Origin: Microgenomates group bacterium GW2011_GWC1_46_15
GTDB lineage: Bacteria > Patescibacteriota > Microgenomatia > UBA1400 > UBA12028
Reading direction: 5' to 3'
NCBI GenBank assembly: GCA_001002285.1
Contig: LCLX01000001.1
Location: 316,895-380,894, forward strand
DNA length: 64,000 nucleotides
Shown here: positions 1-64,000 of the stretch, one piece after another
Position numbering within the stretch: position 1 is the stretch's first letter
Layout of the letters: the number at the start of each line of letters is the position of its first letter
Notes under the pieces: model-generated
What the model was told of the DNA's origin: nothing
The model's input: only the letters and a program-made list of their open reading frames with translations
Databases searched by the model: none
Program-made: the position numbers and the translations under genes

Positions 1-555
1 AAGAATGAAGTTGGGTTGGCGACGGGTCTTGCGTGGACGCCCGTTGGCGGTGACGTCTTGTTTATTGAAGTTGCATTGATGGATGGCAAAGGGAACGTAA
101 TTTTAACGGGCCAGCTTGGAAAAGTGATGCAGGAGTCCGCGCGCGCGGCACTGACATACGTAAAAGCCAACGCCACAAGCCTTGGTATCTCGAAAAGTAA
201 GCTCACAAAGACCGATATTCACGTTCACGTTCCTGAGGGTGCGGTACCTAAAGACGGACCGTCTGCTGGTGTAACAATGACAACCGCGATGATTTCGGCG
301 TTCACGAACACGCCGATTAAAAAAGATGTTGCGATGACAGGAGAAGTAACGCTCCGTGGCAAAGTGTTGGAAATCGGCGGGCTCAAAGAAAAAGTGATTG
401 CCGCGCACCGTGCCGGCATTACGCACGTGATCGCGCCTGAAGCAAACAAAAAAGACATGCGCGAGATTCCGGAAAAAGTGCAAAAAGATATTACGTTCCA
501 CTTTGCGTCAACGGTGAAAGACGTGCTTTCTTGGGCGCTTGCGAAGAAAAAGTAA
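1..555 (+). CDS. lon: Lon protease, C-terminal proteolytic (S16) domain. The gene is partial: its 5' end lies upstream of the window.
   Basis: ORF 16..555 continues in frame to the window edge. It carries the Lon catalytic Ser motif [11 protein letters not shown] and the downstream conserved [19 protein letters not shown]. Confidence 0.8.
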
Positions 556-558
556 AAA

Positions 559-1656
559 TTATTTTTCCCGCGTGATCACAAACTGTGCAAGCTCAATAAG
601 AAGTGATTTTTGGTGGGATTCTGGCAGTGATGCAAGCGCTGTGACTCCTTTTTGCACACACTCCACCGCGCGTGTTTTACTGTACTCCAGCGATCCCGTT
701 TTTTGCACAATATCCTGCACTTTTTTCAAGTCCTGCTCTGTAAGATTTGATCCAAGCACGTTTTGAAGGAACACTTTATCTTCTTCTGTCGCGGTTTTAT
801 ACGCGTGTTGAATCAACAATGTTTTCTTTCCCTCGCGGACATCGTTTCCAACGGCCTTGCCGGTTTTTTCAGGATTGCCAAATAGTCCAAGAACATCATC
901 ATGGATTTGAAACGCGGTTCCAACCTGCATGCCGTACTCGCGCAGCGGTTTTTCATACTCTTTCCGCTTTCCCGCTAAAATCGTTCCAATCAGTAAGGGT
1001 CCAACAAACGTGTACTGCGCGGTAACTAAGTTCAATCCTTTCACAAACCGTTCTTCCGTTGCGTTTTCTAGAGGTTCCCAGTTTTGCATCATGTGGATTT
1101 TCCACCCCGTCGCGGTATCCTGGAACATTTCCTTGTTCATCACACCAAGGCTTTCCAGGATGCGTTCAGCGGGGAGTCCTGAAGTTCGCATGCACTCGTG
1201 CGCGTATGAGAACAGCAAGGCGCCGGCAATCTCACTAAAGGATCGGGCGTAATGAGGGCGCTGATCTTCCGGCAAGTTTTTCAATACCAATTTGTACTCT
1301 TCCTCGAGCGTTGGACCACCGTGCCGCACTGTATCACGGTCAACCATGTCATCGAGGCTCAATATATAGAAATGAAGCATATCCAGCGCCGTGCACGCCC
1401 GCAAGATATGTTTTTGGTCTTTTCCACCCATCATGGTATATCCAATCCAGCACAAAAACGGCCGGGTTCGTTTCCCCCCACGGAGCATGAGCTCTTCCAA
1501 CACATCAACCATTTCCTCAAGTGTTTTGTCAGTTTTCTGCGCCTCTTTCCGCTTTTCGGCAAAAAACGCGGTCAACTCACCGTTAATTTGTTGAGAAAAA
1601 GCGTGAAGTTCTTCTGCAAGACGGTGCTCAAGAACCTGTGTGCGTTGCGTATTCAT
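559..1656 (-). CDS. Polyprenyl (isoprenyl) diphosphate synthase (trans-IPPS, GGPP/FPP synthase type).
   Basis: 365 aa with two Asp-rich motifs: DDMVDRD (first DDxxD) and FQIHDDVLG (second DDxxD). Convergent with lon, with a 3 nt gap. Confidence 0.85.
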   Translation of the reverse strand: MNTQRTQVLEHRLAEELHAFSQQINGELTAFFAEKRKEAQKTDKTLEEMVDVLEELMLRGGKRTRPFLCWIGYTMMGGKDQKHILRACTALDMLHFYILSLDDMVDRDTVRHGGPTLEEEYKLVLKNLPEDQRPHYARSFSEIAGALLFSYAHECMRTSGLPAERILESLGVMNKEMFQDTATGWKIHMMQNWEPLENATEERFVKGLNLVTAQYTFVGPLLIGTILAGKRKEYEKPLREYGMQVGTAFQIHDDVLGLFGNPEKTGKAVGNDVREGKKTLLIQHAYKTATEEDKVFLQNVLGSNLTEQDLKKVQDIVQKTGSLEYSKTRAVECVQKGVTALASLPESHQKSLLIELAQFVITREK

Positions 1657-1773
1657 AGTATCGGTAGTATACTACCCTCCTAGTATTCGAGTGCGCTTCT
1701 CGTTCTGTGATAGATCTACGTTATCGTGTGAGATCCGTGAGTGTGAAGCATTCAGGAAAGAAGGTGAATATTC

Positions 1774-2142
1774 ATGGATCAAAACAATAAAAAGTTGTTC
1801 GTAGGAAACCTTGATTACACTGTTACATCAGAAGACATCAAGGAATTTTTCTCCCAGTTTGGAACCGTTACAGATGCTATCGTTTTAACCGATAAGTTTT
1901 CTGGACGCTCCAAAGGATTTGGATTTGTCACATTCGAGACGGAAGACATGGCGACAGCAGCGGTTAACGCGGCTAACGAAATGGAGTTCAAGGGAAGAAA
2001 GCTGAACGTTTCTATTGCCAAACCACCCAAACCAAGAGAAGATCGCGGTTTTGGAGGCGGAGGAGGCTATAACAGAGGCGGAGGCGCAGGCGCAGGAGGA
2101 GGAAGTAAGTTCTCAAGAGGCGGTGGAAGAGGCGGATACTAA
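1774..2142 (+). CDS. RNA-binding protein with an RRM domain and a Gly/Arg-rich (RGG) C-terminal tail.
   Basis: RNP-2 motif LFVGNL and RNP-1 motif KGFGFVTF. C-terminal GGGGGYNRGGGAGAGGGSKFSRGGGRGGY. A GAAGGTG Shine-Dalgarno precedes the ATG. Confidence 0.85.
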   Translation: MDQNNKKLFVGNLDYTVTSEDIKEFFSQFGTVTDAIVLTDKFSGRSKGFGFVTFETEDMATAAVNAANEMEFKGRKLNVSIAKPPKPREDRGFGGGGGYNRGGGAGAGGGSKFSRGGGRGGY

Positions 2143-2165
2143 ACTTTATTAGCAACGCAAATAGA

Positions 2166-2188
2166 GCCCCCGCGAAAGCGGGGGTTTT
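2166..2188 (+). terminator. Rho-independent terminator after the RRM gene.
   Basis: Perfect 7-bp GC stem CCCCCGC-GAAA-GCGGGGG followed by TTTT, 24 nt after the stop codon. Confidence 0.7.
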
Positions 2189-2204
2189 GGTATGATAGGG
2201 TGTT

Positions 2205-3224
2205 ATGCGGCAACGACTTCTCTTTCTTAGTGTGTTTCTTTTTTCATTCATCATGAGTTTGGCGTGGTTTGTGTATATTCAACCATTTTTCCGTGTTTCT
2301 CAACTGAACTTGCGCACTGTCGTAGCAGGTGTACAGACAGGACTGAACCAAAACGTTCGTCAATGGAACGGCCGAGTAAACTTTCTCATCCTTGGGACGG
2401 ACGATATTGAGGGAAGAAACGGCTCGGGCATATTAACAGACACAATGATTGTACTTTCGCTGAATGTACATACAGGAAAAGGCGTGTTGATTCCCGTGCC
2501 CCGCGATCTCTGGCTTGCTGATGAGAAAACAAAAATCAACGCAATGTACTACTATGGAAAAACAACCAATCCTGCTCATCCGGAACAGCGGTCGGCCGAG
2601 GCAGTCAGCGTGGTGCTTGGTGTACCAATACAGTACACAGTAGTTACACAACTCCAAACGATCTCAGAAGTGATTGACGCGCTCGGCGGTGTGGACATTC
2701 ATGTTCAAAAAACATTTACCGACGCGATATTCCCACGCGAAGGCGTTGATGTTACTAAAGAGAAAGATCCAAATGTTTTGTATGAAACGGTTACGTTTAC
2801 CGAAGGCGACCACCGCATGTTGGGCAAAGAAGCCTTGCAGTACATGCGTTCCCGCCACAGCACGGACTTAGAAGAAGGAACGGATGACGCGCGTTCCCGC
2901 AGGCAGGAGCAGGTCATGTACGCGGTTATTGGCGCGGTCAAACGTGAAGTTCAACATAAAAACGCACTGGCGCTTGGCAAGCTTTTTGCGATCTATGAGA
3001 AAAACTTTAGTCAAGAGTTGCCCCTTCCCGATCTCGTTGCTCTGGCAAAAACAATGAAAACAAACCTTGTCCACATCGAGTTGAAGCAACACACGATCAT
3101 GCCGCTTTTGGTGCATCCAGCAGTGGCGAAGTACAAACAGTGGGTGTATGAACCCATTGATCCAACCTGGCAAAAGATCCATAAAGATGTTTCTTTGGCC
3201 CTTTTTGGTACAATAGCCGAATGA
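2205..3224 (+). CDS. LytR-CpsA-Psr (LCP) family glycopolymer-to-peptidoglycan phosphotransferase.
   Basis: N-terminal TM segment, then the LCP core VNFLILGTDD...GILTDTMIVLSLN and a conserved R-rich region (RSRRQEQ). Confidence 0.8.
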   Translation: MRQRLLFLSVFLFSFIMSLAWFVYIQPFFRVSQLNLRTVVAGVQTGLNQNVRQWNGRVNFLILGTDDIEGRNGSGILTDTMIVLSLNVHTGKGVLIPVPRDLWLADEKTKINAMYYYGKTTNPAHPEQRSAEAVSVVLGVPIQYTVVTQLQTISEVIDALGGVDIHVQKTFTDAIFPREGVDVTKEKDPNVLYETVTFTEGDHRMLGKEALQYMRSRHSTDLEEGTDDARSRRQEQVMYAVIGAVKREVQHKNALALGKLFAIYEKNFSQELPLPDLVALAKTMKTNLVHIELKQHTIMPLLVHPAVAKYKQWVYEPIDPTWQKIHKDVSLALFGTIAE

Positions 3225-3718
3225 CCGACGTGTATTTCCAGAGTCCAACCAAGGGAAAACAGAGTCTTGCTGGTGTTATCGGCGAGATTGCAGTGTTTTT
3301 GGATGAAGACAGACAAAGCCAATACCGCCTTGTTATTGGTTCTGATTCGCACGAACGCAAACTCGAAGGTAAAAAAGTTTCAAACTTTGTTACAGCAATC
3401 GTGATTCACCGTATTGGCAAGGGCGGGAGGTATTTTTGGCGCAACGGCAGACATGAAAAGATGAACTCGCTGCGGCATAAAATCTATACAGAAACACAGC
3501 TATCTTTGGAGACCGCTGGGATTTTAGTTCCAGAGCTCAACAAACAATTGGTTGGGAATAAGAACTGGGAGTTAGAAATCCACATTGATGTGGGAAACGT
3601 TGGTGATACGCGCGACATGATCAAAGAAGTTGTCAGTATGGTTATTGGCAACGGGTATAAAGCAAAAACAAAACCTGATAGTTTTGGTGCAAGCACGGTG
3701 GCAGATAAGTACACGTAA
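3221..3718 (+). CDS. Hypothetical protein, possibly DUF458/YkuK-like (RNase H-like fold).
   Basis: 165 aa. The motif VIGSDSH...FVTAIVIHRIGKGGRYF resembles the YkuK family as recalled from memory. Overlaps the LCP stop by 4 nt. Confidence 0.45.
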   Translation: MTDVYFQSPTKGKQSLAGVIGEIAVFLDEDRQSQYRLVIGSDSHERKLEGKKVSNFVTAIVIHRIGKGGRYFWRNGRHEKMNSLRHKIYTETQLSLETAGILVPELNKQLVGNKNWELEIHIDVGNVGDTRDMIKEVVSMVIGNGYKAKTKPDSFGASTVADKYT

Positions 3719-3755
3719 AGTATCCAGAGTTTTCAGAATCTTGTACAATATCCAT

Positions 3756-4769
3756 ATGAAACTTCTTGTTACGGGTGGCGCGGGATTTATTGGATCAAAC
3801 TTCGTCTTGTATTGGTTGGCACATCATTCCGAAGATGTTGTTGTAAACTTTGACGCACTTACCTATGCCGGCAACCTTGAAAACCTCAAATCAGTAGAAA
3901 AAAATCCGCAGTACTCTTTTGTGAAAGGCGACATTACCAACCCGCAGGATGTAGAAAAAGCGATGCAAGGAGTTAATATCGTTGTTCATTTTGCCGCTGA
4001 ATCGCACGTTGACCGCTCAATCATGGATCCGTCAACATTCGTCCGCACAAACGTACTCGGAACGCAGGTGTTATTGGAAGCTGCAAAAAAAGTCGGAGTA
4101 AAAAAATTCCACCACGTATCTACTGATGAGGTGTTTGGTTCACTCGAGCTTGGTTCAACGGAAAAATTCAGCGAAACAACCCCCTACAATCCCCATAGTC
4201 CGTACTCCGCATCGAAGGCTGGTTCAGATCATTTGGTGCGTGCGTACCACGACACATACGGTCTTCCAATTACCATTACAAACTGTTCGAACAACTATGG
4301 TCCATATCACTTTCCGGAAAAACTGTTTAGCTTAACCATTACAAACATCTTGGAAGGCAAAAAAGTACCGGTCTATACGCCAGGAAACCATGTTCGCGAC
4401 TGGCTCTATGTTGAAGACCACGTGCGCGCGATTGAGATGGTTTTGCAGAAGGGGAAAGACGGCGAAACATACTGTATTGGTGGCATGACGCAGGATGTGT
4501 CTAATCTTGAAGCGGTAAAGATGATTCTCCGTCTTATGGGGAAAGACGACAGTTCGATAGAGCTTGTAAAAGACCGCCCGGGACACGACGTCCGGTACGC
4601 AATTGACTGGACAAAAATCAATACAGAACTCGGGTGGTCCCCGTCTGTTTCTCTTGAGGAAGGACTGCAAAAAACCATTGCATGGTATACTGAACACCGT
4701 GACTGGTGGATGGACGTAAAAAGCGGTACATACGCCGAGTATTACACAAAACAGTACCAAGAACGGTAA
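3756..4769 (+). CDS. rmlB: dTDP-glucose 4,6-dehydratase.
   Basis: MKLLVTGGAGFIGSNF Rossmann start, YSASKAGSDHL catalytic YxxxK, and near full-length similarity to RfbB. The internal ATG at 3756 was chosen over the ORF-track start at 3630. Confidence 0.9.
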   Translation: MKLLVTGGAGFIGSNFVLYWLAHHSEDVVVNFDALTYAGNLENLKSVEKNPQYSFVKGDITNPQDVEKAMQGVNIVVHFAAESHVDRSIMDPSTFVRTNVLGTQVLLEAAKKVGVKKFHHVSTDEVFGSLELGSTEKFSETTPYNPHSPYSASKAGSDHLVRAYHDTYGLPITITNCSNNYGPYHFPEKLFSLTITNILEGKKVPVYTPGNHVRDWLYVEDHVRAIEMVLQKGKDGETYCIGGMTQDVSNLEAVKMILRLMGKDDSSIELVKDRPGHDVRYAIDWTKINTELGWSPSVSLEEGLQKTIAWYTEHRDWWMDVKSGTYAEYYTKQYQER

Positions 4770-4781
4770 ACGAGGAGGAAC

Positions 4782-5306
4782 ATGACGGTCCGTGAGATTA
4801 CAGCAGATTGGCTCAAGACACAAAAATGGCAGATTCAGAAGCCAAATACGGTAACAATTGACGGCGTGTTGCTCAAAGAATTGACAGTTCATTTGGACGG
4901 CCGTGGCGACGTGATCGAGTTGTGGAGTGAAAAATGGTTAAGCGAAGGAGTTGTTAAGCCTGCACACGTATATCAGTCGGCAACGGATTACGGCGTGGTA
5001 AAGTGCTGGCATTTGCATGAAACGCATACCGATCAGTTCACCGTTACGCGTGGAAAACTCCAGGTGAGCATGGTTGATGTCCGCGAAGGGTCCCCCACTT
5101 TTGGACACGTAAACACGGTTATTCTTGGCACAACCAAGCCGCGGTATCTCAAGATTCCAAACGGCATTATGCACGGATGGAAGTCGCTTGCTGAACCAGA
5201 AACACTTGTCGTCAATTTACAGTCGCACGTCTATGATCCAGCTGACGAACTCAAATTTCCATGGGACACAGTGCTGACCGAAGTGTGGCAGCCATTAAAC
5301 GGATAA
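4782..5306 (+). CDS. rmlC: dTDP-4-dehydrorhamnose 3,5-epimerase (cupin).
   Basis: VDVREGSPTFGHV matches the RmlC VDIRKGSPTFGQW block. DGRGDVIELW and GVVKCWHLH match the RmlC DERGFF and RGLHFQ regions. Confidence 0.8.
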   Translation: MTVREITADWLKTQKWQIQKPNTVTIDGVLLKELTVHLDGRGDVIELWSEKWLSEGVVKPAHVYQSATDYGVVKCWHLHETHTDQFTVTRGKLQVSMVDVREGSPTFGHVNTVILGTTKPRYLKIPNGIMHGWKSLAEPETLVVNLQSHVYDPADELKFPWDTVLTEVWQPLNG

Positions 5307-5310
5307 TCCA

Positions 5311-6195
5311 ATGAAAAAAACACCTCTTCTCCCGCTCGTTGGCACGGGGCTTTCTGGTCTGGTCGGCTCGAAGTTTGTTGAAATGTTTGCCAAAACATAT
5401 GCGTGTACGAATCTTGACCTTACCGTTGGCGTAGATATTACAAACGAGTCGCAGGTGATGAAAGCGGTTGAAAAATCTCCAGCAGATGTTGTGATTCATT
5501 TTGCCGCATTTACCGACGCAACAGCCGCATGGCGGCAAACGGGAGATAAAAACGGTTTGTGCTACAAAGTGAACGTTGACGGAACGCGGAACATTGCAAA
5601 AGCTGCGCATGCATTTGGGAAGCACTTCATTCATCTCTCCACGGCGTTTGTATTTGATGGAGAGAAAGACACGATGTATACAGAAGATGATGCAACAAAT
5701 CCCGTTGAGTGGTATGGGGAAACAAAGGCGATGGCCGAGGATATTGTGCAAAACACCTGTTCCAGTTGGACAATTTTTAGAATTGATCAACCATTCCGCA
5801 GTGATGTATTTGAAAAAAAACCCGATACCGCACATCGGTTGATTACAGGCCTTACACAAGGAACGTTATACCCACAGTTTATTGACCACTGGTTTTCACC
5901 AACCATTTTGGAAGATTTTAGCCGAGTGTTAGACTGGGCGGTGCAGGACAAGCCACAGGGAATATTTCACGCGACCTCCGGGGTAAAAGTGAGCGATTTT
6001 GAGTACGCGACGATGATTAAGGAAGCGTTACATATAGACGGGGAGATCAAGCAAGGAAAGTTAGCTGAATATCTCCACACAATAAACCGGCCGTATCAAA
6101 AAAATACCGCGATGTCCTCAGAAAAACTCAAGTCCGAAACAAATATTGCGTTCACGCCTTTGCATCAGGCGCTTGAGCAGTTGAAGATGGTGTAA
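5311..6195 (+). CDS. rmlD: dTDP-4-dehydrorhamnose reductase-like SDR.
   Basis: RmlD-like layout: Gly-rich N-terminus, VIHFAAFTDA, HLSTAFVFDG, and a YGETK YxxxK motif. No rmlA is adjacent. Confidence 0.7.
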   Translation: MKKTPLLPLVGTGLSGLVGSKFVEMFAKTYACTNLDLTVGVDITNESQVMKAVEKSPADVVIHFAAFTDATAAWRQTGDKNGLCYKVNVDGTRNIAKAAHAFGKHFIHLSTAFVFDGEKDTMYTEDDATNPVEWYGETKAMAEDIVQNTCSSWTIFRIDQPFRSDVFEKKPDTAHRLITGLTQGTLYPQFIDHWFSPTILEDFSRVLDWAVQDKPQGIFHATSGVKVSDFEYATMIKEALHIDGEIKQGKLAEYLHTINRPYQKNTAMSSEKLKSETNIAFTPLHQALEQLKMV

Positions 6196-6203
6196 AACAA
6201 TGA

Positions 6204-6863
6204 TTATTGAATAAGAAGAAGGTTATACACAAAGAATCCACCGATCAACGCATGTGATAGAGAAATAGACACGATATTTCGGTATTTTATAAAGTTAATC
6301 TCCCAGAGAATACCTAAAAGTAAAGCTACAATCGTAATAAAGAAGTTTTGGAGTGGAAGATGAATGAACATGAAGATCAAGGATGTATATGCAATAAGGA
6401 AATATTTATTTTGCGAAACTAATTGTAAACGAGATGTAAGAAATGCTCTGAATAAGAGTTCTTGAAGTGGAGCAGACACAATGAAATAGGTAAAGACCAC
6501 ATGAAGAAAAGGATTTGTGATACTCAATATATTTCTCATGCTATTTAATGTATGAATGTCGAATATTGAAGGGAAATACCTAAATGTTATAAATATGATA
6601 AATATGCATAAGATAGTAGGAAGAATTAAACTCCGCATAGATTGTAGAAAGTTTCGCAAAGACAGTCCTAATTTTTTCTGTGATATTCCAACTGTTTTCA
6701 TGACAAAAACTAGGTAAGGAAGAGCAATAATCATCGCAATTGTTCTAAAACGATACAAAGAAGGATGAACTTTTAGGATGACTAAAGGAAGAATAAAAAG
6801 AAAAATTGTTTCCAAAAAGAGAAATAGTTTATTACCGTATAATCTTGTGAAAGAGTAATGCAT
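6204..6863 (-). CDS. CPBP family intramembrane metalloprotease (CAAX protease/Abi-like).
   Basis: Polytopic protein with QELLFRAF (EExxxR motif), FMFIHL (FxxxH) and SHALIGG (HxxxN/G-like). The gene is markedly low in GC (about 33%) relative to its flanks. Confidence 0.7.
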   Translation of the reverse strand: MHYSFTRLYGNKLFLFLETIFLFILPLVILKVHPSLYRFRTIAMIIALPYLVFVMKTVGISQKKLGLSLRNFLQSMRSLILPTILCIFIIFITFRYFPSIFDIHTLNSMRNILSITNPFLHVVFTYFIVSAPLQELLFRAFLTSRLQLVSQNKYFLIAYTSLIFMFIHLPLQNFFITIVALLLGILWEINFIKYRNIVSISLSHALIGGFFVYNLLLIQ

Positions 6864-6865
6864 AT

Positions 6866-7519
6866 TTATTTTTGGACGAATTCACCCTTTCGCCAAGCAA
6901 GAATGTTTTTGTGGTTTCCAGAAAGTAGCACTTCTGGGACGTTCATACCTTTATACTCTTCCGGCCGCGTGTACTGCGGATACTCAAAATATCCCGGACT
7001 ACTGTGTGATTCTTCTTTTGTACTTTCATCATCGCCGAGCGCGCCGGGAAGTAAACGCACAATCGAGTCCACCATCACCATCGTTGGAATCTCCCCGCCG
7101 GTTAACACATAGTCACCAATCCGCACCTCTTTGTCTACCAAAAGTTGGGCAACGCGCTCATCAACGCCTTCATAGTGGCCGCAGATAAACACAAGCCGCT
7201 TGTACTGTACGTAAGCCTGGGCGGTAGACTGGGTGTAGAGCTCGCCTTTTGCCGATGTAAGAATAATGAGTTCCCCCGGCATTCCTTTTTTTGCTTTAAG
7301 CGCTTTGAGGGCGGTATCAATGGGTTCAATCATCATCACCATACCTGGGCCACCGCCATACGGCCGGTCATCGGTTGTCTTGTGCGCATCCGTTGTCCAC
7401 TGGCGCAAATCATGGACGGCCACGGAAACAAGCCCCTTTTTCTGCGCGCGGGCAAGAATGCTCTCGGTAAGCGGGCCGGTAAACATTGAGGGAAGTGTGG
7501 TAAGAATGTCGATCTGCAT
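6866..7519 (-). CDS. trmD: tRNA (guanine37-N1)-methyltransferase.
   Basis: MQIDILTTLPSMF start and DDRPYGGGPGMVMM SAM-binding knot motif. The start was moved from the ORF-track 7552 to the canonical MQIDIL. Confidence 0.9.
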   Translation of the reverse strand: MQIDILTTLPSMFTGPLTESILARAQKKGLVSVAVHDLRQWTTDAHKTTDDRPYGGGPGMVMMIEPIDTALKALKAKKGMPGELIILTSAKGELYTQSTAQAYVQYKRLVFICGHYEGVDERVAQLLVDKEVRIGDYVLTGGEIPTMVMVDSIVRLLPGALGDDESTKEESHSSPGYFEYPQYTRPEEYKGMNVPEVLLSGNHKNILAWRKGEFVQK

Positions 7520-7552
7520 ACCCTGTATTATACCGTCTACGTTTGATATCAT

Positions 7553-10285
7553 GTGGACATGACTTTAACGATGATCGGCACGGGTTTTGTGGGCGTTGTT
7601 TCCTCGGCGGTGTTTTCTTCTTTTGGAAACACAGTATATGGGCTTGATGTTGTTGAGGAGAAAATTGAGAAGCTCAAACGCGCCGAAATCCCCTTTTATG
7701 AACCAGGACTAAAAGAGTTGGTTGAAGAACAAATAAAAAAGGGCAATCTTCACTTTACAACGTCGTACCAAGAGGCAATTTCAGGTTCTGATGTTGTTAT
7801 TCTCGCTGTTGGAACTCCTTCTGCTGCGGATGGCCAGGCAGACTTAAAGTTTGTGTTTGCCGCGTGTGAAACACTTGCTCCGTTTTTAAAAGAAGGAGCC
7901 ATTGTTGCGATTAAAAGCACCGTACCTCCCGGAACGAATGCAAAAGTTGAACAGATTATTCGTGAAAAGACTCATGTGAAGTTCTTTACTGCGTCGTTGC
8001 CAGAGTTTTTGAAAGAAGGAACCGCGGTACAAGACACATTGCACCCGGATAGAATTCTCATTGGTGCGACAGACGCATCTGTTATTGAAAAATTAAAGAC
8101 GCTTCACGCCTCCTTGGGGGCTCCAGTCCTTGTGATGAAGCCGGAAAGCGCGCAAATGGCCAAGTATGCGGCCAATGCGTATCTCGCTACCCGCATCACG
8201 TTTATTAACCAAATTGCCAATCTTTGTGAGATCAATGGCGCCGATGTTTTGGAAGTGATTCAGGCGATTGGACAAGATAAACGAATTGGGGGCCATTATT
8301 GGTATCCCGGGCTTGGATATGGGGGGAGTTGTTTCAAGGGGAACGAAACAGTTTTTATGCTCAATAGTCCACGCGTGGCTCCTAGACGCTTGGATGAAAT
8401 TTTTCAGAAAGCAAATGAGTCAACTTCGATCGGTCGAGTCGAAGTTCGAGAAGCAAAAGATGCACGCGTACTGGCGTTTGACCTTCACACGGGAAATCCT
8501 ACTATTGCAGATGTACATGCGATAACCCGGCGACCATATCAAGGAGATATGGTGAAGATCACAACAAGTATGGGACGTTTGTTACACATAACTTCAGATC
8601 ATCCAGTTGTTCTTCGCGCCGAAAATACATTTATCATAACGCCTGCCTCACATGTTTCTGAGGGAGATCAGGTTATGGCACTTATGGAACTTCCAAAAAC
8701 TGAACGTACGACGGAACTGAACTTAATCGAGTTACTGCGGGGGACAAAGTTAGAAAAAACTGTGTACGTTTCTTCCATCGACGCATCTTTCGAGCAACAA
8801 TACCCGATATTTGTTCACCATATTCCAAAAAATATGCTCCATTACCCGCTGGAAATAAAGAAACATAACAGAATGTCACTAACACTCTTTCGTTATTTAG
8901 AAGAGCGCGGAGTACTTCACATTTCTTCCAAGAAACTTCAGGTATACACGGCAAAGGGAGCGGCAACAAAAATAAATGCTGTCATTTCCATTGATCAGGA
9001 CTTCATGCGGCTTTGCGGATACTATCTTGCAGAGGGATATATTGGCCTCGATGTAGGAAGGGTTGGCGCCCTGCGCAGCAGAATAGGGTTTTGTTTTAGT
9101 GAACGAGAATATGAATATATTTCCGATACCTGCGGCATTCTTAAACGCTTAGGAATGAAATATATTCAACGACATGCCACACACGCTATAACGACGATCG
9201 TGTCCTCACGAGTTTTTGCATGGGTGTTTCGTGATGTTTTAAAGATGGGGGTGCGTTCTGAGGATAAATCATTACCGCGAATTGCGTTTAATGTGCCGGA
9301 AGAATTACGTTTCGAACTTGTTCGTGGGATGTTTAGCGGGGATGGAGCGGTGACGAAAGTACAAAAAGGCCGCAATATGTTTTTTGAGTATGCAACAGTA
9401 AGTAAGTCACTTGCGGATGGAGCGGCATTTCTCTTGCAAACACTTGGTATCGTATCCTCTATTCGTGTACGCATGATGAACAAGTCTAAACATCAGGCAT
9501 ACATTCTTCGCATCAATGGATATCAACAAATGAAACAACTTATGAATGTGTTTGGAGAAAAACGACGGGATCAAATTCAAACAATACTTGCCGGTTATCA
9601 AAAACATATTAAGCAAAGCGGTTTTACACGATGCGGACCTTATACACTGCTCCGTGTCCAGAAAATCGAACGGGAAAAAGTTGATACCTTTGTGTATAGT
9701 TTGGAAACGAGTACAGGTACACTTATTGGTTCGTCCGGATTAATCGAACATAATTGTTTCCCCAAAGATGTGAAAGAGTTGGCCGCTTATGCCAAAGGAA
9801 TTGGTCAAAATGGCAATCTTATGGTCAAAGTAAGCGAGTTGAACGAAGAGCGGCCTTTAGCACTATTAGAGCGGTACGAGAAGCAAATCGGCGGTTGGGA
9901 AGGAAAAACGGTTGGTATACTCGGCCTTTCCTTTAAACCGAACACAGATGATATGCGGGAAGCTCCGAGTACGAAAGTTATTCCATATTTGTTGACAAAA
10001 AATACTCACATGAAAGCATACGATCCATTGGCGACAAAAACTGCTCAATCGTGGTTTCCCCAGTGGAACATAGAATATACTCAATCAACACAAGAAGCAT
10101 TGAAAGATTCGGATATTGTCATGCTTCTTATTGAGTGTGAAGAGTTTATTTCACTCTCCGTTTCTGACATTGCCGCCGGTATGAAGAAAGGCGGATGGTT
10201 TATTGATGTTCGCGACCAGTTTGCATCCAAGCGGAAAGAGTTCGACCAATACGGTATTCACTACATCGGGGTTGGCATTTCATGA
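7553..10285 (+). CDS. ugd: UDP-glucose 6-dehydrogenase precursor carrying a 475-aa intein. The mature enzyme would be about 435 aa.
   Basis: N-terminal IGTGFVG dinucleotide-binding fold. The catalytic motif GYGGS|C...HN|CFPKDV is split by the intein. The C-terminal UDP-sugar dehydrogenase domain resumes after 9755. The true start may be the internal M at 7559 or 7571. Confidence 0.85.
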   Translation: MDMTLTMIGTGFVGVVSSAVFSSFGNTVYGLDVVEEKIEKLKRAEIPFYEPGLKELVEEQIKKGNLHFTTSYQEAISGSDVVILAVGTPSAADGQADLKFVFAACETLAPFLKEGAIVAIKSTVPPGTNAKVEQIIREKTHVKFFTASLPEFLKEGTAVQDTLHPDRILIGATDASVIEKLKTLHASLGAPVLVMKPESAQMAKYAANAYLATRITFINQIANLCEINGADVLEVIQAIGQDKRIGGHYWYPGLGYGGSCFKGNETVFMLNSPRVAPRRLDEIFQKANESTSIGRVEVREAKDARVLAFDLHTGNPTIADVHAITRRPYQGDMVKITTSMGRLLHITSDHPVVLRAENTFIITPASHVSEGDQVMALMELPKTERTTELNLIELLRGTKLEKTVYVSSIDASFEQQYPIFVHHIPKNMLHYPLEIKKHNRMSLTLFRYLEERGVLHISSKKLQVYTAKGAATKINAVISIDQDFMRLCGYYLAEGYIGLDVGRVGALRSRIGFCFSEREYEYISDTCGILKRLGMKYIQRHATHAITTIVSSRVFAWVFRDVLKMGVRSEDKSLPRIAFNVPEELRFELVRGMFSGDGAVTKVQKGRNMFFEYATVSKSLADGAAFLLQTLGIVSSIRVRMMNKSKHQAYILRINGYQQMKQLMNVFGEKRRDQIQTILAGYQKHIKQSGFTRCGPYTLLRVQKIEREKVDTFVYSLETSTGTLIGSSGLIEHNCFPKDVKELAAYAKGIGQNGNLMVKVSELNEERPLALLERYEKQIGGWEGKTVGILGLSFKPNTDDMREAPSTKVIPYLLTKNTHMKAYDPLATKTAQSWFPQWNIEYTQSTQEALKDSDIVMLLIECEEFISLSVSDIAAGMKKGGWFIDVRDQFASKRKEFDQYGIHYIGVGIS
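8330..9754 (+). other. Intein (Hint splicing domain plus LAGLIDADG homing endonuclease), inserted in frame in ugd at the catalytic Cys.
   Basis: Cys1 (TGT at 8330) and block B LHITSDHPV (TxxH). Two LAGLIDADG-like motifs: LCGYYLAEGYIG and LVRGMFSGDGAV. It ends ...SSGLIEHN at 9754, with the +1 extein Cys at 9755. The extein junction reconstitutes the canonical GGSCFPKD motif. Confidence 0.85.
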
Positions 10286-11223
10286 AAATTCTTGTTACCG
10301 GCGCCTCCGGTTTTGCGGGCTCCCATCTGATTGAAGCATTAAAATCAGCCGGCCAGTCCGATATATACGGGACGGCATATGGAAACTCAAGTTATTTGGC
10401 GACGCTTATCCCCGAAGATCATATTATCAAAGTGAACTTGACGGATGCTGAGGCAACATTCACACTTATCGAAAAAGTCCAACCAGACCAGATTTACCAT
10501 CTCGCAGCATTTGCATTCGTCGGTGAAAGTTTTGACCGCGCTGCCGAACTTATGCAGAACAACATTGCTTTGCAGTTGAACATGTTGGAGGCGGTGCGCA
10601 AGTCTGCGCCCAAAGCGCGGCTTCTCGTCATTGGTTCTGCCGAAGAGTATGGGCTGAGCACAAAAGAGACGGAAAAAATCAATGAAGAACACCCATTTCG
10701 GCCAGTGAATCCATACGCGGTATCTAAAATAGCGCAAGATTTGTTGGGATACTCATACCAGGTTTCATACGGTCTTCAAGTGCTTCGCGTCCGCCCATTC
10801 AATCACATCGGTGAGCGCCAAACACCGGATTTTGCCATTCCCGCATTTGCCAAGCAAATTGTGGAGATAGAACGGGGGAAAAGCAGCAGCCTCAAAGTTG
10901 GCAATCTTGACGGCGTGCGTGATTTTACCGATGTGAAGGATATGGTGCGTGCATACATGACTATCATGGAAAAAGGAACGGTTGGCGAGGTGTATAACAT
11001 CGGAACCGGCATCGGGGTCAAAATGAAAGACGTTGTAGATAAGTTGGTTGCGTTGTCTACAGCAAAAATCCAGATTGAAGTAGATCAAACCCGCATGCGC
11101 CCACTTGATATTCCTTCGATTGTTGCTGATGCGTCTAAAATCATGGCGCTTGGGTGGAAACCAGAAATAGTACTAGATGAGACTCTAAAGAGGGTGGTAG
11201 AATATTGGAGAGTACAGAAATAA
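10282..11223 (+). CDS. NAD-dependent epimerase/dehydratase SDR, likely a GDP-4-keto-6-deoxy-D-mannose reductase (Rmd) or Fcl-like.
   Basis: MKILVTGASGFAGSHL N-terminus and YAVSK YxxxK motif. It lies in an operon with gmd and overlaps the ugd stop by ATGA. Confidence 0.55.
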   Translation: MKILVTGASGFAGSHLIEALKSAGQSDIYGTAYGNSSYLATLIPEDHIIKVNLTDAEATFTLIEKVQPDQIYHLAAFAFVGESFDRAAELMQNNIALQLNMLEAVRKSAPKARLLVIGSAEEYGLSTKETEKINEEHPFRPVNPYAVSKIAQDLLGYSYQVSYGLQVLRVRPFNHIGERQTPDFAIPAFAKQIVEIERGKSSSLKVGNLDGVRDFTDVKDMVRAYMTIMEKGTVGEVYNIGTGIGVKMKDVVDKLVALSTAKIQIEVDQTRMRPLDIPSIVADASKIMALGWKPEIVLDETLKRVVEYWRVQK

Positions 11224-11232
11224 GGAGGATGT

Positions 11233-11676
11233 ATGGTTTCGCTTGTTTCGCCCGAACTTGATGCGCAGATTAATGAACTTCATAAACTCGTTGAACCTTT
11301 ACGCGAAAAAGTTGAGAAATTGAGAGAGTTACGGAAAAATGCTCCCGAAAGCATGAAGCGTGGCGATGGATATGTTCATGAAATTTCAGAGATTATTCAT
11401 GCAAAAGACCTTCGGGTTGAAGAAATTGTTCAACAACTTGAAAAACTGAAAACAGCTATTCGTGGTGATGAAGTGTTGCTGGAGAGTTATCGTGATGCAT
11501 TTTTGGATAGAATTGCAAAAGAGAAACAGAATCTTATTGAGGATGGAAAAAAGATATTGGAAATTCAGCCAGATGAAGCTGCACTTCAGACATTTTTGGA
11601 AAATGAAATTAGGGGATCAAGGTATCCAGTCACGTCAATTGTGGGGTATTTTTCCCCAACAGAAAGCGACGTCTAA
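11233..11676 (+). CDS. Hypothetical coiled-coil protein.
   Basis: 147 aa, charged and helical with heptad-like Leu/Glu/Lys content. A strong AAGGAGG Shine-Dalgarno sits 5 nt before the ATG. It lies between the reductase and gmd. Confidence 0.55.
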   Translation: MVSLVSPELDAQINELHKLVEPLREKVEKLRELRKNAPESMKRGDGYVHEISEIIHAKDLRVEEIVQQLEKLKTAIRGDEVLLESYRDAFLDRIAKEKQNLIEDGKKILEIQPDEAALQTFLENEIRGSRYPVTSIVGYFSPTESDV

Positions 11677-11726
11677 TATAGAAACCCCTAGGAATTTGCA
11701 AAATCTGCTGTAGGAAAAAATAGCAT

Positions 11727-12698
11727 ATGCCTAAAAAAGCACTTATCACTGGCATTACCGGCCAAGACGGCTCCTACCTCGCCGAGTTTCTCCTCGAAAA
11801 AGGATATAGCGTGTACGGCCTTACCCGTCGCACGAGCACGCAGAACTTTGAGCGCATTAAACACATCATTCACGACGTTGAACTTGTTTCCGGTGACCTC
11901 ATTGACCAGCACTCCATCACGAACGCCGTTCACACAATTCAACCGGATGAGGTGTATAACTTAGCCGCGCAGAGCTTTGTTCAGGCATCTTGGGAACAGC
12001 CAGTGTTGACTGGCGAGTTTACCGCACTTGGTGTTACACGTGTCTTGGAAGCCGTGAAGCTTGCCAAACAGGACGCCAAGTTTTACCAAGCCTCGAGCTC
12101 CGAAATGTTCGGCAAAGTGTTAGAAACACCGCAGAAAGAAACGACACCATTCTATCCCCGCTCGCCGTATGGTATTGCCAAAGTATATGGTCACTGGATC
12201 ACGGTGAACTACCGCGAGTCGTTCAACATGTTCGCGTGTTCAGGCATATTGTTTAACCACGAGTCGCCGCGGCGTGGGCTTGAGTTTGTAACGCGTAAAA
12301 TCGCAAACGGTGTTGCGCGGGTAAAGTATGGTATGCAAAAAACCATTAAACTTGGCAATCTCGAATCAAAACGTGACTGGGGATATGCTCCGGACTACGT
12401 CGAGGCAATGTGGCTCATGCTTCAGCAAGATAAACCGGATGATTTTGTGATCGCAACGGGAGAAACACACTCCGGCAGTGAATTTCTCGAGGAAGCGTGC
12501 AAAGTTGTGGGGATTTCGGATTGGAAAGCGGTGTACGAGCATGATGCCAAGTATGATAGGCCGGCGGAGGTTGATTTTCTCATTGGTGACGCGTCAAAAG
12601 CGAAAAAAGTTCTCGGGTGGTCCCCCAAGACGAGTTTCAAAGACCTTGTCCGCATTATGGTTGAGGCAGAGTTAGAATCGGAAAAGAATCAGACCTAA
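11727..12698 (+). CDS. gmd: GDP-mannose 4,6-dehydratase.
   Basis: [23 protein letters not shown] start, [14 protein letters not shown] (YxxxK), and full-length Gmd similarity. Confidence 0.9.
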
Positions 12699-12748
12699 GA
12701 GTCTGCTTGAAAAGTCGCATCTTCACTTGGTCCAAAAGACATGGAATA

Positions 12749-13969
12749 ATGACACCTATGAAGATTTCGCGTGTAGTCATGATCATTCCAACGTACAACG
12801 AAAAAGAGAACATCTCTAAACTTATTCCGGTGCTTCAACAGGTTTTTTCCCGCGTTCCTAAAAAATATGAGATGCACATTCTGATTGTTGATGATAGTTC
12901 TCCCGATGGAACGGGAAATGTTGTTGAAAAGTTTTCACTGTCGAATAAAAACGTTCACTTGTTGACGAATCCAAAAAAAGGCGGATTGGGTGCGGCATAC
13001 ATGCGCGGGATGACCGAGGCGTTTGGTCCACTCAAAGCAGATCTTATTTTTGAGTTTGATGCGGATTTTTCGCACGATCCAGAAAAAATTCCGGAGTTTT
13101 TGCAGAAAATTGATGAAGGGTATGAGTTTGTCCTTGGTTCACGGTATATTCCCGGTGGTTCTATTCCTCCCAACTGGGGGTGGCACCGGAAGTTTCTCAG
13201 TATCTACGGCAACCTGTTTATTAATTTGGTATTGACGACGTTGGCTGTTCACGACTGGACAACAGGATACCGGGCGATTACTAAAAAAGTGTACATTGCC
13301 GTCCGCGATGAAATGAAAGGTGAACGATTTACCGGATATACCTGGCAAATTGGATTTCTGCACAAAGCAATGCGGAAAGGATTCAAAATTACCGAAGTGC
13401 CGTTCAAGTTTGTTGATCGTACAATGGGACACTCAAAACTCGGTGCGGAGTACATTAAAAATACGTTTATGTATATCGTAAAAGTGCGCTTGCAGGAAAT
13501 TTTTGCGATGCGCGTATTTAAGTTCGGCATGGTAGGTGGATTGGGATTTGTCATTAACACGCTTGGTTTGTTTCTTTTTAGCAGACTTCCGGTTGTTGTA
13601 TCGCTCTCAAATGCGTTATATACCACGACGAAACTCAGCATGGTAAATGTTTCGGGATTGGCGGCGGCACTTGGTGCGGAGTGTGCGATTATTTCAAACT
13701 TTACATGGAACAACCTGTGGACATTCCACGACAGAAAGCTTACAAGTGCGTGGAGCATTTTTCCAAAGTTTATTCAGTTTAATCTTGCCTCGTTTGGCGC
13801 AGTTGCCATTCAATTTTTAGTTGTTGGTGCGGGAACCGCGGTAACGGGACAAACAACATTTTGGCGGTTTTTCTGGCTCGTTGTGGCAACGGCAATAGGA
13901 ATGGTGTTGAACTATATTGTCTATAGCACATTTATTTGGAAAGTAAAAAAACCACATCCTGCAGTATGA
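12749..13969 (+). CDS. Polyprenyl-phosphate sugar synthase (GT2, DPM1/GtrB-like) fused to a C-terminal GtrA-like flippase domain.
   Basis: IIPTYNE...VDDSSPDGT...FDADFSHDP GT2 DPM-type motifs. The C-terminal four-helix region has FKFGMVGGLGFVINTLGLFLF and NFTWNNLWTF, the GtrA signature. The ORF-track start is 12707. Confidence 0.75.
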   Translation: MTPMKISRVVMIIPTYNEKENISKLIPVLQQVFSRVPKKYEMHILIVDDSSPDGTGNVVEKFSLSNKNVHLLTNPKKGGLGAAYMRGMTEAFGPLKADLIFEFDADFSHDPEKIPEFLQKIDEGYEFVLGSRYIPGGSIPPNWGWHRKFLSIYGNLFINLVLTTLAVHDWTTGYRAITKKVYIAVRDEMKGERFTGYTWQIGFLHKAMRKGFKITEVPFKFVDRTMGHSKLGAEYIKNTFMYIVKVRLQEIFAMRVFKFGMVGGLGFVINTLGLFLFSRLPVVVSLSNALYTTTKLSMVNVSGLAAALGAECAIISNFTWNNLWTFHDRKLTSAWSIFPKFIQFNLASFGAVAIQFLVVGAGTAVTGQTTFWRFFWLVVATAIGMVLNYIVYSTFIWKVKKPHPAV

Positions 13970-15471
13970 AGAAGTCTTACCTCTTTTTAGTGATTTTAAT
14001 GCTAATTGCTTCTTTTGTCCGATTTTTCCGGTTTACCGATTATCTCGAGTTTTTAGACGATCAAGGACGTGACGCGATTGTGATGAAGCGTATTCTCATA
14101 GATCACGATTTAACATTACTTGGTCCGGGTACGAGCGTTGGAAACATGTATCTTGGCCCACTCTACTACTATGCGATGACGCCGTTTTTGGCGCTCACAT
14201 ATCCCGATCCCACTGGTCCCGCATATGGAATGGCGCTACTCGGGGTTATGACGGTGGCACTCGTCTTTCTTTTGGGTAAGGAAATGGTTGGTGAACGTGC
14301 TGCTGGCATGGCGGCACTGCTGTATGCAACTGCGCCTGTCGTCATGCATCTTTCGCGATTTAGCTGGCAGCCCAATCCCGCGCCGTTTTTTGGTTTACTC
14401 ATGATGTGGTGCACGTACCGCGCGCTTAAAGGAAAAACATGGTATTGGTTGGGAGTTGGACTGAGTTTTGCGGTCATGACACAACTGCACTATGTTGCGA
14501 TGCTGACGCTTTTTCCTTCCGCGATGTTGTTTTTGTATGATGCGTGGAAACATCCAAAGAAACGCACAACGCATATTCAGATTGCCCTGTTGTCATTTTT
14601 CGCTGTTTTTCTTGTGTTTTCTCCTTTGATTGCGTTTGATCTTCGCCATGACCACCTTATTCTTAAAGGTTTCCAAGAGTTTCTTACTTCCCAGCACCAA
14701 ACCTCGCCTCTTTCTGACAGGATCGCACGATTCTTTCTCGATTTGCACGGGCGTGGACTACAAACCATTGTGGAAACACTGGGACTGCCGCACACCACAA
14801 TGACCGACCGCGAAGTAAATACAATACTGCTTGTAGTGTTTATTGTGAGCGCTATTTTTATTGCGTATACAAGAGTGAAAAAGAACAAAAATAGCACGGC
14901 GGAACTCATACTCTATGTATGGATTGGTATGACGATTATCGGGTTGTGTATGTATAGGAACACGGTATATCCACATTATTTTGCATTTCTTTTCCCTGCG
15001 ATATTTCTCGTTACAGGAATGATTTTTGCACACCTTGCATCGTTGCGGAAGTTTTTACTGCCGGTTGTATGGGGTGTTGTTGCGCTCCTTGCATTGTTAA
15101 ACGCTGGACAACTGAGCATTTGGCGCCACAAAGATTCTGACATGAAGCTTTTCCGCACGATTGTCCAGGATATTTCTTCCTCAATTAAGCCAGGAGAACG
15201 ATATAACCTTGCGCTGCTGAACTCGAACAGGGAATATCGTGCGATGAAGTACCGCTACTTTTTTGAGGTAAGCGATAAACAACCGCAGTCACAGTATGAC
15301 TACATGAATTTGGATAAACTTATTGTTGTTGTAGAGAACGGTGAACAGCCATTGAAAGCACCCATTTTTGAAGTGCAACAATTTATGCGCGAAGTCAAAA
15401 AACCAGTTCTACTGACAAAGAAAAGTTATCAGGGTAAGATTATAGAAGTGTACGTTTTTTCGAGAAAGTAA
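13966..15471 (+). CDS. GT-C fold polytopic membrane glycosyltransferase (PMT/ArnT-related, DxD-loop type).
   Basis: About 500 aa and multi-TM, with a first periplasmic loop LDDQGRDAIVMKRIL and PGTSVGNMYLGPLYYY. Its start overlaps the upstream stop as ATGA. It has paralogs at 56521 and 58027(-). Confidence 0.65.
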   Translation: MKKSYLFLVILMLIASFVRFFRFTDYLEFLDDQGRDAIVMKRILIDHDLTLLGPGTSVGNMYLGPLYYYAMTPFLALTYPDPTGPAYGMALLGVMTVALVFLLGKEMVGERAAGMAALLYATAPVVMHLSRFSWQPNPAPFFGLLMMWCTYRALKGKTWYWLGVGLSFAVMTQLHYVAMLTLFPSAMLFLYDAWKHPKKRTTHIQIALLSFFAVFLVFSPLIAFDLRHDHLILKGFQEFLTSQHQTSPLSDRIARFFLDLHGRGLQTIVETLGLPHTTMTDREVNTILLVVFIVSAIFIAYTRVKKNKNSTAELILYVWIGMTIIGLCMYRNTVYPHYFAFLFPAIFLVTGMIFAHLASLRKFLLPVVWGVVALLALLNAGQLSIWRHKDSDMKLFRTIVQDISSSIKPGERYNLALLNSNREYRAMKYRYFFEVSDKQPQSQYDYMNLDKLIVVVENGEQPLKAPIFEVQQFMREVKKPVLLTKKSYQGKIIEVYVFSRK

Positions 15472-15482
15472 CGAGAATAACT

Positions 15483-16265
15483 ATGCAGTCAGCGAAAACA
15501 TCAGTAAGAATTTCAGTCATTTTGCCCTCATACAACGAGATGCAAAATATTTCCCGCGGTGTTCTTGATGAGGTCTATGCCTATCTTGAAAAACAATCAT
15601 ATAGTTGGGAGATTGTTTTGACTGATGATGGTTCAACGGACGGAACGTTGGATGCGTTATACGCGTTTGAAAAAACACACGACCATGTAATGGTGATAAA
15701 CAATCCGCATCAGGGAAAAGGCCCAACTGTTGCGAATGGAATGTTGGCGGCACGTGGGAAACTCCGGCTGTTCTCCGATTTTGACCAAGCAACGCCGATT
15801 CATGAAGTTGAGCGCCTTCTGCCTTTTTTTGATGACAGATACGATATAGTAATCGGTTCACGCGAAGTTCAGGGGGCGCGGCGGGAAAAAGAACCGTTTC
15901 ACCGCCATATTATGGGAAAGGGATTCAACCTTTTTGTGAAGTTGTTTACTGTCCGTGGCATCCAAGACACGCAGTGTGGATTCAAAATGTTTACAGATCA
16001 GGCCGCCAAAACGCTGTTTCCAATGTTATCTGTGTACAAAGCAGGGAATGTCCGCGGCGATGCATTTACCGGCGCGTTTGATGTTGAACTGTTATACATT
16101 GCAAAGAAAAAAAACCTCAAGATCGCTGAGGTCCCTGTGTTTTGGAAACATATTAAAACAAATCGCGTTGACCCGATCAAAGACTCTACGCGCATGCTGA
16201 TTGATCTCGTCAAAATACGCTTTTCAGACATGCTGGGGGCGTACTCCGAAACACGAAAACAATGA
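15483..16265 (+). CDS. GT2 glycosyltransferase, DPM1/Alg5-like polyprenyl-phosphate glycosyltransferase (soluble).
   Basis: ISVILPSYNE, LTDDGSTDGT, and the DxD-like FSDFD. 260 aa with no TM segments. Confidence 0.75.
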   Translation: MQSAKTSVRISVILPSYNEMQNISRGVLDEVYAYLEKQSYSWEIVLTDDGSTDGTLDALYAFEKTHDHVMVINNPHQGKGPTVANGMLAARGKLRLFSDFDQATPIHEVERLLPFFDDRYDIVIGSREVQGARREKEPFHRHIMGKGFNLFVKLFTVRGIQDTQCGFKMFTDQAAKTLFPMLSVYKAGNVRGDAFTGAFDVELLYIAKKKNLKIAEVPVFWKHIKTNRVDPIKDSTRMLIDLVKIRFSDMLGAYSETRKQ

Positions 16266-17461
16266 AAAAACTCTTTCTTCAACTGCTTCTCATCATTCCG
16301 TTTATTTTATTTGGTGTGTATTCGTACGCGCAGACTGATCCCAATTTAGTCATTTCGTCATACCCTCCGTACTGGAAGTTCCAACAACACATGTGGCAGT
16401 TGGGATATCACCAGCGGCCGCAGTCTACCGAGATATACGCAGGGATTATTGTTCTGATGTTTATTGCTTCAGTTGTTGCGGTTCGCAAGTTATCTAAACT
16501 CGCGCTGTTTCCATTTTTTTTGAGTGTTGTACTAATTCTTATCTTTGCATACCCCGCACTTTCGCATGATCTTTTCAACTACATGTTCAATGCAAAAATG
16601 GTCACGGTATACCATGCAAATCCACATCAACACGTTGCGCTGGAGTTCCCGAGCGACGATTGGTTACGGTTTATGCACAACACGCACACACCAGCACCGT
16701 ATGGATATGGATGGACCGTTCTCTCTTTACTCCCGTACGCTTTTGGCATGAATAAGTTCAACCCGACCTACTATTTGTTTAAAACATTTATGGTTGTTGG
16801 ATTATTTGGGCTATTTTATGTGCAAAAACGCATTGCAGTACTGTTGAAAGAAGAAAAACAGTGGAGCATTTCACGATGGTTGTTTTTTCTCAGCCCTTTG
16901 GTGCTCATTGAAACAATTGGAAACGCCCATAATGATGTGTGGATGATTGCGCTGGCACTTGGTTCGATGTGGATGGCGTTTCTTTCACTCAAACAAAAAA
17001 AGATGATGATGTGGATAGCCTACGCCGTATCCTCGCTTGCGTTTCTTGCGGCATCAATCTCGATAAAATTTGCAACGATTGTTCTTCTTCCGGTTGTGGT
17101 TATTCTTATGTTTTCAAGCCGTGTGAAAAATAAGATGATTGCAATAATTACCCGCTACTGGGCAGATATTTCTGCTGTTTTGCTCTTTCTGCCATTGCTT
17201 ACCGAGCGGTCTCAACAGTTTCATCCGTGGTACCTCATCTGGAGTTTAGCGTTTGTCCCATTTATGCAAAAAACATGGCTTAAAGTGTGGATATTGGCGT
17301 TCTCTCTCTCAAGCATGTTCCGGTATGTTCCATTCCTCTACTATGGCGAGTACACACCACGGGAACTACAGCAGGAGTTACTTATTACTTGGGCGGGAGG
17401 TATCGGGGTATTTGTGGTGTGGGGGTTGGTACGCAAATTCAGTGTTGCAAGTCATAAATAA
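16262..17461 (+). CDS. Polytopic membrane protein, GT87/DUF2029-like putative polyprenyl-P-sugar-dependent glycosyltransferase.
   Basis: 399 aa and multi-TM. The first loop HDLFNYMFNAKMVTVYHANPH...EFPSDDW resembles the DUF2029 DLxxY...NPY...YPP pattern. A T8 tract lies in the coding region. Confidence 0.45.
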   Translation: MKKLFLQLLLIIPFILFGVYSYAQTDPNLVISSYPPYWKFQQHMWQLGYHQRPQSTEIYAGIIVLMFIASVVAVRKLSKLALFPFFLSVVLILIFAYPALSHDLFNYMFNAKMVTVYHANPHQHVALEFPSDDWLRFMHNTHTPAPYGYGWTVLSLLPYAFGMNKFNPTYYLFKTFMVVGLFGLFYVQKRIAVLLKEEKQWSISRWLFFLSPLVLIETIGNAHNDVWMIALALGSMWMAFLSLKQKKMMMWIAYAVSSLAFLAASISIKFATIVLLPVVVILMFSSRVKNKMIAIITRYWADISAVLLFLPLLTERSQQFHPWYLIWSLAFVPFMQKTWLKVWILAFSLSSMFRYVPFLYYGEYTPRELQQELLITWAGGIGVFVVWGLVRKFSVASHK

Positions 17462-17473
17462 TGTTCAGAATTA

Positions 17474-18262
17474 TTATTTTATAACTTGATGTATCGAAAA
17501 ATCTACAAATTCATTAACTTTTGATATGGCTAGCCCGACACTTTTCTGTTCGTTGCTCCATTGTACCTTTCTCCATGTTACTGCATTTTGTATCAATGAC
17601 TTCCATTGAGGAAATTCTTCACAAATCCATTCTGCAGCTTGTTTTTTTGATACTTCTTCACCGTGTTTGTAACCATACAATGCTCTGCATAATGTAAATA
17701 CTACATAAGCCAAAGAACCTCGGGAAGACTGAGTATTATATTTTTTTATCCATTCACTCCAAAGAAGCGTATTTTCTTTGACAGCATTAATATACTCATC
17801 TTTAGATATTTTTGTAATAATTGATGCTTGATTAGGACCAAAAAGCACAATCCCGTTTTCCTGAACGATATACCAATTTATTAACCAATCTTTTCCTGCT
17901 TCAATGAAATGAATTGGTTCACCGGGGCTAATATTAACAATCTTACTGGTTTGAACCTTGAATGTTTTTAAACCAGAAAGAGAGACATATTGCACCTCAA
18001 TTCTATCCTTCCACGTTTTATATTTGTGGATTAAATCATCATGCATTTTCTTGAGAGCTTCAAATTCTAGTTCATCAATATCTACCGATGTTACGGTGAG
18101 TAAATCGATATCACTTATATCATGATCAAAATCTCCCGTTACAAGTGATCCGTAGAGATATAAACCCACGAGTTTATCATGAAGAATCGATTGCATTCGT
18201 GTTAATAAAGTATTAAGCAATCTATTGACGTCACTATAAGGCGTTACATTCATAAGAAACAT
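17474..18262 (-). CDS. Aminoglycoside nucleotidyltransferase of the ANT(3'')/ANT(9) (AadA/AadK) family.
   Basis: LYLYGSLVTGDFDHDISDIDLLTVT aligns with the AadA LYGSAVDGGLKPHSDIDLLVTV block. About 262 aa, the same length as AadA, with a DUF4111-like C-terminus. Low GC (about 33%) and on the opposite strand to its neighbours. Confidence 0.7.
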   Translation of the reverse strand: MFLMNVTPYSDVNRLLNTLLTRMQSILHDKLVGLYLYGSLVTGDFDHDISDIDLLTVTSVDIDELEFEALKKMHDDLIHKYKTWKDRIEVQYVSLSGLKTFKVQTSKIVNISPGEPIHFIEAGKDWLINWYIVQENGIVLFGPNQASIITKISKDEYINAVKENTLLWSEWIKKYNTQSSRGSLAYVVFTLCRALYGYKHGEEVSKKQAAEWICEEFPQWKSLIQNAVTWRKVQWSNEQKSVGLAISKVNEFVDFSIHQVIK

Positions 18263-18286
18263 TATATATCGTGTTAGAATAACTGT

Positions 18287-19765
18287 ATGAAGAAATATCT
18301 TCTCCTAGCCCTTTTTCTTCTCACGCACTTTCTTTTTTTAACAAAGCTTCCTGTTTTTTCTGATGAGGCAATTTATATCCGGTGGGCGCAGGTTGCATTC
18401 AATGAACCGCAAAAATATGCGTTTCTTCCCATGCTTGATGGAAAACCCCCACTGCACGTATGGCTGATGATTCCATTTTTACGTATATTTTCTGACCCAC
18501 TATTTGCGGGGCGCGCATTTTCTGTTCTTGCCGGCGCACTCACGATGCTTGTCGTCGGAAAACTTGTGCGGCTGTTAGGCGGAAAAGAACGCGAAGAACT
18601 TTTAGCCATGGCGTTGGTTGTGGTTGTGCCATTTTGGTTTCTCAACCATCGTATGGCGTTAGCAGACGGACTACTTGTGCTGTTTTTTAGTATGGCGCTG
18701 TATTTTGGATTACGGTTGTGTATGAAACCACGGCGTTTCGAGATGATCGCGTTTGCACTGAGTTTTGGTGCTGCGTTGTGGGTCAAAACAACGGCGCTAT
18801 TTTTTATTCCGGTGTATGCGTGTTTACCACTGCTTGCACTGAGTACAGAGAATAAAAAAATCTCATTGAACGCGATAATAAAAACGTACATAAGCAGAGC
18901 CACTCTCAAACTTATCATCGGTGGTCTTCTGGCCGGTGGACTATTTTTACTCCTAAAGTTTTCACCTCTTTTTCCGTATCTTTTCAAGCGAAGCGAAGAC
19001 TACACGTTCACCATTCCTCAGCTTTTGGGCGGGGAATGGAAAGTCGTGCTATTTGATTCGCTTCCGCAAAAACTGTGGTGGATTGTGTGGTATATGACGC
19101 CGTTTGCATTTTTGCTCTCTTTATTTGAACGGAAGAAAAATAGTGTTCTTTTTCTTATGGCAGCAGCCTATGTTCTCCCTTTAATAATAATAGGAAGAGT
19201 TTTATATTCAAGATATTTTTTGCCCACCGCCGTACTATTTACCCTTTCTGCAGTCATTGGATACGGCAGAGCAAGACAACAAAAGTCTTTGCAAAATATC
19301 GCGCACATTTTAATGGCATGTTTTCTCGTGTTTTCAATTGTTTTCTCTGGTATTTCAGTATTTAAGCCGGAAAGCACGCCATATGTCCAGCTCGACCGCA
19401 GCCAATATCTCCTATCTTGGGCTGCCGGCTACGGCATTCCGCAGGTCCGCGACTATCTCACCGAACGCATAAAACACGGTAAAGTAACGGTTGGTGCAGA
19501 GGGATACTTTGGGACGCTTCCCGATGGTCTTCTCATGTACTTTGACCATGTGCCAAATGGCGGAAATATTCGCATAGATGGTGTCGGCGTTTCTCCTGAA
19601 GTGATCCCGCAATGGGTTCTGGACTCCGCAAAAACAAGCGAAACATATCTCCTCCTTAATGATGACCGTTTTCACATGGCGGACAAATCACACCTTCAAT
19701 TGGTTTCGTCTTATCCGCGCCCAGATCACGCGCCCTCGCTTTTGCTCTTGAGAGTCGTGCGATAA
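18287..19765 (+). CDS. GT-C glycosyltransferase, ArnT/PMT_2 (GT83-like) family.
   Basis: Polytopic. The first loop DEAIYIRWAQ (DE catalytic dyad) is typical of ArnT/PMT_2. Confidence 0.65.
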   Translation: MKKYLLLALFLLTHFLFLTKLPVFSDEAIYIRWAQVAFNEPQKYAFLPMLDGKPPLHVWLMIPFLRIFSDPLFAGRAFSVLAGALTMLVVGKLVRLLGGKEREELLAMALVVVVPFWFLNHRMALADGLLVLFFSMALYFGLRLCMKPRRFEMIAFALSFGAALWVKTTALFFIPVYACLPLLALSTENKKISLNAIIKTYISRATLKLIIGGLLAGGLFLLLKFSPLFPYLFKRSEDYTFTIPQLLGGEWKVVLFDSLPQKLWWIVWYMTPFAFLLSLFERKKNSVLFLMAAAYVLPLIIIGRVLYSRYFLPTAVLFTLSAVIGYGRARQQKSLQNIAHILMACFLVFSIVFSGISVFKPESTPYVQLDRSQYLLSWAAGYGIPQVRDYLTERIKHGKVTVGAEGYFGTLPDGLLMYFDHVPNGGNIRIDGVGVSPEVIPQWVLDSAKTSETYLLLNDDRFHMADKSHLQLVSSYPRPDHAPSLLLLRVVR

Positions 19766-19783
19766 CCAGGGTAAAATACTGGT

Positions 19784-21436
19784 ATGCGGCGCATGTTTGT
19801 TTTTCTTATCTGCGTGATCGTTACACTATTCAGCCTCCGCTTCCTTTTTAACACAACATTTTTTCCGATTCATGATTACACGCACGTAACCCGCCTTGTC
19901 GAGATGGATCGGGCGCTCCGCGATGGGCATTTCCCCGTGCGATGGGTGCGCGATCTTGGGTATGGATACGGCGAGCCACTGTTTAGTTTTTATGGACCCG
20001 CACCGTTTTATCTTGCCGAAGTGTTCCACCTTCTTGGTTTATCGTTTCTCGTGAGCATTAAGGCGCTTCTTGTTGTGATGACGCTTGCCGGATTTGCCGG
20101 CATGTATCTTTTGGCGTCAAAACTGTTCGGGCGGACAGGCGGAATACTAGCGGCTTCCGCGTTTTTACTCATTCCATACCGGGCGCTTGACCTTTTTGTC
20201 CGCGGTGCGTTCAACGAGCTGTTTGCCATTACAGTAGTTCCTTGGATTATGTACGGCATGCTGAACATGAAAGAGAAAAAATCGTGGAGATGGGTCGGCG
20301 CCATCACTGGGCTGTTTTTCCTTCTTTTTACGTCGCACAACCTCATGACGATGATGTTTCTTCCGTTTTTATATATTTTTGGAGTTGTTGTATTGTTTGG
20401 AGTAAAAGATAAACGGACGTACGCGCTAAAACTTCATTCAGCGCTTCTCTTGGGGGTTGTCGCGGCGGCGTTTTATCTTTTCCCCTCGTATCTTGAAAAA
20501 GGATTTACGCAGGTGGACAAGTTGATCGGTGGGTATGGTCTGTACGCATATCACTTTTTATATATCCGCCAATTTTTCACGGGTGTATGGGGATACGGTG
20601 GCTCGATTTCCGGAATAGAAGATGGGCTTTCGTTCCATCTTGGACTGGCGCATGTGGTATTGGCGGCGGTTGGCATAGCGGGGTGGTTTTTTCTCAAAAA
20701 GAAACGATCTGAAAAAATGCTCGCAGTTTTTATTGCAGCAGCAGCAGCGCTTGCGCTCTTTCTAACAATTTACAAAAGCCAGTTCATTTGGGATAGAATT
20801 CCGTTTTTTGTGTATTTTCAATTTCCATGGCGGTTTCTTTCGGTCACAACAGTGTTTTTGCCGTTGATGGCGGGTGGGGCGGTACTATGGATTCATAAAA
20901 AGTCGCATCGTATTTTGGCGGTGTGTGTGGTCATCATTGCATTACTCATTCTTAACTTGAAATACTTTGCACCCTCCAAACTTCTTGATAATCCGAACGC
21001 GCTGTACTACTCCGACCCGCAGAGAATTCAGGACTCAATGAGCGACACACTGCCGGACTACATTCCAATTGGCATGAAAGTCATTCAACCGCCGTTCCAA
21101 CAACCGTTTGAGTTGCTTGGAGCTTCCACAAAAGATCAAATCCAAGTTTTTGTAGATCGCACACAAGAAAAATTGTTATCCTTTACTCTGCAAAAACCTA
21201 CGACATTAATCGTTCGCACGGCGTGGTTCCCCGGCTGGACGGTGTACGACTTTGATCAAAAAATCACATATACTGTTGATACCACGACGGATTTTATTTC
21301 GGTTCCGTTACAAGAAGGACAACATTTTATCAGCGTTGTATTTGAAAATACTCCAGTACGTGCGGTATCAAATCTGATATCGATACTTGGGTTGTTGGGT
21401 ATAGCGGGAGCATTGTTTTATGGTAGACATGATTGA
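19784..21436 (+). CDS. Polytopic membrane protein of a GT-C-like family with an HDxxH / FPxRW / GYGYP motif (possibly Pfam PTPS-related membrane domain).
   Basis: IHDYTHVTRLVEMDRALRDGHFPVRWVRDLGYGYGEPLFSFYGPAPFYL. Shares this signature with the genes at 26045 and 51999. About 12 TM segments plus a C-terminal extracytoplasmic domain. Confidence 0.55.
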   Translation: MRRMFVFLICVIVTLFSLRFLFNTTFFPIHDYTHVTRLVEMDRALRDGHFPVRWVRDLGYGYGEPLFSFYGPAPFYLAEVFHLLGLSFLVSIKALLVVMTLAGFAGMYLLASKLFGRTGGILAASAFLLIPYRALDLFVRGAFNELFAITVVPWIMYGMLNMKEKKSWRWVGAITGLFFLLFTSHNLMTMMFLPFLYIFGVVVLFGVKDKRTYALKLHSALLLGVVAAAFYLFPSYLEKGFTQVDKLIGGYGLYAYHFLYIRQFFTGVWGYGGSISGIEDGLSFHLGLAHVVLAAVGIAGWFFLKKKRSEKMLAVFIAAAAALALFLTIYKSQFIWDRIPFFVYFQFPWRFLSVTTVFLPLMAGGAVLWIHKKSHRILAVCVVIIALLILNLKYFAPSKLLDNPNALYYSDPQRIQDSMSDTLPDYIPIGMKVIQPPFQQPFELLGASTKDQIQVFVDRTQEKLLSFTLQKPTTLIVRTAWFPGWTVYDFDQKITYTVDTTTDFISVPLQEGQHFISVVFENTPVRAVSNLISILGLLGIAGALFYGRHD

Positions 21437-22871
21437 TGTAAAGAAAAAATCAGTGCGGGGCGTTGTGAGTTACGCATTCCGAACACTTGCTTTGCAGGCT
21501 ATTGGGTTTGTCGCGACCTTGCTCCTGGGGTATTACTTGTCGCCAGCTGACTTTGGCATTTATTTTATCGTAACTGCAGTCATTGGAGTCTTTACATTCT
21601 TATCTGATATTGGTTTGGCGGCAGCGCTTGTGCAGAAAAAAGAGGAACCAACGCGCGAGGATCTTCAAACAACGTTTACCGTTCAGCAAGGATTGGCGTT
21701 CACGATTTTTGGCGCAACAATTCTGTTGACGCCGTTCTGGAAAACGTATGCCAATCTCGATACCGAGGCGCTGTGGCTTTTATATGCGTTGGGTTTTTCA
21801 TTCGTGTTGGCCTCGCTCAAAACAATCCCATCTATTTTGCTTGAAAGAAAACTTGAGTTTACAAAACTTGTTTTTCCTCAAATCATTGAAAATGTCTTGT
21901 TCTACAGTATCGCGGTTGCCTTGGCCGCCTCAGGCTTTGGCGTGCGTAGTTATACCATCGCGGTATTGGCACGGAGCATTGGTGGAGTAATCGCGATTTA
22001 TTTTATTCAGAGTTGGCCCATTGGTTTTGCATTTTCCAAGAAGGCGCTCCATAACTTATTGCGGTTTGGCGCAAAGTTCCAGTTGAATGATTTTCTTGCC
22101 CGTATCAAAGACGATCTGTTTATTGTCGTGATTGCCAGATTTATTCCCGCGACGCAGATGGGATACTTGAGTTGGGCAAAGCGATGGTCAATGTTCCCGT
22201 ACCAGTTCAGCGTGAACAGCATTATGTCGGTTACGTTTCCAACGTTTTCCCGCCTTCAGGAGCATCCAGATAAACTCAAGCGCGCGATCGAGAAATCTAT
22301 GTACTTCGTTACGCTTGTTATCTTTCCCGTACTCGTGGGGTTGTGTGTGTTGGCGTATCCAATGATCGGCATCATTCCAAAGTATCAAAAATGGCTGCCC
22401 GCACTTCCCGCGCTGTACTTTTTCTGTATAAACATCGCATTCGCGGCGCTTTCAACCCCGCTGACAAATACGCTCAACGCAATCGGAAAAATTAATCAAA
22501 CACTCAAACTCATGCTCATGTGGACGGGGCTAACGTGGACGCTTACCCCGCTCGCCGTGATGATGTTTGGATTTACCGGTGTTGCGGTCGCTTCGGCGGT
22601 TATCGCGTTGAGTTCAGTTGCAACAATTTGGATGGTAAAGAAGTACGTGCGGATTAAAACTCTCGATCAGATTTGGAGGCAAGCGTTTGCCTCACTTGCA
22701 ATGGGTGCTGCAATCCTTCTTGTACAAAATATATTCCACGTAGGATTAGTAGAAGTGTTAGCAGAAATTGTTTTGGGTGGTCTTTTCTACCTCGTGTTGT
22801 TATTAATCACGGGCAAGAAAAAACTCTTTTTTGAGCTCGAGTCCATTAAACCTTTTTTTGTGAAAGGATAG
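21420..22871 (+). CDS. wzx: Wzx-type oligosaccharide flippase (MOP superfamily polysaccharide biosynthesis protein).
   Basis: 483 aa with about 12-14 TM segments. The N-terminal YAFRTLALQAIGFVATLLLGYYLSPADFGIYFIV region is typical of Wzx/RfbX. Confidence 0.65.
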   Translation: MVDMIDVKKKSVRGVVSYAFRTLALQAIGFVATLLLGYYLSPADFGIYFIVTAVIGVFTFLSDIGLAAALVQKKEEPTREDLQTTFTVQQGLAFTIFGATILLTPFWKTYANLDTEALWLLYALGFSFVLASLKTIPSILLERKLEFTKLVFPQIIENVLFYSIAVALAASGFGVRSYTIAVLARSIGGVIAIYFIQSWPIGFAFSKKALHNLLRFGAKFQLNDFLARIKDDLFIVVIARFIPATQMGYLSWAKRWSMFPYQFSVNSIMSVTFPTFSRLQEHPDKLKRAIEKSMYFVTLVIFPVLVGLCVLAYPMIGIIPKYQKWLPALPALYFFCINIAFAALSTPLTNTLNAIGKINQTLKLMLMWTGLTWTLTPLAVMMFGFTGVAVASAVIALSSVATIWMVKKYVRIKTLDQIWRQAFASLAMGAAILLVQNIFHVGLVEVLAEIVLGGLFYLVLLLITGKKKLFFELESIKPFFVKG

Positions 22872-22873
22872 GA

Positions 22874-24919
22874 ATGAACAGCGTGTACTCGTTTCTAAGT
22901 ATTCAGTTTTGGTTTTTTACTCTCGTTTTTGTTCTCGCGACGTATGTTGTATGTTTTCTTGCCGGCAAGCTTGTGTTAAACCACGCACCGGTAAAATCGG
23001 AGGGAGCATTTCACTTTTTTCTTGCGAATGTCATCGGCCTCGTATTGTGGTCTTTGCAGGGGTATGTTTTTGGATACGCGCACCTTCGATGGCTTAGTTA
23101 TGTCTATGTAGTGGGCGTGCTGTATCTTTCGCGCAAAGATATACTTCAGACTATAAAAAGAGGAATCACTCCTGTTTTGCGGAACATTCTCTCATTTGAC
23201 CGTGTCATAGTAGGATGTATTGTTGTTGGCGCTATTCTCCAAGCGCTTCCTGTTTTTGGTTCCGGAGCAATGTATCCGGATGGCATCCGTTTTTACAAAA
23301 ACAACGCATACGATGGTGTGATGCATCTGAGTTATGTCGAATCAATCGTGAGAACATTTCCTCCGCGTGAACCCGGTTCATATATTTTGCCGCTTAAAAA
23401 TTACCACTATTTTGGGGACCTTTTTATTGCAGAACTTACGCGTATTTGGCGCATTCCCATCTCTCATATTTTTTTCCAATACATCACGATATACATTTCG
23501 GTGCTAACGGGCATTGGATTATATCTGCTCGTGAAAGAATGGGGAGGAAAAACTTCGACCATCCGTTGGGCGCTTTTCTTTTTATATGGAGCGGGAGAAC
23601 TCACATATCTTTTTATCCTCTTTTTTCACCGGATTGTAGAGTTTAATACGCCGGCATTAGACAACGGCATTGATCAGTTCTTAAACCTTCCGCATACTTT
23701 TGGGAAACTTATCTTTTTTGCAGGACTTCTCACATTATGGAACTGGAAAAAATCGCGTAAAAACGTATGGCTCATATTAACGATACTGCTTTTTGCTCCA
23801 CTCATCGGTTTCAAAGTATATTTTGGATTATTTGCCGGCATTGGGTTGGGATTGGTTTTACTTGACTATCTTGTGCGGAAGTATCTGCAGATAGTTCGTA
23901 CACACGGTATGTTCGGCGCTATATGGAAGACAATACTGAAAGAAAAAGTTGCTGTGCTTTGTGGACTTGGTTACATTCTCATCACGTTGGCAGTATATCT
24001 TCCAAGTAATGCTACTTCCGGAGGATTCTTTTACGCGCCTATGGAATGGCCCAAAATCTTTCTAGGGGAAGAAAATATTAACTGGACCGCATGGTGGTTA
24101 AGAAGTGCTGTATATCAAGATGCAAAAAATCTCCGCGGGATCATTGCGATGAACACAATCGCGATCGGTATTTTTCTTTTATGCATGCATGGAACACGCT
24201 TGCTTGGTGTATTGGTTGTCCCAAAACTACAGAAAGCGCTGGGGAGAGAAGGAGCGCTGTTTTTTATTCCCGGAACAGTCATTTTTACGATCATCGGTCT
24301 TACAACACTGCAAGTTTCTGGAATGTTTAATGTGTTTAACTTTTTTGTTGTAACAAGTGTACCACTCGCAATTTCTGCCGCGTTTTTGTTGGATGCATTA
24401 TGGAGCTCGAAATGGCGGTTTCTGCGGTTTGTAGTCACACTCATCGTTCTTTTTACCCTCCCGAGAGTGATGAATGACGCATATGAAACAATACTCATGT
24501 ACACAACAAAAGAGTTTTATTACGCTATTCCCCGTGGTGAGTTAGAAGCGTTTCGGTATATTGATCAACATGCACCAAAAGATGCAATCGTTCAGTCACA
24601 CCCCGAAAACCCACTTGATACGTACACGCAATATAGTTCGTTTTTTGTAAACAGGATGACGTATATAACGGGCGCAGGCAATCTAGAAACGCACAATGAG
24701 CCATTCAAAGAACAACAGCGGGAGGTAAATAAAATATTCTATGCTCCATTCACGTCTCAAATGTTTGAACAAATGCGGGAAAAAGGAATTTCGTATATCT
24801 TTTTCCAAAAACACAATCCTGCACAAAAACTTCCTTTTGATGCCAAAGACCTCGACACAAATATGGTGCGGCCATTTTTTGAAAACGACACCATTCTTGT
24901 ATTAGAACGTGTGCGATAA
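22874..24919 (+). CDS. Large polytopic membrane protein of unknown family, putative glycan polymerase or GT-C.
   Basis: 681 aa and highly hydrophobic, sitting immediately after wzx. No catalytic motif was recognised with confidence. Confidence 0.45.
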   Translation: MNSVYSFLSIQFWFFTLVFVLATYVVCFLAGKLVLNHAPVKSEGAFHFFLANVIGLVLWSLQGYVFGYAHLRWLSYVYVVGVLYLSRKDILQTIKRGITPVLRNILSFDRVIVGCIVVGAILQALPVFGSGAMYPDGIRFYKNNAYDGVMHLSYVESIVRTFPPREPGSYILPLKNYHYFGDLFIAELTRIWRIPISHIFFQYITIYISVLTGIGLYLLVKEWGGKTSTIRWALFFLYGAGELTYLFILFFHRIVEFNTPALDNGIDQFLNLPHTFGKLIFFAGLLTLWNWKKSRKNVWLILTILLFAPLIGFKVYFGLFAGIGLGLVLLDYLVRKYLQIVRTHGMFGAIWKTILKEKVAVLCGLGYILITLAVYLPSNATSGGFFYAPMEWPKIFLGEENINWTAWWLRSAVYQDAKNLRGIIAMNTIAIGIFLLCMHGTRLLGVLVVPKLQKALGREGALFFIPGTVIFTIIGLTTLQVSGMFNVFNFFVVTSVPLAISAAFLLDALWSSKWRFLRFVVTLIVLFTLPRVMNDAYETILMYTTKEFYYAIPRGELEAFRYIDQHAPKDAIVQSHPENPLDTYTQYSSFFVNRMTYITGAGNLETHNEPFKEQQREVNKIFYAPFTSQMFEQMREKGISYIFFQKHNPAQKLPFDAKDLDTNMVRPFFENDTILVLERVR

Positions 24920-24927
24920 GGAGACTG

Positions 24928-26061
24928 GTGCATAATAGAAAGATGAAATATCTTGGTTTGTTTCTCGCAGTGTTTATCACTGGATACCATGTGTTTTCGC
25001 AGTGGCAGGTCTTTTCTTCCCCAACGGATATGCGGGCATTTGGCAAGGCATATGCAAACTCACAATATGTAAAAGGAGAAGCGAGCACGCAGAAAGTTGA
25101 TGATGCGGCGGTGTATACATACGCGGCTTCTGCATACATGCGTGGGGAAGACCCAACGACAATTAACTTTGAGCATCCGCCATTAGGAAAGTATCTTTTT
25201 GGAGTGTCGTACCTCCTAACAGGAAATATATTATGGGCGAATGCAGTTGCGCTTTTTCTCGTTTTATTTTTTCTTGATGTACTTATGCGGCGCGTTAGCC
25301 TCATGCCACTATTACGCGCTATCGTACTTCTTCTTTTTGGTCTCCAGGAGATGATTCATGTTCACATGCGGTTGGGATTGATGGATCTCATGGTGTTGTG
25401 CGCGAGTGTGATATTTTTTGTGGCGCTTTTTTCGCAGAGTCCAAAACAAAATCCGAAATGGAAAAAATGGCACGGGGTTGGAGTAGGCCTTGTATTAGGG
25501 TTGCTTGCTTCGCTTAAATATCCTGTACCCTCAATTGGAATGTATGTGGCGATGATGGTGTGGTGGTACGTCCGGCAAAAAACATACCGACAGATTGTTG
25601 TTGCAAGTTTGGTGGCAGTGAGCATGTACATGTTTACGTACGGGGTGTATTTTCTTCATGGTCATTCGCTGATCGATTTTGTGAAGTTCGAATGGTACCG
25701 GTTCCGGTGGTGGACGGGAGATCGGAGTATGCCAAAGTTTTTAATTCTGCAGACTTTATTTACAGGGGGATTTCCCGCTTGGTGGGATAAAGGAGCGCGG
25801 TATGTGGAGACGGAATGGTCGGTGCTATGGCCGGTAGCGTATATTGCACAGTTCATCGGGCTTCCAGTGATGAGGAAAAACAAAGAGCTCCAAATGTATT
25901 TTGTGTATGGTACTGGATTTTTAATGTTATTTGCCGTTGGTGCGGCCTCGTTTGGTCGGTATCTCCAGCAGCTTTTGCCATTTTGGTTGATTATTGCGGC
26001 ATGTGGAGCGCAGTGGGTGTACACGCAAGTCAAAAAGAAAAACTATGCAAAACAAACATAA
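24928..26061 (+). CDS. PMT-like GT-C membrane protein (short form).
   Basis: KVDDAAVYTYAASAYMRGEDP...FEHPPLGKYLFG carries the DDxxxY and HPPLGK motifs of the PMT/ArnT first loop. The ORF-track start is GTG 24928, with an alternative ATG at 24943. Confidence 0.5.
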   Translation: MHNRKMKYLGLFLAVFITGYHVFSQWQVFSSPTDMRAFGKAYANSQYVKGEASTQKVDDAAVYTYAASAYMRGEDPTTINFEHPPLGKYLFGVSYLLTGNILWANAVALFLVLFFLDVLMRRVSLMPLLRAIVLLLFGLQEMIHVHMRLGLMDLMVLCASVIFFVALFSQSPKQNPKWKKWHGVGVGLVLGLLASLKYPVPSIGMYVAMMVWWYVRQKTYRQIVVASLVAVSMYMFTYGVYFLHGHSLIDFVKFEWYRFRWWTGDRSMPKFLILQTLFTGGFPAWWDKGARYVETEWSVLWPVAYIAQFIGLPVMRKNKELQMYFVYGTGFLMLFAVGAASFGRYLQQLLPFWLIIAACGAQWVYTQVKKKNYAKQT

Positions 26062-27760
26062 CATTGTTTTTATGAAATATGTGATGCAGTGGGCAGTATG
26101 TGTAGGAGTTGTATTTTTTGTGTTTCTTCTTGTGATTCGTCCACTTCGGCAGTTCGGCATGATTCGTACATTTGATGATGTGCAGGTGGTTCGGGTGCAA
26201 GCGATGGTAGATGAGTTGAAGAGTGGGCAGTTTCCCGTGCGGCTGGTGAGCAAACTTGGTATTGGTGGTGGATATATGCTGTTCCAGTTTTACCCGCCAT
26301 TGGTGTACTACATTGGTGCTGTTTTTTTTGCGGTTGGATATCCAGTCGTGCATGCGACAAAACTCGTGTTTTTATTGGCGTATGCAGTTGGCGCAAGTGG
26401 AATGATGGTCCTGGGATATACGATGACGCGGAACAAAGTGTTGGCAACACTTGGGGCGATGATGTTGATTACATCGGCGTATTTTAACTTTGATGCCTAC
26501 TCGCGTGGAGCGCTTGCAGAGTTGATGGCATTTGGGTTTGTCCCGTGGGTTTTGTGGGCATATATGCAACTTCGGGGTGCAAACTCATCACTGCGGGATA
26601 CGGTGTGGATTCCGGTTTCCGCTCTTTCATATGCTGCGCTTGTGTATGCACACACGATTATTGGATTTGCGTTAGCGCCTTTTGTTGCACTGATGTGTAT
26701 ATGGCGGCCATTTTCTCGAGGAAGATGGATGAGATTTGGTGTGTCTGCACTTGTGGTGTTTGGACTATGTGCATCATTACTTTTGCCGGTCATGAGTGAA
26801 CGGAAGTATGTGGCATATGACAGCACTGAGTATGCACAGGATGCGTATCGTGGAACGTTTCGCAATTTTTCACAAATATTTGGAAGCGAGAGTCTTTTGA
26901 ATGATTTTCGGGCACCAAGTTTGGGTGTAGGTTTGGCAGTTGGTGGATTGGTAAGCTTGATATATGGATTGTGGTATATACAAAAGCATGTTCAAGGAAA
27001 AAAAGATAAAGTGATGGCGTCGCATATGCAGGCAATTCTTTGGAGCACAATACTTGCTATGTTTTTAATGCACCCTGCAAGTACATGGGTATGGGAGCGC
27101 GTGAGTTACCTCCGATTTATGCAGTATCCATATCGGTTTCTCACGGTGCTAACGGTATACGCGATTCTCTGTGTGTTACTATTTTTAAAACTTTCTCTAA
27201 AATCCAGGGTACATCGTGTAATAAAGATAATAGTTATTCTTGGCATACTTACAGCTCCATGGATATTTCAACGACAAAACTTTCAACCGCTTGGACATGT
27301 GTTTGTAGATACGTTCGAGGCAACGGGGAGTTGTGGGACAACGACCTGGCAAAATGAGTTACTTCCGCGATGGGTTGAAGAGTGTTTAGACGGGGGCGGA
27401 GGAGATGTTGTTCGGGCAAAAAGTAACGTAGTGAAGATTCAATCAATTTCTGTTGACAAAGGAGAACGGAAAATTTCCTTTATAACAAATGGCAAAGCGG
27501 GGGAAGTATTTGTGCGGAAGTATTATTTTCCCGGGTGGATTGTACGAACACCATCAGAGAGTTTTGTTCCGAGCTACACAACGCATAACGGACTCATAAC
27601 TTTTTTTGTGCGCAAAGGGGTAACCGAGTATAGGGTTGTGTTTACAGACACTCCTGTTCGAAAGATTGGAAATAGTGTAACCGTGGGAACTGCAGTAGCT
27701 GTTGCGATATATATAATTGGGTGGGGAGTTCTGCGTGTTTGGAAGCGCAAACAAGCATGA
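26045..27760 (+). CDS. Polytopic membrane protein of the HDxxH / FPxRW / GYGYP GT-C-like family (paralog of 19784).
   Basis: FDDVQVVRVQAMVDELKSGQFPVRLVSKLGIGGGYMLFQFYPPLVYY. The ORF-track start is 25994, and internal Met starts at 26045 or 26072 are more plausible. A T8 tract lies in the coding region. Confidence 0.55.
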   Translation: MQNKHNIVFMKYVMQWAVCVGVVFFVFLLVIRPLRQFGMIRTFDDVQVVRVQAMVDELKSGQFPVRLVSKLGIGGGYMLFQFYPPLVYYIGAVFFAVGYPVVHATKLVFLLAYAVGASGMMVLGYTMTRNKVLATLGAMMLITSAYFNFDAYSRGALAELMAFGFVPWVLWAYMQLRGANSSLRDTVWIPVSALSYAALVYAHTIIGFALAPFVALMCIWRPFSRGRWMRFGVSALVVFGLCASLLLPVMSERKYVAYDSTEYAQDAYRGTFRNFSQIFGSESLLNDFRAPSLGVGLAVGGLVSLIYGLWYIQKHVQGKKDKVMASHMQAILWSTILAMFLMHPASTWVWERVSYLRFMQYPYRFLTVLTVYAILCVLLFLKLSLKSRVHRVIKIIVILGILTAPWIFQRQNFQPLGHVFVDTFEATGSCGTTTWQNELLPRWVEECLDGGGGDVVRAKSNVVKIQSISVDKGERKISFITNGKAGEVFVRKYYFPGWIVRTPSESFVPSYTTHNGLITFFVRKGVTEYRVVFTDTPVRKIGNSVTVGTAVAVAIYIIGWGVLRVWKRKQA

Positions 27761-27764
27761 TGTG

Positions 27765-29462
27765 TTATCTCAATGATCCATATCGCCATACTTCATACGC
27801 AGTACGTTGGTGTTCATCTTGAACTGCTTCAAGAAACGACATATTTGAGTTCATGCGTTTATCATTCGACATCTCTTCTGGTTTGAAAATAAGAATAAGT
27901 GGTTGTAAAGCTGTCCGAGTTGCAAGATCATCCCATTGAATGGTTTCAAAATAAATGTTTCCTATGCGTTTAACGTGCTGGAAATGTTCTGCATCGGTTG
28001 GATACCGTTCAATATTTTTCCAGAGCTTTTGAGGAGCATACTTCGTTTCAAACAGATACCATATATATGGAGAAGATGACGGTGACTGCGTAATCACTTT
28101 AACGTTGCCATTATTATAGTATTCATACTTTGCCAATGCCTTGCCCAACATATGGTCTTTTTCGTGAGTTACAGCGATATTTGGAATAATTGCCAAGTAT
28201 GAAACCATATACCGCGTTATGAAAAAAAGACCAGCGATGATAAAAATAACCGTGCACATTAACCGAATAATTGGTTTTTTGATTGTTGAAAACATCCACG
28301 CAATACCGAAAGCACTGAATATTTCCAGGAGTGGAAAAATTGGCGAAAGGCGCACTGTATGCTGAGGCTGGATGGTAAACGCGGGAACGGCAATTCCAAG
28401 AAAAAACCAGAGTAAATATCGTTTGGCGAGTGGATGTTTCCGTTGTTCCCAGAGCGCAAGAAATCCAAGAAGCATAAATGGCGCGGTAAATAAATGGAAA
28501 TTGGGAGTGTTTCCCGGGTTGTGGTCGCCATGATCCGTTCCATTCACGAAAAGAAAATCTCCTGCAATCACGCGGACATAATTTTGTGCAAAGGCTATAA
28601 AAGCTTGAGATGGAGTGTTTGCGATAAATATATGTAGGAATGAAAGGTGTTTCGGGAGTGCCTGTCGGTAAACAAACACCTGCCTTCGTAAACTATCAAG
28701 ATGAAAAGGAGAGATTCCTTCACTTTTATTTATATTCCCACCCAACACGCCGCCAATAAATAGAAGAAGAACAGTTGTCCCACCAATAAGAAATGAAATA
28801 AGAAGCATTTTGCTAGGGAGTTTACTCAGCGCTTTTCTATCTAAAATTGCGAGTCCCAACACAAAAAGTGGAATCAAGATATGGTAGCTATGATAGGTGA
28901 GCAGAGTGAATGACCACAGCGCTGCGGTCACGATAAAAAACCTCAAGCGTTTTGGTTGAGCAAGAGCATGAATGTATGCTGCAAATCCCCATAAAAAGGC
29001 CGCCATTGCAAGATGTGCTTCGTATGCGGTGCGTGAAAAATGATTTCCCCATGGACTAATCGCCACCAATACCATCGCGATAATGGGAAAAAACTTTTTA
29101 ACACTACTGCGGAGGTTTAACCCTTCCGCAACTTGAAATGAAAGTGTTCCAACGGCAAACAGCACAAGCCAGCCTGCCAAAAGAGAGGGAAGGCGCACGG
29201 CAAAAGGAGTAACTCCAAACGTTTGAATAAATGGAATGAGGGTGTACACATATCCAGGAAGTTTTTGGTCGCCAAACGAAGTAATGCTTATGGGAAAGAG
29301 TTTGCCATACTCGTCACGACCGGTTTTCAAGATGCTAAACGCGTTGTATCCAAGTGCCGCTTCATCGCGGTTCAGTCCTGCAGGAATTTGAGAGAAAAAT
29401 GGCAGGCGCACAATACATGAAAGAATAAATGCGAGAATAAAACCCTTCAACACAACCTTCAT
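27765..29462 (-). CDS. GT-C glycosyltransferase, PMT_2/ArnT-like.
   Basis: NRDEAALGYNAFSILKTGRDEYG...SFGDQKLPGY...AVRLPSLLAG. It is the closest paralog of the gene at 46039. Convergent with the upstream gene, with a 4 nt gap. Confidence 0.7.
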   Translation of the reverse strand: MKVVLKGFILAFILSCIVRLPFFSQIPAGLNRDEAALGYNAFSILKTGRDEYGKLFPISITSFGDQKLPGYVYTLIPFIQTFGVTPFAVRLPSLLAGWLVLFAVGTLSFQVAEGLNLRSSVKKFFPIIAMVLVAISPWGNHFSRTAYEAHLAMAAFLWGFAAYIHALAQPKRLRFFIVTAALWSFTLLTYHSYHILIPLFVLGLAILDRKALSKLPSKMLLISFLIGGTTVLLLFIGGVLGGNINKSEGISPFHLDSLRRQVFVYRQALPKHLSFLHIFIANTPSQAFIAFAQNYVRVIAGDFLFVNGTDHGDHNPGNTPNFHLFTAPFMLLGFLALWEQRKHPLAKRYLLWFFLGIAVPAFTIQPQHTVRLSPIFPLLEIFSAFGIAWMFSTIKKPIIRLMCTVIFIIAGLFFITRYMVSYLAIIPNIAVTHEKDHMLGKALAKYEYYNNGNVKVITQSPSSSPYIWYLFETKYAPQKLWKNIERYPTDAEHFQHVKRIGNIYFETIQWDDLATRTALQPLILIFKPEEMSNDKRMNSNMSFLEAVQDEHQRTAYEVWRYGSLR

Positions 29463-29503
29463 ATCTTGTAGGATACCATGGAACTACACTATACTATAGA
29501 GGC

Positions 29504-30763
29504 ATGCGAGCACAAAAACGCCCGTACCATCTCTTGCGATGGCTGATTCTCTTCTCAGTGTTTTTCTTGACTCGCTTTTGGATTCTTCAACATCCTCCAG
29601 CTTTGTACTCTGATGTAAAACATGACTATGAACGGTACGCAAACATGTGGAGATATGGACTTACTCCATACCGCCAGCATCTCTATGAGTACCCTCCGGC
29701 AACAATTCCAATTCTCTCTGCGCCTTTAGTTGTTGACCAAATAGGCGTAGGGCATTATTACCTGAACTATCGTGTTGAAATTTTCTTGTTTGAAATAGTT
29801 TTGTTCAGCATCCTCGCATATACGGTGTTCCGTTTACCGATGAAAAAATCTATGCAGTGGGGAGCAATAATGTTTTATCTTATTGCCGGAGTGTTGGCAA
29901 AAGATTTTTGGTATGAAGGACTCGATCTTATGTTTTTTGGCATTTTCTCGATACTTTTTTGTCTGATTTTGCTTGTTAAACAGCCCTCACTCTTTTCAAG
30001 AATTGTAACGTGGTCGTTATATTGGTTGACCGTGAGTATAAAAATCATGACCGCACCACTCGCGGTGCCAATCGTACTGCTCGAAATGAAAAACTGGAAA
30101 AGGGAGTTCAAAGCGATTATTGCAGGATTTCTTATTATATGGGGCTTACCACTGGCACTGTATCGCTCATCACTTTCTGTTTTTATATTTTTTCACGCGG
30201 TGAGACAAATGAAGTATGCATCATTTGGTTCATATATTGTCGAAGTTATTAATGAGTTCACAAAATCTGAACATCGTTCTGTTTCACCCCCGGACTTTGA
30301 GTGGATCGGTCCAGTAGCACATCAAGTTACTGAAATATTTAAGGTTCTCTTTCCAGCAGCGATACTCGTGGTTATGTATATTGCCTGGAAAAGATATCGG
30401 CAGCATGTGAAAGAACTCGTGAACCCGTTCACTCAATATACCTATCTCATCGCAGTTTCTTTGGCATATGTATTCGCCATTTTCTTGACGGGAAAAACAT
30501 TTTCCAGTCCATTTCATATTTGGTACATTCCATTACTCACGCTTTTTCCGTACAAAAATTTAAAACAGCAATGGTTTGCCTATGTGTCGGCGCTTCTGAT
30601 GTTGGGCATGGATACATCTTCTTATCTCATCGCGCCCAAGCTCCATATTTGGGGGAGTCCTATCACACTTACGAATGTCCGCGACGCTTTCCGTTTTATT
30701 CCCATGTTCCTCCTGTTAAGTTTTTTCTTGAAAGAAGGTACAATGGGGCTCAAGAAATCATGA
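29504..30763 (+). CDS. GT87/DUF2029-like polytopic membrane glycosyltransferase.
   Basis: YSDVKHDYERYANMWRYGLTPYRQHLYEYPPATIP matches the DUF2029 D..Y...G..PY....YPP first-loop signature. Confidence 0.5.
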   Translation: MRAQKRPYHLLRWLILFSVFFLTRFWILQHPPALYSDVKHDYERYANMWRYGLTPYRQHLYEYPPATIPILSAPLVVDQIGVGHYYLNYRVEIFLFEIVLFSILAYTVFRLPMKKSMQWGAIMFYLIAGVLAKDFWYEGLDLMFFGIFSILFCLILLVKQPSLFSRIVTWSLYWLTVSIKIMTAPLAVPIVLLEMKNWKREFKAIIAGFLIIWGLPLALYRSSLSVFIFFHAVRQMKYASFGSYIVEVINEFTKSEHRSVSPPDFEWIGPVAHQVTEIFKVLFPAAILVVMYIAWKRYRQHVKELVNPFTQYTYLIAVSLAYVFAIFLTGKTFSSPFHIWYIPLLTLFPYKNLKQQWFAYVSALLMLGMDTSSYLIAPKLHIWGSPITLTNVRDAFRFIPMFLLLSFFLKEGTMGLKKS

Positions 30764-31650
30764 ACGCACATTCCATTTCTGTCATCATCCATACAAAAAA
30801 TGCTGAAAAAACGATTGAGAAAGCGATGAACTCGGTGCGGTCGTGGGTAAATGAAGTGCTGGTGATTGATATGAGCAGTACGGACGCGACGGTAAAGTTG
30901 GCGAAAAAACTTGGCGCTGGTGTGCACATCGTGGCCGATCAAGGATACGCTGATCCCGCGAGGAACGAAGCGCTCAAGTTGGCAAAGAGTGCGTGGACTC
31001 TTGTGCTTGACGCAGATGAAGAAATTCCCCCAACTCTTGCGGAGTATCTTCAACAGATAGCTCGAAATGGTGGTGCGGACGCGTACTTTTTGCCCCGCAA
31101 GAACATGATTTTTGGAAAATGGGCAAAAACAGGATGGTGGCCGGACTACATCATCCGCTTTTTCCGCTCTGGCGCAGTGCAATGGTCGCCAGGCGTTCAT
31201 GGTACACCGGTAACAAAAGGGAAAACGGCGTATGTTCCAGTTCAAGAAGAACTAGCCATTCTGCACCATAACTATGGTTCGGTTGAGCAGTTTGTTGACC
31301 GCATGAACGTATATACCTCGTTGCAGGCGAAAGAGCACGCGGAAGAAAAGCCACTCTTGCGTGCAGGAGCGGATGAGTTTTTCAGAAGGTTTTATAAAGA
31401 AAAAGGACACGAACAGGGTGTGTACGGTTTAGCATTATCATTTCTGCAAACCATGTACATGGTAACGTTAGAAATTAAGCGGTGGGAAAAAGCAGGAATA
31501 TTAGACGAGAAAAAATCAGAAGCACTCGAAAAAGAAATGCGGATGATTGGGAAACATTTGCGGTACTGGATTGCGGATATGCACGTACACACAAGCGGTT
31601 CTCTAGTAGGTAAAACATATTGGAGAGCACGAAGAAAGTTTTGTCTATGA
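30760..31650 (+). CDS. GT2 glycosyltransferase (WaaE/KdtX-like small GT2).
   Basis: ISVIIHTKNAEKTIEKAMNSV...LVIDMSSTD...DADEEIPP. Paralogous to the genes at 38533 and 47565. The start is an ATGA overlap with the upstream stop. Confidence 0.7.
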   Translation: MNAHSISVIIHTKNAEKTIEKAMNSVRSWVNEVLVIDMSSTDATVKLAKKLGAGVHIVADQGYADPARNEALKLAKSAWTLVLDADEEIPPTLAEYLQQIARNGGADAYFLPRKNMIFGKWAKTGWWPDYIIRFFRSGAVQWSPGVHGTPVTKGKTAYVPVQEELAILHHNYGSVEQFVDRMNVYTSLQAKEHAEEKPLLRAGADEFFRRFYKEKGHEQGVYGLALSFLQTMYMVTLEIKRWEKAGILDEKKSEALEKEMRMIGKHLRYWIADMHVHTSGSLVGKTYWRARRKFCL

Positions 31651-32342
31651 ATCCTGTAAAAAATGTTAAACTTTCTGTCATTGTTCCCGCGTACAACGAG
31701 GAAAAAACAATCGCACAGATTTTAACAGTACTACTACATCAGAAAAATATCTATGAAATTCTTGTTGTGAACGATGCTTCTAAGGATAAAACAGAGCAGC
31801 GGGCAAAGTCCGTACACGACAAGCGCATTCGAGTATTTTCTCATAAAACAAACAAAGGAAAAGGTGGCGCAATTTTAACCGGTTTAGCCGAAGCAAAAGG
31901 AAACTACATTCTCATTCAAGATGCCGATATGGAGTACAACCCAAGAGAGATTGCAACGTTACTCGCTCCAATACAAGAGGGCAGGGCAGAAGTCGTGTAC
32001 GGGTCCCGCTTTTACGGCGCACACACGAATATGTTTTATTGGCATTACTTGGGAAATAAATTTCTCAACTTTGTCGTAAATATTCTGTACAACACGACGC
32101 TTTCAGACATGGAAACGTGCTATAAAGTGGTTCCAACACAAATGTTGCGAGAGCTTAACCTACAAGAAACGGATTTTCGTATTGAGCCGGAAATGACATG
32201 TAAAATGATCAAACGTGGTGTCCGTATCCTTGAAGTTCCTATTTCTTACATGGGCCGTACATACGAGGAAGGAAAGAAAATTACCTGGGTAGACGGAATT
32301 AAAGCGCTTCAAACAATTCTATACAACCGGGTTATGGGCTAA
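31647..32342 (+). CDS. GT2 polyprenyl-phosphate sugar synthase (DPM1/GtrB-like).
   Basis: LSVIVPAYNEE, VVNDASKDKT, IQDADMEYNP. The start is an ATGA overlap. Confidence 0.75.
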   Translation: MNPVKNVKLSVIVPAYNEEKTIAQILTVLLHQKNIYEILVVNDASKDKTEQRAKSVHDKRIRVFSHKTNKGKGGAILTGLAEAKGNYILIQDADMEYNPREIATLLAPIQEGRAEVVYGSRFYGAHTNMFYWHYLGNKFLNFVVNILYNTTLSDMETCYKVVPTQMLRELNLQETDFRIEPEMTCKMIKRGVRILEVPISYMGRTYEEGKKITWVDGIKALQTILYNRVMG

Positions 32343-32348
32343 ACTACG

Positions 32349-32903
32349 ATGAAACGCCTTACATTTTTTGAGCCGATTTTTCAGGAGTTGCGGATACGAA
32401 AAATTTTGCCATATCTATCCAAAGGAGGAGTACTTGTTGATGTTGGGTGCGACCAACCGCAAGTATTGATTGATCGGGTATGCGAAGAAATGAAGGAATG
32501 TATTGGCCTTGATATCGTGGTTGATCCTCATACACATGGGAACGTGCGAATTCTCCGCCAAGACTTGCAGAAGAAAATTATTTTGCCATCCAATACGGCG
32601 AACGTTATCACACTTCTTGCCGTGCTCGAACACATGAAGCATCCTGCCGACATCATCCGTGAATGTTTTCGCGTATTGAAAAAGGGTGGTGTCTTACTCA
32701 TCACTGTGCCTTCCGCCCAAAGCAAACCCCTGCTCGAACTTTTTGCGATACTTGGTTTTGTGCGTAGAGAAATGATTGAACAGCATGAGAATTATTTCTC
32801 ACACGACAAACTTCATACAATATGTAAAGATGCTGGATTTAAAACGGTGCATGTTGAGTCATTTGAGCTAGGATGCAATACATTTATTCGAGCGGTGAAA
32901 TGA
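32349..32903 (+). CDS. Class I SAM-dependent methyltransferase.
   Basis: VLVDVGCDQ (motif I) and LEHMKHP...LKKGGVLLITVP (post-II/III motifs). Confidence 0.6.
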   Translation: MKRLTFFEPIFQELRIRKILPYLSKGGVLVDVGCDQPQVLIDRVCEEMKECIGLDIVVDPHTHGNVRILRQDLQKKIILPSNTANVITLLAVLEHMKHPADIIRECFRVLKKGGVLLITVPSAQSKPLLELFAILGFVRREMIEQHENYFSHDKLHTICKDAGFKTVHVESFELGCNTFIRAVK

Positions 32904-35158
32904 AAAAAACAGCATTCATTTTGTGTATTGTGCTTTTGATCGTATATTTCCCAGTGTTCTTTTCAGGAAAAACTTGGTATTTCGCAGATAACTACGCGCT
33001 TACAGTTCCACAAAAACTATATGCGGTGGACTCAATCAAACGCGGAGTACTTCCGTTTTGGAATCCTCTTGTTCTTTCAGGATTGCCATTTCTTGCGGAT
33101 ATCAATAACTCAATGGTGTATCCATGGACGGTTTCATTTTTCCTTTTTTCTCCCGCAGTTGCGCTGAATATCACGGTTCTTTCACACCTTTTCCTTACAG
33201 GCCTTGGAATGTATGCGTTGTGCCGAGTATTAAAACAGTCGCCGTGGCAAGCGAGAATTGGTGCAGTGGCGTGGATGCTTTCGGGGCATATGGTTGCGGT
33301 GTCGAATAATGTGGCCTTGCTCCAATCCACAGCTTGGCTACCGTGGATATTTGTGTTGGTGGTTTTGGCATTGCGTGACCGTTCAAAGAAAGCATTAGCG
33401 TTACTCCCACTTGTGTTTGTGTTGGAAATTTTAGGTGGGCATCCACAGCCGCCGCTCTATATAGGAATGGTATTGGCAGTGTATCTTTTATTCGCTCCGT
33501 ACTGGAAGGTGTGGAAACGCGTGGTTATGTTTGTTGTTCCGGCAGTTGTTACCCTTGCGATGACCGCATTTCTTGTATTTCCATTTCTTCAACTTTCTGC
33601 ACGCTCGACACGTGTACACATGACGCTTAATGAGGTAATCAATGGTTCGCTTCATCCAGCACTCCTTGTTCATTGGTTTTTCCCAAATATTTTTGATAAC
33701 GCTGATCTGCGTATGGTATGGGGACCGGAATGGGGAAAACTTAAACAGACGGATGGATACATCACGCTTATTGGTATTATTGCAGTATTACTTTTTACTT
33801 GGAGGGGAAAGAAAACATACGAAGAAAAAGTACTTGTGTACTCTGCGTTGTTTTCGATATTTCTCGCTTTAGGAAAATATGTTCCCGGCATGGAAGCACT
33901 ATATGAGCGAGTTGCTATCCTTCGGCTTGTCCGGAATCCATCGGCAATGATTATCGTGTGGAGTTTTGCAGGAGCTGCGGTAGTTGGAAGATCATTTGAA
34001 TGGTTTTCCCAGCAGAAAAAACTTCTTCTTTGGCTTACTAGATGTATATTGATTTTACCTGTTGTATTGGGCTTACTTCTGGTTACGCGCGAGTGGTGGT
34101 TTGATGCTGGTTGGAACATGTTAAGCACAAGCGCGTTTCACACGTTACCTCGGGACTCTATCATTGTGCACGCGATTCTGCTTTCCATCTTTTTTACCTC
34201 ACTTTTTTTTGTTCTTGTTATGCGCGTGTTGGAAAAAAAGCGTGTGTATTGGCCGCTTGTTTTTGCACTGATTGCATTAGACATGTGGATTGCGATAAAA
34301 CCAACCATTTTTCTTGCCCCATCAAATGTGTATGACACGCGTTCAGAGCAGGCGAAGTTTCTTTCCGCGCAGCCTAAGGGATACCGGTACATCAGTGTAA
34401 ATGATTATCTCCCATACGCTGGACTTTTCTCATACTTTCACGATGTTGTAACAGCTCCACCGTTTACCACAGAAACACGTTTTACAGATATCGAAAAACA
34501 GAGTTTTGAAGAACTTCTTGGGCGTCAGCATAATCTTGTTGCTGATTGGGGAATGGCTCATAATCTTTCAACGATCTATGGATACGAAACGCTCGTGCCT
34601 GCCAATACGGCGGCATATTGGAAAGTGAATGCTGAAGGATCAGGTATTAACGAAGTTGATCGTATTCCTTTCACAGATTCTCGGATGAACGAGCAAGGTG
34701 TCCGGTATATTCTGTTAGATAAGCGTATCTATCCCGAAAACTATCTTTCTAAACAGTATCCTTGGCTAAAGATTGTGAAAAGTACGTCGGAGTTTGCTAT
34801 TTTAGAAAACTCACACGCGCTTCCCATTGTGCATCCCCGTACACCCAACAAAAACGTCCAAGTTTCTGCCATAGATGTGCGGCCAAATACTGTCGCCTTT
34901 GTTGTTTCGGCAAAAATCACGGCAGATCTTTTTATCGCTGAAACCTATTTTCCGGGATGGCGGTGCAGGATAAATGGAAAAGAATGTGTGTTAAAAGAAG
35001 TTAATGGTGGAATGAGTATGACCGCAGAACCAGGCGAATATACTGTTCTCCTCAACTTTGTTCCAGATAATTTCCCCCTGTATGCAAGAATTTCTCTCTT
35101 AGTGACGGCGGGGTACGCAGTATGGGTGTTTTTTGTTTTACGAAAAAAACTGTTATAA
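32900..35158 (+). CDS. yfhO: YfhO family polytopic membrane protein (GT-C-like glycosyltransferase).
   Basis: The N-terminal LPFWNPLVLSGLPFLADINNSMVYP matches the YfhO LPLWNPYIFSGMPLLA signature. 761 aa. The start is an ATGA overlap. A T8 tract lies in the coding region. Confidence 0.65.
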   Translation: MKKTAFILCIVLLIVYFPVFFSGKTWYFADNYALTVPQKLYAVDSIKRGVLPFWNPLVLSGLPFLADINNSMVYPWTVSFFLFSPAVALNITVLSHLFLTGLGMYALCRVLKQSPWQARIGAVAWMLSGHMVAVSNNVALLQSTAWLPWIFVLVVLALRDRSKKALALLPLVFVLEILGGHPQPPLYIGMVLAVYLLFAPYWKVWKRVVMFVVPAVVTLAMTAFLVFPFLQLSARSTRVHMTLNEVINGSLHPALLVHWFFPNIFDNADLRMVWGPEWGKLKQTDGYITLIGIIAVLLFTWRGKKTYEEKVLVYSALFSIFLALGKYVPGMEALYERVAILRLVRNPSAMIIVWSFAGAAVVGRSFEWFSQQKKLLLWLTRCILILPVVLGLLLVTREWWFDAGWNMLSTSAFHTLPRDSIIVHAILLSIFFTSLFFVLVMRVLEKKRVYWPLVFALIALDMWIAIKPTIFLAPSNVYDTRSEQAKFLSAQPKGYRYISVNDYLPYAGLFSYFHDVVTAPPFTTETRFTDIEKQSFEELLGRQHNLVADWGMAHNLSTIYGYETLVPANTAAYWKVNAEGSGINEVDRIPFTDSRMNEQGVRYILLDKRIYPENYLSKQYPWLKIVKSTSEFAILENSHALPIVHPRTPNKNVQVSAIDVRPNTVAFVVSAKITADLFIAETYFPGWRCRINGKECVLKEVNGGMSMTAEPGEYTVLLNFVPDNFPLYARISLLVTAGYAVWVFFVLRKKLL

Positions 35159-36088
35159 AGTACTGAATTTATTTGTATACTCAATCACTTTATCGATAAT
35201 TCCCCGCTCATCTCCTTTGTGTCCTGCATCCTGCACAAAAACGAGTTCTGATTGTGGTAATTTTTTGTGTAACTCCCATGCTGTTAACGGTGGACAACAC
35301 ACGTCATATCGTCCCTGAATAATTGCCGTTGGAATGTTTTGCAAAACTGTAGCCTTATCTAACAATTGACCTTCTTTAAGAAATCCATTGTTTTGAACAT
35401 AATGAAACATAATCTGTGCAGAATATATTTCGGATTCTGAGATGGGGGTTATCCGATCAACAACGGGAAAAAGTTTCATGAGATGAGCACTCCATATGGT
35501 ATATACCTTTACCGCCTTAGTAATTGCTGTTTTGTTTCCCGAGAGCAGAATCTTTTTCATTTTCTCCCCAAAGTTGTCTCCTTCAGAAAAATTTAAAACC
35601 TTACATACTTCATCCCAGACATCAGGATAAAAAAGTCGAGCATTCTTATATACCCAATCTATTTCCCATTTTCGAAAAGTAAAAACACCACGAACAATAA
35701 GTGCTTTTACATGCTGGGAATATTTTTCTGCATATGCCAAAGCAAGGGCGCTTCCCCAACTTCCACCATGAACAATCCAAGTATCAATACTAAGACGTCT
35801 GCGAATTTTCTCAATGTCTTCAACGAGCTGATCTGTTGTGTTCTCCCGCAATTCTCCAGCTGGGGTACTTTTTCCACACCCCCGTTGATCAAATAGAATA
35901 ATGTGATATTTTTTTGGATCAAACAAACAACGATGATCGGGTTTGGAATGGCTGCCTGGTCCGCCATGAAGAGCAATAATAGGTTTACCCTGGGGGTTTC
36001 CTGATTGTTCAAGATATAATGTGTGGATATTTGAAACAGGAAATTGTTCAATTTTGTATGGTTCAAAAGGGGGGAATAACGTATTCAT
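35153..36088 (-). CDS. pip: Proline iminopeptidase (S33 alpha/beta hydrolase).
   Basis: HGGPGS oxyanion region, GGSWGSALAL nucleophile elbow, and a C-terminal DAGH. Overlaps the yfhO 3' end by 6 nt, convergent. Confidence 0.8.
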   Translation of the reverse strand: MNTLFPPFEPYKIEQFPVSNIHTLYLEQSGNPQGKPIIALHGGPGSHSKPDHRCLFDPKKYHIILFDQRGCGKSTPAGELRENTTDQLVEDIEKIRRRLSIDTWIVHGGSWGSALALAYAEKYSQHVKALIVRGVFTFRKWEIDWVYKNARLFYPDVWDEVCKVLNFSEGDNFGEKMKKILLSGNKTAITKAVKVYTIWSAHLMKLFPVVDRITPISESEIYSAQIMFHYVQNNGFLKEGQLLDKATVLQNIPTAIIQGRYDVCCPPLTAWELHKKLPQSELVFVQDAGHKGDERGIIDKVIEYTNKFSTL

Positions 36089-36205
36089 GTAAGAAAATTA
36101 TACTCCATCTCTGGGGTATGCAGTGTGGGTGTATCGGGCTTTACACAAAACAGTGTAAGATGAGTAGTTGGATGTGGAAGCCTAATTAGGTCCTTTTCAG
36201 TTTAA

Positions 36206-37009
36206 CTATGAGTGAATTATTTCTTGTAACTTTTTATGAATACTGGGAGCTCCAGCGCAAATTGTAAAATTCTCTTGAAATCTTTGTAGTGGATTGGAAT
36301 AATCAATGGGTTTACCCCAAAAATCTGTTACTATTCCACCAGCTTCCTCAATAATGGATTGAATTGCAATATTATCCCAAATTTTTGTTGTTTGATTGAG
36401 AAATACGCCATATTTTCCGTCAGCCACATGCGCCATATCATAAGCACTGTTTGTTGTGCGCAAATTGCGAATGTTCAAGATAATTTTTCCAAGTACTTGT
36501 GTTTCTTCGATTGTCTTTTGTGGATTTTCCTGATGTCCATCGATTCCGTAAGCAACAAGTACGGCAAGCGGATCAGTTTTTTCGGTAACATGAATGAGAA
36601 CGCCATTGCATGTGGTACCACTTCCTTTTTCTGCCATAAATAATTGATTGAAAGCGGGAAGAACAACTCCTCCTGCTATCGGAGTCGCATTGTCGAGTAA
36701 ACCGACCATGATGCCATATGTTGGAAGTCCTGCGGCAAAATTACTTGTTCCATCGATGGGATCTACCACCCAAGTGAAACGACTTTTGTGATCAATGACA
36801 CCAACTTCTTCATCAATAATATTATAATCGGGAAAAACTTTTTGAATTTGCTGAATAATATATTTGCCGATAGCAAGGTCTGTCTCAGTCAAAACTTGAT
36901 TATTATCTCCTTGTTTTGTTGTCTCGGCGATTTTCCCAAAGTTATCATTGGCAATTCGGGAAGCCTCCGCGAGAGTTTGAGAAATAAAATCAAGATATTG
37001 TGTAGACAT
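36206..37009 (-). CDS. Inositol monophosphatase family protein (SuhB/CysQ-like).
   Basis: The WVVDPIDGTSNF motif is the IMPase metal-binding signature. 267 aa. Confidence 0.8.
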   Translation of the reverse strand: MSTQYLDFISQTLAEASRIANDNFGKIAETTKQGDNNQVLTETDLAIGKYIIQQIQKVFPDYNIIDEEVGVIDHKSRFTWVVDPIDGTSNFAAGLPTYGIMVGLLDNATPIAGGVVLPAFNQLFMAEKGSGTTCNGVLIHVTEKTDPLAVLVAYGIDGHQENPQKTIEETQVLGKIILNIRNLRTTNSAYDMAHVADGKYGVFLNQTTKIWDNIAIQSIIEEAGGIVTDFWGKPIDYSNPLQRFQENFTICAGAPSIHKKLQEIIHS

Positions 37010-37142
37010 AAATAGAGTATATCACTGTACTTCTACATTTAGGAAAATTTAGAACGATTTGAATTTCCAGAGGAAAACAGTATAGATAGTAACTAGGTGT
37101 AGAGTGTGGAACATGGATAGTGTTTTTCAAAAAAAATTGCTG

Positions 37143-37148
37143 TATAAT
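37143..37148 (+). promoter_or_regulatory. Putative -10 box (TATAAT) with an upstream A-tract for the 37168 operon.
   Basis: TATAAT lies 20 nt upstream of the ATG and is preceded by AAAAAAAATTGCTG. An AAAGGAG Shine-Dalgarno is at 37156..37162. Confidence 0.3.
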
Positions 37149-37167
37149 CTTCCGAAAAGGAGACTTT

Positions 37168-37539
37168 ATGCCATCAGAATTACAACCCAAACTTACAGTT
37201 GAATCTATCTATACTATTCGCAACATCTTGATAGATAATGGAGCAGATAGAGTAGAGGTTCCTATAGCGACGATTTACAGAGAACTTTCTGCTATTACTT
37301 CTGAAATGACAGCATTGCGAATGCTTCAAGAAGTGGCAGCTTTTGCGAAGGAAGTTGAAAGAGAAAAAGCACAAGGAGTCGCTCTTGGTTCGTCGGATTT
37401 ACGAATTGCGATAGATTCTATTTTTTACGAGCAAGGAAAAAGTGATCCTACACAATATGGACTTAAGACACAAATTGAGTTAAGGGCATGCGCAAAACTG
37501 ATTTCAATGCTCACTACGCATCCAAAAATCACTGAATAA
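37168..37539 (+). CDS. Hypothetical protein.
   Basis: 123 aa with a good Shine-Dalgarno. It is the first gene after a divergent intergenic region. No recognisable domain. Confidence 0.5.
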   Translation: MPSELQPKLTVESIYTIRNILIDNGADRVEVPIATIYRELSAITSEMTALRMLQEVAAFAKEVEREKAQGVALGSSDLRIAIDSIFYEQGKSDPTQYGLKTQIELRACAKLISMLTTHPKITE

Positions 37540-37586
37540 AATTCTTCAAGTTTCCCTTTCCCCCTCTTGATTGATACAATAGGAGC

Positions 37587-38522
37587 ATGCCAGAGGTAGA
37601 GCGCGTTTCTGTTATCCTTTTGAACTATCATGCGTATCAAGACACCACCGAGTGTCTGCTTTCGATCAAAAAGGCGAGAAAACATGGTCTTGCGATCCAA
37701 ACGATTGTGGTTGATGTGCGTAATAAGGAAGATGTTGAAGATCAAGACGCGCAGAAACTTTCAAAAAACTTCCCCGAAGTTACCGTTCTTCCAAGTGAAA
37801 ATAAAGGATACACCGGGGGAAATAACGTAGGAATACAACATGCGCTTGAGCATACAAATCCTGACTATATTCTTCTGTTAAACAACGATACGCGTATTCA
37901 TCCCAATCTATTTGAAGAGTTGATAAAAACAGCGCATACGCATAAAAACCAAGGTTTTTTTGTCCCCAAGATCTACTTTGAAAAAGGGAAAGAGTTTCAC
38001 TCTGGTGACTATACCGAAGAAGAACGCGGAAAAGTGTTGTGGTATGCCGGCGGATTTGTTGACTGGAAGAACATGTACGCCTGGCACCGTGGCGTTGATG
38101 AGGTAGACCATGGGCAGTTTGATACGGAAGAAACAACGCAGTTTGCTACTGGGTGCTGCCTTTTGATTCCTGTGCAAACACTGCGCTCCGTAGGCCTCTT
38201 CAACAAAAAATACTTCTTATATCTGGAAGATTTGGAACTTTCACAGCGCCTACATAAAAAAGGTGGAAAGATTTGGTATGTTCCAACCGCGGTTGTTTGG
38301 CACAAAAACGCTGGGTCAACGGGCGGAAGCGGTTCTCAAACGCATGTATACTACTCCACAAGAAACAGGTTGCTCTTTGGGATGACATACGCACCACTCC
38401 GAGTTAAATTCGCGCTTCTTAAAGAGGCAATGGGAAAGCTTTTTCATGGAAAATCGGAGGAAAAAGAAGCAGTGCGTGATTTTTTGATCGGCAAGTTCGG
38501 AGCGCGGACACATACAATATAA
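37587..38522 (+). CDS. GT2 glycosyltransferase, WbbL-like (putative rhamnosyltransferase family).
   Basis: VSVILLNYH, the DxD region LLNNDT, and YLEDLELSQR (the ED motif typical of GT2 rhamnosyltransferases). Confidence 0.7.
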   Translation: MPEVERVSVILLNYHAYQDTTECLLSIKKARKHGLAIQTIVVDVRNKEDVEDQDAQKLSKNFPEVTVLPSENKGYTGGNNVGIQHALEHTNPDYILLLNNDTRIHPNLFEELIKTAHTHKNQGFFVPKIYFEKGKEFHSGDYTEEERGKVLWYAGGFVDWKNMYAWHRGVDEVDHGQFDTEETTQFATGCCLLIPVQTLRSVGLFNKKYFLYLEDLELSQRLHKKGGKIWYVPTAVVWHKNAGSTGGSGSQTHVYYSTRNRLLFGMTYAPLRVKFALLKEAMGKLFHGKSEEKEAVRDFLIGKFGARTHTI

Positions 38523-38532
38523 AGGAGCATCT

Positions 38533-39348
38533 ATGCCAACAATTTCTGCTGTCATTATCGCAAAAAACGAAGAAAAAATGATTGCAAACTGCCTTGATAC
38601 GCTCCAATGGTGTGATGAATGCATCGTCATTGATAATGGCTCTACGGATAGCACTCCAATGCTGGCAGAACAAGCCGGCGCACACGTTATTGAACTCAAA
38701 AACGCTGGTTTTGCCGAAGCGCGCACAAAAGGGAAAGATGAAGCAAAAAGCGATTGGATTCTATATATTGACGCTGATGAACGCGTTACTCCAAAGTTAA
38801 AATCAGAAGTACAGAGAGTGATATCGTCTCCTGGATATCAGGCATACTCAGTGCCGCGGAACAACATTCACTATGGAAAATGGATGCAGTATGGAGGATG
38901 GGAAAAAGATCGCGTTGTCCGTCTTTTTCAAAAGAAGCACCTCAGCGCATGGGAAGGGAAAGTACATGAACACGCTATTGTTGATGGTGTGACTGGAGAA
39001 CTCCGTGAGCCACTTGTGCACCTCACGCATCGGAACATGAAAGAGGGGCTTGAAAAGTCAATTGTATGGACGGACATCGAAGCGCATTTATTTCTCGCGG
39101 CGGGCCATCCAAACATGACGACACTTCGATTAATAAAAGTGACACTGTGGGAGTTTTTCAGCAGAGTTTTCAAAAAGAAAGCATATAAAGACGGAACTGA
39201 GGGGATGATTGAGGCGATGGTGCAGGCGATGAATCGTTTCTTGGTATATGAACGCGTGTGGGAGCTTCAACGGAAACCATCGTTGGATGAAACATATCAA
39301 AAGATAGAAAAGGAAATCGCATCGCTATGGCGCAAACAAAACGGATAG
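38533..39348 (+). CDS. GT2 glycosyltransferase (WaaE/KdtX-like).
   Basis: ISAVIIAKNEEKMI, VIDNGSTDST, DADERVTPKL. Confidence 0.7.
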   Translation: MPTISAVIIAKNEEKMIANCLDTLQWCDECIVIDNGSTDSTPMLAEQAGAHVIELKNAGFAEARTKGKDEAKSDWILYIDADERVTPKLKSEVQRVISSPGYQAYSVPRNNIHYGKWMQYGGWEKDRVVRLFQKKHLSAWEGKVHEHAIVDGVTGELREPLVHLTHRNMKEGLEKSIVWTDIEAHLFLAAGHPNMTTLRLIKVTLWEFFSRVFKKKAYKDGTEGMIEAMVQAMNRFLVYERVWELQRKPSLDETYQKIEKEIASLWRKQNG

Positions 39349-40430
39349 GACTGTACTCACCATACGTTCCCGAACACGCTGGAGGCGGGGAACGGTACTT
39401 TATGTCGGTTACCGAAATTCTTTCGGAGTCGCACGACGTTACGATGCTTCTCGCGCGCGGCGGAGACGAGCAAGCGGTGCGGGAAAAATATGAACAGGCG
39501 TTTCATCTCGATCTTTCGCGCGTTCACTTTAAACAAACGGCGATTGGAACACGGGCCTCTTTCTTAACCAAGGTATTGGAAACCGCACAGTACGACGTGT
39601 TGTACTATCTTACCGACGGAAGCCTCTTTTTTAGCCTGGCTAAACGCAATATCTTACATATCCAATTTCCGTTTGCGTTTGTGCAGTCAGGCCTCATAAA
39701 CAGAGTAAAGTTGTGGAACTGGCATATCTGTAACACAAACTCCGCGTTCACAAAAAAAATTATTGAGCAGTGGTGGAAAATTTCGGTTCCTTTTGTCCAC
39801 TATCCGTATGTTGATTCAGCGCTTTATGTGCCGGCAACAAAAGAACAGATTATTCTTTCTGTTGGTCGGTTTTTTTCCGGTGAAAAATCAGTCATGCACT
39901 GCAAGCGTCAAGATATCATGGTAAAGGTATTCCGCTCGATGGTTAATCATGGATTAAAAGGATGGAAACTTGTGCTGATTGGGAGCATTGACCCCGGTGA
40001 GGACAACGCGGCATACGCGGCGCGTGTAGCAACGGCTGCAAAAGGATATCCCATCAAAATTTTGCACAATGCATCGTTCGATATGCTTAAACAATACTAT
40101 GCCGTTTCATCGGTATACTGGCACGCGGCGGGTTTTAGCATTGATGAAGAAAAAGAGCCTACAAAAGTCGAACATTTTGGTATTTCTCCACTGGAAGCGA
40201 TGTCTTCGGAAGCAGTACCCGTTGTTGTTGGAAAAGGCGGATTAAAAGAAATTGTTGAACATGGTGTTTCCGGTTTTCTTTGGCAGACCGAGGAAGAACT
40301 TACGCGCAATACCGCGCAGCTGATTGAGAATCACGATATGATGGAAACAATGGGACAGAAAGCCCGTGAACGCGCCAAGTTTTTTAGCAAAGAGCAGTTC
40401 CGTAAAACACTTGAGGAAATGATAGGATGA
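39327..40430 (+). CDS. GT4 (GT-B) glycosyltransferase.
   Basis: C-terminal EHFGISPLEAM (Ex7E motif) and GGLKEIVEHG. Confidence 0.75.
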   Translation: MAQTKRIGLYSPYVPEHAGGGERYFMSVTEILSESHDVTMLLARGGDEQAVREKYEQAFHLDLSRVHFKQTAIGTRASFLTKVLETAQYDVLYYLTDGSLFFSLAKRNILHIQFPFAFVQSGLINRVKLWNWHICNTNSAFTKKIIEQWWKISVPFVHYPYVDSALYVPATKEQIILSVGRFFSGEKSVMHCKRQDIMVKVFRSMVNHGLKGWKLVLIGSIDPGEDNAAYAARVATAAKGYPIKILHNASFDMLKQYYAVSSVYWHAAGFSIDEEKEPTKVEHFGISPLEAMSSEAVPVVVGKGGLKEIVEHGVSGFLWQTEEELTRNTAQLIENHDMMETMGQKARERAKFFSKEQFRKTLEEMIG

Positions 40431-41335
40431 ACGTTTCGTTTGTCATTCCGAACTACAACGGAAAACATCTTCTGCAAAAACACCTGCCCGCGGTGCTTGC
40501 TTCTGCCCGCGGTGGTGATGAAGTTATTGTGGTGGACGATGCCTCAACTGATGGCTCTGCAGAGTTTATAAAAGCAACTTTCCCGCAGGTACGCGTTCTC
40601 GTTCAGCAAAAAAATATGCGGTTTGCTGAAGCGTGCAACGCTGGAGTTCATGCGGCAAAACATCCGCTTGTTTTTCTTTTGAATACCGATGTTTCTCCAG
40701 AAAAAGATGCGCTTTCATATCTCGTTCCTCATTTTGAGGATAAAAATGTATTTGCGGTTGGATGTTTGGAACTCGATGATACGGGAAAACAAAGCGGGAG
40801 AAGTTCCGGAAGTTTTCAACGCGGATTTTTGATTCATAAAAGAGCAGAAAATCAGAATGCGCCGCAAACGCTTTGGGCTGCGGGTGGAAGTATGATGGTA
40901 AAAAAAGAGCTGTGGGAATCACTCGGAGGGATGGATCATCTTTTCCGGCCGGCATACTATGAGGACATTGATTTGAGTTACCGCGCACAAAAACTTGGAT
41001 ACACCGTTGCTTTTGAGCCGCGCGCAAAAGTACACCATCACCATGAATCAACAAATCCATCGGCGTTAGGAAAAAACCAGATGCACATCTACGCATTTAA
41101 AAACTCTTTCTTATTTATCTGGAAAAACGTGACGGATACACAACTTCTTATTCAACATCTTCTTTGGTTGCCGTATCACTTTGTTATAACGGGATGGAGA
41201 AGTTCCGGATTTTTCGTTCTTGGATTTTTTATGGCACTGTTCCAACTACCCGAAGCGTTGCATAAACGGTGGTTGCTTCAAAAAAGATGGAAACGTACCG
41301 ATAAAGAAGTTATAAACAGGGTAAACGCTATATGA
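40427..41335 (+). CDS. GT2 glycosyltransferase, WbbL-like.
   Basis: VSFVIPNYN, VVDDASTDGS, and YYEDIDLSYR. The C-terminus has a TM segment. Confidence 0.7.
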   Translation: MNVSFVIPNYNGKHLLQKHLPAVLASARGGDEVIVVDDASTDGSAEFIKATFPQVRVLVQQKNMRFAEACNAGVHAAKHPLVFLLNTDVSPEKDALSYLVPHFEDKNVFAVGCLELDDTGKQSGRSSGSFQRGFLIHKRAENQNAPQTLWAAGGSMMVKKELWESLGGMDHLFRPAYYEDIDLSYRAQKLGYTVAFEPRAKVHHHHESTNPSALGKNQMHIYAFKNSFLFIWKNVTDTQLLIQHLLWLPYHFVITGWRSSGFFVLGFFMALFQLPEALHKRWLLQKRWKRTDKEVINRVNAI

Positions 41336-42834
41336 ACCGCAGAGATATGATGATTTTTGTGTTGATTCTCATTCTTGCAGTGTTTTTGCGTTTTTTCCAC
41401 TTAGGTAGTTTGCCAATTGGCCTCACTTGGGATGAGGCGGCGATCGGATACAGCGGATTTGGCATTATGTCGGTTCACCGCGATGAGTGGTTGAATAAAA
41501 TGCCGATCGTGTTCAAATCTTTTGGTGACTACAAGGCGGCGGTGGCAATATACGCTGATGCAATCACCACGTGGATGTTTGGTCTCGACACGTTTGGTAT
41601 CCGCTTTCCGATGGCGGTAGCGGGTGTGATAACCACCGCAACTTCGTATTGGCTGGGATTATTTCTGTTTAAAGAGAAAAAATATGCGTTTCTCCTCATG
41701 GGACTTTTGGCTGTTTCTCCGCTGAATATTCATTACTCAAGAATGGCGTTTGAATCCGGCATTGCGGTCATGCTCGTAACGATTGGGTTTACATTGTTGT
41801 TCTATGCGCAAAAAAAGACAGCACTTTATTTCCCAGCTGCTTTTTCTCTCGTTCTTTCGCTCTACGCGTATCACAGCACAAAGATTGGTGTCCCGCTTTT
41901 TCTTTTTGTGTATGTTTTGGTATTTTGGAACATCATAAAGAAACAGATTGGTATTATTGGTTTAGCAGGTTTGTTCGGTGCAGTTTTACTCTTTCCTTTA
42001 GCAAAAGAAATGATGTACGGCAACGCTGCAGCGCGGTTTGCGATGACTTCGGTTATTTCTACGCCGGCGGAACTAAAACCTTTGCCGGAAGTAGTGAGTA
42101 TTATTGGTGAAAACTATGCAAAACATTTTAATTTCTCCTTTTTACTACAAGGAAAAACGCCGATTTACCGGCACGGAAACAATGTGTTTGGAATTCTTTC
42201 GCTTGTTGAGTTTGTGTTGATGTGCGCGAGCATAATTTCATGTATGCAGAAAGAAACACGGAAAAAGTTTTGGTGGATCCCCATCTTCATTCTTGTAGCA
42301 ATATTTCCGGCCGCAATAAGTGATGATGCTCCGCACAGCAATCGTGCGCACATTATTATTCCATGGATTCAAATGCTGGCGGTTATGGGATACATCTATG
42401 TTGAAAAATTCTTTCCCAAAAAAGCTTTTTTCTTTGGAGTTGTAACACTTCTTCTCATTCAAACAGCTTGGTACGCGCGGATTTACCAGCGCGTGTATAC
42501 ATATGACAGCGCCCGTGATTTTCAATATGGATATAAAGAAGCAGTGTTGTACGCGAAGTCGCAGGAGGGCAAAGTAGACAAAGTATTGCTCACAAGCGCG
42601 TATGGTCAGCCGTATATTTATGTTCTGCTCTATAAAAAACTTACTCCAATTGAGTATCAGCAGGGGGCGCTCGCGAACTATGAAATACGTGATCTCAAAT
42701 GGGACCAGGATAAAAATAGAAAAAATGCGTTGATTATTGGAACACCTTGGGAAATTCCAGCAAACGCAGACCATATTGTAAAAGAAATTCACTATCCCGA
42801 CGGGGAAGTTGCATTTAGGATTGTCAAACAATGA
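41332..42834 (+). CDS. GT-C glycosyltransferase, PMT_2/ArnT-like. First of a tandem array of four.
   Basis: TWDEAAIGYSGFGIM...SFGDYKAA...IRFPMAVAG. Overlaps neighbouring genes by 4 nt. Confidence 0.7.
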   Translation: MNRRDMMIFVLILILAVFLRFFHLGSLPIGLTWDEAAIGYSGFGIMSVHRDEWLNKMPIVFKSFGDYKAAVAIYADAITTWMFGLDTFGIRFPMAVAGVITTATSYWLGLFLFKEKKYAFLLMGLLAVSPLNIHYSRMAFESGIAVMLVTIGFTLLFYAQKKTALYFPAAFSLVLSLYAYHSTKIGVPLFLFVYVLVFWNIIKKQIGIIGLAGLFGAVLLFPLAKEMMYGNAAARFAMTSVISTPAELKPLPEVVSIIGENYAKHFNFSFLLQGKTPIYRHGNNVFGILSLVEFVLMCASIISCMQKETRKKFWWIPIFILVAIFPAAISDDAPHSNRAHIIIPWIQMLAVMGYIYVEKFFPKKAFFFGVVTLLLIQTAWYARIYQRVYTYDSARDFQYGYKEAVLYAKSQEGKVDKVLLTSAYGQPYIYVLLYKKLTPIEYQQGALANYEIRDLKWDQDKNRKNALIIGTPWEIPANADHIVKEIHYPDGEVAFRIVKQ

Positions 42835-44441
42835 AGTACTGGAAACTCTTTTTGATATTCATTTTGCTTCTGGCAGCGTTTTTACGGCTATATAAGATAA
42901 CTTCCATTCCTCCTTCGTTGTATTGGGAAGAGACTGCGCTTGGATATGACGCGTACTCCATTATGCAAACTGGCAAAGATTATCATGGGAATATTCTGCC
43001 CATACTTGCCCTCTCATCATTTGGCGACTACAAACCCTCAGGATATTTTTACGCGATTGTTCCTTTTATGCGTGTGTTCGGTCTGAGTGAACTCGCCGTG
43101 CGCTTGCCTTCGGCGTTTGCGGGAATAGCAACGGTGTTTGTCGTGTATGCGATTGGTTCCGCGTTGTATAACAAGAAAATTGGTTTGTTTGCCGCGCTTT
43201 TTTATACGATTCAACCGTGGAGCATTCAGCTTTCGCGTGTTGGGTTTGAAACAAACCTTGCGACGTTTTTATTGGCAATGGGAGTACTTTTGTCAATAAA
43301 AGCGGAGAAAAAAACATGGTTGTACGTGGTGTCAGCTTTATTTTTCGGATTATCGGCGTATACATATCACTCGGAACGCATTGTTGCCCCATTATTCGGC
43401 CTCGTCGTAGGTGTACGTTTTCTTTTTTCATATCTACGTAGTCCAAAAAAGGGAAAACCATCACTTGGTTGGGCAGTTGCAACGCTTTTCATTGGTATCG
43501 CAATGCTTTTTCCGATCCTTAGCAACTTGAAAAATCCAATCATTGCTCACCGCGCGGAAGAAACGAGTATTTTCTCTGACCCAACTCCCGTACTTGAGAG
43601 CAACGCTTTGCGTGCTGAGGATGGAAATACTGTAGTGAGCAGAGTTCTCCATCACCGGTATGTTTTATTTGGCGGGTTGATGCTCCAGCAGTATGTAAAA
43701 AACTTTTCCCCAACATTTCTTTTTCTTACAGGAGATGAAAACAATAGACATGGAACGCACGAGTTTGGTTTGTTGTACCATGTGGAATTTTTTCTCGTTG
43801 CCGCCGGGTTATATATAGTATGCGTGCGAAGAACGTTCCGTCATATGCTACCAGTGATGTGGGTAGCATTTTCCGCGCTTCCAGTTGCGCTTACTGTAAC
43901 TTCACCGCATACGCTTCGATTTGCTTCTGCCGCGCCGGCGTTTGCGTTACTTTCCGCGCTTGGAATAGTTTTTCTTTCAGAAGTTTTTGGGAAAATATGG
44001 CGCAAAAAACTTATCTTAGGTATTCTGGCGATCCTTTGTATTGAATCTGTCGTGTATCTGCACTTCTACTTCACCCACTATCCTGTTTTATCCGCCACAG
44101 ATTGGCAGTATGGATATAAAGATCTTTTTTCATCACTCGAACAACTAAAAAAACCAAATCAGAAGGTTTTTGTCACGCGTGAGCAAGGAAGACCGTCAAT
44201 CTACTACATGTTTTATACCAAACAGGATCCGCGGTATGTTCAATCGCAGGATGCGGTTGTAAAAAAAGATCAACAAGAATTTCTGGAACTCGGTCGATAT
44301 GTATTTGTAGATAATATTCCTCCAGAAAAAGGAACACTCGTCGCGTCCTCACCTTCAAAAATGCCGAAAAACGTACAACCAATACAAACGATTTTAAATC
44401 CTGATGGATCAGTGAGCTGGGTGATTTGGGAGCAACAATGA
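42831..44441 (+). CDS. GT-C glycosyltransferase, PMT_2/ArnT-like. Second of the tandem array.
   Basis: YWEETALGYDAYSIMQTGKDYHG...SFGDYKPSGY...AVRLPSAFAG. Confidence 0.7.
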   Translation: MKYWKLFLIFILLLAAFLRLYKITSIPPSLYWEETALGYDAYSIMQTGKDYHGNILPILALSSFGDYKPSGYFYAIVPFMRVFGLSELAVRLPSAFAGIATVFVVYAIGSALYNKKIGLFAALFYTIQPWSIQLSRVGFETNLATFLLAMGVLLSIKAEKKTWLYVVSALFFGLSAYTYHSERIVAPLFGLVVGVRFLFSYLRSPKKGKPSLGWAVATLFIGIAMLFPILSNLKNPIIAHRAEETSIFSDPTPVLESNALRAEDGNTVVSRVLHHRYVLFGGLMLQQYVKNFSPTFLFLTGDENNRHGTHEFGLLYHVEFFLVAAGLYIVCVRRTFRHMLPVMWVAFSALPVALTVTSPHTLRFASAAPAFALLSALGIVFLSEVFGKIWRKKLILGILAILCIESVVYLHFYFTHYPVLSATDWQYGYKDLFSSLEQLKKPNQKVFVTREQGRPSIYYMFYTKQDPRYVQSQDAVVKKDQQEFLELGRYVFVDNIPPEKGTLVASSPSKMPKNVQPIQTILNPDGSVSWVIWEQQ

Positions 44442-46042
44442 AAAAACTACACGTACTCATATTTTGCATGATTTTGCTGATTGCTGCTGTGCTTCGATTG
44501 TACAAACTCGGAAGTATCCCGGTGAGTATGTACATTGATGAGATTGCGATTGGCGTTGATGCAAAATCTATCGCGCAAACGGGCAGGGATATGCACGGTC
44601 ATTCCTGGCTTACTCCAATGTTTTTGTCGTATGGTGACTACAAACTTCCAGTCTATATATGGATAGCCACCGCTTCGGTCAAAATATTTGGCGCTACAGA
44701 GTTCGCGGTCCGCCTGCCCTCAGCAGTTGCGGGAGTATTGACGGTTTTTCTTATCTATTTTATTTCCGTTGAGTTGTTTGAGAAAAGAAAAGACCGCATA
44801 TGGATTGGTTTGGCCTCTGCTGTGGTAACGGCGGTTCTTCCGTGGAGCGTACTTTTCTCGCGGACAGGATTTGAGGGACACGTCGGCCAAATGTTTCTCC
44901 TTCTTTCAATTCTTTTTGCCTTGTATGCAAGAAAACGGCCATGGTTTATTGTGTGTTCTGCTGTTACTGGAGCTCTCGCGGTGTATACGTACTTCAGCAT
45001 CCGGTTTGTTTTCCCAGTTGTTCTTTTGGCATCATTTATAGTATCCGCAAAGAAGTTTGAATCAAAACATATATTTCGTGGCGTTTTAGGACTTGTGGTA
45101 TTTGGCCTACTTTTAATTCCATTAGTGAGGTCTCCATATTACGCTCCAAGCAACGCCTTTCGTTTATCGGCTTCTAGCATTCTGGATAACACGCAGCGGG
45201 TGCTGTATTCCAATGTATTACGGGCGCAGGATCGTGAAGCGTGGTACTCAAGAGTACTTCATCACCGCGAACTCTACTTTTTGAAGGATTTAATCACGCA
45301 CTATGCGGCACACTTTGATCTCTCTTATCTTTTTATAAGTGGTGACGTGAATCTACGGCATAGTACGGGAAAAACAGGCATTATGTTCTTAACATTTGCT
45401 CCCCTGTTTTTTGTAGGACTCTATGTTTGCACGCGTAAAGAACAAAAAGTTGGCATATTTCTAGCGGTATGGTATTTGATTGCCCTTCTTCCCGCGTCGG
45501 TGCCAAACGAAGTTCCGCACGCATTGCGGTCAATAAACGGAGTCGGAGTTGCTGCTCTATTGTGCGGGCTAGGAGCTGTTGAACTCTATTCATTTCTTTA
45601 CAAAAAACGATTTGGGAAAGTGGTGATCGGTGTATTTGCATGTGCGATACTTTTTAACATTTTTTCATTTCTTCACGACTACACCATACATTATCCAACC
45701 CGATCAAAAAAGGCGTGGTCATACGGGAAAAAACAGATCGCACAGTTTATTGAAGAAGAAAAAACATCATACGATCATGTTATTGTCGCAACTGATGATT
45801 CAATGTATTTATGGGTGCTTTTTTATGGGAACTATGATTTTACCAAAGTTCAGCGCATGCCATTTATCGATAATAAGTTGCAAAACATCAATACGATCAA
45901 TTTCCGTAGGCTTATAGAAAGCGATAGTGAATCAAAACATACATTAACTGTCGGACTTTCTGATGAGGTATACAAAAAAGACGGATTTTATCCCATTCCA
46001 ACAGCACATTCGCAAGACTATATATACAGGAGCCAGCCATGA
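44438..46042 (+). CDS. GT-C glycosyltransferase, PMT_2/ArnT-like. Third of the tandem array.
   Basis: YIDEIAIGVDAKSIAQTGRDMHG...SYGDYKLPVY...AVRLPSAVAG. The start is an ATGA overlap (ORF-track start 44426). Confidence 0.7.
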   Translation: MKKLHVLIFCMILLIAAVLRLYKLGSIPVSMYIDEIAIGVDAKSIAQTGRDMHGHSWLTPMFLSYGDYKLPVYIWIATASVKIFGATEFAVRLPSAVAGVLTVFLIYFISVELFEKRKDRIWIGLASAVVTAVLPWSVLFSRTGFEGHVGQMFLLLSILFALYARKRPWFIVCSAVTGALAVYTYFSIRFVFPVVLLASFIVSAKKFESKHIFRGVLGLVVFGLLLIPLVRSPYYAPSNAFRLSASSILDNTQRVLYSNVLRAQDREAWYSRVLHHRELYFLKDLITHYAAHFDLSYLFISGDVNLRHSTGKTGIMFLTFAPLFFVGLYVCTRKEQKVGIFLAVWYLIALLPASVPNEVPHALRSINGVGVAALLCGLGAVELYSFLYKKRFGKVVIGVFACAILFNIFSFLHDYTIHYPTRSKKAWSYGKKQIAQFIEEEKTSYDHVIVATDDSMYLWVLFYGNYDFTKVQRMPFIDNKLQNINTINFRRLIESDSESKHTLTVGLSDEVYKKDGFYPIPTAHSQDYIYRSQP

Positions 46043-47568
46043 AGTTCACAAAAACAACATACATTCTGATCTTTTGCATCATTATTGGTCTTGTTGCGCG
46101 GGTTGCGTTGTTTCCGTCAATTCCTCCTGAATTAAATAGAGATGAGGCGGCGCTTGGATACAATGCCTACAGTATTCTAAAAACAGGAAGTGACGAGTGG
46201 GGCGTACGGTTCCCAGTAACATTCCGCTCGTTTGGCGACTACAAACTTCCTGGATATATCTATACGCTTGTCCCATTTATTGCGGCGTTCGGACTCACAC
46301 CATTGGCAGTTCGGCTTCCTTCGTTACTCGCGGGAGTTGTGCTTATTCCTCTTGCATATTTTTTTGCTGTTCGGCTCACAAAGAACAAAAACATTGGGTA
46401 TGCTACAGCATTTCTTCTCGCAATTTCTCCATGGGCAATTCATTATAGTAGAGTTGGTTTTGAAGCAAATCTTGCACTCACACTTCTTATTGGTGGAATC
46501 ATTCCATTTTTATCAAAAGAAGTCCCGTGGAAATTGTTTTTATTTTCACTCGTTTGTCTTTTTGTTTCATTTATGACGTACAATACTCCACTTATTCTTT
46601 TTCCATTCATACTTGGCGTTTTATGTATGTGGAAATTTTTGTCTTATCGTCAATCTTTTCTATTACTTCTTGTTGGAATCATTTCTTTTGCACTGATTCT
46701 TCCCGCTACACGAGGCAAGGGAACAATTACAGTGTTTTCTGATCAAAATTTAGGAGAGCTAAGAAGAGCGGGGCGCATGCAGGATAGTAGCATCATCGGA
46801 AGAATCCAATACAGCCCATTTATATTTTATCTCCCAACAGTGACGAAGAACTACCTCGCGACATTCTCACCATCATTTTTGGTCACTCAGGGAGGAAGAA
46901 ATCCATGGCATCAACCATCTGGTGTCTCACATATGACGTGGCCACTCTATGTTTTATCACTTTTGGGCATGGTTGTGCTTATGCGCGATGCGGTAAAAGG
47001 AAAAGGAGTTGTTCTAGGATTACTTCTATCGGCTCCAATTGCTTCGGCAATCACAACAGATGCGCCCCACGCCACCCGAAGCCTTTTATTTTTCTTCATG
47101 CTTGTCGTATGTGCAGGAGTTGGTCTGGAAAAAATATTTCGATACAAGAAAATACTCGGCATAGTAACGTTAGGAGCGCTTCTCACTGGATTTTTCACCT
47201 ACATGCGCACGTATCTTGTATATTTTCCTGCCCACCCACAACAAGAATGGAGTACTGGAATATCATCGGCAATCCGGCAGGCAGAGAACATGCGAAAAAA
47301 TGATGAAGTGATTACGATTGTCGGCGATACACATTACTCGTACATCTACCCATTATTTGCTTTGCGTCAAGATCCGGGGGAATTAAGAAAAACAGAAAAA
47401 ACATATGGTAAAGATGTTCTAGGTTTTACTCCGGTTCAAAGTTTTTCACACTATCGTTTTGTTGAATCATTAGACAAGGTTCCAGTAAACAGTATTGTGA
47501 TTTTTCAAAAAGACCCGCTCACATTCACTATTGCACGCACGGATAGCTATGGGAAAATAAGCCAATGA
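46039..47568 (+). CDS. GT-C glycosyltransferase, PMT_2/ArnT-like. Fourth of the tandem array.
   Basis: NRDEAALGYNAYSILKTGSDEWG...SFGDYKLPGY...AVRLPSLLAG. Confidence 0.7.
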   Translation: MKFTKTTYILIFCIIIGLVARVALFPSIPPELNRDEAALGYNAYSILKTGSDEWGVRFPVTFRSFGDYKLPGYIYTLVPFIAAFGLTPLAVRLPSLLAGVVLIPLAYFFAVRLTKNKNIGYATAFLLAISPWAIHYSRVGFEANLALTLLIGGIIPFLSKEVPWKLFLFSLVCLFVSFMTYNTPLILFPFILGVLCMWKFLSYRQSFLLLLVGIISFALILPATRGKGTITVFSDQNLGELRRAGRMQDSSIIGRIQYSPFIFYLPTVTKNYLATFSPSFLVTQGGRNPWHQPSGVSHMTWPLYVLSLLGMVVLMRDAVKGKGVVLGLLLSAPIASAITTDAPHATRSLLFFFMLVVCAGVGLEKIFRYKKILGIVTLGALLTGFFTYMRTYLVYFPAHPQQEWSTGISSAIRQAENMRKNDEVITIVGDTHYSYIYPLFALRQDPGELRKTEKTYGKDVLGFTPVQSFSHYRFVESLDKVPVNSIVIFQKDPLTFTIARTDSYGKISQ

Positions 47569-48419
47569 AACTTTCAATCGTTTTAGCGGTGTATAACGAA
47601 GAAAAAAATCTCGCAGAGTGCTTGAAGTCTATAGAACATATTGCTGATGAAATCGTCATTGTTGATGGTGGAAGTACGGATAACACTGTTGAGATCGCGC
47701 AAAAGTTTGGCGCGCGAGTTATAAAAACAACTAATCCACCAATGTTTCACATCAATAAACAAAAAGCGCTGGAAGCCGCAAAAGGCGACTGGATTCTTCA
47801 CCTTGATGCAGATGAGCGGGTAGCACCGGCGTTGGCTAAACAGATTCAGGAGGCAGTCAAGGGATATCCCATAGAAATTGTTGATGCGAAAAAACAGAAT
47901 CTTTTTATCCGCCACCAACAAAATATTGAAGCAAGAGATGGAAAAATTGGAACAGATAAAAGTGAAATCACTGCATATTTCATACCACGATTGAATTTTT
48001 TCTTAGGGGGGTATCTCAAACATGGCGGTGTATATCCAGACGGTGAGATCCGTTTGGTCAAAAAAGGGAAAGCGTACTTTCCATGTAAAAACGTGCATGA
48101 GCAGATGCATATTGATGGCAGAGTTGCGTGGCTTTCTGAAGATCTCATTCACATGGCCGATCCAACGTTCAGCAGATATCTCATGCGCGCAAACCGGTAT
48201 ACAAGCCTTACCGCGAAGGAGTTTGAAAAACAGCACATACCAAAGTTCGGCATATCAGTATTCATGTATATGTTTGTAAAGCCGTTCACCACATTTTTAT
48301 CGCTCTATTTTCGACATAAAGGATTTCTTGATGGATTCCCAGGATTTGTGTGGGCAGTGTTTTCTGGTCTTCATTTTCCACTTGCGTACATGAAATATTG
48401 GGAAAACCATGATGCATAA
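47565..48419 (+). CDS. GT2 glycosyltransferase (WaaE/KdtX-like).
   Basis: LSIVLAVYNEEKNL, VDGGSTDNT, DADERVAPAL. Confidence 0.7.
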   Translation: MKLSIVLAVYNEEKNLAECLKSIEHIADEIVIVDGGSTDNTVEIAQKFGARVIKTTNPPMFHINKQKALEAAKGDWILHLDADERVAPALAKQIQEAVKGYPIEIVDAKKQNLFIRHQQNIEARDGKIGTDKSEITAYFIPRLNFFLGGYLKHGGVYPDGEIRLVKKGKAYFPCKNVHEQMHIDGRVAWLSEDLIHMADPTFSRYLMRANRYTSLTAKEFEKQHIPKFGISVFMYMFVKPFTTFLSLYFRHKGFLDGFPGFVWAVFSGLHFPLAYMKYWENHDA

Positions 48420-48927
48420 ACTTGCCGCGCTTGTCCCATTGCTTGGATGGTTTTATTTTACTATTGGTGGATATGCGATATTTTCATGGATCACAAAAGA
48501 TAAATTTTCTTTCATGAAACGCGTATTTTTCGTAGTATTCGGCCTATACGCGACGATGCTTTCATTTCAATCATTGCGATCTGAAGTAATGTTATATAAG
48601 GAAACGCGGAAAACACTTTTTGATACGTTTTATCAGAAAATCTCATACGAAGCCGGCACATACTACGATATGTACTATCATGCGTTCCGTTTAGCAATGC
48701 CAAACGGCAAGTACGTTATACATCTAGAGGACGTCCCAACACGCGAACTGCACTACGCGCGCATGTACCTGTATCCCGACTCTGTATTTATTGTTGACCA
48801 TGTACCGGCTGTCGCGGGCAATTTTGGTATTGTGCGAGAAAGCACAAAGTCTGCGATCGTAAAACAGTCTGACACAATTTTAATATATGGGGGAAAACAG
48901 CTTATCCGTGTAAAAGGAGCACAATAA
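48409..48927 (+). CDS. Hypothetical membrane-anchored protein.
   Basis: 172 aa with two N-terminal TM helices and a soluble domain. No recognisable family. Confidence 0.45.
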   Translation: MMHKLAALVPLLGWFYFTIGGYAIFSWITKDKFSFMKRVFFVVFGLYATMLSFQSLRSEVMLYKETRKTLFDTFYQKISYEAGTYYDMYYHAFRLAMPNGKYVIHLEDVPTRELHYARMYLYPDSVFIVDHVPAVAGNFGIVRESTKSAIVKQSDTILIYGGKQLIRVKGAQ

Positions 48928-50246
48928 TGTTTGAAGTATTTTTCCCTATCGCAATCATGTGGCTGATGTATATCGGTGTTGGTGTTTTAGCGTTTCAGTT
49001 TCTTCAAACACGCGAAAAAATAAAAGTAGTATCAGAGTCTCCAGCATACATATGGAGCGTGTCATTTTTGATTGGAGCAGGCATCGTAACGCTCGGAGAG
49101 TTTGTGCTTTCATTAATAAAAGTACCGTTTTGGATTTCATTATGTGGATTTGGTGCAATCACTCTCTATAGCCTTTTTCTTTACCGCCACACACTATGTT
49201 CACCAACACGAAAACCTCAAACGATCTTTACCACTCTTTTTTGGGTCGGCACAGCAATCATGATGTTTTTCTTTTTTACACGGTCAATGTCCCGCGTTAC
49301 GTACACATGGGACTCGATCGCGTTTTGGACGCCAAAAATGTTTGCACTGTGGTCCGACCAGACCGTACATCTTGAGGGATTGCGCAACTTCAATCATCCT
49401 GAGTATCCGTTACTCCTACCATTAACGGGCGCCAACGCGTTTACCGTTGTTGGCGAGTACAACGAAGTTTCGGCAAAAGCGGTGATTTTTGGTTTTTCAC
49501 TCGCACTTTTCCTTCTTATCGGCAACGCGCTTCTCACGCAAAAATCGTCAAAACTTAAAAAAGTTTTCTGGATGGTTCTTTTTCTTTCAATATTCATTGT
49601 CCGTGAACACGTCGCGGGAGAGTATGTCGGAACGGCCGATATTTTTGTGGGAACGTATTTCGTCGCAGGAACGATTGCATTACTAAAAAAACATCGGCTT
49701 ATTGCCTTAGTTCTCTGGCTTTTTGCCGCGTGGAGCAAGAGTGAGGGACTAGTATTTGCCGGCGTTACAACGTTTTTACTTTTCCTCAGTTATCCAAGCC
49801 TTCGGAAGTGGATTGTCCTTAGTTTTGCTGCGATTGCGGTTCCGTGGCAGCTTTTCACAAAATTAAGCGGATTGGGAAGTCAGTACTTTGCGTTTGGCTC
49901 GTTGTATGCCCGGCCATGGATTGAGTACGCGGTGTACAGTGTTCACGCATTCCGCGAAGAGTTCCGCAATCTGCAAAAATGGAATCTCGTGTTCTTTTTC
50001 TTTCTCGCGCAGTCATTTGCCACAATCAAACGCATTGCACAACACAAAGAACTGCGGATTATTTACGCTGGCTTAACTGTTCAACTTCTTTCATATATGG
50101 TAATCTTCACGATAGCTCCGGAAGAGCAGGCGAGTTTTATCGCGGCAGCTATCTCGCGGTTAACGCTTCACCTTGCTCCAACGGCTCTAGTTATAACGGC
50201 GTACCTTTTTTCGCAGGAGTTTCATGCAAAACACCAAAAAACATAG
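48927..50246 (+). CDS. Polytopic membrane protein of unknown family (candidate polymerase/ligase-type).
   Basis: 439 aa with about 10-12 TM segments. It sits between GT2 genes. Confidence 0.45.
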   Translation: MFEVFFPIAIMWLMYIGVGVLAFQFLQTREKIKVVSESPAYIWSVSFLIGAGIVTLGEFVLSLIKVPFWISLCGFGAITLYSLFLYRHTLCSPTRKPQTIFTTLFWVGTAIMMFFFFTRSMSRVTYTWDSIAFWTPKMFALWSDQTVHLEGLRNFNHPEYPLLLPLTGANAFTVVGEYNEVSAKAVIFGFSLALFLLIGNALLTQKSSKLKKVFWMVLFLSIFIVREHVAGEYVGTADIFVGTYFVAGTIALLKKHRLIALVLWLFAAWSKSEGLVFAGVTTFLLFLSYPSLRKWIVLSFAAIAVPWQLFTKLSGLGSQYFAFGSLYARPWIEYAVYSVHAFREEFRNLQKWNLVFFFFLAQSFATIKRIAQHKELRIIYAGLTVQLLSYMVIFTIAPEEQASFIAAAISRLTLHLAPTALVITAYLFSQEFHAKHQKT

Positions 50247-50934
50247 CATTTCAGTCGTTCTTCCGTGTTTAAACGAGGAGGAAACACTGAGGGCGTCTAT
50301 TGCGAAGGCAAAAGAAGGTATTACAAGAGCTGGGCTTGATGGAGAAGTGATTATCGCGGATAACGGTTCACACGATCATTCGGTTGAAGTGGCAAAGAAA
50401 GCAGGCGCGCGCGTCGTTGAGGTAACACGCCGCGGGTATGGAGCCGCGCTTATGGGCGGATTTGCAGAAGCAAAAGGTGATCTCCTTGTGATGGGGGATG
50501 CCGATGATACGTATGACTTCCGTGAAATTCCGTTGTTGTATAAAAAATATCTTGAGGGATATGACTTCGTGAGTGGAAATCGACTCAAGGGGAATATTGA
50601 TCCCAAAGCGATGCCATTTATTCACCGATATATTGGCGTTCCGGCGCTTACACTTGCGCTTAACCTCTTTTTTTGGACCGGCATTTGGGATGGACACTGC
50701 GGTTTGCGCCTTTTTTCGAAAAAAGCATATTTGCTTATGCGGTTAAACTCACCAGGGATGGAGTTTGCATCCGAAATGCTGATGAAGGCTAAAAAAGCGG
50801 GGTTAAAAATGGCAGAAGTGCCCGTAAGTTATGGATCCCGCCACACAAAGTCATACTCAAAGCTCAATACATTCCGCGATGGGTTCCGTCATCTTGGTCT
50901 TATTCTCGCCTATGCGTTTGGCATAAAAACTTGA
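50224..50934 (+). CDS. GT2 polyprenyl-phosphate sugar synthase (DPM1/GtrB/ArnC-like).
   Basis: ISVVLPCLNEE, ADNGSHDHS, and GDADDTYD (DxD). Confidence 0.75.
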   Translation: MQNTKKHSISVVLPCLNEEETLRASIAKAKEGITRAGLDGEVIIADNGSHDHSVEVAKKAGARVVEVTRRGYGAALMGGFAEAKGDLLVMGDADDTYDFREIPLLYKKYLEGYDFVSGNRLKGNIDPKAMPFIHRYIGVPALTLALNLFFWTGIWDGHCGLRLFSKKAYLLMRLNSPGMEFASEMLMKAKKAGLKMAEVPVSYGSRHTKSYSKLNTFRDGFRHLGLILAYAFGIKT

Positions 50935-50952
50935 GTAAGGTATGATGGGAAC

Positions 50953-52002
50953 ATGCGAGTCCAGATTGATGTCTCTCAGCTCAATGCGATGAATGCGTAT
51001 CGTGGCGTTGGCGTGTACACCGATCTTTTGTTCCAACACTTGCGCCACCTTAAAACTTTAGACACATTTTCTTTAACAACAGAAAAAACAAAAGAACATC
51101 CCGATCTCATCCATTATCCGTATTTCGATTTGTTTTTCCACACTCTCCCTATCAAAAAGCGGGCAAAAACAGTTGTAACAATCCACGATGTTATTCCGTT
51201 GGTTTTTCCCGAGCACTATAGATCTGGTATCAAAGGATCGATCCGTTTTTTACAACAGCTTCTCGCGCTCAACACAGTTGATGCTGTGATTACTGATTCG
51301 ATGTGCTCAAAAAAAGATATTATTCAACATCTTAAGTTTCCTGCTGAAAAAGTATACGTTGTGCATTTGGCGGGAAACCCACTCCTTCATGCCACACCAA
51401 AGACTGATGTTGATGCGGTGCTAAAAAAATATAATATTCCAGAAAAATATCTCTTGTATGTCGGCGATATTAACTACAACAAAAATCTTCCAGCATTGTT
51501 GCGCGCGTTCTCAACACTTTCGCAAAATCTTCATCTTGTTATGGTCGGGCGGTCGCTGAACAATATAGAAATTCCAGAAGGCAGGTGGATTCACGATACT
51601 ATTCAGGAAAAGGGAATCGCGCAAAGAGTTCATCTCCTTACAGATATTCCAAAACATCCTGCGACTGAACTTGCTGCGTTATTTACTGGTGCATCGGCAT
51701 ATGTTCAACCCTCTCTGTATGAGGGGTTTGGCCTTTCTGTGCTTGATGCAATGCAGTGCGGAGCACTCGTCATTTCTTCAACTGGTGGGTCGCTTCCAGA
51801 GGTTGTGGGTGATGCGGCATTATTTTTTGATCCCCGAAATGAACATGAAATGGCAGATACGATGAATCAAGCCCTTTCTCTCTCTATGACAAAGAAGAAA
51901 GTTTTCCTTTCGTTGGCTCAGCACAACCTCAAACGGTTTTCTTGGGAGAAAACGGCACAGAAAACATACGCCATCTATAAAAAAGTACTTGAAACAGTAT
52001 GA
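50953..52002 (+). CDS. GT4 (GT-B) glycosyltransferase.
   Basis: SLYEGFGLSVLDAM (Ex7E) and GGSLPEVVGDAALFFDP. Confidence 0.75.
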   Translation: MRVQIDVSQLNAMNAYRGVGVYTDLLFQHLRHLKTLDTFSLTTEKTKEHPDLIHYPYFDLFFHTLPIKKRAKTVVTIHDVIPLVFPEHYRSGIKGSIRFLQQLLALNTVDAVITDSMCSKKDIIQHLKFPAEKVYVVHLAGNPLLHATPKTDVDAVLKKYNIPEKYLLYVGDINYNKNLPALLRAFSTLSQNLHLVMVGRSLNNIEIPEGRWIHDTIQEKGIAQRVHLLTDIPKHPATELAALFTGASAYVQPSLYEGFGLSVLDAMQCGALVISSTGGSLPEVVGDAALFFDPRNEHEMADTMNQALSLSMTKKKVFLSLAQHNLKRFSWEKTAQKTYAIYKKVLETV

Positions 52003-54749
52003 AACGGTTTTTATCTATCATTTTGATTCTCGCTTTTGCATTACTCGCACTTCCTATGTTTCATTCAGGATTTCCTTTTACGCACGACGGGGAAAATCAT
52101 CTGGCACGGATTGCAAACTATGCTGTCGCGCTTAAACAGGGCCAGTTTCCACCGCGGTGGGCGCCAACATTCTGGGGCGGATATGGCTATCCCGTGTTCA
52201 ACTTCAACTATCCACTAGCCAACATTGCAGCACTTCCATTTTTAGCGGTTGGACTTCATGTTGAAACAACACTCAAACTTCTTTTTCTCCTTGGTATAGC
52301 GCTTGGAACGGTGGGCACGTATTTCTATTGCCGAACGTTTATTCCAAAGAGTGCCTCACTTTTCGCAACATGTGTATACCTCCTATCCCCATTTCTTTTT
52401 TCTAATGTATATTTGCGTGGAGCAATCGGCGAAGTCTTGGGGTACGCTCTTTTACCCATAACACTATGGATGGTTGAGCGCACGCGTCAGCACCCCTCAA
52501 TGCAGAATAAACTTTTTCTTTTTATATCAATACTTTCTTTGGCACTGGCGCATAACATTGTCGCGATGTTTGTCATCCCGCCTCTTCTTATCTATATTGC
52601 ACTACGGGCCAGAACTTGGCATGTTATCCTGCCATCATTTTTTGGACTGTCCGCATCATCCTTTTTCTGGATCCCCGCATTGGTTGAGAAAAAATTTGTT
52701 ACGTTAGATCTTGTGAGCGTGTCAAACCAGTACTATCTTCATTTCCCAACACTACAACAGCTTCTCTTTTCCGTGTTTGAACATGGATTTTCATATCCTG
52801 GACCGATTGACACAATGTCGTTCCAAATAGGGGGACTCATTCTTATATCACTCTTTTTTGGTATCCTTCACGTTGTTTTCCGCACAAAACACGCAAAACA
52901 AATTTTTGGATTAGTATGCGGAGTTCTTACACTTTTTTTTATGATGCTTTCTTCCTCGCTTTTTATATGGAAACTCATTCCAATGCTTTCGTATGTGCAG
53001 TTTCCATGGAGACTATTAGGTCCAGTCGTATTTGTTGGCTCGTTACTTGCGGGATACGTGTATCTTGATGCTTCCCGTGCGGTGCGCGCAGTATTGATTG
53101 GAGTATTGATGTTTTCATTGATTTCAACCGCAAAAAAACCAGTAACGGATTTTATTCATCATGATGATCTGTATTACAAGACATTCACGCAAACGTCCAC
53201 AATTCTTGATGAAAACCGTCCAAGAACGCTCGGTATTCAACCTGGAACACTGAGTAGCCAGAAGCCAGTTCTGGAAAGCAAAGCGGATATTCAGATTCAG
53301 TCATGGAGTGGTACGCAACATGTCTACGCGATCAATACCGAAAAAGAACAAACAATAACGGAAGAAACGGCATACTTTCCTGGATGGGAGACAAGGATTG
53401 ATGGCAAACTGGCCACAGTAACATTTGAAAAAACACAAGGCCGTATCAGTTATAGTATCCCCGCAGGAAAACACACCGTTCAAACACGGTTTACACAGAA
53501 CACACCGCCAAGGTTGGTTGGAAATGGCATCACAATAGCGTCATTTCTCGGGATGGGCAGTCTTATAGTGATACAGAAGAAAAAGAAAAAAAATATGACA
53601 CCATTAGCAAAACGCACTTTTTTTCTCATTAGTGCTGCTTTTGTGATTTGGCGAGTACTCCTTCAAGTTTTTGCATTGCTAAGTCCCCGGTTTTTGTCTT
53701 TCCAGCCGAGTTATCCGTACTACGATGCTCTTCTTGTTCCGCTTGGCCCATGGTGGCTTGTGCGGTGGGCTGGGTTTGACGGGGTACACTACCTCACAAT
53801 TGCGATGAAAGGATATCTTGGAACGGGTCTTATTCAAGCATTTTTCCCCATGTATCCATTTGCGATGTATTTCTTTAACCTCTTTCGTAATCTTTTAATG
53901 TCGGGATTACTTGTTTCTCATCTGAGTTTCATAGCAGCACTTTTCTTGTTGTATAAACTTTTTCGTTTGGATGAGAGAAGAAACGTTTCTGTATTAGCAG
54001 TTCTTTGCATGCTTATTTACCCCGTCTCATTTTTCTTTGCTTCGTTGTACACAGAATCATTATTTTTACTATGCATTGTTGGAGCATTCTATGCTGTGCG
54101 GAAAAAACAATGGTGGTTTGCGGCGCTGTGTGCTGCCGTAGCAAGTGCGACTCGGATTACAGGAATTTTTATTGTTCCAGCAGTCATCATAGAAGCAATC
54201 ATGCTTTCAAAAGAAAAAAATGAAAAAGTTCCATGGCAAACAATCGCGATTCTTTTAACAGGAGTACTGGGTCTTCTTTTTTACATGGGATATTTGGCTG
54301 TTACTTTCCGCGACCCATTATATTTTTTGCACGTACAAACTGCATTTGGAGGAGGAAGGCAGGAAACACCAGTGTTGATTCCACAGGTATTTTACCGGTA
54401 CATTAAAATTTTCATGACAGCGCGCACAACATCACCATTGTTAATGTACGCGTATGCTCAAGAGTTTTTAATGACATTGTCGGTTGGCCTCGTTCTTTTC
54501 TTCGCAACACTCAAAAAATGGTTAAGGCCGTCGTATCTTCTCTATGCGTGGGGGGCATACTTGCTTCCACCGCTCACAGGAACGTTTCAAAGCATGCCAA
54601 GATACATGATGGTAATTTTCCCGCTGTTTTTACTACAAGCAAAATTGTGGAAACATAAACCAATACTTTTTATTTTGTTAGCGATTGTGCTAGTCATTCA
54701 CCTTGCGGTGAACACAATGCTGTTTTTTCAAGGATATTGGGTGTCGTAA
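51999..54749 (+). CDS. Apparent fusion of two GT-C-like proteins. The N-terminal about 532 aa belongs to the HDxxH / FPxRW / GYGYP family. The C-terminal about 385 aa is PIG-V/DUF2029-like (WxGxDGxHYLxIAxxGY). The two are joined across an A8 tract.
   Basis: N-terminus: HDGENHLARIANYAVALKQGQFPPRWAPTFWGGYGYPVFNFNYPL. C-terminus: WLVRWAGFDGVHYLTIAMKGYLGTG. The junction reads ...VIQKKKKKN-MTPLAKR, with AAAAAAAATATGA at 53586..53598. Confidence 0.55.
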   Translation: MKRFLSIILILAFALLALPMFHSGFPFTHDGENHLARIANYAVALKQGQFPPRWAPTFWGGYGYPVFNFNYPLANIAALPFLAVGLHVETTLKLLFLLGIALGTVGTYFYCRTFIPKSASLFATCVYLLSPFLFSNVYLRGAIGEVLGYALLPITLWMVERTRQHPSMQNKLFLFISILSLALAHNIVAMFVIPPLLIYIALRARTWHVILPSFFGLSASSFFWIPALVEKKFVTLDLVSVSNQYYLHFPTLQQLLFSVFEHGFSYPGPIDTMSFQIGGLILISLFFGILHVVFRTKHAKQIFGLVCGVLTLFFMMLSSSLFIWKLIPMLSYVQFPWRLLGPVVFVGSLLAGYVYLDASRAVRAVLIGVLMFSLISTAKKPVTDFIHHDDLYYKTFTQTSTILDENRPRTLGIQPGTLSSQKPVLESKADIQIQSWSGTQHVYAINTEKEQTITEETAYFPGWETRIDGKLATVTFEKTQGRISYSIPAGKHTVQTRFTQNTPPRLVGNGITIASFLGMGSLIVIQKKKKKNMTPLAKRTFFLISAAFVIWRVLLQVFALLSPRFLSFQPSYPYYDALLVPLGPWWLVRWAGFDGVHYLTIAMKGYLGTGLIQAFFPMYPFAMYFFNLFRNLLMSGLLVSHLSFIAALFLLYKLFRLDERRNVSVLAVLCMLIYPVSFFFASLYTESLFLLCIVGAFYAVRKKQWWFAALCAAVASATRITGIFIVPAVIIEAIMLSKEKNEKVPWQTIAILLTGVLGLLFYMGYLAVTFRDPLYFLHVQTAFGGGRQETPVLIPQVFYRYIKIFMTARTTSPLLMYAYAQEFLMTLSVGLVLFFATLKKWLRPSYLLYAWGAYLLPPLTGTFQSMPRYMMVIFPLFLLQAKLWKHKPILFILLAIVLVIHLAVNTMLFFQGYWVS

Positions 54750-54751
54750 CA

Positions 54752-55138
54752 CTACTCCCTGTGAAGGAGGTGTGCCTCAACTTTTTTTGCGCCAAAGAAC
54801 GTTTTACAGAACCTTTCTGTCTTCTTTGCGTCAAACCACGCACACGAAAAAATATTCAAGTAAATGCTTTTCTTGTACTCAGAAAAATGTGCGGTTACGG
54901 AACTCGTTTCAATCAGTTGGACAAGTGAGTATCCTGAAGTAATTGGATTGTCGTGTCCGAAATGCGGGATAAGTGGTTCACCATACCGCTTCATCTTGAT
55001 AACGTCGTCGCACAAGGTGATCACAAACTCCTTGATTTTTTCTCCAGAAGAGATTGTTGCGAGGTCGCACTCATACAAATTAAGAATGAGTTCTTGCCCA
55101 AATGACTCTTTATCACTGAGTTTTGAAGAGTTTAGCAT
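54752..55138 (-). CDS. speH: S-adenosylmethionine decarboxylase proenzyme, pyruvoyl-dependent (SpeH/SpeD class 1).
   Basis: GQELILNLYECD matches the B. subtilis SpeD GRHVIAELWDCD block. The self-cleavage/active region LIETSSVTAHFSEY...NIFSC matches VIISESHLTIHSFPEHGY...DVYTCG. The ORF-track start is GTG 55165. Confidence 0.65.
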   Translation of the reverse strand: MLNSSKLSDKESFGQELILNLYECDLATISSGEKIKEFVITLCDDVIKMKRYGEPLIPHFGHDNPITSGYSLVQLIETSSVTAHFSEYKKSIYLNIFSCAWFDAKKTERFCKTFFGAKKVEAHLLHRE

Positions 55139-55165
55139 TGGTTCAGTATACGATATACTATGCAC

Positions 55166-56065
55166 ATGAACATCCTCGTTACGGGCGGGTCTGGGTTTTT
55201 AGGAAAACATCTTTGCCGTGTGCTGGTTTCTGCCGGTCACAGCGTGTTGAACATTGATAAAAAACCATTTTCAGAAGTTGAAACAATTCAAACAGACGTA
55301 CTGGATCAGGCAAAAATCGAACAGTATTTTGCAGGAAAAGATGCGGTGTTTCACTTGGCAAGCTATATTGAGGCGGGTGAGTCGGTTGAGCAGCCGGAAA
55401 AATACCTGCAGAACAACGTTATGGGAACCCTTTCTGTTTTGGAGGCAATGCGGAAACACGATGTAAAGCGTTTTTTGTTCAGTAGCAGCGCCGCTATCTA
55501 TGGCAACCCACTTCACACACCGATTAAAGAAGATGAGCGTACTATCCCAATCAATCCGTACGGTGTAACAAAGATGGCGATGGAAGGGTTAGTATCTTCG
55601 TATGTTGAGTCGTACGGGTTTACTGGTGTCGCACTGCGATACTTCAACTTGTACGGCCCTGGAGAAGACCACGTTCCGGAAACACACGCAATTCCCCGGT
55701 TCATCCAACAAATCAATAAAGGAGAAGACGTTACAATCTGGGGCGACGGAAGCCACAAAAGAGACTTCGTATACATTGATGACATTGTCCGCGCACACCT
55801 TTTAGCGCTCGAACTTCCGCAGGGCTATCACTATATGAATCTCTCCGGGAAAAACGCAACATCGGTCATTGATGTGATTCATATGCTTGAAACGATACTT
55901 GGAAAACAGGCAAACGTGAAACATTTTGAGTTTCGGCCTGGTGATCCGCTTGAGCTTTTTGCCGATGCGTCAAAAGCAAAAGAAGTTTTGAAGTGGGAAC
56001 CACAGGTAGGATTAGAAGAAGGCCTTCAGAAAACCGTAGAGTGGTTCCGTTCACACACGGCGTGA
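55166..56065 (+). CDS. NAD-dependent sugar epimerase (GalE-like UDP-hexose 4-epimerase family).
   Basis: ILVTGGSGFLGKHL start, YGVTKMAMEG (YxxxK), and a length of about 300 aa. Confidence 0.75.
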   Translation: MNILVTGGSGFLGKHLCRVLVSAGHSVLNIDKKPFSEVETIQTDVLDQAKIEQYFAGKDAVFHLASYIEAGESVEQPEKYLQNNVMGTLSVLEAMRKHDVKRFLFSSSAAIYGNPLHTPIKEDERTIPINPYGVTKMAMEGLVSSYVESYGFTGVALRYFNLYGPGEDHVPETHAIPRFIQQINKGEDVTIWGDGSHKRDFVYIDDIVRAHLLALELPQGYHYMNLSGKNATSVIDVIHMLETILGKQANVKHFEFRPGDPLELFADASKAKEVLKWEPQVGLEEGLQKTVEWFRSHTA

Positions 56066-56122
56066 TCTACAAAAATACACAAAGATCTAGTTGATTCTTT
56101 TCCGCATTTTTTATACACTTAT

Positions 56123-56270
56123 GATCCATTCGCCGCATCGCGCGGTGACCGGCACTTCCTATCCGTTGCTTGTGAACAAAGAGCATACACTCTTTTCACA
56201 AGTATCCACGCCGAACGGATAACCTTTACACACCAAGAGTCCCTCTTCGTGGGGACAAGAAAGGCATACT
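56123..56270 (+). promoter_or_regulatory. Structured 5' leader A. It has a nested inverted repeat plus a GTCCC/GGGAC hairpin ahead of the Shine-Dalgarno, and is conserved with leader B.
   Basis: TATCCGTT(56160-67)/AACGGATA(56214-21) enclosing CTTGTGAA(56169-76)/TTCACAAG(56195-202). Hairpin GTCCC(56239-43)-8 nt-GGGAC(56252-56), then AAGAAAGG and the ATG at 56271. It shares GATCCATT, CACACCAA, GGGACAAGAAAGG and ATGCTTAC with 59562..59771. Confidence 0.4.
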
Positions 56271-56516
56271 ATGCTTACACCTGGAGATAAAAAGTGGATC
56301 AAAGGAAATTTTAAGGAAGAGTTTCCTATAGCTTTTAAAACGGCTTTCAAAGCGGCCTTTAAACCAGCATTTGATGAAGCCTTTGACGAATCATTTGGGA
56401 GAGTGTATCTGTTTCTCCGCAATGATATTGCTCAATTTAAGGACGAAATCTTGGCGGTTCTTAATCCTCGTATCCAAAACAGGGGCTCCAGAAAACCGTG
56501 GAGTGGTTTAGAATAA
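56271..56516 (+). CDS. Small protein with Phe-every-4th tetrad repeats (paralog A).
   Basis: 81 aa: MLTPGDKKWIK...AFKTAFKAAFKPAFDEAFDESFG...LRNDIAQFKDEIL. It ends 4 nt before the GT-C gene at 56521. It is paralogous to the gene at 59772. Confidence 0.55.
   Translation: MLTPGDKKWIKGNFKEEFPIAFKTAFKAAFKPAFDEAFDESFGRVYLFLRNDIAQFKDEILAVLNPRIQNRGSRKPWSGLE
56331..56396 (+). repeat. In-frame 12-bp tandem repeat (about 5.5 units) encoding (A/S)F(K/D)x tetrads.
   Basis: The units are GCTTTTAAAACG, GCTTTCAAAGCG, GCCTTTAAACCA, GCATTTGATGAA, GCCTTTGACGAA, and TCATTTGGG. Confidence 0.6.
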
Positions 56517-56520
56517 AGTA

Positions 56521-58026
56521 ATGCGGTTTTTTATTCTGCTTTTTTGTATTGGCTTAGCCCTTCGTATCTACCCGAGCTTTCATCATATTGTATTTCCGTA
56601 TGACCAAGCGCGCGACGCGCTTATGTTCCAGGACATGGTAAATCGCACACACCTGCCGCTTCTCGGTCCTGTGACCGATATTCCCGGGGTTCACCATGGC
56701 CCGCTTTTCTATCTTCTTATGATTCCGCTGTACGCACTGAGTAACAGTGATCCATGGCTTCCGGTGTTTTTTCTTATGCTGGTAAATCTTTCAACGATGA
56801 TTCCGCTCTATTTTTTCACAAAAGAAGTTTTTCATGACAAAAGAGTGACCATAATCACACTGGTATTGTTTATAGTTTCGTATGAGATGATTTCGTACTC
56901 AAAATGGATCAGCAATCCCGTACTGGCGGTTCCACTCTTTGCAACGTTTCTCCTCCTTTTATGGAGGGTATGGAAAACACAGAAAAAACAGGTGTTTTGG
57001 CTGGGGCTTGTTTTTGGACTTCTTGTGCAGAGTGAAATTGTGCTGGCTTACCTGCTTTTTCCTTGCTATATCATTTTATCTAAAGGGCGCGTACATATAA
57101 AACAGTGGCTGCTTTTTCATTTGGGCGTTGGTGTAGGAATTCTTCCGTATCTCGTTGCAGAATTAAAGTATCATTTCCAAGCAACAAACGCCCTCATCCA
57201 TTTCCTGGGAAGTACTGCACAAAAAAATCCCCTCGTTTTTCTCACAACATTTCGGCATGGTATCAGCATATTGAGTACATTGGTAAGAAATAATCTTTTT
57301 GGACTTCCCCCCATTTCTGCTTTATTAACGTTTGTGATTATCACCGTGTTGTGCTTTTTCGCGGTACGGAAAACGATACCCTCATGGAAGCCGGCTCTAC
57401 ACTTTCTATATGGCATGTTAGCGTGTGGCGTTGGTGTCCTCATGTTCGGTAAGTCTCCGGAGATATTCTTTTTTGCAGGATTCGGTTCAATTCTACTCAT
57501 CATCGCCGCGGTCTTTCTTGTCGTTATGATGAAAGAGAAGCAGTGGGAGTTTGCCGCTTTTATCACGTGTATTATTCTCGCAAGCCAGATAGCGTTGACT
57601 GTTGAACAGGCGCGTGCTGGCAACGCATATATTCAGGCGCAAAAAGGAGTGTTGTTTGACCAGCGGTTGCAGGTTCTTGATGCGATATATACGCGTGTTT
57701 CCAGTGATACACCATTTACTATTAGTGTTTTTGGGACGCCATACGGGGTACGTACATCATGGGCCTACTATTTTTCGTACTACAGTTCTCGCCAAGCGGT
57801 GATACTGCCGAAGTGGTATGGGTACACCGTGAATGGTTTTATTGGAGATGATATTCTTCCGCACGTTGATGCGCCAGCGCGAGTTCACATTGCGGTGTAT
57901 GAACCGGAGTTTTCCATTGCGCCACAATATAAGGATGAGTTTACGGCGTACCAAAACGCGCACACCACGATTGTTGAAAGATTTACACTCAATAATCACA
58001 GTATTGAAATACGAAAACCGAAATAA
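56521..58026 (+). CDS. GT-C fold membrane glycosyltransferase (paralog of 13966).
   Basis: FPYDQARDALMFQDMVNRTHLPLLGPVTDIPGVHHGPLFYLLMIPL aligns with the first loop of the 13966 gene. 501 aa, polytopic. Confidence 0.65.
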   Translation: MRFFILLFCIGLALRIYPSFHHIVFPYDQARDALMFQDMVNRTHLPLLGPVTDIPGVHHGPLFYLLMIPLYALSNSDPWLPVFFLMLVNLSTMIPLYFFTKEVFHDKRVTIITLVLFIVSYEMISYSKWISNPVLAVPLFATFLLLLWRVWKTQKKQVFWLGLVFGLLVQSEIVLAYLLFPCYIILSKGRVHIKQWLLFHLGVGVGILPYLVAELKYHFQATNALIHFLGSTAQKNPLVFLTTFRHGISILSTLVRNNLFGLPPISALLTFVIITVLCFFAVRKTIPSWKPALHFLYGMLACGVGVLMFGKSPEIFFFAGFGSILLIIAAVFLVVMMKEKQWEFAAFITCIILASQIALTVEQARAGNAYIQAQKGVLFDQRLQVLDAIYTRVSSDTPFTISVFGTPYGVRTSWAYYFSYYSSRQAVILPKWYGYTVNGFIGDDILPHVDAPARVHIAVYEPEFSIAPQYKDEFTAYQNAHTTIVERFTLNNHSIEIRKPK

Positions 58027-59505
58027 TTATTTCGCGACTTGTTTTGTTTTATACACCGTAATTGCATCGTTGATTTTCACCGTTTCTAGAATAGTAAGGT
58101 GTTTTGCGACACGGTCCCACCACGGATCAAAAAACTGTTTGTGGTCGAACTTTTCAACAATCAAGATAATAAACTCCGGCTTTTGTGTGTTTGCTGGAAC
58201 GTGCTTCTGTGGGATATATGTGATCTCCCCCGGAGCGTAACTAAACTCAGTAGGAAGCGGTTTCCCTTTTAGATTTTCTGTTAGGTACAGCAGTTGGTAT
58301 GTGTAGTCATAAATCTCAGGAACGAATTGGTATGAAGAAAATGGTTTGCCATCACTCATTGCATACGCGGTTTCAATAGCTTTGAGCTTTGGAGCCAGTA
58401 GAATACGATCGGTTTGTGCGAGAGAACGATAGTTCTGCCAAGATCCATACATACTCCCCACGCTCAAAATAAGAAATGCTATCACGATGTGAGGTTTATA
58501 CTTTGGAATAACAGACTCAACTGCTTTTGAGAAAAGATAAATCCAAAGAGGGGTAAGCGCGACTAGATAATATGGTTTGATTGGAAGGTCTAAATAGAGA
58601 AGAAATGTTCCAGCAAGAATGAGAAGAAGAACGCGGTACTCATATACTTTGCGATTTTTATAGAGAAAGAATAATACAAGCAAAACGCTTGCAACGGACA
58701 ACGCCATATTTGCTAAAGGAAGCGTGCTTAAGTGGATGTTGTCATAAAAGTACCGCGCAACCTCGACAATTCTGGCAGGTCCATCACTATTCGGTTGAAT
58801 GATTGCTGATTGTTCACGGTAGCGTGTTACAAAGTTCATAACGGCGCGGGTCTGCAGAAAATCATGACGGAGTTCAAACATCGCGGAAGGGGCGAGTGTT
58901 ATAAAGAAAGCAACGCACATCAAAACGAATTGTTTGAGTTGCATCTTCATTTTTGAAAGGAAGAGCAAAACGATCACAAGCGGGAGAAACACAATCGCAA
59001 ACGCCACTTCAAAATGGAACATAAGAGAAGAAAAAAACGCGATGCCCATAAGAACCCAAGTGTTGGCATATTTTCCAGATTTCAACTTTTTCAAAAGCAA
59101 AAAAACCGGCAAAGTACAAAAGGAAGTCATATACGGAGTCCACGCGGTTTGTTGACTCGCTATGACGCTAATAGATACAGCATACAAAAAAGCGGAAAAC
59201 CTTCCGACGTACCGGTAAAACACATACAGCGTAATAAGTGAGAGGAACAAGACACCAACAACGCTTGCAAGCGGGTGAAAACCGCCGAGGATATTAAACG
59301 GAAGGGCAATGTAGTACCACGCGGGGCCGTAAAAAAGACCGCTGATGCTTGTCGTCGGGCCAACCAATGCCGGTTTGTGCTGAAGATACATCTCCAACAT
59401 GACTAATGAGTCTTTTGCGCCGTCAAACATAAAGGGAAAGTTTCCACCAAGAATAGGAACAATACGGAGAGCAAGTGCAAAAAGAGCGAGAAGGATAAAC
59501 ACCAT
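58027..59505 (-). CDS. GT-C fold membrane glycosyltransferase (paralog of 13966 and 56521).
   Basis: FPFMFDGAKDSLVMLEMYLQHKPALVGPTTSISGLFYGPAWYYIALPF. Convergent with 56521; the two stop codons form TAATTA. Confidence 0.65.
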   Translation of the reverse strand: MVFILLALFALALRIVPILGGNFPFMFDGAKDSLVMLEMYLQHKPALVGPTTSISGLFYGPAWYYIALPFNILGGFHPLASVVGVLFLSLITLYVFYRYVGRFSAFLYAVSISVIASQQTAWTPYMTSFCTLPVFLLLKKLKSGKYANTWVLMGIAFFSSLMFHFEVAFAIVFLPLVIVLLFLSKMKMQLKQFVLMCVAFFITLAPSAMFELRHDFLQTRAVMNFVTRYREQSAIIQPNSDGPARIVEVARYFYDNIHLSTLPLANMALSVASVLLVLFFLYKNRKVYEYRVLLLILAGTFLLYLDLPIKPYYLVALTPLWIYLFSKAVESVIPKYKPHIVIAFLILSVGSMYGSWQNYRSLAQTDRILLAPKLKAIETAYAMSDGKPFSSYQFVPEIYDYTYQLLYLTENLKGKPLPTEFSYAPGEITYIPQKHVPANTQKPEFIILIVEKFDHKQFFDPWWDRVAKHLTILETVKINDAITVYKTKQVAK

Positions 59506-59561
59506 ACGTCAAGAGTATCTCACGTGTTTTCCTTTGCTACAAGCCATCGGAAGAACAGATT

Positions 59562-59771
59562 GATCCATTAAGATCATGTTGATTTTTCCACGCACACTGC
59601 GTATGCTCATCTTCCGTTCACTTCAGTGCACAGTGGACATCTCCCCTATTCGTCACTTGCGCGCAAACAAGCATGCGACAAGTGTCCACACCAACGAATA
59701 CGCACATCGTACACACGAACTGTCCCCTTGGGGACACCAATCGTCCCCCTCTGGGACAAGAAAGGAACGTC
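59562..59771 (+). promoter_or_regulatory. Structured 5' leader B, homologous to leader A. It lies in the divergent region between the minus-strand GT-C gene and small gene B.
   Basis: GTGGACA(59633-39)...CACTTG(59654-59)...CAAGTG(59689-94)/TGTCCAC(59693-99) nested inverted repeat. Hairpins GTCCCC-TT-GGGGAC (59722-35) and GTCCC-CCTCT-GGGAC (59743-57), then AAGAAAGG and the ATG at 59772. Confidence 0.4.
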
Positions 59772-60137
59772 ATGCTTACTTTAGGAGATAAAAAGTGGAT
59801 TAAGGCATATTTTGATGGGTCGTTTGACCGCAAATTTCCCTCAGCCTTCGATAAATCTTTCGATAAATCCTTCGATAAAGCCTTTAAACCAGCCTTTAAA
59901 GAAGCCTTTGGAGAAGTCCATATCTTGCTCCGCAATGATATCGCTCAGTTTAAAGATGATATTCTCACAGAACTTCATCCCCTGCGGGAAGATCATGATG
60001 TTCTCTCATATCATTCATCCGAGCACTCAGATCAACTGGAGAACCATGACCGCCGTATTACCGCGTTGGAGCGCCACAATCCCCGTTCGCCAGTAGCCGC
60101 TGTTTCAGAAAAAGTACGGTTGAAGTACAAAGCGTAA
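59772..60137 (+). CDS. Small protein with Phe-every-4th tetrad repeats (paralog B, with a C-terminal extension).
   Basis: 122 aa: MLTLGDKKWIK...FDRKFPSAFDKSFDKSFDKAFKPAFKEAFGE...LRNDIAQFKDDIL, then an acidic/His-rich tail. The ORF-track start is 59673, and the start at 59772 is supported by paralogy. Confidence 0.55.
   Translation: MLTLGDKKWIKAYFDGSFDRKFPSAFDKSFDKSFDKAFKPAFKEAFGEVHILLRNDIAQFKDDILTELHPLREDHDVLSYHSSEHSDQLENHDRRITALERHNPRSPVAAVSEKVRLKYKA
59835..59918 (+). repeat. In-frame 12-bp tandem repeat (about 7 units) encoding F(D/K)(K/P)(S/A) tetrads.
   Basis: The units are TTTCCCTCAGCC, TTCGATAAATCT, TTCGATAAATCC, TTCGATAAAGCC, TTTAAACCAGCC, TTTAAAGAAGCC, and TTTGGAGAAGTC. Confidence 0.6.
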
Positions 60138-60152
60138 GACAAAACATAATCC

Positions 60153-60167
60153 ATCAGATGCTACAAT
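60153..60167 (+). promoter_or_regulatory. Promoter-like 15-mer ATCAGATGCTACAAT (extended -10 TGnTACAAT), copy 1.
   Basis: An identical 15-mer recurs at 60849..60863. This copy lies 19 nt upstream of the ATG at 60186. Confidence 0.35.
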
Positions 60168-60185
60168 GGCAGTATACTAAGAAGT

Positions 60186-60845
60186 ATGTACCGCAAAGTG
60201 ATATCCCGGATAAATAAGAGTTACTATCTTCACAAACTAAGTGAACCGATTCGCACATTCACCGTGCGGGGGAAACTGTATCGTTATTTTTGTCACCGGT
60301 ACAACACAACATGGTTAAATGAGCGCGCAGTTGAGGTGCCGCTCATATGGTCTGAAGTGCAGCGTTACCCAAACGATCAAGTTCTTGAAGTTGGGAATGT
60401 TTTGTCACATTATTTCCCGACTACTCATCAAGTCGTTGATAAATACGAAACTGCTCCAAAAGTTATGAATCAAGACATTGTTAAATTTCATTCCAAGAAA
60501 AAATTTATGCTTATTGTAAGCATTTCGACCCTAGAACATGTTGGTTGGGACGAATCGCCCCGCGATAAACAGAAAATACTTACTGCCATAAAGGTATTAA
60601 TGCGTTTGTTGCGTCCGGGAGGCACATTGATTATGACATTACCATTAGGATACAATCCTCATTTGGATCAATATCTTCGAACAAATACATTACATTTTGA
60701 TACATCACTCTTTTTAAAACGTACTTCCGCTTTTAACACTTGGCGTGAAGTGAGTAAGCATGTTTTGGAAGAGCATCCTCAGTATAATCACCCTTTTCAA
60801 AATGCCAACGTCATTGTCATCGGTACGTATCGAAAAGAACTATAG
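60186..60845 (+). CDS. Putative SAM-dependent methyltransferase-like protein.
   Basis: VLEVGNVLSHY (degenerate motif I) and ISTLEHVGWDE...LLRPGGTLIMTLP (motif II/III-like). 219 aa. Confidence 0.4.
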   Translation: MYRKVISRINKSYYLHKLSEPIRTFTVRGKLYRYFCHRYNTTWLNERAVEVPLIWSEVQRYPNDQVLEVGNVLSHYFPTTHQVVDKYETAPKVMNQDIVKFHSKKKFMLIVSISTLEHVGWDESPRDKQKILTAIKVLMRLLRPGGTLIMTLPLGYNPHLDQYLRTNTLHFDTSLFLKRTSAFNTWREVSKHVLEEHPQYNHPFQNANVIVIGTYRKEL

Positions 60846-60848
60846 TTG

Positions 60849-60863
60849 ATCAGATGCTACAAT
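60849..60863 (+). promoter_or_regulatory. Promoter-like 15-mer ATCAGATGCTACAAT, copy 2, positioned for a leaderless transcript.
   Basis: TACAAT ends 6 nt before the ATG at 60870. The same -10-to-ATG spacing occurs at TGATACAAT (37572..37580) and the ATG at 37587. Confidence 0.35.
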
Positions 60864-60869
60864 ACGCGC

Positions 60870-61529
60870 ATGCGGATTGTTGTTATTATCCCTGGCTACA
60901 ACGAGGAAAAATACCTTGAAGAAACACTGAGGGGGGTGTTAAAGGTAACTAAAGACGTTATCTATGTTGATGATGGTTCTTCGGACTCTTCTGTGTCTAT
61001 CGCGAAAAAATATCTTACACATGTGTTGGTACACGAAACAAATCTTGGCAAAGGAGCGGCGCTCAAAACGGGATGCGAGTACGCGTTTTCACACCTCAAA
61101 GCAGATGCGGTAGTGTTTATGGACTCGGATAATCAACACAGAGCATCAGATCTTCCCCGCTTTTTTTCAGAGTTAAAAAAGGGAACTCCCGTCGTGTTTG
61201 GTGTGCGTAAGTTTGGTTCCGCGACACCGTTGATGCGTTTTCTCGGCAATAAGTTTGCGTCGGTGCTCATGAGTTTCCTTTATAGGCGATACATTCCAGA
61301 CATTCCGTCTGGCTATAAAGCGATGAATAAATCCGCATATAAAGAATTAGTGTGGAATTCCGCTGGGTATGAGGTAGAAATGGAGATTGCGGTCCGTGTG
61401 GTTCAAAAAAAAATAAAGTACACAGAAATTGAGATTGAGGCGATCTATCACGATAATGACAAAGGGATGACGGCGATTGATGCCCTGCACATCGCAAAAT
61501 GTTTGCTACAATGGAGAATAGGTCTATAA
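60870..61529 (+). CDS. GT2 polyprenyl-phosphate sugar synthase (DPM1/GtrB-like).
   Basis: IVVIIPGYNEE, VDDGSSDSS, MDSDNQH. The ORF-track start is 60846. Confidence 0.7.
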   Translation: MRIVVIIPGYNEEKYLEETLRGVLKVTKDVIYVDDGSSDSSVSIAKKYLTHVLVHETNLGKGAALKTGCEYAFSHLKADAVVFMDSDNQHRASDLPRFFSELKKGTPVVFGVRKFGSATPLMRFLGNKFASVLMSFLYRRYIPDIPSGYKAMNKSAYKELVWNSAGYEVEMEIAVRVVQKKIKYTEIEIEAIYHDNDKGMTAIDALHIAKCLLQWRIGL

Positions 61530-61537
61530 GGAGAGTT

Positions 61538-61861
61538 ATGATTCCACTTCAGGCAATTTCCGTCATTTTCGCTCTTTTCATGTTATATATCGCGCGGATT
61601 CATCACAAAAAAGAACATATTGAAACATTTGAGTATGTGTTATGGGCATTTATCTGGGTTGCATTTATGTTTGCCGCGATTTTTCCACAGACGTTCCAGG
61701 GAATTGCTGAAACACTCAATATTTCACGCGTCTTTGATTTGCTTGTCATTATTGGCATGATGATTCTTACATTCCTCACATTTCAAAACAGAATTTACTT
61801 CAAAAGATTAGAAAAAAAGTTAGAGAATGTAATAAGAAAAAGGGCGATTGATGAAGGGTAA
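61538..61861 (+). CDS. Small membrane protein, DUF2304-like (typical partner of DPM-type GT2 enzymes).
   Basis: About 108 aa with three TM helices: IFPQTFQGIAETLNISRVFDLLVIIG. It lies immediately downstream of a GT2 gene, as in known GT2-DUF2304 pairs. Confidence 0.45.
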   Translation: MIPLQAISVIFALFMLYIARIHHKKEHIETFEYVLWAFIWVAFMFAAIFPQTFQGIAETLNISRVFDLLVIIGMMILTFLTFQNRIYFKRLEKKLENVIRKRAIDEG

Positions 61862-62858
61862 GATTCTTATTACAGGTGCGGCAGGTTTTATCGGAAGCAA
61901 TCTCGTTGATCTTCTTCTTCAAGAAAAAGTCCCAGTGAACGAACTACGATTGTTTGTGTACAACGATGAGTCGCTAGAGAATTTACCCGATTTGCCATTC
62001 GATATTGTGCGTGGGGACATCCGCGACAAACAAACGGTAAACCGTGCGATGGATGGAGTTAAAACGGTATACCATTTAGCAGCGCGGATAGATTTTGATG
62101 GAAAAACATACGAAGAATATGAAGATGTGAACGTGGAAGGAACGCAGAATCTTCTTGATGCATGCCGTGGTAAAAAGATTCAAAAGTTTGTTTTTTTTAG
62201 TAGTATCGGAGTGTTTGGTATGCCGGCAGATACTGGAGATATTCTTGGCTGGGACGAAACACATCCAAAAACGTATACAAACTTTTATGGTAGATCAAAG
62301 TGGGAGGGTGAACAGCGCGTGATGAAGGCGCACAAGCAATGGGGGCTTCCATATGTGATTGTGCGTCCCGCGAGCGTGTATGGTCCCAGAGAAAAAGGTC
62401 CAACATTAGCGCTATATAAGGCGATAAAACATCATGCGTTTGCAATGATCGGAGGCGGAAAAAACGTGATGCATTATGTGTATGTTAAAGATCTCGTAAG
62501 AGGGGTTCGGCAAGCCCAGTTGAGCAAAAAAACATTGGGAAATTATATTCTTGCCGGCGCCGAACCAACACAATTTCGCGATGTTGTCCGTTATGTTGCC
62601 GAAAGTATCAACGAACACGTTCCTCCGTGGCACATTCCCGTGCCAGCTGCGCTCGTGTTGGGATACGGTTTGGGAGCAGTAGGCCGCGCTACAGGAATAA
62701 AACCTCCGCTGTTTCCCTCAAGGGTAAGAACGATGACGACAAGCTATTACTACTCAATCGAAAAAGCAAAAAGGGAGATCCATTATCACCCCGAAACATC
62801 ATTTCAGCAGGGGACACGCGTAACTGGAGCATGGTATCTTGAGCACCACTCTCTATAA
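61848..62858 (+). CDS. NAD-dependent epimerase/dehydratase (SDR).
   Basis: ILITGAAGFIGSNL, YGRSKWEGE (YxxxK). 336 aa. Confidence 0.75.
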   Translation: MMKGKILITGAAGFIGSNLVDLLLQEKVPVNELRLFVYNDESLENLPDLPFDIVRGDIRDKQTVNRAMDGVKTVYHLAARIDFDGKTYEEYEDVNVEGTQNLLDACRGKKIQKFVFFSSIGVFGMPADTGDILGWDETHPKTYTNFYGRSKWEGEQRVMKAHKQWGLPYVIVRPASVYGPREKGPTLALYKAIKHHAFAMIGGGKNVMHYVYVKDLVRGVRQAQLSKKTLGNYILAGAEPTQFRDVVRYVAESINEHVPPWHIPVPAALVLGYGLGAVGRATGIKPPLFPSRVRTMTTSYYYSIEKAKREIHYHPETSFQQGTRVTGAWYLEHHSL

Positions 62859-62869
62859 CGATCATCACT

Positions 62870-63904
62870 ATGAAACATCCTAAAATTTCCGTTATTATCG
62901 TTACACATAACTCTGAGGCATACATTCGGCAATGTTTGGACGCTTTACTTCGTGTAACATACAAACCAATTGACATCTACGTGATTGACAACGTTTCAAC
63001 AGATAACACAACGCGCATACTAAACACATATAAACGAATTCATGCAACGTATCTCACAAAAAATATCGGGTTTGCAGAAGCCAACAATCAAGTGTGGAAC
63101 ACTATTCATGATGAGTATGTGTGCTTACTAAATCCAGACACAGTTGTAGAAAAATCATTTTTCGAATCTCCTCTTGCTGAAATGGAAAAAAATCCGCGTG
63201 TAGGAGCATGCCAGCCAATTGTGTATCTTCTTAAAGATAAAAATACCATCAATCTTACGGGAAAGAAAACACACTTTTTAGGATTTGATTGGATCGCGGG
63301 GTACAAAACAACTCGTGTTCCAATGCAACAGGAAATCACATCGTTTTCCGGATCAGGAGTGCTTTTGCGGTCGTCCGCGCTTCGTGATGTTGGATTTTTC
63401 GACCCATCGTACTTTATGTATTACGAAGATAGTGATTTGGCGTGGAGGATGCGTATGCGTGGATGGAGCATTATGTTTATCCCGCAAAGCAAAATGTTCC
63501 ACGACTACAAATACATGCCGGAGAAAGGAGGACTACATTTTTCAGAAAAGATCTTTTTCAACGAAAGAAATCGACTGATGACCGTGCTGAAAAATTATTC
63601 GTTGTGGACATTGATCTTAATACTTCCCGCTTTTCTTGCAACAGAACTTGGCCTTTTGGTGGTCGCTCTTTTGCAGGGATGGTTTCGTGCAAAGATCCGC
63701 AGTTACTTTTCTCTTTTCATTATGCTTCCTTCTATTTTGAAAAAACGTTCTCTGGCGCAAAAACAAAGAACAGCGCAAGATCGTGATATTGGTCAAGGAT
63801 TTGAAACTGCTATTACGTTTGAAAAGTTCCAGCACCCCCTCGTGCGGTATATCGCAAACCCAATACTCAAGTGGTATTGGGGAATAATTCGACATATCAT
63901 ATAA
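62870..63904 (+). CDS. GT2 glycosyltransferase, WbbL-like.
   Basis: ISVIIVTHNSE, VIDNVSTDNT, YYEDSDLAWR. C-terminal TM segment. Confidence 0.7.
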   Translation: MKHPKISVIIVTHNSEAYIRQCLDALLRVTYKPIDIYVIDNVSTDNTTRILNTYKRIHATYLTKNIGFAEANNQVWNTIHDEYVCLLNPDTVVEKSFFESPLAEMEKNPRVGACQPIVYLLKDKNTINLTGKKTHFLGFDWIAGYKTTRVPMQQEITSFSGSGVLLRSSALRDVGFFDPSYFMYYEDSDLAWRMRMRGWSIMFIPQSKMFHDYKYMPEKGGLHFSEKIFFNERNRLMTVLKNYSLWTLILILPAFLATELGLLVVALLQGWFRAKIRSYFSLFIMLPSILKKRSLAQKQRTAQDRDIGQGFETAITFEKFQHPLVRYIANPILKWYWGIIRHII

Positions 63905-63906
63905 CT

Positions 63907-64000
63907 ATGAACATCGCCGTAACAGGTTTTTCCGGCTTATTGGGTCGCACGTTGCAAGATTGTTGGCATGGAGACGACATTTTTGTTGATATGTACCATC
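63907..64000 (+). CDS. SDR/RmlD-like NAD(P)-binding protein, N-terminal fragment. It continues past the window end.
   Basis: MNIAVTGFSGLLGRTL is a Rossmann GxxGxxG start. Confidence 0.45.
   Translation, partial: MNIAVTGFSGLLGRTLQDCWHGDDIFVDMYH

Follow-up and report, generated by a model that had tools for sequence, protein, structure and literature searches.

An old, ordered array of GT-C glycosyltransferase paralogs in a probable surface-glycan operon of a Microgenomates-group bacterium

The source genome is a metagenome-assembled genome of the Microgenomates group ("Pacebacteria"), representing a groundwater bacterium of the Candidate Phyla Radiation (CPR) with a tiny genome. The features discussed here are collected in Table 1, and "the window" denotes the whole 64-kb stretch of DNA that was analyzed. 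As a preliminary description of this DNA had stated, four consecutive plus-strand genes (paralogs A-D) of 500-536 aa overlap one another by 4 nt. Every junction reads ATGA, including those with the GT2 genes immediately upstream and downstream of the array. For paralog C, the mechanical open reading frame begins at a TTG at position 44426, and public records carry the 534-aa form with the ATG start. The fifth paralog of that description, E, is likewise present as an open reading frame, on the opposite strand approximately 12 kb upstream of the array. All members of the five-paralog set therein proposed do exist, but they constitute only one clade, with at least eight further GT-C-type genes in the window (at least 13 in total, plus a weakly supported 14th).

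Table 1. Positions of the GT-C paralogs, their operon and associated glycan genes in the window
Feature	Positions	Strand	Basis or remark
GT2 fused to GtrA-type domain	12707-13969	+	Pfam Glycos_transf_2 and GtrA_DPMS_TM
PTPS_related GT-C	19784-21436	+	Pfam
Wzx/MurJ-superfamily flippase (Polysacc_synt_3/MurJ-type)	21420-22871	+	Pfam
Paralog E, GT-C glycosyltransferase, 565 aa	27765-29462	-	blastp to D and B; sister of D
ALG3/PIG-M/PimE-like GT-C, 419 aa	29504-30763	+	without Pfam family
GT2	30760-31650	+	
AglJ-like GT2	31620-32342	+	
GT2	37587-38522	+	Pfam; operon head
GT2	38533-39348	+	Pfam; operon head
GT4	39327-40430	+	Pfam; operon head
GT2	40427-41335	+	Pfam; ATGA overlap with A
Paralog A, GT-C glycosyltransferase, 500 aa	41332-42834	+	ORF; Pfam PMT; blastp; ortholog clade
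Paralog B, GT-C glycosyltransferase, 536 aa	42831-44441	+	first-loop motif E-E, not D-E
Paralog C, GT-C glycosyltransferase, 534 aa from ATG	44438-46042	+	Pfam PMT_2; ATGA overlap with B
Paralog D, GT-C glycosyltransferase, 509 aa	46039-47568	+	Pfam PMT; blastp; ortholog clade
GT2	47565-48419	+	Pfam Glycos_transf_2, 87 bits; directly after D, ATGA overlap
172-aa protein and 439-aa polytopic membrane protein	48409-50246	+	lineage-specific operon insert
GT2, 236 aa, candidate donor synthase	50224-50934	+	resembles lipid-phosphate-hexose synthases
GT4	50953-52002	+	Pfam
916-aa fusion of two GT-C modules (PTPS_related and PMT_2)	ends 54749	+	Pfam; last operon gene
NAD-dependent sugar-nucleotide epimerase/dehydratase	55160-56065	+	Pfam Epimerase, 232 bits

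The array lies within a 14-gene operon (37587-54749) with intergenic gaps of -23 to +18 nt, which is followed by a gap of 410 nt; across the four head genes up to A, the gaps are +10, -22, -4 and -4 nt. In a comparison set of 81 related CPR loci, these four cytoplasmic glycosyltransferase genes (GT2, GT2, GT4, GT2) are found upstream of A in the same order in most cases, and D adjoins the downstream GT2 in 31. The 172-aa and 439-aa proteins had no Pfam or NCBIfam match, and no related loci other than the three closest carry them; the two modules of the 916-aa fusion are separate genes in most of the set. The epimerase/dehydratase beyond the operon is a conserved member of the cluster, with counterparts (approximately 60% identity) at the corresponding place of many related loci. 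Two loci (L005 and L006) are syntenic with the whole operon at a protein identity of approximately 40-55%.

The relatedness of the five paralogs is far above chance, with pairwise blastp E-values from 1e-22 to 5e-77 (A vs B, 6e-58; D vs B, 2.5e-54; D vs E, 4e-49; E vs B, 2e-36). Their identity had been put at 40-50%, an overestimate, as the measured values are 24-34% by blastp and 23-31% to A in a multiple alignment of all five. The four shared motifs previously described were recovered with small deviations. The first loop, given as W/YxDE-A-xGY, reads WDEAAIGY in A, WEETALGY in B, IDEIAIGV in C and RDEAALGY in D and E; SFGDYK becomes SYGDYK in C and SFGDQK in E; AVRLPSxxAG becomes GIRFPMAVAG in A; and the C-terminal (Y)IYxLFY motif reads, from A to E, YIYVLLY, SIYYMFY, YLWVLFY, YIYPLFA and YIWYLFE. 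Pfam PMT_2 (PF13231, gathering cut-off 26.1 bits) matches B with 44.5 bits and C with 51.7 bits, A and D match only Pfam PMT (PF02366; cut-off 22.7 bits), with 23.8 and 24.8 bits, a model that C also passes marginally, and E has no Pfam match. Orthologs of A, B and D are labeled 'RgtA/B/C/D-like domain-containing protein' in UniProt, and relatives carry the NCBI label 'glycosyltransferase family 39 protein'.

In a neighbor-joining tree with bootstrap, the paralogs fall into five separate ortholog clades with support of 90-100 (A, 90, with 26 sequences; C, 100; D, 100; E, 96). D and E are sisters (bootstrap 80), and A-E group together, apart from the remaining PMT_2 genes in the window, with a bootstrap of 100. 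The genes A, B, C and D occur in this order in 40 of the 81 related loci, strictly contiguously in 21, and the order recurs in Pacebacteria, Woesebacteria, Beckwithbacteria and other Microgenomates-group genomes; homologs of E in other genomes are located beside or within the same cluster. Since many related genomes carry an ortholog of each copy, arranged in the order A-B-C-D, the duplications are old. The earlier view of an old expansion kept in one operon is thereby upheld, on firmer grounds than first given, and the genes of this operon overlap tightly.

The predicted structure of paralog B (pLDDT 90.6, pTM 0.91) has the GT-C fold with a polytopic membrane core, and is about equally near to ALG12, Pmt4, ArnT and STT3. 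The top Foldseek matches were STT3, AglB and PglB. Fold neighbors give no basis for telling single-sugar transferases (ALG12, ArnT, Pmt4) apart from oligosaccharyltransferases that act en bloc (STT3, AglB, PglB). The acidic [D/E]-E pair expected of the GT-C superfamily directly follows the first membrane helix, in what would be the first extracytoplasmic loop, and its E is invariant in every paralog and throughout the five ortholog clades. Also kept in every clade (B numbering) are D50, D66, K68, R91, E140, H307, H360 and R363, with the A clade retaining D-E, D, GD.K, R, E, H and PH..R, while positions 31-32, 241 and 301-306 are clade-specific. With the acidic pair and these other core residues conserved in five clades, no paralog looks like a dead enzyme, and the copies are neither near-identical nor pseudogenes, the two findings that had been named as fatal to the original proposal. 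Divergence among the proteins is greatest in the predicted extracytoplasmic C-terminal domain, with 14-22% identity (34% between A and B) compared with 24-37% in the membrane core.

The label 'PMT_2/ArnT-like' first given to these genes stands at the superfamily level only. ArnT (GT83, 5ezm/5f15) was the sole solved protein found by sequence, at E=0.0086 over residues 71-226 of B (156 residues), and resembles the paralogs in its length of approximately 540 aa and in having a membrane core with a small outside C-terminal domain; it differs in that identity is 12% and ALG12, Pmt4 and STT3B are equally near in structure. The ArnT equivalog model (NCBIfam NF009784) gave 32.1 bits for C against a cut-off of 567 and no match for A, B, D or E. 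The GT39 PMTs (Pmt1-Pmt2, Pmt4) share the D-E motif of the first loop but are 11-14% identical, and beyond the marginal PF02366 matches no MIR or PMT_4TMC match appeared even at E<=10. No STT3/PglB/AglB signature is seen either: the WWDYG motif is absent (the nearest sequences being DWQYGY for B and DFQYGY for A), the TIGR04154 model gives 16-21 bits where the cut-off is 450, and Pfam STT3 matched none of the window proteins. Neither the large size nor the C-terminal carbohydrate-binding domain of Emb/Aft-type arabinosyltransferases is seen, and A-E gave no Pfam Emb or AftD match, the models concerned being Arabinose_trans and GT-C_AftD.

Genes resembling lipid-phosphate-sugar synthases are located in and near the operon, and flippase-type genes elsewhere in the window. 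The 236-aa GT2 at 50224 is 77-78% identical in L005 and L006. Among solved proteins it is nearest to the Pyrococcus dolichol-phosphate-mannose synthase 5mlz (E=2e-17) and next to ArnC; its NCBIfam matches, to AglJ with 110 bits and to dolichyl-phosphate hexose transferase with 84 bits, do not reach the equivalog cut-offs. Together with the GT2 at 31620 (AglJ, 110-136 bits for the two) it is nearest to lipid-phosphate-hexose synthases, although the synthase-like GT2s remain far under every NCBIfam equivalog cut-off. The GT2-GtrA fusion at 12707, with NCBIfam ArnC and PgfS-like matches below cut-off, is a second candidate synthase and carries a flippase-type domain of its own. Flippase-type genes are represented by both this GtrA-type domain and the Wzx-like gene at 21420; a Wzx homolog stands at the cluster head in 35 of the 81 loci, and in many of them the PTPS_related-wzx pair is located ahead of the GT2 genes and A-D. 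The first 13 kb of the window encode an LCP ligase, a polyprenyl synthetase, dTDP-rhamnose genes, a UDP-glucose dehydrogenase and a GDP-mannose dehydratase. Among window open reading frames of at least 150 aa, no initiating phosphoglycosyltransferase of the WecA/MraY or WbaP type was found, so that the lipid-linked acceptor assumed below has no identified start in the window.

A-E are probably five catalytically competent, non-redundant membrane glycosyltransferases of GT-C fold and PMT_2 family, and the operon, common to many relatives, most likely builds a cell-surface sugar polymer. In the scheme we favor, the cytoplasmic GT2 and GT4 enzymes of the operon would assemble a glycan on a polyprenyl carrier, which would then cross the membrane via the Wzx-type flippase, and small GT2s resembling dolichol-phosphate-mannose synthase, AglJ and ArnC would load polyprenyl phosphate with single sugars that are also flipped. 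On the outer face, each paralog would take one sugar from the lipid donor and add it to the growing envelope glycan at a position specific to that paralog, with catalysis by the acidic pair of the first outside loop and the acceptor chosen by the divergent C-terminal domain. We regard this scheme as a whole as moderately likely. Transfer dependent on lipid-phosphate sugars, with distinct specificities, is a reasonable reading of the GT-C fold of B, the synthase-like GT2s in and near the operon and the strong divergence of the C-terminal domains; the membrane topology, donors of the lipid-monophosphate-sugar type, the assignment of a single step to each paralog, the order of action and the choice of a wall or surface polysaccharide over a protein as acceptor are all inferences. 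A four-step scheme would not be universal, as some lineages retain A-B only and others carry 6-8 tandem B-like copies (L081, L083, L087).

Several known systems follow a comparable logic. Rhamnose-rich wall polysaccharide loci combine rhamnose genes with an LCP ligase, as does the window, and to our knowledge multi-component transmembrane systems pair one GT-C with one synthase, in contrast to the four to five paralogous GT-Cs in series and the at least 13 GT-C genes per 64 kb found here. In these systems, an established scheme for Gram-positive wall polymers, a GT-A enzyme makes a C55-P-sugar, a GtrA- or Wzx-type flippase carries it across the membrane, and a GT-C transfers the sugar to the wall polymer on the outside (PMC8035078). 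CsbB/GtcA/YfhO, GtlA/GtlB, GacI-J-K-L and lactococcal Csd share this logic. The window encodes candidates for each of the three components; no YfhO-type domain was detected in it. The eukaryotic dolichol pathway, with its luminal ALG mannosyl- and glucosyltransferases, Dol-P-Man synthase and a candidate flippase of the Wzx superfamily, and the archaeal Agl pathways likewise proceed by cytoplasmic assembly, flipping and outside elaboration by several GT-Cs, and the 236-aa GT2 has its nearest solved relative and its best NCBIfam match among archaeal enzymes of this kind; the similarity of the paralogs is however of fold only, at 9-14% identity, and they show no oligosaccharyltransferase signature. 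RgtA, RgtB, RgtC and RgtD are galacturonosyltransferases whose lipid-phosphate donor is produced by an ArnC-like GT2. They give the PMT_2 domain its InterPro/UniProt label and, as is proposed here for A-E, are several ArnT-like GT-C paralogs of one organism that each add a sugar to a different acceptor position; the UDP-glucose dehydrogenase and epimerases of the window could in principle supply uronic-acid donors. They differ in acting on LPS core and lipid A, whereas the four genes here form a fixed overlapping array in a Wzx-type polysaccharide operon; we know of no CPR bacterium that makes LPS. In Rhizobium leguminosarum, RgtA and RgtB add GalA to the outer Kdo (PMC4402001). The mycobacterial embC-embA-embB genes are also tandem GT-C paralogs, whose products elongate a wall polysaccharide on the outer side of the membrane and draw on a lipid-phosphate-sugar donor. 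They differ in that the solved chains measure approximately 1,050-1,090 aa, and Emb proteins carry large carbohydrate-binding domains.

Emb proteins form heterodimers, and the EmbA-EmbB complex (7bvf) and the yeast Pmt1-Pmt2 complex are among the solved GT-C relatives returned by the fold search with B. The paralogs might similarly work as fixed hetero-oligomers (e.g., A with B and C with D), with the gene overlaps serving equal partner amounts, a reading that is compatible with stepwise envelope glycosylation and would alter how the array works. A and B are adjacent in 52 of the 81 loci and C and D in 40, overlapping in 37 of these 40 in longest-ORF calls, a method that exaggerates overlap; inserted genes often split the B/C junction (gap above 30 nt in 12 of 38), the retention of the A-B pair alone in some lineages fits a unit of two, and the C-terminal domains of A and B are unusually alike. 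Set against this, partial distance-matrix correlations over 21 genomes, controlled for five cytoplasmic glycosyltransferases of the same cluster, are low and similar for all pairs (0.13-0.26), with A-B the lowest, and the full catalytic-type residue set in every clade leaves no subunit looking purely structural. We consider fixed hetero-oligomers rather unlikely.

Instead of a wall polymer, the acceptor might be a surface protein, such as a pilin, an S-layer protein or a Ser/Thr-rich region, glycosylated sugar by sugar in the manner of PMT or streptococcal Pgf/GtrB, or by one paralog acting as an oligosaccharyltransferase. The marginal Pfam PMT matches of A, C and D and the PMT-type D-E motif point in this direction, as do the top Foldseek matches, and the AglJ-like GT2s and absent phosphoglycosyltransferase recall archaeal Agl pathways. 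Right behind its last membrane helix, the B clade conserves D-W-Q-Y-G-Y-K, which resembles WWDYG; that motif itself is missing, however, the STT3 models score far below cut-off, a profile of the B C-terminal domain matched no solved protein even at E<=10, and the MIR and PMT_4TMC domains of PMTs are absent. With no candidate target protein encoded in the window, and an LCP wall-polymer ligase and rhamnose genes that favor a wall polysaccharide, a protein acceptor appears improbable.

It is highly improbable that A-D, instead of being fixed steps of one pathway, are fast-turnover, interchangeable surface-decoration enzymes for antigenic or phage-receptor variation in the manner of serotype-converting Gtr modules, since, although the family is prone to duplication (the tandem B-like copies noted above, and 4-5 in Chisholmbacteria), its GT-C genes have evolved faster than the cytoplasmic glycosyltransferases of the same cluster (mean distance 1.13-1.32 vs 0.64-0.96) and additional GT-C genes are inserted at varying positions, the well-supported A-D ortholog clades in the same order across Microgenomates-group genomes are the opposite of rapid turnover.

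Open reading frame (ORF) calls recovered the four consecutive overlapping GT-C glycosyltransferase genes (A, B, C and D) and the fifth copy (E) elsewhere in the window that the preliminary description had reported. An ATGA overlap of 4 nt occurs at every A-D junction and also joins the array to the flanking GT2 genes, which encode cytoplasmic-type glycosyltransferases, on both sides. Pairwise blastp comparison of A-E gave E-values of 1e-22 to 5e-77, which places their paralogy beyond chance, at an identity of 24-34% rather than the 40-50% that had been claimed. This divergence, the intact ORFs and the conserved catalytic-type residues rule out both recent, near-identical duplicates and pseudogenes, the two outcomes that would have told against the array; it is real, and its conservation is better than had been assumed. 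In NCBI the five proteins are annotated as “hypothetical protein [Candidatus Pacebacteria bacterium]”, and orthologs of A, B and D carry the UniProt name [quoted passage not shown]. An identical B protein is encoded on contig DNDA01000010.1 (111 kb) of GCA_003484165.1 and on several groundwater metagenome contigs. These matches place the organism in the Microgenomates group of the Candidate Phyla Radiation (CPR).

Features discussed in the text, in window coordinates (a single number is the position by which a gene is designated)
Feature	Coordinates	Strand	Length or remark
Polyprenyl synthetase	559-1656	-	
LCP wall-polymer ligase	2205-3224		
RmlB/C/D-type genes	3630-6195		
UDP-glucose/GDP-mannose dehydrogenase	7553-10285	+	910 aa
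GT2 with fused GtrA domain	12707-13969		
PMT_2 gene, one of three related	13936		
AadA-like nucleotidyltransferase	17474-18262	-	
Further PMT_2 gene	18287		
PTPS_related GT-C	19784		
Wzx/MurJ-type flippase	21420-22871		
Polytopic membrane protein	22874-24919	+	681 aa
Weak GT-C candidate	24928		88% to B profile
PTPS_related GT-C	25994		
Paralog E	27765-29462	-	565 aa
ALG3-like GT-C	29504-30763		419 aa
AglJ-like GT2	31620-32342		
GT-C related to PTPS_related genes	32873		99.3%
14-gene run	37587-54749	+	
Paralog A	41332-42834	+	500 aa
Paralog B	42831-44441	+	536 aa
D-W-Q-Y-G-Y-K motif of B	44100-44120		residues 424-430
Paralog C	44438-46042	+	534 aa from ATG; mechanical ORF start is TTG at 44426
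Paralog D	46039-47568	+	509 aa
172-aa and 439-aa proteins	48409-50246	+	439-aa gene designated 48927
AglJ-like GT2	50224-50934		236 aa
PTPS_related/PMT_2 GT-C fusion	51999-54749	+	916 aa; PTPS_related in N-terminal half
PMT_2 gene, one of three related	56521		
PMT_2 gene, one of three related	58027	-	

The five paralogs belong to the GT-C superfamily, and sequence family models place them at that level only. The Pfam PMT_2 cut-off (26.1 bits) is passed by two of the five copies, B at 44.5 and C at 51.7 bits; A (23.8) and D (24.8) barely reach that of Pfam PMT (22.7 bits), and E has no Pfam match. None of the NCBIfam models came near its cut-off on A-E; the ArnT model, which matched C alone, scored 32 bits where 567 are required. 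ArnT, PMT proper, STT3-type oligosaccharyltransferase and Emb/Aft were each tested as possible families, and membership held for none of them. A profile built from 34 B orthologs gave a single sequence match to solved proteins, ArnT 5ezm (E=0.0086), and the AlphaFold2 model of B built on the same alignment is confident (pLDDT 90.6, pTM 0.91). In this model, a short N-terminus leads into the first membrane helix; the outside loop after it bears the acidic pair, the multi-helix core in the membrane ends near residue 420, and the C-terminal domain is alpha/beta. The family is large, as the profile of the five paralogs retrieved 5,616 representatives at E<=1e-30 (50%-identity clusters, among 1.84 billion), whose members are mostly annotated as “hypothetical” or generic “family 39”.

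To place the duplications in time, related loci were collected from one genome per species, which yielded 80 loci, nearly all in Patescibacteria; their ORFs were labelled via the best match to window proteins, and 81 non-redundant loci were counted. Orthologs in many CPR lineages are about 40-54% identical to B, and so closer to it than any paralog within the window. In a neighbour-joining tree of 144 sequences (100 bootstraps), whose labels are partly circular because they derive from best hits but whose bootstraps and positional agreement are independent of them, each paralog formed its own clade: A (26 sequences, bootstrap 90), B (26, 96), C (25, 100), D (23, 100) and E (6, 96). D and E grouped together (32 sequences, bootstrap 80), and all five were separated from the other PMT_2 genes of the window (140 sequences, bootstrap 100). 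The order A..B..C..D is found in 40 of the 81 loci and is strictly contiguous in 21. A-B adjacency (52/81) and C-D adjacency (40/81), with a B/C junction that is often broken, are suggestive of A-B and C-D acting as fixed heterodimers, but mirror-tree partial correlations were 0.13-0.26 with no A-D pair distinct, and we consider such pairing unlikely. Woesebacteria-type loci (L010-L014) retain A-B only. Separately, 6-8 tandem B-like GT-C genes replace the A-B-C-D set in some Patescibacteria (L081, L083 and L087), and Chisholmbacteria carry 4-5; L071/L072 also belong with these loci. Many of the metagenome-assembled records with Patescibacteria gene content and best matches (L012-L014, L018-L021 and others) are titled “uncultured Pseudomonadales” or “Gammaproteobacteria”, which look like placeholder or wrong taxonomy.

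A-D reside within a run of 14 genes on one strand, with intergenic gaps of -23 to +18 nt and spacers of 577 nt before and 410 nt after it. The gene order is GT2, GT2, GT4, GT2, A, B, C, D, GT2, followed by the 172-aa protein, the 439-aa membrane protein, the 236-aa GT2, a GT4 and the 916-aa fusion, and GGAG Shine-Dalgarno-like motifs precede several starts from inside the preceding gene. Scans of positions 36500-56400 yielded fewer promoter-like sites than shuffled sequence (21 versus 38.5) and terminator-like sites at chance level (19 versus 20.5); as these were uninformative, the operon limits were set from gene spacing. Gene-for-gene synteny of the operon extends to L005 (Pacebacteria) and L006. 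Related genomes hold one compact cluster, [PTPS-related GT-C]-Wzx-GT2-[AglJ-like GT2]-GT2-GT2-GT4-GT2-A-B-C-D-GT2-GT4-GT-C-GT-C-epimerase, with the Wzx homolog at its head in 35 of 81 loci, and in the window this cluster is dispersed by insertions. The two modules of the 916-aa protein correspond to adjacent genes (~550 and 395 aa) in most related loci and are also fused in L019. The 172-aa and 439-aa proteins form an operon insert common to the closest relatives only, and these and the 681-aa protein lack matches to Pfam, NCBIfam and the GT-C profiles. No signal was found by hhalign between the 439-aa or 681-aa protein and the GT-C profiles. Scanning 24 orthologs of the unassigned membrane proteins at 29504, 48927 and 22874 with Pfam returned zero matches; structural follow-up covered the first of the three.

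The motifs listed in the preliminary description were found in A-E with small deviations in A, B, C and E: the first-loop pair of B is E-E rather than D-E, A reads GIRFPMAVAG, C reads SYGDYK and E reads SFGDQK. Across the B clade the pair is E-E in 27 members and D-E in 15. Alignment of the five copies leaves 33 invariant columns; among them (A numbering) are the E at the second place of the first-loop pair, D51, G65-D66, K68, R91, R137, E141, H335 and R338. Each ortholog clade conserves the [D/E]-E pair, D50, D66, K68, R91, E140, H307, H360 and R363 (B numbering), so no clade resembles a dead enzyme. Clade-specific positions adjoin these residues. At 31-32, clade A has T/S-W, clades B and C share Y-W, and D and E share N-R; position 241 is R in A-C but Q in D and K in E; over 301-306 the B and C clades read G-D-x-N-x-R, A reads x-T-x-T-x-R and D reads G-G-x-H-x-W. 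The most divergent segment is the ~115-150 aa after the last membrane helix, where paralogs are 14-22% identical (A-B 34%), compared to 24-37% in the membrane core. A conserved core with a divergent C-terminal part would fit the same chemistry performed at differing acceptor sites.

The best-supported reading, by analogy, is that the locus encodes a scaled-up version of the multi-component transmembrane glycosylation established in Gram-positive bacteria for wall polymers (PMC8035078). A lipid-linked glycan would be built by cytoplasmic GT2 and GT4 enzymes and flipped by a Wzx-type protein, small GT2s would produce polyprenyl-phosphate-sugars, and outside the membrane A, B, C and D would each attach a sugar, every paralog at its own position, after which an LCP ligase may link the product to peptidoglycan. 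The nearest functional precedent is Rhizobium RgtA/B/C/D, in which several ArnT-like paralogs act on different acceptor positions (PMC4402001). Both AglJ-like GT2s are nearest to Pyrococcus Dol-P-Man synthase (E=2e-17 for the 236-aa protein), ArnC and AglJ. The first 13 kb also holds UDP-glucose dehydrogenase, UXS-like and GDP-mannose dehydratase genes beside the polyprenyl synthetase, LCP and Rml-type genes.

Less probable still than fixed pairing is the idea that the acceptor is protein, perhaps with one paralog resembling an oligosaccharyltransferase. Foldseek ranks favor such a paralog, as does the D-W-Q-Y-G-Y-K motif conserved in the B clade directly after the last membrane helix (DFQYGYK in A), which is reminiscent of the oligosaccharyltransferase WWDYG; the oligosaccharyltransferase idea nevertheless failed all available sequence tests. 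At E<=10, Pfam gave no STT3 C-terminal core match to window proteins and the B C-terminal domain profile matched none of the solved structures, leaving the motif without support at profile level. A more elaborate version, to which we give little credence, regards the Microgenomates-group cluster as a bacterial equivalent of the dolichol-type pathway of archaea and eukaryotes, with one A-D paralog moving the glycan en bloc to a surface protein. An AglJ-like GT2 would start the glycan on polyprenyl monophosphate, to be set beside the result that window ORFs of >=150 aa revealed no phosphoglycosyltransferase of the initiating MraY/WecA or WbaP type; a Wzx-type protein would flip it, ALG3-like and ALG12-like GT-Cs would elaborate it outside, and the W/F-Q-Y-G-Y of the A/B clades would sit where oligosaccharyltransferases have WWDYG. 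If true, one of A-D would be a new kind of oligosaccharyltransferase. That the array is a variable decoration set is very improbable.

CPR/Patescibacteria combine very small genomes with, to current knowledge, a life attached to other cells, which makes the cell surface central to their biology; very little is known of the chemistry of that surface. Essentially the entire 64-kb window is given to envelope-glycan synthesis, with more than 30 glycan-related genes and, by profile-profile comparison and Pfam, at least 13 GT-C genes (14 with the weak candidate). A search of the literature on CPR/Patescibacteria/Parcubacteria glycosyltransferases and envelopes yielded no description of the array or cluster. 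The A-E enzymes are of a well-known kind, and none of the features found contradicts current understanding. The fixed A-B-C-D array in a GT2/GT4 operon is common to many Microgenomates-group lineages, and this conservation gives glycomics, heterologous reconstitution and structural studies a concrete target. Amid the glycan genes, an AadA-like nucleotidyltransferase (AadA_C and NTP_transf_2) lies on the opposite strand. The 910-aa dehydrogenase (host domains 3-264 and 788-889) is split by an intein (Intein_splicing 297-734) with a LAGLIDADG homing endonuclease (LAGLIDADG_3 586-657).

Follow-up and report, generated by a model that had tools for sequence, protein, structure and literature searches.

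The open reading frame (ORF) at 51999 to 54749 in the genome of the Microgenomates group bacterium GW2011_GWC1_46_15 encodes 916 residues which resemble two membrane glycosyltransferases placed end to end, and the point where they meet coincides with a run of eight A residues that needs to lose only one of them to terminate the first protein. This raises the question of whether the ORF is a true fusion gene, two genes misread as one, or a locus that alternates between both states. The original prediction, which was made from the letters of the DNA, had left the choice between a homopolymer error and a slipped-strand contingency site. The locus was examined here within a stretch of 64,000 nucleotides (contig LCLX01000001.1, positions 316,895 to 380,894), referred to as the window.

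Two membrane glycosyltransferase modules in one reading frame

The ORF, its two modules and its upstream neighbour are as follows:

51999..54749, + strand: fused ORF of 916 aa, two predicted GT-C-type membrane glycosyltransferase modules in one polypeptide (ORF list and translation)
51999..53594, + strand: N module, codons 1-532, PF10131 'PTPS_related' family (Pfam, paralogue alignment and the 532-aa stand-alone form in a sister lineage)
53595..54749, + strand: C module, 384 aa, PIG-V/Gpi18-like or PMT_2-type GT-C (Pfam and homologues)
50953..52002, + strand: upstream GT4 glycosyltransferase gene of the same operon-like string, with an ATGA overlap with the fused ORF at 51999-52002

The N module comprises a membrane core and a beta-rich domain (approximately residues 385-500), and it closes with one more membrane helix (503-530) and the tail KKKKK, as judged from the secondary structure of an AlphaFold2 model. 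Its score against the Pfam profile PF10131 is 22.3 bits and thus below the cut-off of 26.4, while its two paralogues in the window score 34.6 and 37.3 bits and a precomputed PF10131 assignment is found on many of its orthologues. Both paralogues (19784-21436, 550 aa, and 25994-27760, 588 aa from a TTG start) align with the N module end to end, and each stops a few residues past the last membrane helix. The motif near the N-terminus that was previously written as HDxxH reads HDGENH, which is H-D-x3-H. The C module reaches 27.0 bits against PF13231, over the cut-off of 26.1, and its homologues carry either PF04188, which is precomputed in many of them, or PF13231 and are named Gpi18-like mannosyltransferases. 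Two tandem GT-C modules in one chain are uncommon in the family, as 119 of the 120 C-module homologues listed have stand-alone length. The proposal that the ORF joins two complete proteins which are separate genes elsewhere agrees with both the paralogue alignment and the split sister lineage described below.

The AlphaFold2 model of the 916-aa protein has a mean pLDDT of 92.1 and a pTM of 0.73, and at the junction it places a turn between helix 503-530 and a second helix spanning 535-565, where the loop from 526 to 542 contains seven K/R and no D/E residues. Its Foldseek matches are GT-C enzymes (STT3, PglB, AglB, AftD, ArnT, Emb and ALG9); those with E-values of 0.001 or less are exclusively oligosaccharyltransferase catalytic subunits (STT3, AglB), followed by ArnT, AftD, Emb, ALG9, PMT and PIG-U, and as Foldseek gave no query ranges the matches are assigned to modules by Pfam. 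Both modules are predicted to have the hallmarks of the GT-C fold, a polytopic membrane core and an extracytoplasmic loop with acidic residues, and HHpred relates PF10131 to GT-C families (PMC7801869). The protein thus resembles the GT-C enzymes (STT3/PglB/AglB, ArnT, AftD/Emb, PMT, PIG-V and ALG) in its Pfam families and top Foldseek matches, but unlike them it is not recognisably similar in sequence to any protein of solved structure: a sequence search of PDB chains with both modules gave no match. Matches to NCBIfam profiles were all sub-threshold.

The A-run at the junction

The letters of the junction are ...GTG ATA CAG AAG AAA AAG AAA AAA AAT ATG ACA..., in which the following elements can be distinguished:

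53559..53576, + strand: six-codon patch S521-Q526 at the end of the last N-module helix, SLIVIQ in the fused and GVVALY in the split haplotype (alignments)
53577..53593, + strand: lysine tract AAG AAA AAG AAA AAA AA, encoding the positively charged inter-module loop, with the A8 run at its end
53586..53593, + strand: A8 homopolymer, A7 in the split allele; the extra A brings both genes into one frame
53595..53597, + strand: internal in-frame ATG (Met533), with which the C-module gene starts in the split allele (the proteins P0127 and P0130 begin MTPLAKR)
53596..53598, + strand: TGA, out of frame in the window; in the A7 allele it ends the N gene and forms the ATGA overlap

The ATG is codon 533 of the ORF and divides its product into 532 N-terminal and 384 C-terminal residues, and together with the preceding T it forms TATGA at 53594-53598. 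Coordinates, letters and translation therefore bear out the A8 run and the ATGA that had been placed at the junction of this gene. Removing one A in silico yields an N product of 532 aa with the C-terminus KKKKKI*, so that the predicted AAA ATA TGA stop and ATGA overlap are reproduced, and the same arrangement is found in nature in the sister lineage. A run of A6 or A9 made in the same way gives an N product which is 12-13 residues longer, with the downstream ATG still present. This type of stop/start overlap does recur in the locus as had been noted, although the count for adjacent + strand ORFs in the window is 12 including the 51999 junction rather than about 10 others. The resemblance of the purine run to a Shine-Dalgarno sequence is limited: the run has no GGAGG-type core, and in the window a Shine-Dalgarno-like tetramer of any kind is located upstream of only 18 of 57 gene-like ORFs.

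The run itself is not exceptional. The window contains 11 A/T runs of at least 8 nucleotides compared to 17.0 +/- 4.4 in Markov-chain simulations using its own dinucleotide transition frequencies, and further A8 runs of the same genome are found at 5813, 16107, 37129 and 39752. There is no excess over chance, such runs are if anything under-represented, and the run at the junction is special only by its position.

A sister lineage with separate genes

An identical 916-aa protein is encoded on 15 contigs. Four of the loci that were read, one from an NCBI metagenome-assembled genome and three from sequencing runs (L001-L004), match the window at 100% identity over 10.8-22 kb and all have A8, which makes the fused ORF both reproducible and uninterrupted. 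All tract lengths are those of consensus assemblies, in which minority variants within a population are invisible. A7 is found instead in a sister lineage that was recovered in the same groundwater study and has approximately 90-91% nucleotide identity; here the N gene, of 532 aa and ending in KKKKKI*, overlaps through ATGA with a separate C gene of 384 aa. This split haplotype is seen in L005, L011-L013 and L094-L099 and in at least six samples; L094-L099 encode the exact A7-type 532-aa protein (P0128). At the DNA level A8 occurs in the window, L001-L004 and L010, and A7 in L005, L006, L007, L011, L012 and L013. A scan of JGI metagenomes with a junction pattern of variable length gave a single match, the sister haplotype with A7.

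In a codon-level alignment of the fused and split forms the 16-mer AAGAAAAAGAAAAAAA is identical and the sole length difference is one A. The junction peptide of the fused form is IQKKKKKNMTPLAK, which corresponds to the C-terminal YKKKKKI and the N-terminal MTPLAK of the split forms. Upstream of the tract the window carries the haplotype marker GTGATACAG and the sister lineage GCACTCTAT, and within the six-codon patch at 53559..53576 the haplotypes differ at 9 of 18 nucleotides, compared to approximately 9% across the gene; this patch travels together with tract length. Between the fused and split lineages dN/dS is 0.12 for the N module and 0.10 for the C module at a dS of 0.30-0.39; both modules are intact and under purifying selection in either state. 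Since the predicted A7 allele, with its ATA TGA stop, ATGA overlap and products of 532 and 384 aa, exists in the sister lineage, the A-run is the place where the fused and split states interconvert.

Small patches of the sister haplotype occur in L006 and in L011/L012. The former is possibly an assembly chimaera of co-occurring strains; this is less likely for the latter because two assemblies give the same mosaic. L007 has a hybrid junction with A7 which is accounted for by neither allele nor by a chimaera.

Orthologous loci and recurrent fusion

The comparison of orthologous loci that had been proposed as a check gave a twofold answer, with separate genes in most loci and also fused orthologues at 35-46% identity. 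Among 80 species-level loci with a C-module orthologue, the N-family gene lies directly upstream as a separate gene in 40 and farther upstream (0.4-3.5 kb) in seven, and in four it is fused. The two genes overlap in 34 of the 40 split loci, 11 of which have the 4-nt ATGA/GTGA overlap. An A run of at least 6 is found at 13 of these 40 split junctions and one of at least 7 at five of them, and the C-terminal tails of N-only homologues are rich in K/R, with 3.05 such residues on average among the final 10.

At least four groups can be distinguished among the fused forms, with non-homologous linkers, and the same gene pair has been fused independently in several other lineages. Their relationships are taken from a table of nearest-neighbour identities, as a neighbour-joining tree without support values, in which some fused proteins (P0002-P0011) are mislabelled, provides no evidence for the deep branching order. 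The linkers of the other fused groups are devoid of Met; only in that of the window are the Met and the complete N-terminal tail of the protein encoded downstream still present. The older fused groups each maintain one state, fused or split, over a range of 52-76% amino acid identity. Because the fusion has recurred independently, the two enzymes are suggested to act together in building a surface glycan.

Error, switch or recoding

A homopolymer error, with A7 as the true state and two genes in the organism, would be in keeping with the error-prone nature of such runs, with the A7 of the closest relative and with the split state of most orthologues. This explanation can hardly be correct given that A8 is present on 15 contigs from independent runs and assemblers, among them the four loci from different samples which are otherwise identical over 10-22 kb, and that truly fused orthologues exist. 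The sister haplotype is moreover steadily A7 in the same data sets, and the sequencing platforms are therefore able to resolve A7 from A8.

Surface-glycan islands are the classical home of phase-variable glycosyltransferases in Campylobacter, Haemophilus and Neisseria. The present locus is such an island, its natural alleles differ by one A of a homopolymer and each of the two states is viable, all of which would suit a contingency site whose frequent changes in length let a clonal population yield fused and split forms. Contigs also break at the tract in one sample, where L008 and L009, from two assemblies of one run, have their first base directly behind the A-run. A further contig stops five codons past it. 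The breaks show that some samples are heterogeneous in or close to the tract, which mixed haplotypes can explain and to which tract-length variation may contribute. As in known loci mediated by simple sequence repeats (SSRs), the homopolymer is located in a glycosyltransferase frame within a glycan-biosynthesis island and a one-base change shifts the frame. However, tract length is tied to haplotype in all junctions read, with six A8 tracts in the window's haplotype and five A7 tracts in that of the sister at the DNA level; L094-L099 encode the exact A7-type protein, the sole hybrid junction is also A7, and clonal loci from different samples are all A8 at the consensus level. No slipped allele of either haplotype was found by exact look-up in a collection of 15 billion proteins, which detects only full-length, exactly identical proteins: the full-length protein of the window with A6, A7 or A9 was absent and so were four guessed A8 fusions of the sister haplotype. 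A8 is also below the phase-variation cut-off for poly-A/T of 10 or more in the PhasomeIt criteria (PMC6321876), A/T runs of this size are fewer in the window than expected rather than over-represented, and the older fused groups keep their state. Nor is there an ON/OFF effect, because neither state abolishes a module: A7 specifies two complete overlapping genes and A8 one complete fusion, whereas in SSR contingency loci the frame change truncates or silences. The tract thus lacks the length, the consensus-level variation, the switching and the over-representation or site conservation of a phase-variable locus, and the switch that had been proposed is improbable.

If the A-run promoted transcriptional slippage or -1 frameshifting by the ribosome, one allele would be able to yield the fused as well as the two separate proteins. 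A runs are known to be slippage-prone (PMC1088944), and with a -1 shift the A7 allele is read as AAT ATG ACA to give ...KKKKKNMTP..., which is the A8 product. The locus shares with the slippage and frameshifting systems of IS elements and dnaX (PMC1088944, PMC5009743) an A run at the boundary of overlapping frames where a one-base shift fuses two ORFs, but its run does not reach the length of those with demonstrated use (9A/9T), and the shift is fixed in the DNA. In many bacteria slippage-prone A/T runs are noticeably selected against from approximately 9 nt (PMC1088944), compared to the 7-8 nt of this tract; its frame provides no canonical X XXY YYZ heptamer, and no stable RNA structure was found downstream of or around the site (z-scores of -1.57 and +0.07 relative to shuffles). 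Neither is the run conserved at other orthologous junctions, with a length of at least 7 in only five of 40. Both the run or heptamer and the stimulatory element that mark programmed sites are thus missing, and recoding is very unlikely.

Origin of the fused gene

The 916-aa gene is most likely a genuine, recent fusion of two adjacent GT-C-type genes with overlapping stop and start codons in a member of the Microgenomates/Pacebacteria (candidate phyla radiation), with a probability of about 80%. The partners are separate neighbours in relatives, the ORF is reproducible, and both modules are complete and constrained, as is expected of a fusion of adjacent operon partners. The fused and split forms appear to be stable alternative alleles of two diverged lineages rather than states of a rapid switch.

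The likely ancestor is the split arrangement that is kept by the sister lineage and most related species. Its N gene would have encoded 532 aa with a lysine tail from AAG AAA AAG AAA AAA ATA TGA, the stop codon of which overlaps the ATG of the 384-aa C gene. Insertion of one A into the A7 run, of the kind expected of replication slippage, would convert ATA TGA into AAT ATG A, remove the stop and bring the downstream ATG into frame to generate a single polypeptide. A short K/R-rich loop KKKKKNMTPLAKR, which is predicted to be cytoplasmic, would thereby connect the final N-module helix to the first one of the C module, so that each module can retain its own topology. A lysine tail of A-rich codons beside a 4-nt overlap may render this junction prone to such events. 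The direction from split to fused, with fusion as the derived state, is probable on the basis of parsimony over the unsupported tree, nearest-neighbour identities and the retained Met; conversely, the split sister allele may have arisen by fission of an older fusion.

The locus is reminiscent of 'Rosetta stone' fusions of adjacent linked genes, in which complete proteins that are separate in most relatives form one ORF, the modules are intact and under purifying selection and fusion recurs in several lineages. It differs from these in that the fusion is polymorphic between two lineages from the same groundwater study, that the candidate causal mutation is pinpointed to one A within the A7 run at the ATGA overlap, and that the partners are polytopic GT-C membrane enzymes, so that membrane topology constrains the fusion. 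A literature search for fusions of this type at ATGA overlaps returned nothing specific.

Implications

For annotation, the 916-aa ORF is to be treated as one gene in the genome of the window and as two genes in the sister lineage. Fusion is a known kind of event and reveals no new mechanism, but the locus offers an unusually clean natural case of the birth of a fusion protein, apparently by a one-base homopolymer insertion at a 4-nt stop/start overlap, with the 'before' and 'after' alleles both still present in samples of the same groundwater study. It is conceivable, if unlikely, that the lysine-tail A-run at the ATGA overlap serves as a slow evolutionary toggle, where a balanced polymorphism in the aquifer population maintains functionally different fused and split forms. 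The two forms would then differ for example in a fixed 1:1 stoichiometry and channelling as opposed to independent use of the modules, each allele might additionally yield a small proportion of the alternative form through slippage at the RNA level, and the six replaced codons upstream of the tract would adapt the end of the helix to either the fused or the free state. The repeated and independent fusion predicts that this uncharacterised GT-C pair works jointly, which helps in assigning steps within the very large glycosylation islands that candidate-phyla bacteria carry.

The junction and its surroundings

The fused ORF joins an N module (codons 1-532) to a C module (codons 533-916), and its junction (window 53570-53600) reads GTG ATA CAG AAG AAA AAG AAA AAA AAT ATG ACA.

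Features of the fused gene and of the surrounding glycosylation island
51999-54749, + strand: fused ORF, 916 aa (ORF list, translation)
53559-53576, + strand: six-codon replaced patch at the end of the N module's last helix (alignment of fused and split haplotypes)
53586-53593, + strand: A8 run (window sequence)
53595-53597, + strand: internal ATG, codon 533 of the fused ORF (window sequence, translation)
41332-42834, 42831-44441, 44426-46042, 46039-47568: four tandem GT-C paralogues
19784, 25994, 56521: additional GT-C genes

Removal of one A in silico yields a 532-aa product that ends in KKKKKI and whose TGA overlaps the ATG, and the original prediction had described the A8 run and this overlap accurately; A6 or A9 would add an out-of-frame tail of 12-13 residues. 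Adjacent + strand ORFs in the window share 12 such ATGA overlaps. By itself the A8 run is statistically ordinary, the window containing 11 A/T runs of at least 8 nt against 17.0 ± 4.4 expected from dinucleotide composition. The fused ORF has further 7-8 nt homopolymers (T8 at 52933, A7 at 53132 and 54214, T7 at 53618) at which a frameshift would truncate a module, and none of these four differs in length among loci 100% identical to the window. Glycosylation genes strung together by ATGA overlaps, GT2 and GT4 genes among them, occupy window 39327-52002, and the island is unusually GT-C-rich.

The two modules

The N module matches Pfam PF10131 (PTPS_related) below threshold and its two paralogues in the window match above it; both align with the N module end to end and terminate right after their last membrane helix. 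Profile comparison links PF10131 to GT-C families (PMC7801869). The C module matches PF13231 (PMT_2) above threshold, and its homologues are annotated with PF04188 (PIG-V) and named Gpi18-like mannosyltransferases. Neither module has sequence relatives among solved structures. With the AlphaFold2 model of the whole 916-aa protein (mean pLDDT 92.1, pTM 0.73), the Foldseek matches to solved structures at E ≤0.001 are exclusively oligosaccharyltransferase catalytic subunits (STT3, AglB), followed by PglB, Emb, AftD, ArnT, ALG9 and PMT. The modelled junction runs from helix 503-530 through a four-residue turn into helix 535-565, and the hydropathy loop between the modules (526-542), with seven K/R and no acidic residues, would by the positive-inside rule be consistent with a hairpin on the cytoplasmic side.

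A split allele in a sister lineage

The 90%-identity cluster of the fused protein also contains 532-aa and 384-aa members. At the sister-lineage locus L005 the junction reads ...CTC TAT AAG AAA AAG AAA AAA ATA TGA CAC, in which an A7 run leads into a TGA stop, the ATGA overlap and a separate 384-aa gene, which is the split allele that had been predicted. The same A7 allele is present in L011, L012 and L013, and L094-L099 carry the exact A7-type 532-aa protein, so that these loci together cover at least six samples; where they represent the sister lineage, their DNA is ~90-91% identical to the window. In the codon alignment of fused and split haplotypes the 16-mer AAGAAAAAGAAAAAAA is common to both and the sole length difference is one A. 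Directly upstream, six consecutive codons (53559-53576) encode SLIVIQ in the fused and GVVALY in the split haplotype; 9/18 nt differ here against ~9% overall, and all six codons are non-synonymous. The fusion is polymorphic between two lineages from the same groundwater study, and the feature is a real gene-fusion allele that probably arose via a +1 homopolymer change at an ATGA overlap, bearing out the structural part of the original prediction, namely two genes split or fused by one A.

Error, switch or stable alleles

The original prediction had offered sequencing error or a phase-variable switch as the cause of the fusion. Error is excluded, since the exact 916-aa protein (KKU24773.1 / HAV15419.1, Microgenomates/Pacebacteria MAG) occurs on 15 contigs, several of the runs belonging to groundwater project PRJNA268031, and the four loci read (an NCBI MAG and assemblies of SRR1658465, SRR1658462 and SRR6487619) are all A8 and 100% identical to the window across 10.8-22 kb. 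A second MAG encodes the fused gene (P0126, KKT98063.1, UX00_C0005G0008) with a 20-aa in-frame deletion (KGYLGTGLIQAFFPMYPFAM, window ~53814-53873) that takes out the C module's most conserved motif and has a repeated 'AM' at its borders; either the variant is inactivating or the assembly has collapsed here.

A contingency switch, in which the A-run toggles fused and split expression, is not supported by any test here, all made on consensus assemblies. Tract length goes with the upstream patch: all six readable junctions with the window's patch, the window included, are A8, and those with the sister patch are A7 (five loci at the DNA level, and L094-L099 by exact protein). Slipped-allele proteins built for the window haplotype (A6, A7, A9) and as four candidate A8 fusions of the sister haplotype have no match in a collection of 15 billion sequences, and every locus at which the window-type C module (P0130) is called as its own gene has the sister patch (L006), is a hybrid (L007, also A7) or is a contig start (L008, L009). 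The tract is also shorter than the cut-off of ≥10 used to nominate phase-variable poly-A/T tracts (PMC6321876) and than the 9 nt from which selection against slippage-prone runs is evident in many bacteria (PMC1088944), and no RNA structure was found to accompany the site. Neither state eliminates a module; dN/dS between the fused and split lineages is 0.12 for N and 0.10 for C (dS 0.30-0.39), so both modules are functional in both arrangements. Across this divergence only a single change between fused and split is observed.

Several contigs are irregular at the junction. L007 (JGI 3300025015, contig Ga0209210_1000073, 128 kb) matches the window except at 53570-53586, where it follows the window haplotype through ...ATAGT before changing to the sister haplotype (CACTCTATAAG...A7), with a single base added; its N module, 526 aa long, ends at a TAA stop without the KKKKK tail and is separated from the C-module ATG by a 15-nt spacer. 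L007 represents a third allele or else an artefact of the consensus; the shared stretch is so short that a k-mer chimaera would hardly account for it. Two assemblies of SRR1658467 (L008, L009) start exactly after the A-run, at window 53594, and the protein P0122 (HCR92973.1) ends 5 codons past the junction, so that assemblies break repeatedly at this site; the breaks fit mixed haplotypes in those samples, tract-length heterogeneity being the alternative. Compared with window 52842-54440, L011, L012 and L006 show discrete patches of sister SNPs in an otherwise window-like background, identical in the two assemblies L011 and L012 and limited to 53517-53586 in L006, and these patches arose either because the two lineages recombined homologously or as mosaics of the assembly at bubble level.

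Other species and the origin of the fusion

One genome per species was scanned for the C module and 80 loci were read. The window's own species is absent from the loci kept from these genome contigs (best match 50% identical), and its close relatives therefore come solely from metagenome and protein collections.

Position of the N-family gene relative to the C module
Directly upstream, separate: 40/80 loci (overlapping the C gene, 34/40; 4-nt ATGA/GTGA overlap, 11/40)
Farther upstream, 0.4-3.5 kb: 7/80
Absent within 3.5 kb: 20/80
C gene too near contig end for a call: 9/80
Fused: 4/80, one (L061) with an internal TAG

In L061 (CAZYRN010000001.1, ~3833) the in-frame TAG lies in the N module's beta-rich domain, where relatives have Arg, and may reflect a pseudogene, an error or stop-codon recoding. 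Some overlaps are well above 4 nt if starts are as inferred (149 nt in L035, 37 nt in L032 and L059) and could conceal frameshift errors or alternative starts. Stand-alone length is found in 119 of the best 120 C-module homologues, a non-exhaustive list that leaves out the known fused proteins.

Together with the fused loci, the fused proteins that the first search had found (P0002-P0006, P0008, P0010, P0011) fall into separate similarity groups.

Groups of fused proteins
Group 1: window; nearest neighbour the split sister, 94.5%
Group 2: P0002/P0003; P0004 has the same linker type
Group 3: P0005/P0006 (=L064)/L046/L054/L061
Remaining: P0008, P0010, P0011; nearest neighbours mostly split or unlinked genes

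Overall, the N/C pair has been fused at least four times. The linkers of the other fused proteins are short, mutually unrelated and devoid of Met; because the window linker keeps the Met and the entire N-terminal tail of the downstream protein, we read this fusion as young and derived. K/R-rich C-terminal tails are typical of N-only homologues and 13/40 split junctions have A runs of at least 6, which suggests a fusion-prone junction, and A-rich lysine codons beside an overlapping stop/start would make it mutationally so.

What the first reader, a model, noticed from the sequence alone, without database searches (positions are those of the whole stretch)
56123..56270. Conserved, highly structured ~150-200 nt leaders upstream of both small repeat-protein genes
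The regions 56123..56270 and 59562..59771 share the same element order. A GATCCATT block comes first, then a long nested inverted repeat of about 65 nt (TATCCGTT/CTTGTGAA...TTCACAAG/AACGGATA in A; GTGGACA/CACTTG...CAAGTG/TGTCCAC in B). CACACCAA follows, then one or two GTCCC-loop-GGGAC hairpins, then GGGACAAGAAAGG, 6 nt, and ATGCTTAC. The leaders appear to keep stem-loop structure while the stem sequences differ, which suggests a cis-regulatory RNA such as a riboswitch, attenuator, thermometer or protein-binding leader. A simple promoter would not need this.
Basis: seen in the sequence. Interest (0 to 1): 0.55.

Follow-up and report, generated by a model that had tools for sequence, protein, structure and literature searches.

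The report
Structured mRNA leaders of paralogous genes
Two paralogous small coiled-coil protein genes in a Buchananbacteria-like (candidate phyla radiation) genome each have a conserved, hairpin-rich, non-coding leader of about 145-160 nt between promoter and start codon; more distant relatives of the gene have no such leader, so it is probably a lineage-specific regulatory RNA whose trigger is unknown.

Summary
Both small genes (A 56271-56516, B 59772-60137) are preceded by homologous non-coding leaders. Each has a weak hairpin P1, a long hairpin P2 with a conserved 9-10 nt 3'-side bulge (UCCACRCC), an ACACAC linker, one (A) or two (B) GUCCC/GGGAC hairpins, then AA-GAAAGG-N6-AUG.

Six distinct leader sequences from related metagenomic contigs keep P2 fully paired, with compensatory and G·U changes. 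The leaders are 84-99% identical, while four-fold codon sites of flanking genes are only 53-77% identical. Frame-shifting indels rule out coding. A covariance model built from A-type leaders alone finds the B-type leaders.

No Rfam family matches, there is no terminator, and modelling shows no ribosome-binding-site occlusion. Twenty-four of 30 more distant homologues look leaderless.

Best reading: a lineage-restricted, cis-acting structured 5' UTR, probably a platform for a trans-acting factor. The mechanism is unresolved and the transcription start is only inferred. This is a new RNA motif of a known kind, of moderate interest.

The parts
56091..56119 (+). Inferred promoter of copy A: -35 TTGATT (56091-96), 17-nt spacer, -10 TACACT (56114-19), preceded by the AAAGATC block (56081-87)
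   Evidence: Both hexamers are invariant in three A-type orthologues while the spacer varies. The AAAGATnnnGTTGA block is shared with the promoters of homologues L010, L011, L014 and L030. The consensus scan scores it below its threshold (8 of 12). The transcription start (~56124-56127) is inferred.
56126..56270 (+). Leader A, a non-coding 5' UTR of about 145 nt
   Evidence: Folds at z = -3.9. It is 93% (vs L001) and 90% (vs L043) identical, against 53-65% identity at four-fold sites of flanking genes.
56130..56148 (+). P1 hairpin of A (UCGCCGC / GCGGUGA, loop AUCGC)
   Evidence: Aligns without gaps to B's GUUCACU/AGUGGAC, with one C-G to U-A double change. It is weak on its own (z = -0.8).
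56160..56221 (+). P2 long hairpin of A: outer stem 56160-66/56215-21, inner stem 56167-76/56195-204, variable apical hairpin, conserved 3'-side bulge UCCACGCCGA 56205-14
   Evidence: The same architecture is the minimum-energy fold in all five sequences folded alone. It is 100% paired across six sequences, with double and G·U changes. The apical stem changes from GAG/CUC to GAA/UUC in L001.
56239..56256 (+). P3 hairpin of A (GUCCC-UCUUCGUG-GGGAC), ending 2 nt before the SD
   Evidence: z = -3.0. The stem is nearly invariant, so it gives no covariation. L043 shifts register to UCCCUC/GAGGGA.
56259..56273 (+). SD-like GAAAGG (56259-64), 6-nt spacer, ATG 56271
   Evidence: AAGAAAGG is invariant in all six leaders.
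56271..56516 (+). Small gene A (81 aa), truncated relative to its 127-150 aa orthologues
59579..59607 (+). Inferred promoter of copy B: -35 TTGATT (59579-84), 17-nt spacer, -10 TATGCT (59602-07)
   Evidence: Both hexamers are invariant in three B-type orthologues. The spacer is only 76% identical between the window and L001.
59614..59771 (+). Leader B, a non-coding 5' UTR of about 158 nt
   Evidence: z = -3.9. It is 98.8% identical to L001 and 84.5% to L044, against 66-77% at four-fold sites. L044 has +2, +2 and -1 indels, so it cannot be coding.
59616..59638 (+). P1 hairpin of B (GUUCACU / AGUGGAC)
   Evidence: Weak on its own (z = -0.1).
59647..59700 (+). P2 long hairpin of B: outer stem 59647-53/59694-700, inner stem 59654-59/59679-84, bulge UCCACACCA 59685-93
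   Evidence: L044 changes CACUUG/CAAGUG to UGUUUG/CAAGCG (A-U to G-C, plus two C-G to U·G changes).
59722..59757 (+). Two tandem P3 hairpins of B (59722-35 and 59743-57); these can also fold as one nested hairpin
   Evidence: z = -3.95.
59760..59774 (+). SD-like GAAAGG (59760-65), 6-nt spacer, ATG 59772
59772..60137 (+). Small gene B (121 aa), predicted to be one long alpha-helix; the family has no Pfam or NCBIfam match
56016..56046 (+). Left copy of the direct repeat that brackets cassette A (3' end of the epimerase gene)
   Evidence: (D6).
56478..56508 (+). Right copy of the direct repeat. It reads as a relic of the epimerase C-terminus (..GLQKTVEWFRIK*) whose stop overlaps the start of the PMT_2 gene.

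Best explanation
Each region is the 5' untranslated leader of the mRNA of a small coiled-coil protein gene. It is transcribed from a promoter about 150 nt upstream of the start codon.

The leader consists of self-contained hairpin modules:
- P1;
- a long P2 with a sequence-conserved 9-10 nt bulge;
- an ACACAC linker;
- one or two GUCCC/GGGAC hairpins that abut a weak Shine-Dalgarno.

The leader arose in one Buchananbacteria-like lineage, in a gene family that otherwise looks leaderless. It was copied together with the promoter and the gene when the cassette duplicated.

It acts in cis on the mRNA. The most likely mode is as a recognition platform for a trans-acting factor, a protein and conceivably the gene's own product. 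That factor would tune translation initiation or mRNA lifetime of the small gene, and perhaps of the glycosyltransferase genes downstream. It is unlikely to be a switch that occludes the ribosome-binding site by itself.

**Shown:** conservation, non-coding status, a shared fold with compensatory changes, and absence from homologues.

**Inferred:** the transcription start, the strand of action, and every step of the mechanism.
For: - **Homology and shared fold.** A model built from A-type leaders only (P1-P2-linker) finds the B-type leaders as the best non-self hits, in the same register as my alignment.
- **Pairing.** 92% of cells pair, against 32-50% when partners are slid. P2 pairs in 78/78 cells. 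Pair 49-104 is C-G or U-A, 53-90 is U-A, C-G or U·G, 54-89 is G·U, A-U or G-C, and 19-29 is C-G or U-A.
- **Purifying selection.** Leader identity is 93%, 90%, 98.8% and 84.5%, against four-fold-site identity of 53-77% in the flanking genes. The promoter spacer right next to leader B is only 76% identical.
- **Where the changes fall.** They cluster in the apical P2 loop, the hairpin loops and the SD-AUG spacer.
- **Not coding.** L044 has +2, +2 and -1 indels, and the candidate uORFs in A and B use different frames.
- **Promoter placement.** Conserved -35 and -10 hexamers with a variable spacer lie upstream of the structure. There is no promoter-like site next to the ATG.
- **Lineage-specific acquisition.** In 24 of 30 non-redundant homologues the best -10 hexamer ends 6-9 nt before the ATG. 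Model R1 finds no leader in 35 other loci or elsewhere in the window. Syntenic loci at 49-52% identity have neither the small gene nor the leader.
- **Why a factor platform rather than a self-contained switch.** Sequence is conserved in unpaired parts (bulge UCCACRCC, ACACAC, AAGAAAGG), and RBS accessibility equals that of shuffled controls.
Against: - There is no transcript evidence. The promoters are below the consensus-scan threshold.
- Only six distinct sequences are available, representing two paralogues and about three strains. The alignment used for pair counting was made by hand with the structure in mind, which biases the counts.
- P1 is thermodynamically weak (z = -0.1 to -0.8) and P3 is almost invariant, so the real covariation rests on P2.
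- The minus strand folds with lower free energy in five of six sequences. The same helices are 88.3% paired on the minus strand against 92.0% on the plus strand, and only the inner stem of P2 clearly separates the strands (86% vs 100%).
- No binding factor, ligand or expression platform was identified.
- The small protein has no known RNA-binding domain.
- Gene A in this window is truncated, so copy A may be decaying.
Confidence: 0.6

Rival explanations
1. A self-contained conformational switch (RNA thermometer or small-molecule riboswitch). The 5'-terminal UCCRUUC, or another pyrimidine stretch, pairs with the SD GAAAGGA and closes the leader. Heat or a ligand releases it.
For: RNAalifold proposes the 5'-UCC.UUC / GAA.GGA closing helix. 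It is 97% paired in the six sequences, with one C-to-U change that keeps a U·G pair. Conserved unpaired nucleotides in the P2 bulge and the linker could form a binding pocket.
Against: The helix is 3+3 bp around an A·A or G·A mismatch, it closes a ~140-nt multiloop, and it shows no change on both sides. Different pyrimidine stretches pair with the SD in the minimum-energy fold of each sequence. The SD-to-AUG unpaired probability (0.42-0.63) does not differ from shuffled-upstream controls. No Rfam riboswitch or thermometer matches. The hairpins sit in series, with no multi-helix junction. The regulated gene gives no hint of a ligand, and the distribution is very narrow.
Confidence: 0.15
2. A constitutive 5' UTR that only stabilises or processes the mRNA, through 5'-proximal hairpins that protect against 5'-end-dependent RNases or a long P2 that serves as an RNase III site. 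There would be no signal-dependent regulation.
For: P1 begins within about 5-10 nt of the inferred 5' end. P2 in A has about 22 stacked pairs. The RBS is neither hidden nor specially exposed. The gene family elsewhere pairs near-consensus promoters with leaderless starts, which fits high expression.
Against: A pure stabiliser needs structure, not sequence. Here unpaired segments (UCCACRCC, ACACAC) are as conserved as the stems, and overall identity far exceeds synonymous-site identity. This rival overlaps with the best explanation and cannot be separated from it by computation.
Confidence: 0.15
3. The functional molecule is not the plus-strand mRNA leader. It is either a DNA-level element (operator palindromes, a recombination site of the inserted cassette) or an antisense RNA from the minus strand.
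For: The minus strand has lower folding energy in five of six sequences, and its helices are 88% paired. Cassette A is bracketed by a 26-31 nt direct repeat, so recombination did occur here. GTCCC/GGGAC are perfect short palindromes.
Against: P2 tolerates G·U in four pairs and never A·C. It pairs in 78/78 cells on the plus strand but has six broken cells on the minus strand. Stems 50-60 nt apart with a variable apical part fit RNA hairpins better than operators. No minus-strand promoter-like site was reported in either leader. The integron attC core order (RYYYAAC ... GTTRRRY) is not met on either strand. There are only two copies, always in the same place relative to the paralogous gene.
Confidence: 0.07
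4. A non-functional relic. The segment would be filler carried along when the cassette inserted, and its apparent conservation would reflect recent recombination between strains.
For: Divergence between the strains is mosaic: four-fold-site identity is 93% in the PMT_2 gene but 65-77% next door. The distribution is very narrow.
Against: Leader B is 98.8% identical, yet it is flanked by a 76%-identical promoter spacer and by a gene with 66% four-fold identity. The same excess conservation appears in three independent comparisons (W/L001, W/L044, W/L043) and in both paralogues. Substitutions preserve pairing.
Confidence: 0.03

Closest known systems
Protein-binding autoregulatory mRNA leaders (for example ribosomal-protein leaders such as L10, S15 and L20; phage T4 gene 32 and regA targets). 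Comparison from general knowledge.
   Same: A structured 5' UTR directly upstream of the SD, with sequence-conserved unpaired nucleotides displayed on a covarying helix. It is narrow and lineage-specific, and paralogous copies travel with the gene.
   Different: No binding protein is known. The downstream product is an uncharacterised helical protein with no RNA-binding domain. There is no mimicry of a known RNA target and no Rfam leader family match.
5'-UTR mRNA stabilisers (E. coli ompA leader, B. subtilis aprE and SP82 leaders). Comparison from general knowledge.
   Same: A leader of about 130-160 nt made of independent stem-loops, one close to the 5' end and one abutting the RBS. The RBS is not occluded.
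   Different: Those elements depend on structure and position rather than on conserved single-stranded sequence. Here the unpaired segments are strongly conserved.
RNA thermometers (ROSE, fourU). Comparison from general knowledge.
   Same: A hairpin-rich leader ending at the SD, and a possible pyrimidine-SD pairing.
   Different: The SD is not inside a conserved imperfect helix, there is no U(U/C)GCU or UUUU anti-SD motif, and accessibility equals the shuffled controls.
Orphan cis-regulatory RNA motifs found by comparative genomics of intergenic regions (Rfam 'Cis-reg' candidates)
   Same: Discovered the same way: a long intergenic region in a compact genome, a conserved fold, some covariation and an unknown ligand.
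   Different: It is not in Rfam 15, and so far it is known from only one genus-level lineage and two paralogous loci.
Processive-antitermination leader RNAs of polysaccharide operons (EAR of the Bacillus eps operon). Comparison from general knowledge.
   Same: A structured RNA at the head of, or within, a cluster of glycosyltransferase and polysaccharide genes. Copy B heads the methyltransferase-GT2-DUF2304-epimerase-GT2 string.
   Different: There is no sequence or structure match to EAR in Rfam. No terminators to be overridden were identified, and the element sits in front of a small ORF rather than between enzyme genes.

Membership tests
Any curated Rfam family (riboswitches, ribozymes, leaders, thermometers, sRNAs) | Covariance-model score at or above the family's gathering threshold | tested here: not met
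   No match in the 64 kb window at gathering thresholds. At E <= 10 over 55950-60250, the only hit is RSV_PBS on the minus strand (18.6 bits against a threshold of 47; E = 4.8). Orthologous loci give nothing either.
Transcription attenuator (intrinsic terminator in the leader) | A G+C-rich hairpin followed by a U-tract between the transcription start and the start codon, with an alternative anti-terminator | tested here: not met
   No plus-strand terminator-like site lies in 56066-56270 or 59506-59771. P3 is followed by AAGAAAGG, not by U residues.
RNA thermometer (ROSE / fourU type) | SD and/or AUG held in a conserved, imperfect helix | tested here: not met
   The SD lies 2 nt outside P3. The candidate 5'-UCCRUUC/GAAAGGA helix is invariant and weak. 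SD-to-AUG unpaired probability is 0.42-0.63, within the shuffled controls.
Riboswitch (generic) | A conserved aptamer fold supported by covariation | tested here: inconclusive
   P2 and P1 show compensatory changes, but the architecture is hairpins in series without a multi-helix junction, and there are only six sequences.
Riboswitch (generic) | An expression platform (terminator or SD-sequestering helix) coupled to the aptamer | tested here: not met
Riboswitch (generic) | Specific ligand binding | not testable with these tools
   Needs in-line probing or ITC. The gene context (an uncharacterised coiled-coil protein) suggests no ligand.
Structured cis-acting 5' UTR element (generic kind) | Lies between the promoter and the start codon, on the coding strand, and is non-coding | tested here: met
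   Conserved -35 and -10 hexamers with a variable spacer lie upstream. There is no proximal promoter. Frame-breaking indels occur in L044. The transcription start itself is inferred.
Structured cis-acting 5' UTR element (generic kind) | A fold conserved through compensatory substitutions, and sequence under purifying selection | tested here: met
   with the caveat of few sequences and a hand-made alignment.
Structured cis-acting 5' UTR element (generic kind) | Demonstrated effect on expression of the downstream gene | not testable with these tools
   Needs reporter fusions or transcriptomics.
MITE or dispersed repeat element | Many dispersed copies with terminal inverted repeats and target-site duplications, independent of gene context | tested here: not met
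   There are only two copies in 64 kb, both in the same position before paralogous genes. Pattern scans of genome and viral collections gave only chance-like hits without the hairpin partner.
Integron attC site | Inverse core RYYYAAC at the 5' end and core GTTRRRY at the 3' end of an imperfect hairpin | tested here: not met
   Read directly from the sequence: P2 has ..CCGTTGC.. on its 5' arm and ..GCCGAACGG.. on its 3' arm, so GTT precedes AAC on both strands. An integrase was not searched for.

The most novel reading that the evidence does not exclude
The leader is a new class of ligand- or protein-responsive RNA. It would have converted an ancestrally leaderless, constitutively expressed small gene into a regulated one. 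It would travel with the promoter and gene as a self-contained cassette, inserted at the head of or inside cell-envelope glycosylation operons of a CPR bacterium. Through that position it would control surface glycosylation in response to an unknown signal.
Probability: 0.12. Interest if true: 0.6.

Novelty: new member of a known kind. Interest (0 to 1): 0.36.

Why it matters
Candidate phyla radiation bacteria have compact genomes and very few described regulatory RNAs. This small-gene family appears leaderless nearly everywhere else, so a strongly conserved 150-nt structured leader marks a gain of post-transcriptional control that can be dated.

If the leader is functional, it offers a compact system for two questions: how a leaderless gene becomes leadered, and what controls the adjacent glycosyltransferase cluster in an uncultivated episymbiont lineage.

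Its reach is limited. It is known from one narrow lineage, in front of a protein of unknown function, and no mechanism has been demonstrated.

Tried and rejected
- **Known RNA families.** Rfam at gathering thresholds and at E <= 10 gave nothing.
- **Plain MAFFT plus RNAalifold** of the A and B leaders misaligned the 3' half of P2 and missed it. I replaced it with a structure-guided alignment, entered with N-padding so the tools would keep the columns.
- **Wider homologues of the leader.**
  - A protein-guided scan of GTDB genomes found no relative. A second attempt with a broader alignment errored.
  - The metagenome scan returned 35 loci, but only L008 (same lineage) has the leader.
  - The DNA pattern for the P2 3' half in genome contigs gave 16 hits from unrelated phyla, about the chance number, and none has the complementary 5' arm.
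  - The pattern GTCCC..GGGACAAGAAAGG in viral contigs gave 7 unrelated hits.
  - Neighbour-guided retrieval through the 492-aa membrane protein reached only 49-52%-identical loci, which lack the cassette.
- **Coding hypotheses.** The uORFs (ATG 56121, 33 codons; ATG 59603) and the long antisense ORFs (56159-56422 and 59618-59935, minus strand) are rejected. They use different frames in A and B, and L044 has frame-breaking indels.
It is real but specific to B and competes with P1 and P2, so it is not part of the conserved fold.
- **P2 bulge pairing with the coding region.** RUCCAC in the bulge is complementary to GUGGAU at codons 8-10 (K-W-I) in both paralogues. This is a 6-nt match that chance could produce, with no compensatory evidence. 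I left it as an idea only.
- **Function of the small protein.** Pfam, NCBIfam and PHROGs gave only weak coiled-coil noise. AlphaFold2 predicts one long helix. I did not run a fold search because it would return generic coiled coils.
- **Literature.** Searches found no description of this motif or protein family.

Full report
**What is there**

The window is a compact genome with 43% G+C. Its closest public relatives are contigs assigned to Candidatus Buchananbacteria, in the candidate phyla radiation.

Two small plus-strand genes are paralogues, 57% identical over 70 residues, and they are the only two copies in the window:
- A, 56271-56516, 81 aa
- B, 59772-60137, 121 aa

They sit inside a cluster of envelope-glycosylation genes that includes an epimerase, PMT_2-like membrane proteins, GT2 glycosyltransferases and DUF2304. 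The stretches in front of them are 205 nt and 266 nt long, among the longest non-coding stretches in a window where most genes abut or overlap.

**Checking the observation**

- GGGACAAGAAAGG-N6-ATGCTTAC occurs at 56252 and 59753 and nowhere else.
- GTCCC-loop-GGGAC hairpins precede it, one in A and two in B.
- The long nested inverted repeat in A is correct.
- Both leaders fold better than dinucleotide shuffles, with z = -3.86 and -3.93.

Three correspondences in B were wrong.

First, comparison with orthologous contigs shows a promoter-like pair in each copy whose hexamers are invariant while the spacer varies:
- A: TTGATT 56091-96, 17 nt, TACACT 56114-19
- B: TTGATT 59579-84, 17 nt, TATGCT 59602-07

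GATCCATT lies after the -10 in A but before the -35 in B. The true counterpart in B is CTTCCGTT (59611-18).

Second, the B stem homologous to TATCCGT/ACGGATA is TATTCGT/ACGAATA (59647-53 / 59694-700). It is not GTGGACA/TGTCCAC.

Third, CACACCAA in B lies inside P2.

**Common architecture**

From the inferred transcription start (~56126 in A, ~59614 in B) to the ATG, both leaders contain:
- a 5' UCCRUUC segment;
- P1, which is 7 bp;
- a pyrimidine-rich linker;
- P2, which has a 7-bp outer stem, a 9-10 nt bulge UCCACRCC(G)A on the 3' side only, an inner stem of at least 6 bp, and a variable apical part;
- a linker containing ACACAC;
- P3 (GUCCC/GGGAC), which is duplicated in tandem in B;
- AA, then GAAAGG, then 6 nt, then AUG.

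P2 adopts this same architecture as the minimum-energy fold in all five sequences folded separately. The z-scores are -5.6, -2.8, -3.7, -3.6 and -1.0.

**Are A and B leaders homologous beyond the SD region?**

BLASTN aligns only about 35 nt, and MAFFT plus RNAalifold missed P2.

I ran a non-circular test. A covariance model built only from the three A-type leaders, truncated before P3 and the SD (R2), was run without filters over the window plus four loci, about 83 kb on both strands. It placed the B-type leaders as the best non-self hits:
- L044 at 28.1 bits, E~3e-5
- window 59609-59717 at 25.4 bits, E~1.6e-4
- the next hit at E = 0.24, which is the reverse strand of A's own P2

The model's alignment uses the same P1 and P2 registers that I had assigned by hand.

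**Evidence for selection on an RNA fold**

Related contigs gave six distinct leaders: W_A, L001_A, L043_A, W_B, L001_B and L044_B.

On the structure-guided alignment A9:
- 92.0% of 162 cells are standard pairs, against 32-50% with the 3' partners slid by 1-3 columns.
- Three pairs change on both sides.
- P2 is paired in all 78 cells.
- Pair 49-104 is C-G in A and U-A in B.
- Pair 53-90 is U-A, C-G or U·G.
- Pair 54-89 is G·U, A-U or G-C.
- Pair 55-88 is C-G or U·G.
- Pair 48-105 is U-A or U·G.

The apical stem of P2 in A also changes from GAG/CUC to GAA/UUC.

Caveats:
- The alignment was built with the structure in mind.
- The six sequences represent two paralogues in about three strains.
- P1 is weak on its own.
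- P3 never varies informatively.

**Conservation**

| Comparison | Leader identity | Four-fold-site identity in flanking genes |
|---|---|---|
| Window vs L001 | A 93.3%, B 98.8% | epimerase 64.8%, gene B 65.6%, 492-aa gene 77.2% |
| Window vs L044 | B 84.5% | 67-70% |
| Window vs L043 | A 90% | 53-61% |

In the window vs L001 comparison, the promoter spacer of B is only 76% identical.

The PMT_2 gene is an outlier at 93% four-fold identity, so recombination mosaicism exists. Even so, a 160-nt island of near-identity bounded by diverged sequence on both sides, seen in three comparisons and in both paralogues, indicates purifying selection.

L044 differs from the window's leader B by +2, +2 and -1 indels. 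The candidate uORFs and the long antisense ORFs are in different frames in A and B. The segment is therefore non-coding.

**Strand**

Context argues for the plus strand, given the promoter, the gene orientation and the lack of any promoter next to the ATG.

Pair statistics favour it only modestly. The plus strand is 92.0% paired and the minus strand 88.3%. The P2 inner stem is 100% paired on the plus strand and 86% on the minus strand.

Total folding energy is actually lower for the G-rich minus strand in five of six sequences. Thermodynamics therefore does not decide the strand, and an antisense role is not excluded.

**Where the leader came from**

An exhaustive HMMER search finds about 110 cluster representatives of this small-protein family at E <= 0.001. 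Their pattern is MLTKxD, then (FDxK)n repeats, then LRNDIAxFKDEIL..L.PLxEDH.VL....EH.D.LENH..RI..LE. The family has no Pfam or NCBIfam model and is predicted to be one long helix.

In 24 of 30 non-redundant metagenomic homologues, the best -35/-10 pair ends 6-9 nt before the ATG, so the mRNAs look leaderless. The closer homologues share the AAAGATnnnGTTGA -35 block with the window's promoters, but it sits about 45 nt from the ATG instead of 175-190 nt.

Model R1 finds the leader only in the Buchananbacteria-like contigs. Loci syntenic through the 492-aa membrane protein at 49-52% identity have neither the small gene nor the leader.

Copy A is bracketed by a direct repeat of the epimerase 3' end, 31 nt at 84% identity in the window and 26/26 identical in L001. 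Downstream of gene A, frame 0 still reads ..GLQKTVEWFRIK*, with the stop overlapping the PMT_2 start.

Promoter, leader and gene were therefore inserted as a unit into the end of the epimerase gene. The leader is a lineage-specific acquisition that was duplicated together with its gene.

**How it most likely works**

- There is no terminator, so it is not an attenuator.
- No curated family matches.
- RNAalifold proposes a 5'-UCCRUUC/GAAAGGA closing helix that would cover the SD. It is 97% paired but invariant and weak.
- Each sequence's minimum-energy fold pairs the SD with a different pyrimidine stretch.
- The SD-to-AUG unpaired probability (0.42-0.63) is indistinguishable from leaders whose upstream part was shuffled.

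The hairpins are therefore self-contained modules, and they neither hide nor specially expose the ribosome-binding site.

The unpaired bulge, the ACACAC linker and AAGAAAGG are strongly conserved in sequence. Together with the points above, this favours a platform recognised by a trans-acting factor that modulates translation or mRNA life. The factor would most plausibly be a protein and possibly the gene's own product. A purely structural stabiliser or processing role is the main alternative. None of these steps is demonstrated.

**Comparison with known systems and novelty**

In function, the leader resembles protein-binding autoregulatory leaders or ompA-type 5' stabilisers. It is not a member of any Rfam family. 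It fails the defining features of attenuators, thermometers, attC sites and MITEs (see the membership table).

It is best filed as a new RNA motif of a known kind, a cis-acting structured 5' UTR. It is restricted to one CPR lineage.

Interest is moderate. The gain of a leader in a family that otherwise looks leaderless, and its position at the head of glycosylation genes, are attractive. However, the distribution is narrow, the regulated protein is uncharacterised and the mechanism is open.

Noticed in passing
window 56016-56046 and 56478-56508 (also L001 3745-3770 / 4421-4446): Leader plus gene A is bracketed by a 26-31 nt direct repeat of the epimerase 3' end. Downstream of gene A, frame 0 still encodes ..GLQKTVEWFRIK*, with TAATG overlapping the PMT_2 start. 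The promoter-leader-gene unit was therefore inserted into the last codons of the epimerase gene.
   Followed up: partly
window 56271-56516: Gene A in this strain is 81 aa, against 127-150 aa in orthologues (P0004, P0002). An internal deletion removes the conserved HPLxEDH...LENHDxRITALE module, and the tail is read in another frame. It may be a decaying paralogue.
   Followed up: partly
window 60155-60167 and 60851-60863, flanking gene 60186-60845: The 219-aa methyltransferase-like gene is absent from relatives L001-L005. It is bracketed by a 13-nt direct repeat, CAGATGCTACAAT, which looks like an extended -10 promoter element 7 nt before ATG 60870. This is a second cassette-like insertion flanked by a direct repeat.
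   Followed up: partly
loci L009-L042 (homologues of the small protein): In 24 of 30 non-redundant homologues, a near-consensus TTGACA-17-TAnnnT promoter ends 6-9 nt before the ATG. The family looks leaderless almost everywhere else. Genomic neighbours are not conserved (next to a tRNA, SUF/DUF59 genes and others).
   Followed up: yes
L009, L010, L011, L012, L015, L030, about 55-90 nt upstream of the -35: An invariant non-coding block, TTTTTGTAATnnnnnTGTAAGnAT...TGTA, lies upstream of the promoter of the closer homologues. L010, L011 and L030 additionally share about 200 nt of conserved upstream sequence with a GGGTAGATCGGGACTACCC hairpin. Rfam gives no match. Unexplained.
   Followed up: no
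window 56331-56402 and 59844-59927: The N-terminal halves of both small genes are made of 12-nt (4-residue) tandem repeats (AFKx / FDKx). Repeat number varies widely across the family, from 0 to more than 8.
   Followed up: no
window 56521-58026 versus 55160-56065 and 58027-59505: Four-fold-site identity to strain L001 is 93% in the PMT_2 gene but 65-77% in its immediate neighbours. This suggests a recent recombination tract between strains.
   Followed up: no
window 56205-56210 / 56293-56298 and 59684-59689 / 59794-59799: RUCCAC, spanning the junction of the P2 inner stem and the conserved bulge, is complementary to GUGGAU in codons 8-10 (K-W-I) of the downstream ORF in both paralogues. In A, the 5'-terminal UGAUCCA is also complementary to UGGAUCA at the same site (seen in the minimum-energy fold). 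These are 6-7 nt matches that could be chance.
   Followed up: no
L069, L070, L071: More distant syntenic loci (membrane protein at 49-52% identity) have the divergent GT2/DUF2304 or DUF1653 genes only 36-71 nt away, with no small gene. The whole B cassette is therefore also an insertion, at a divergent promoter region.
   Followed up: partly
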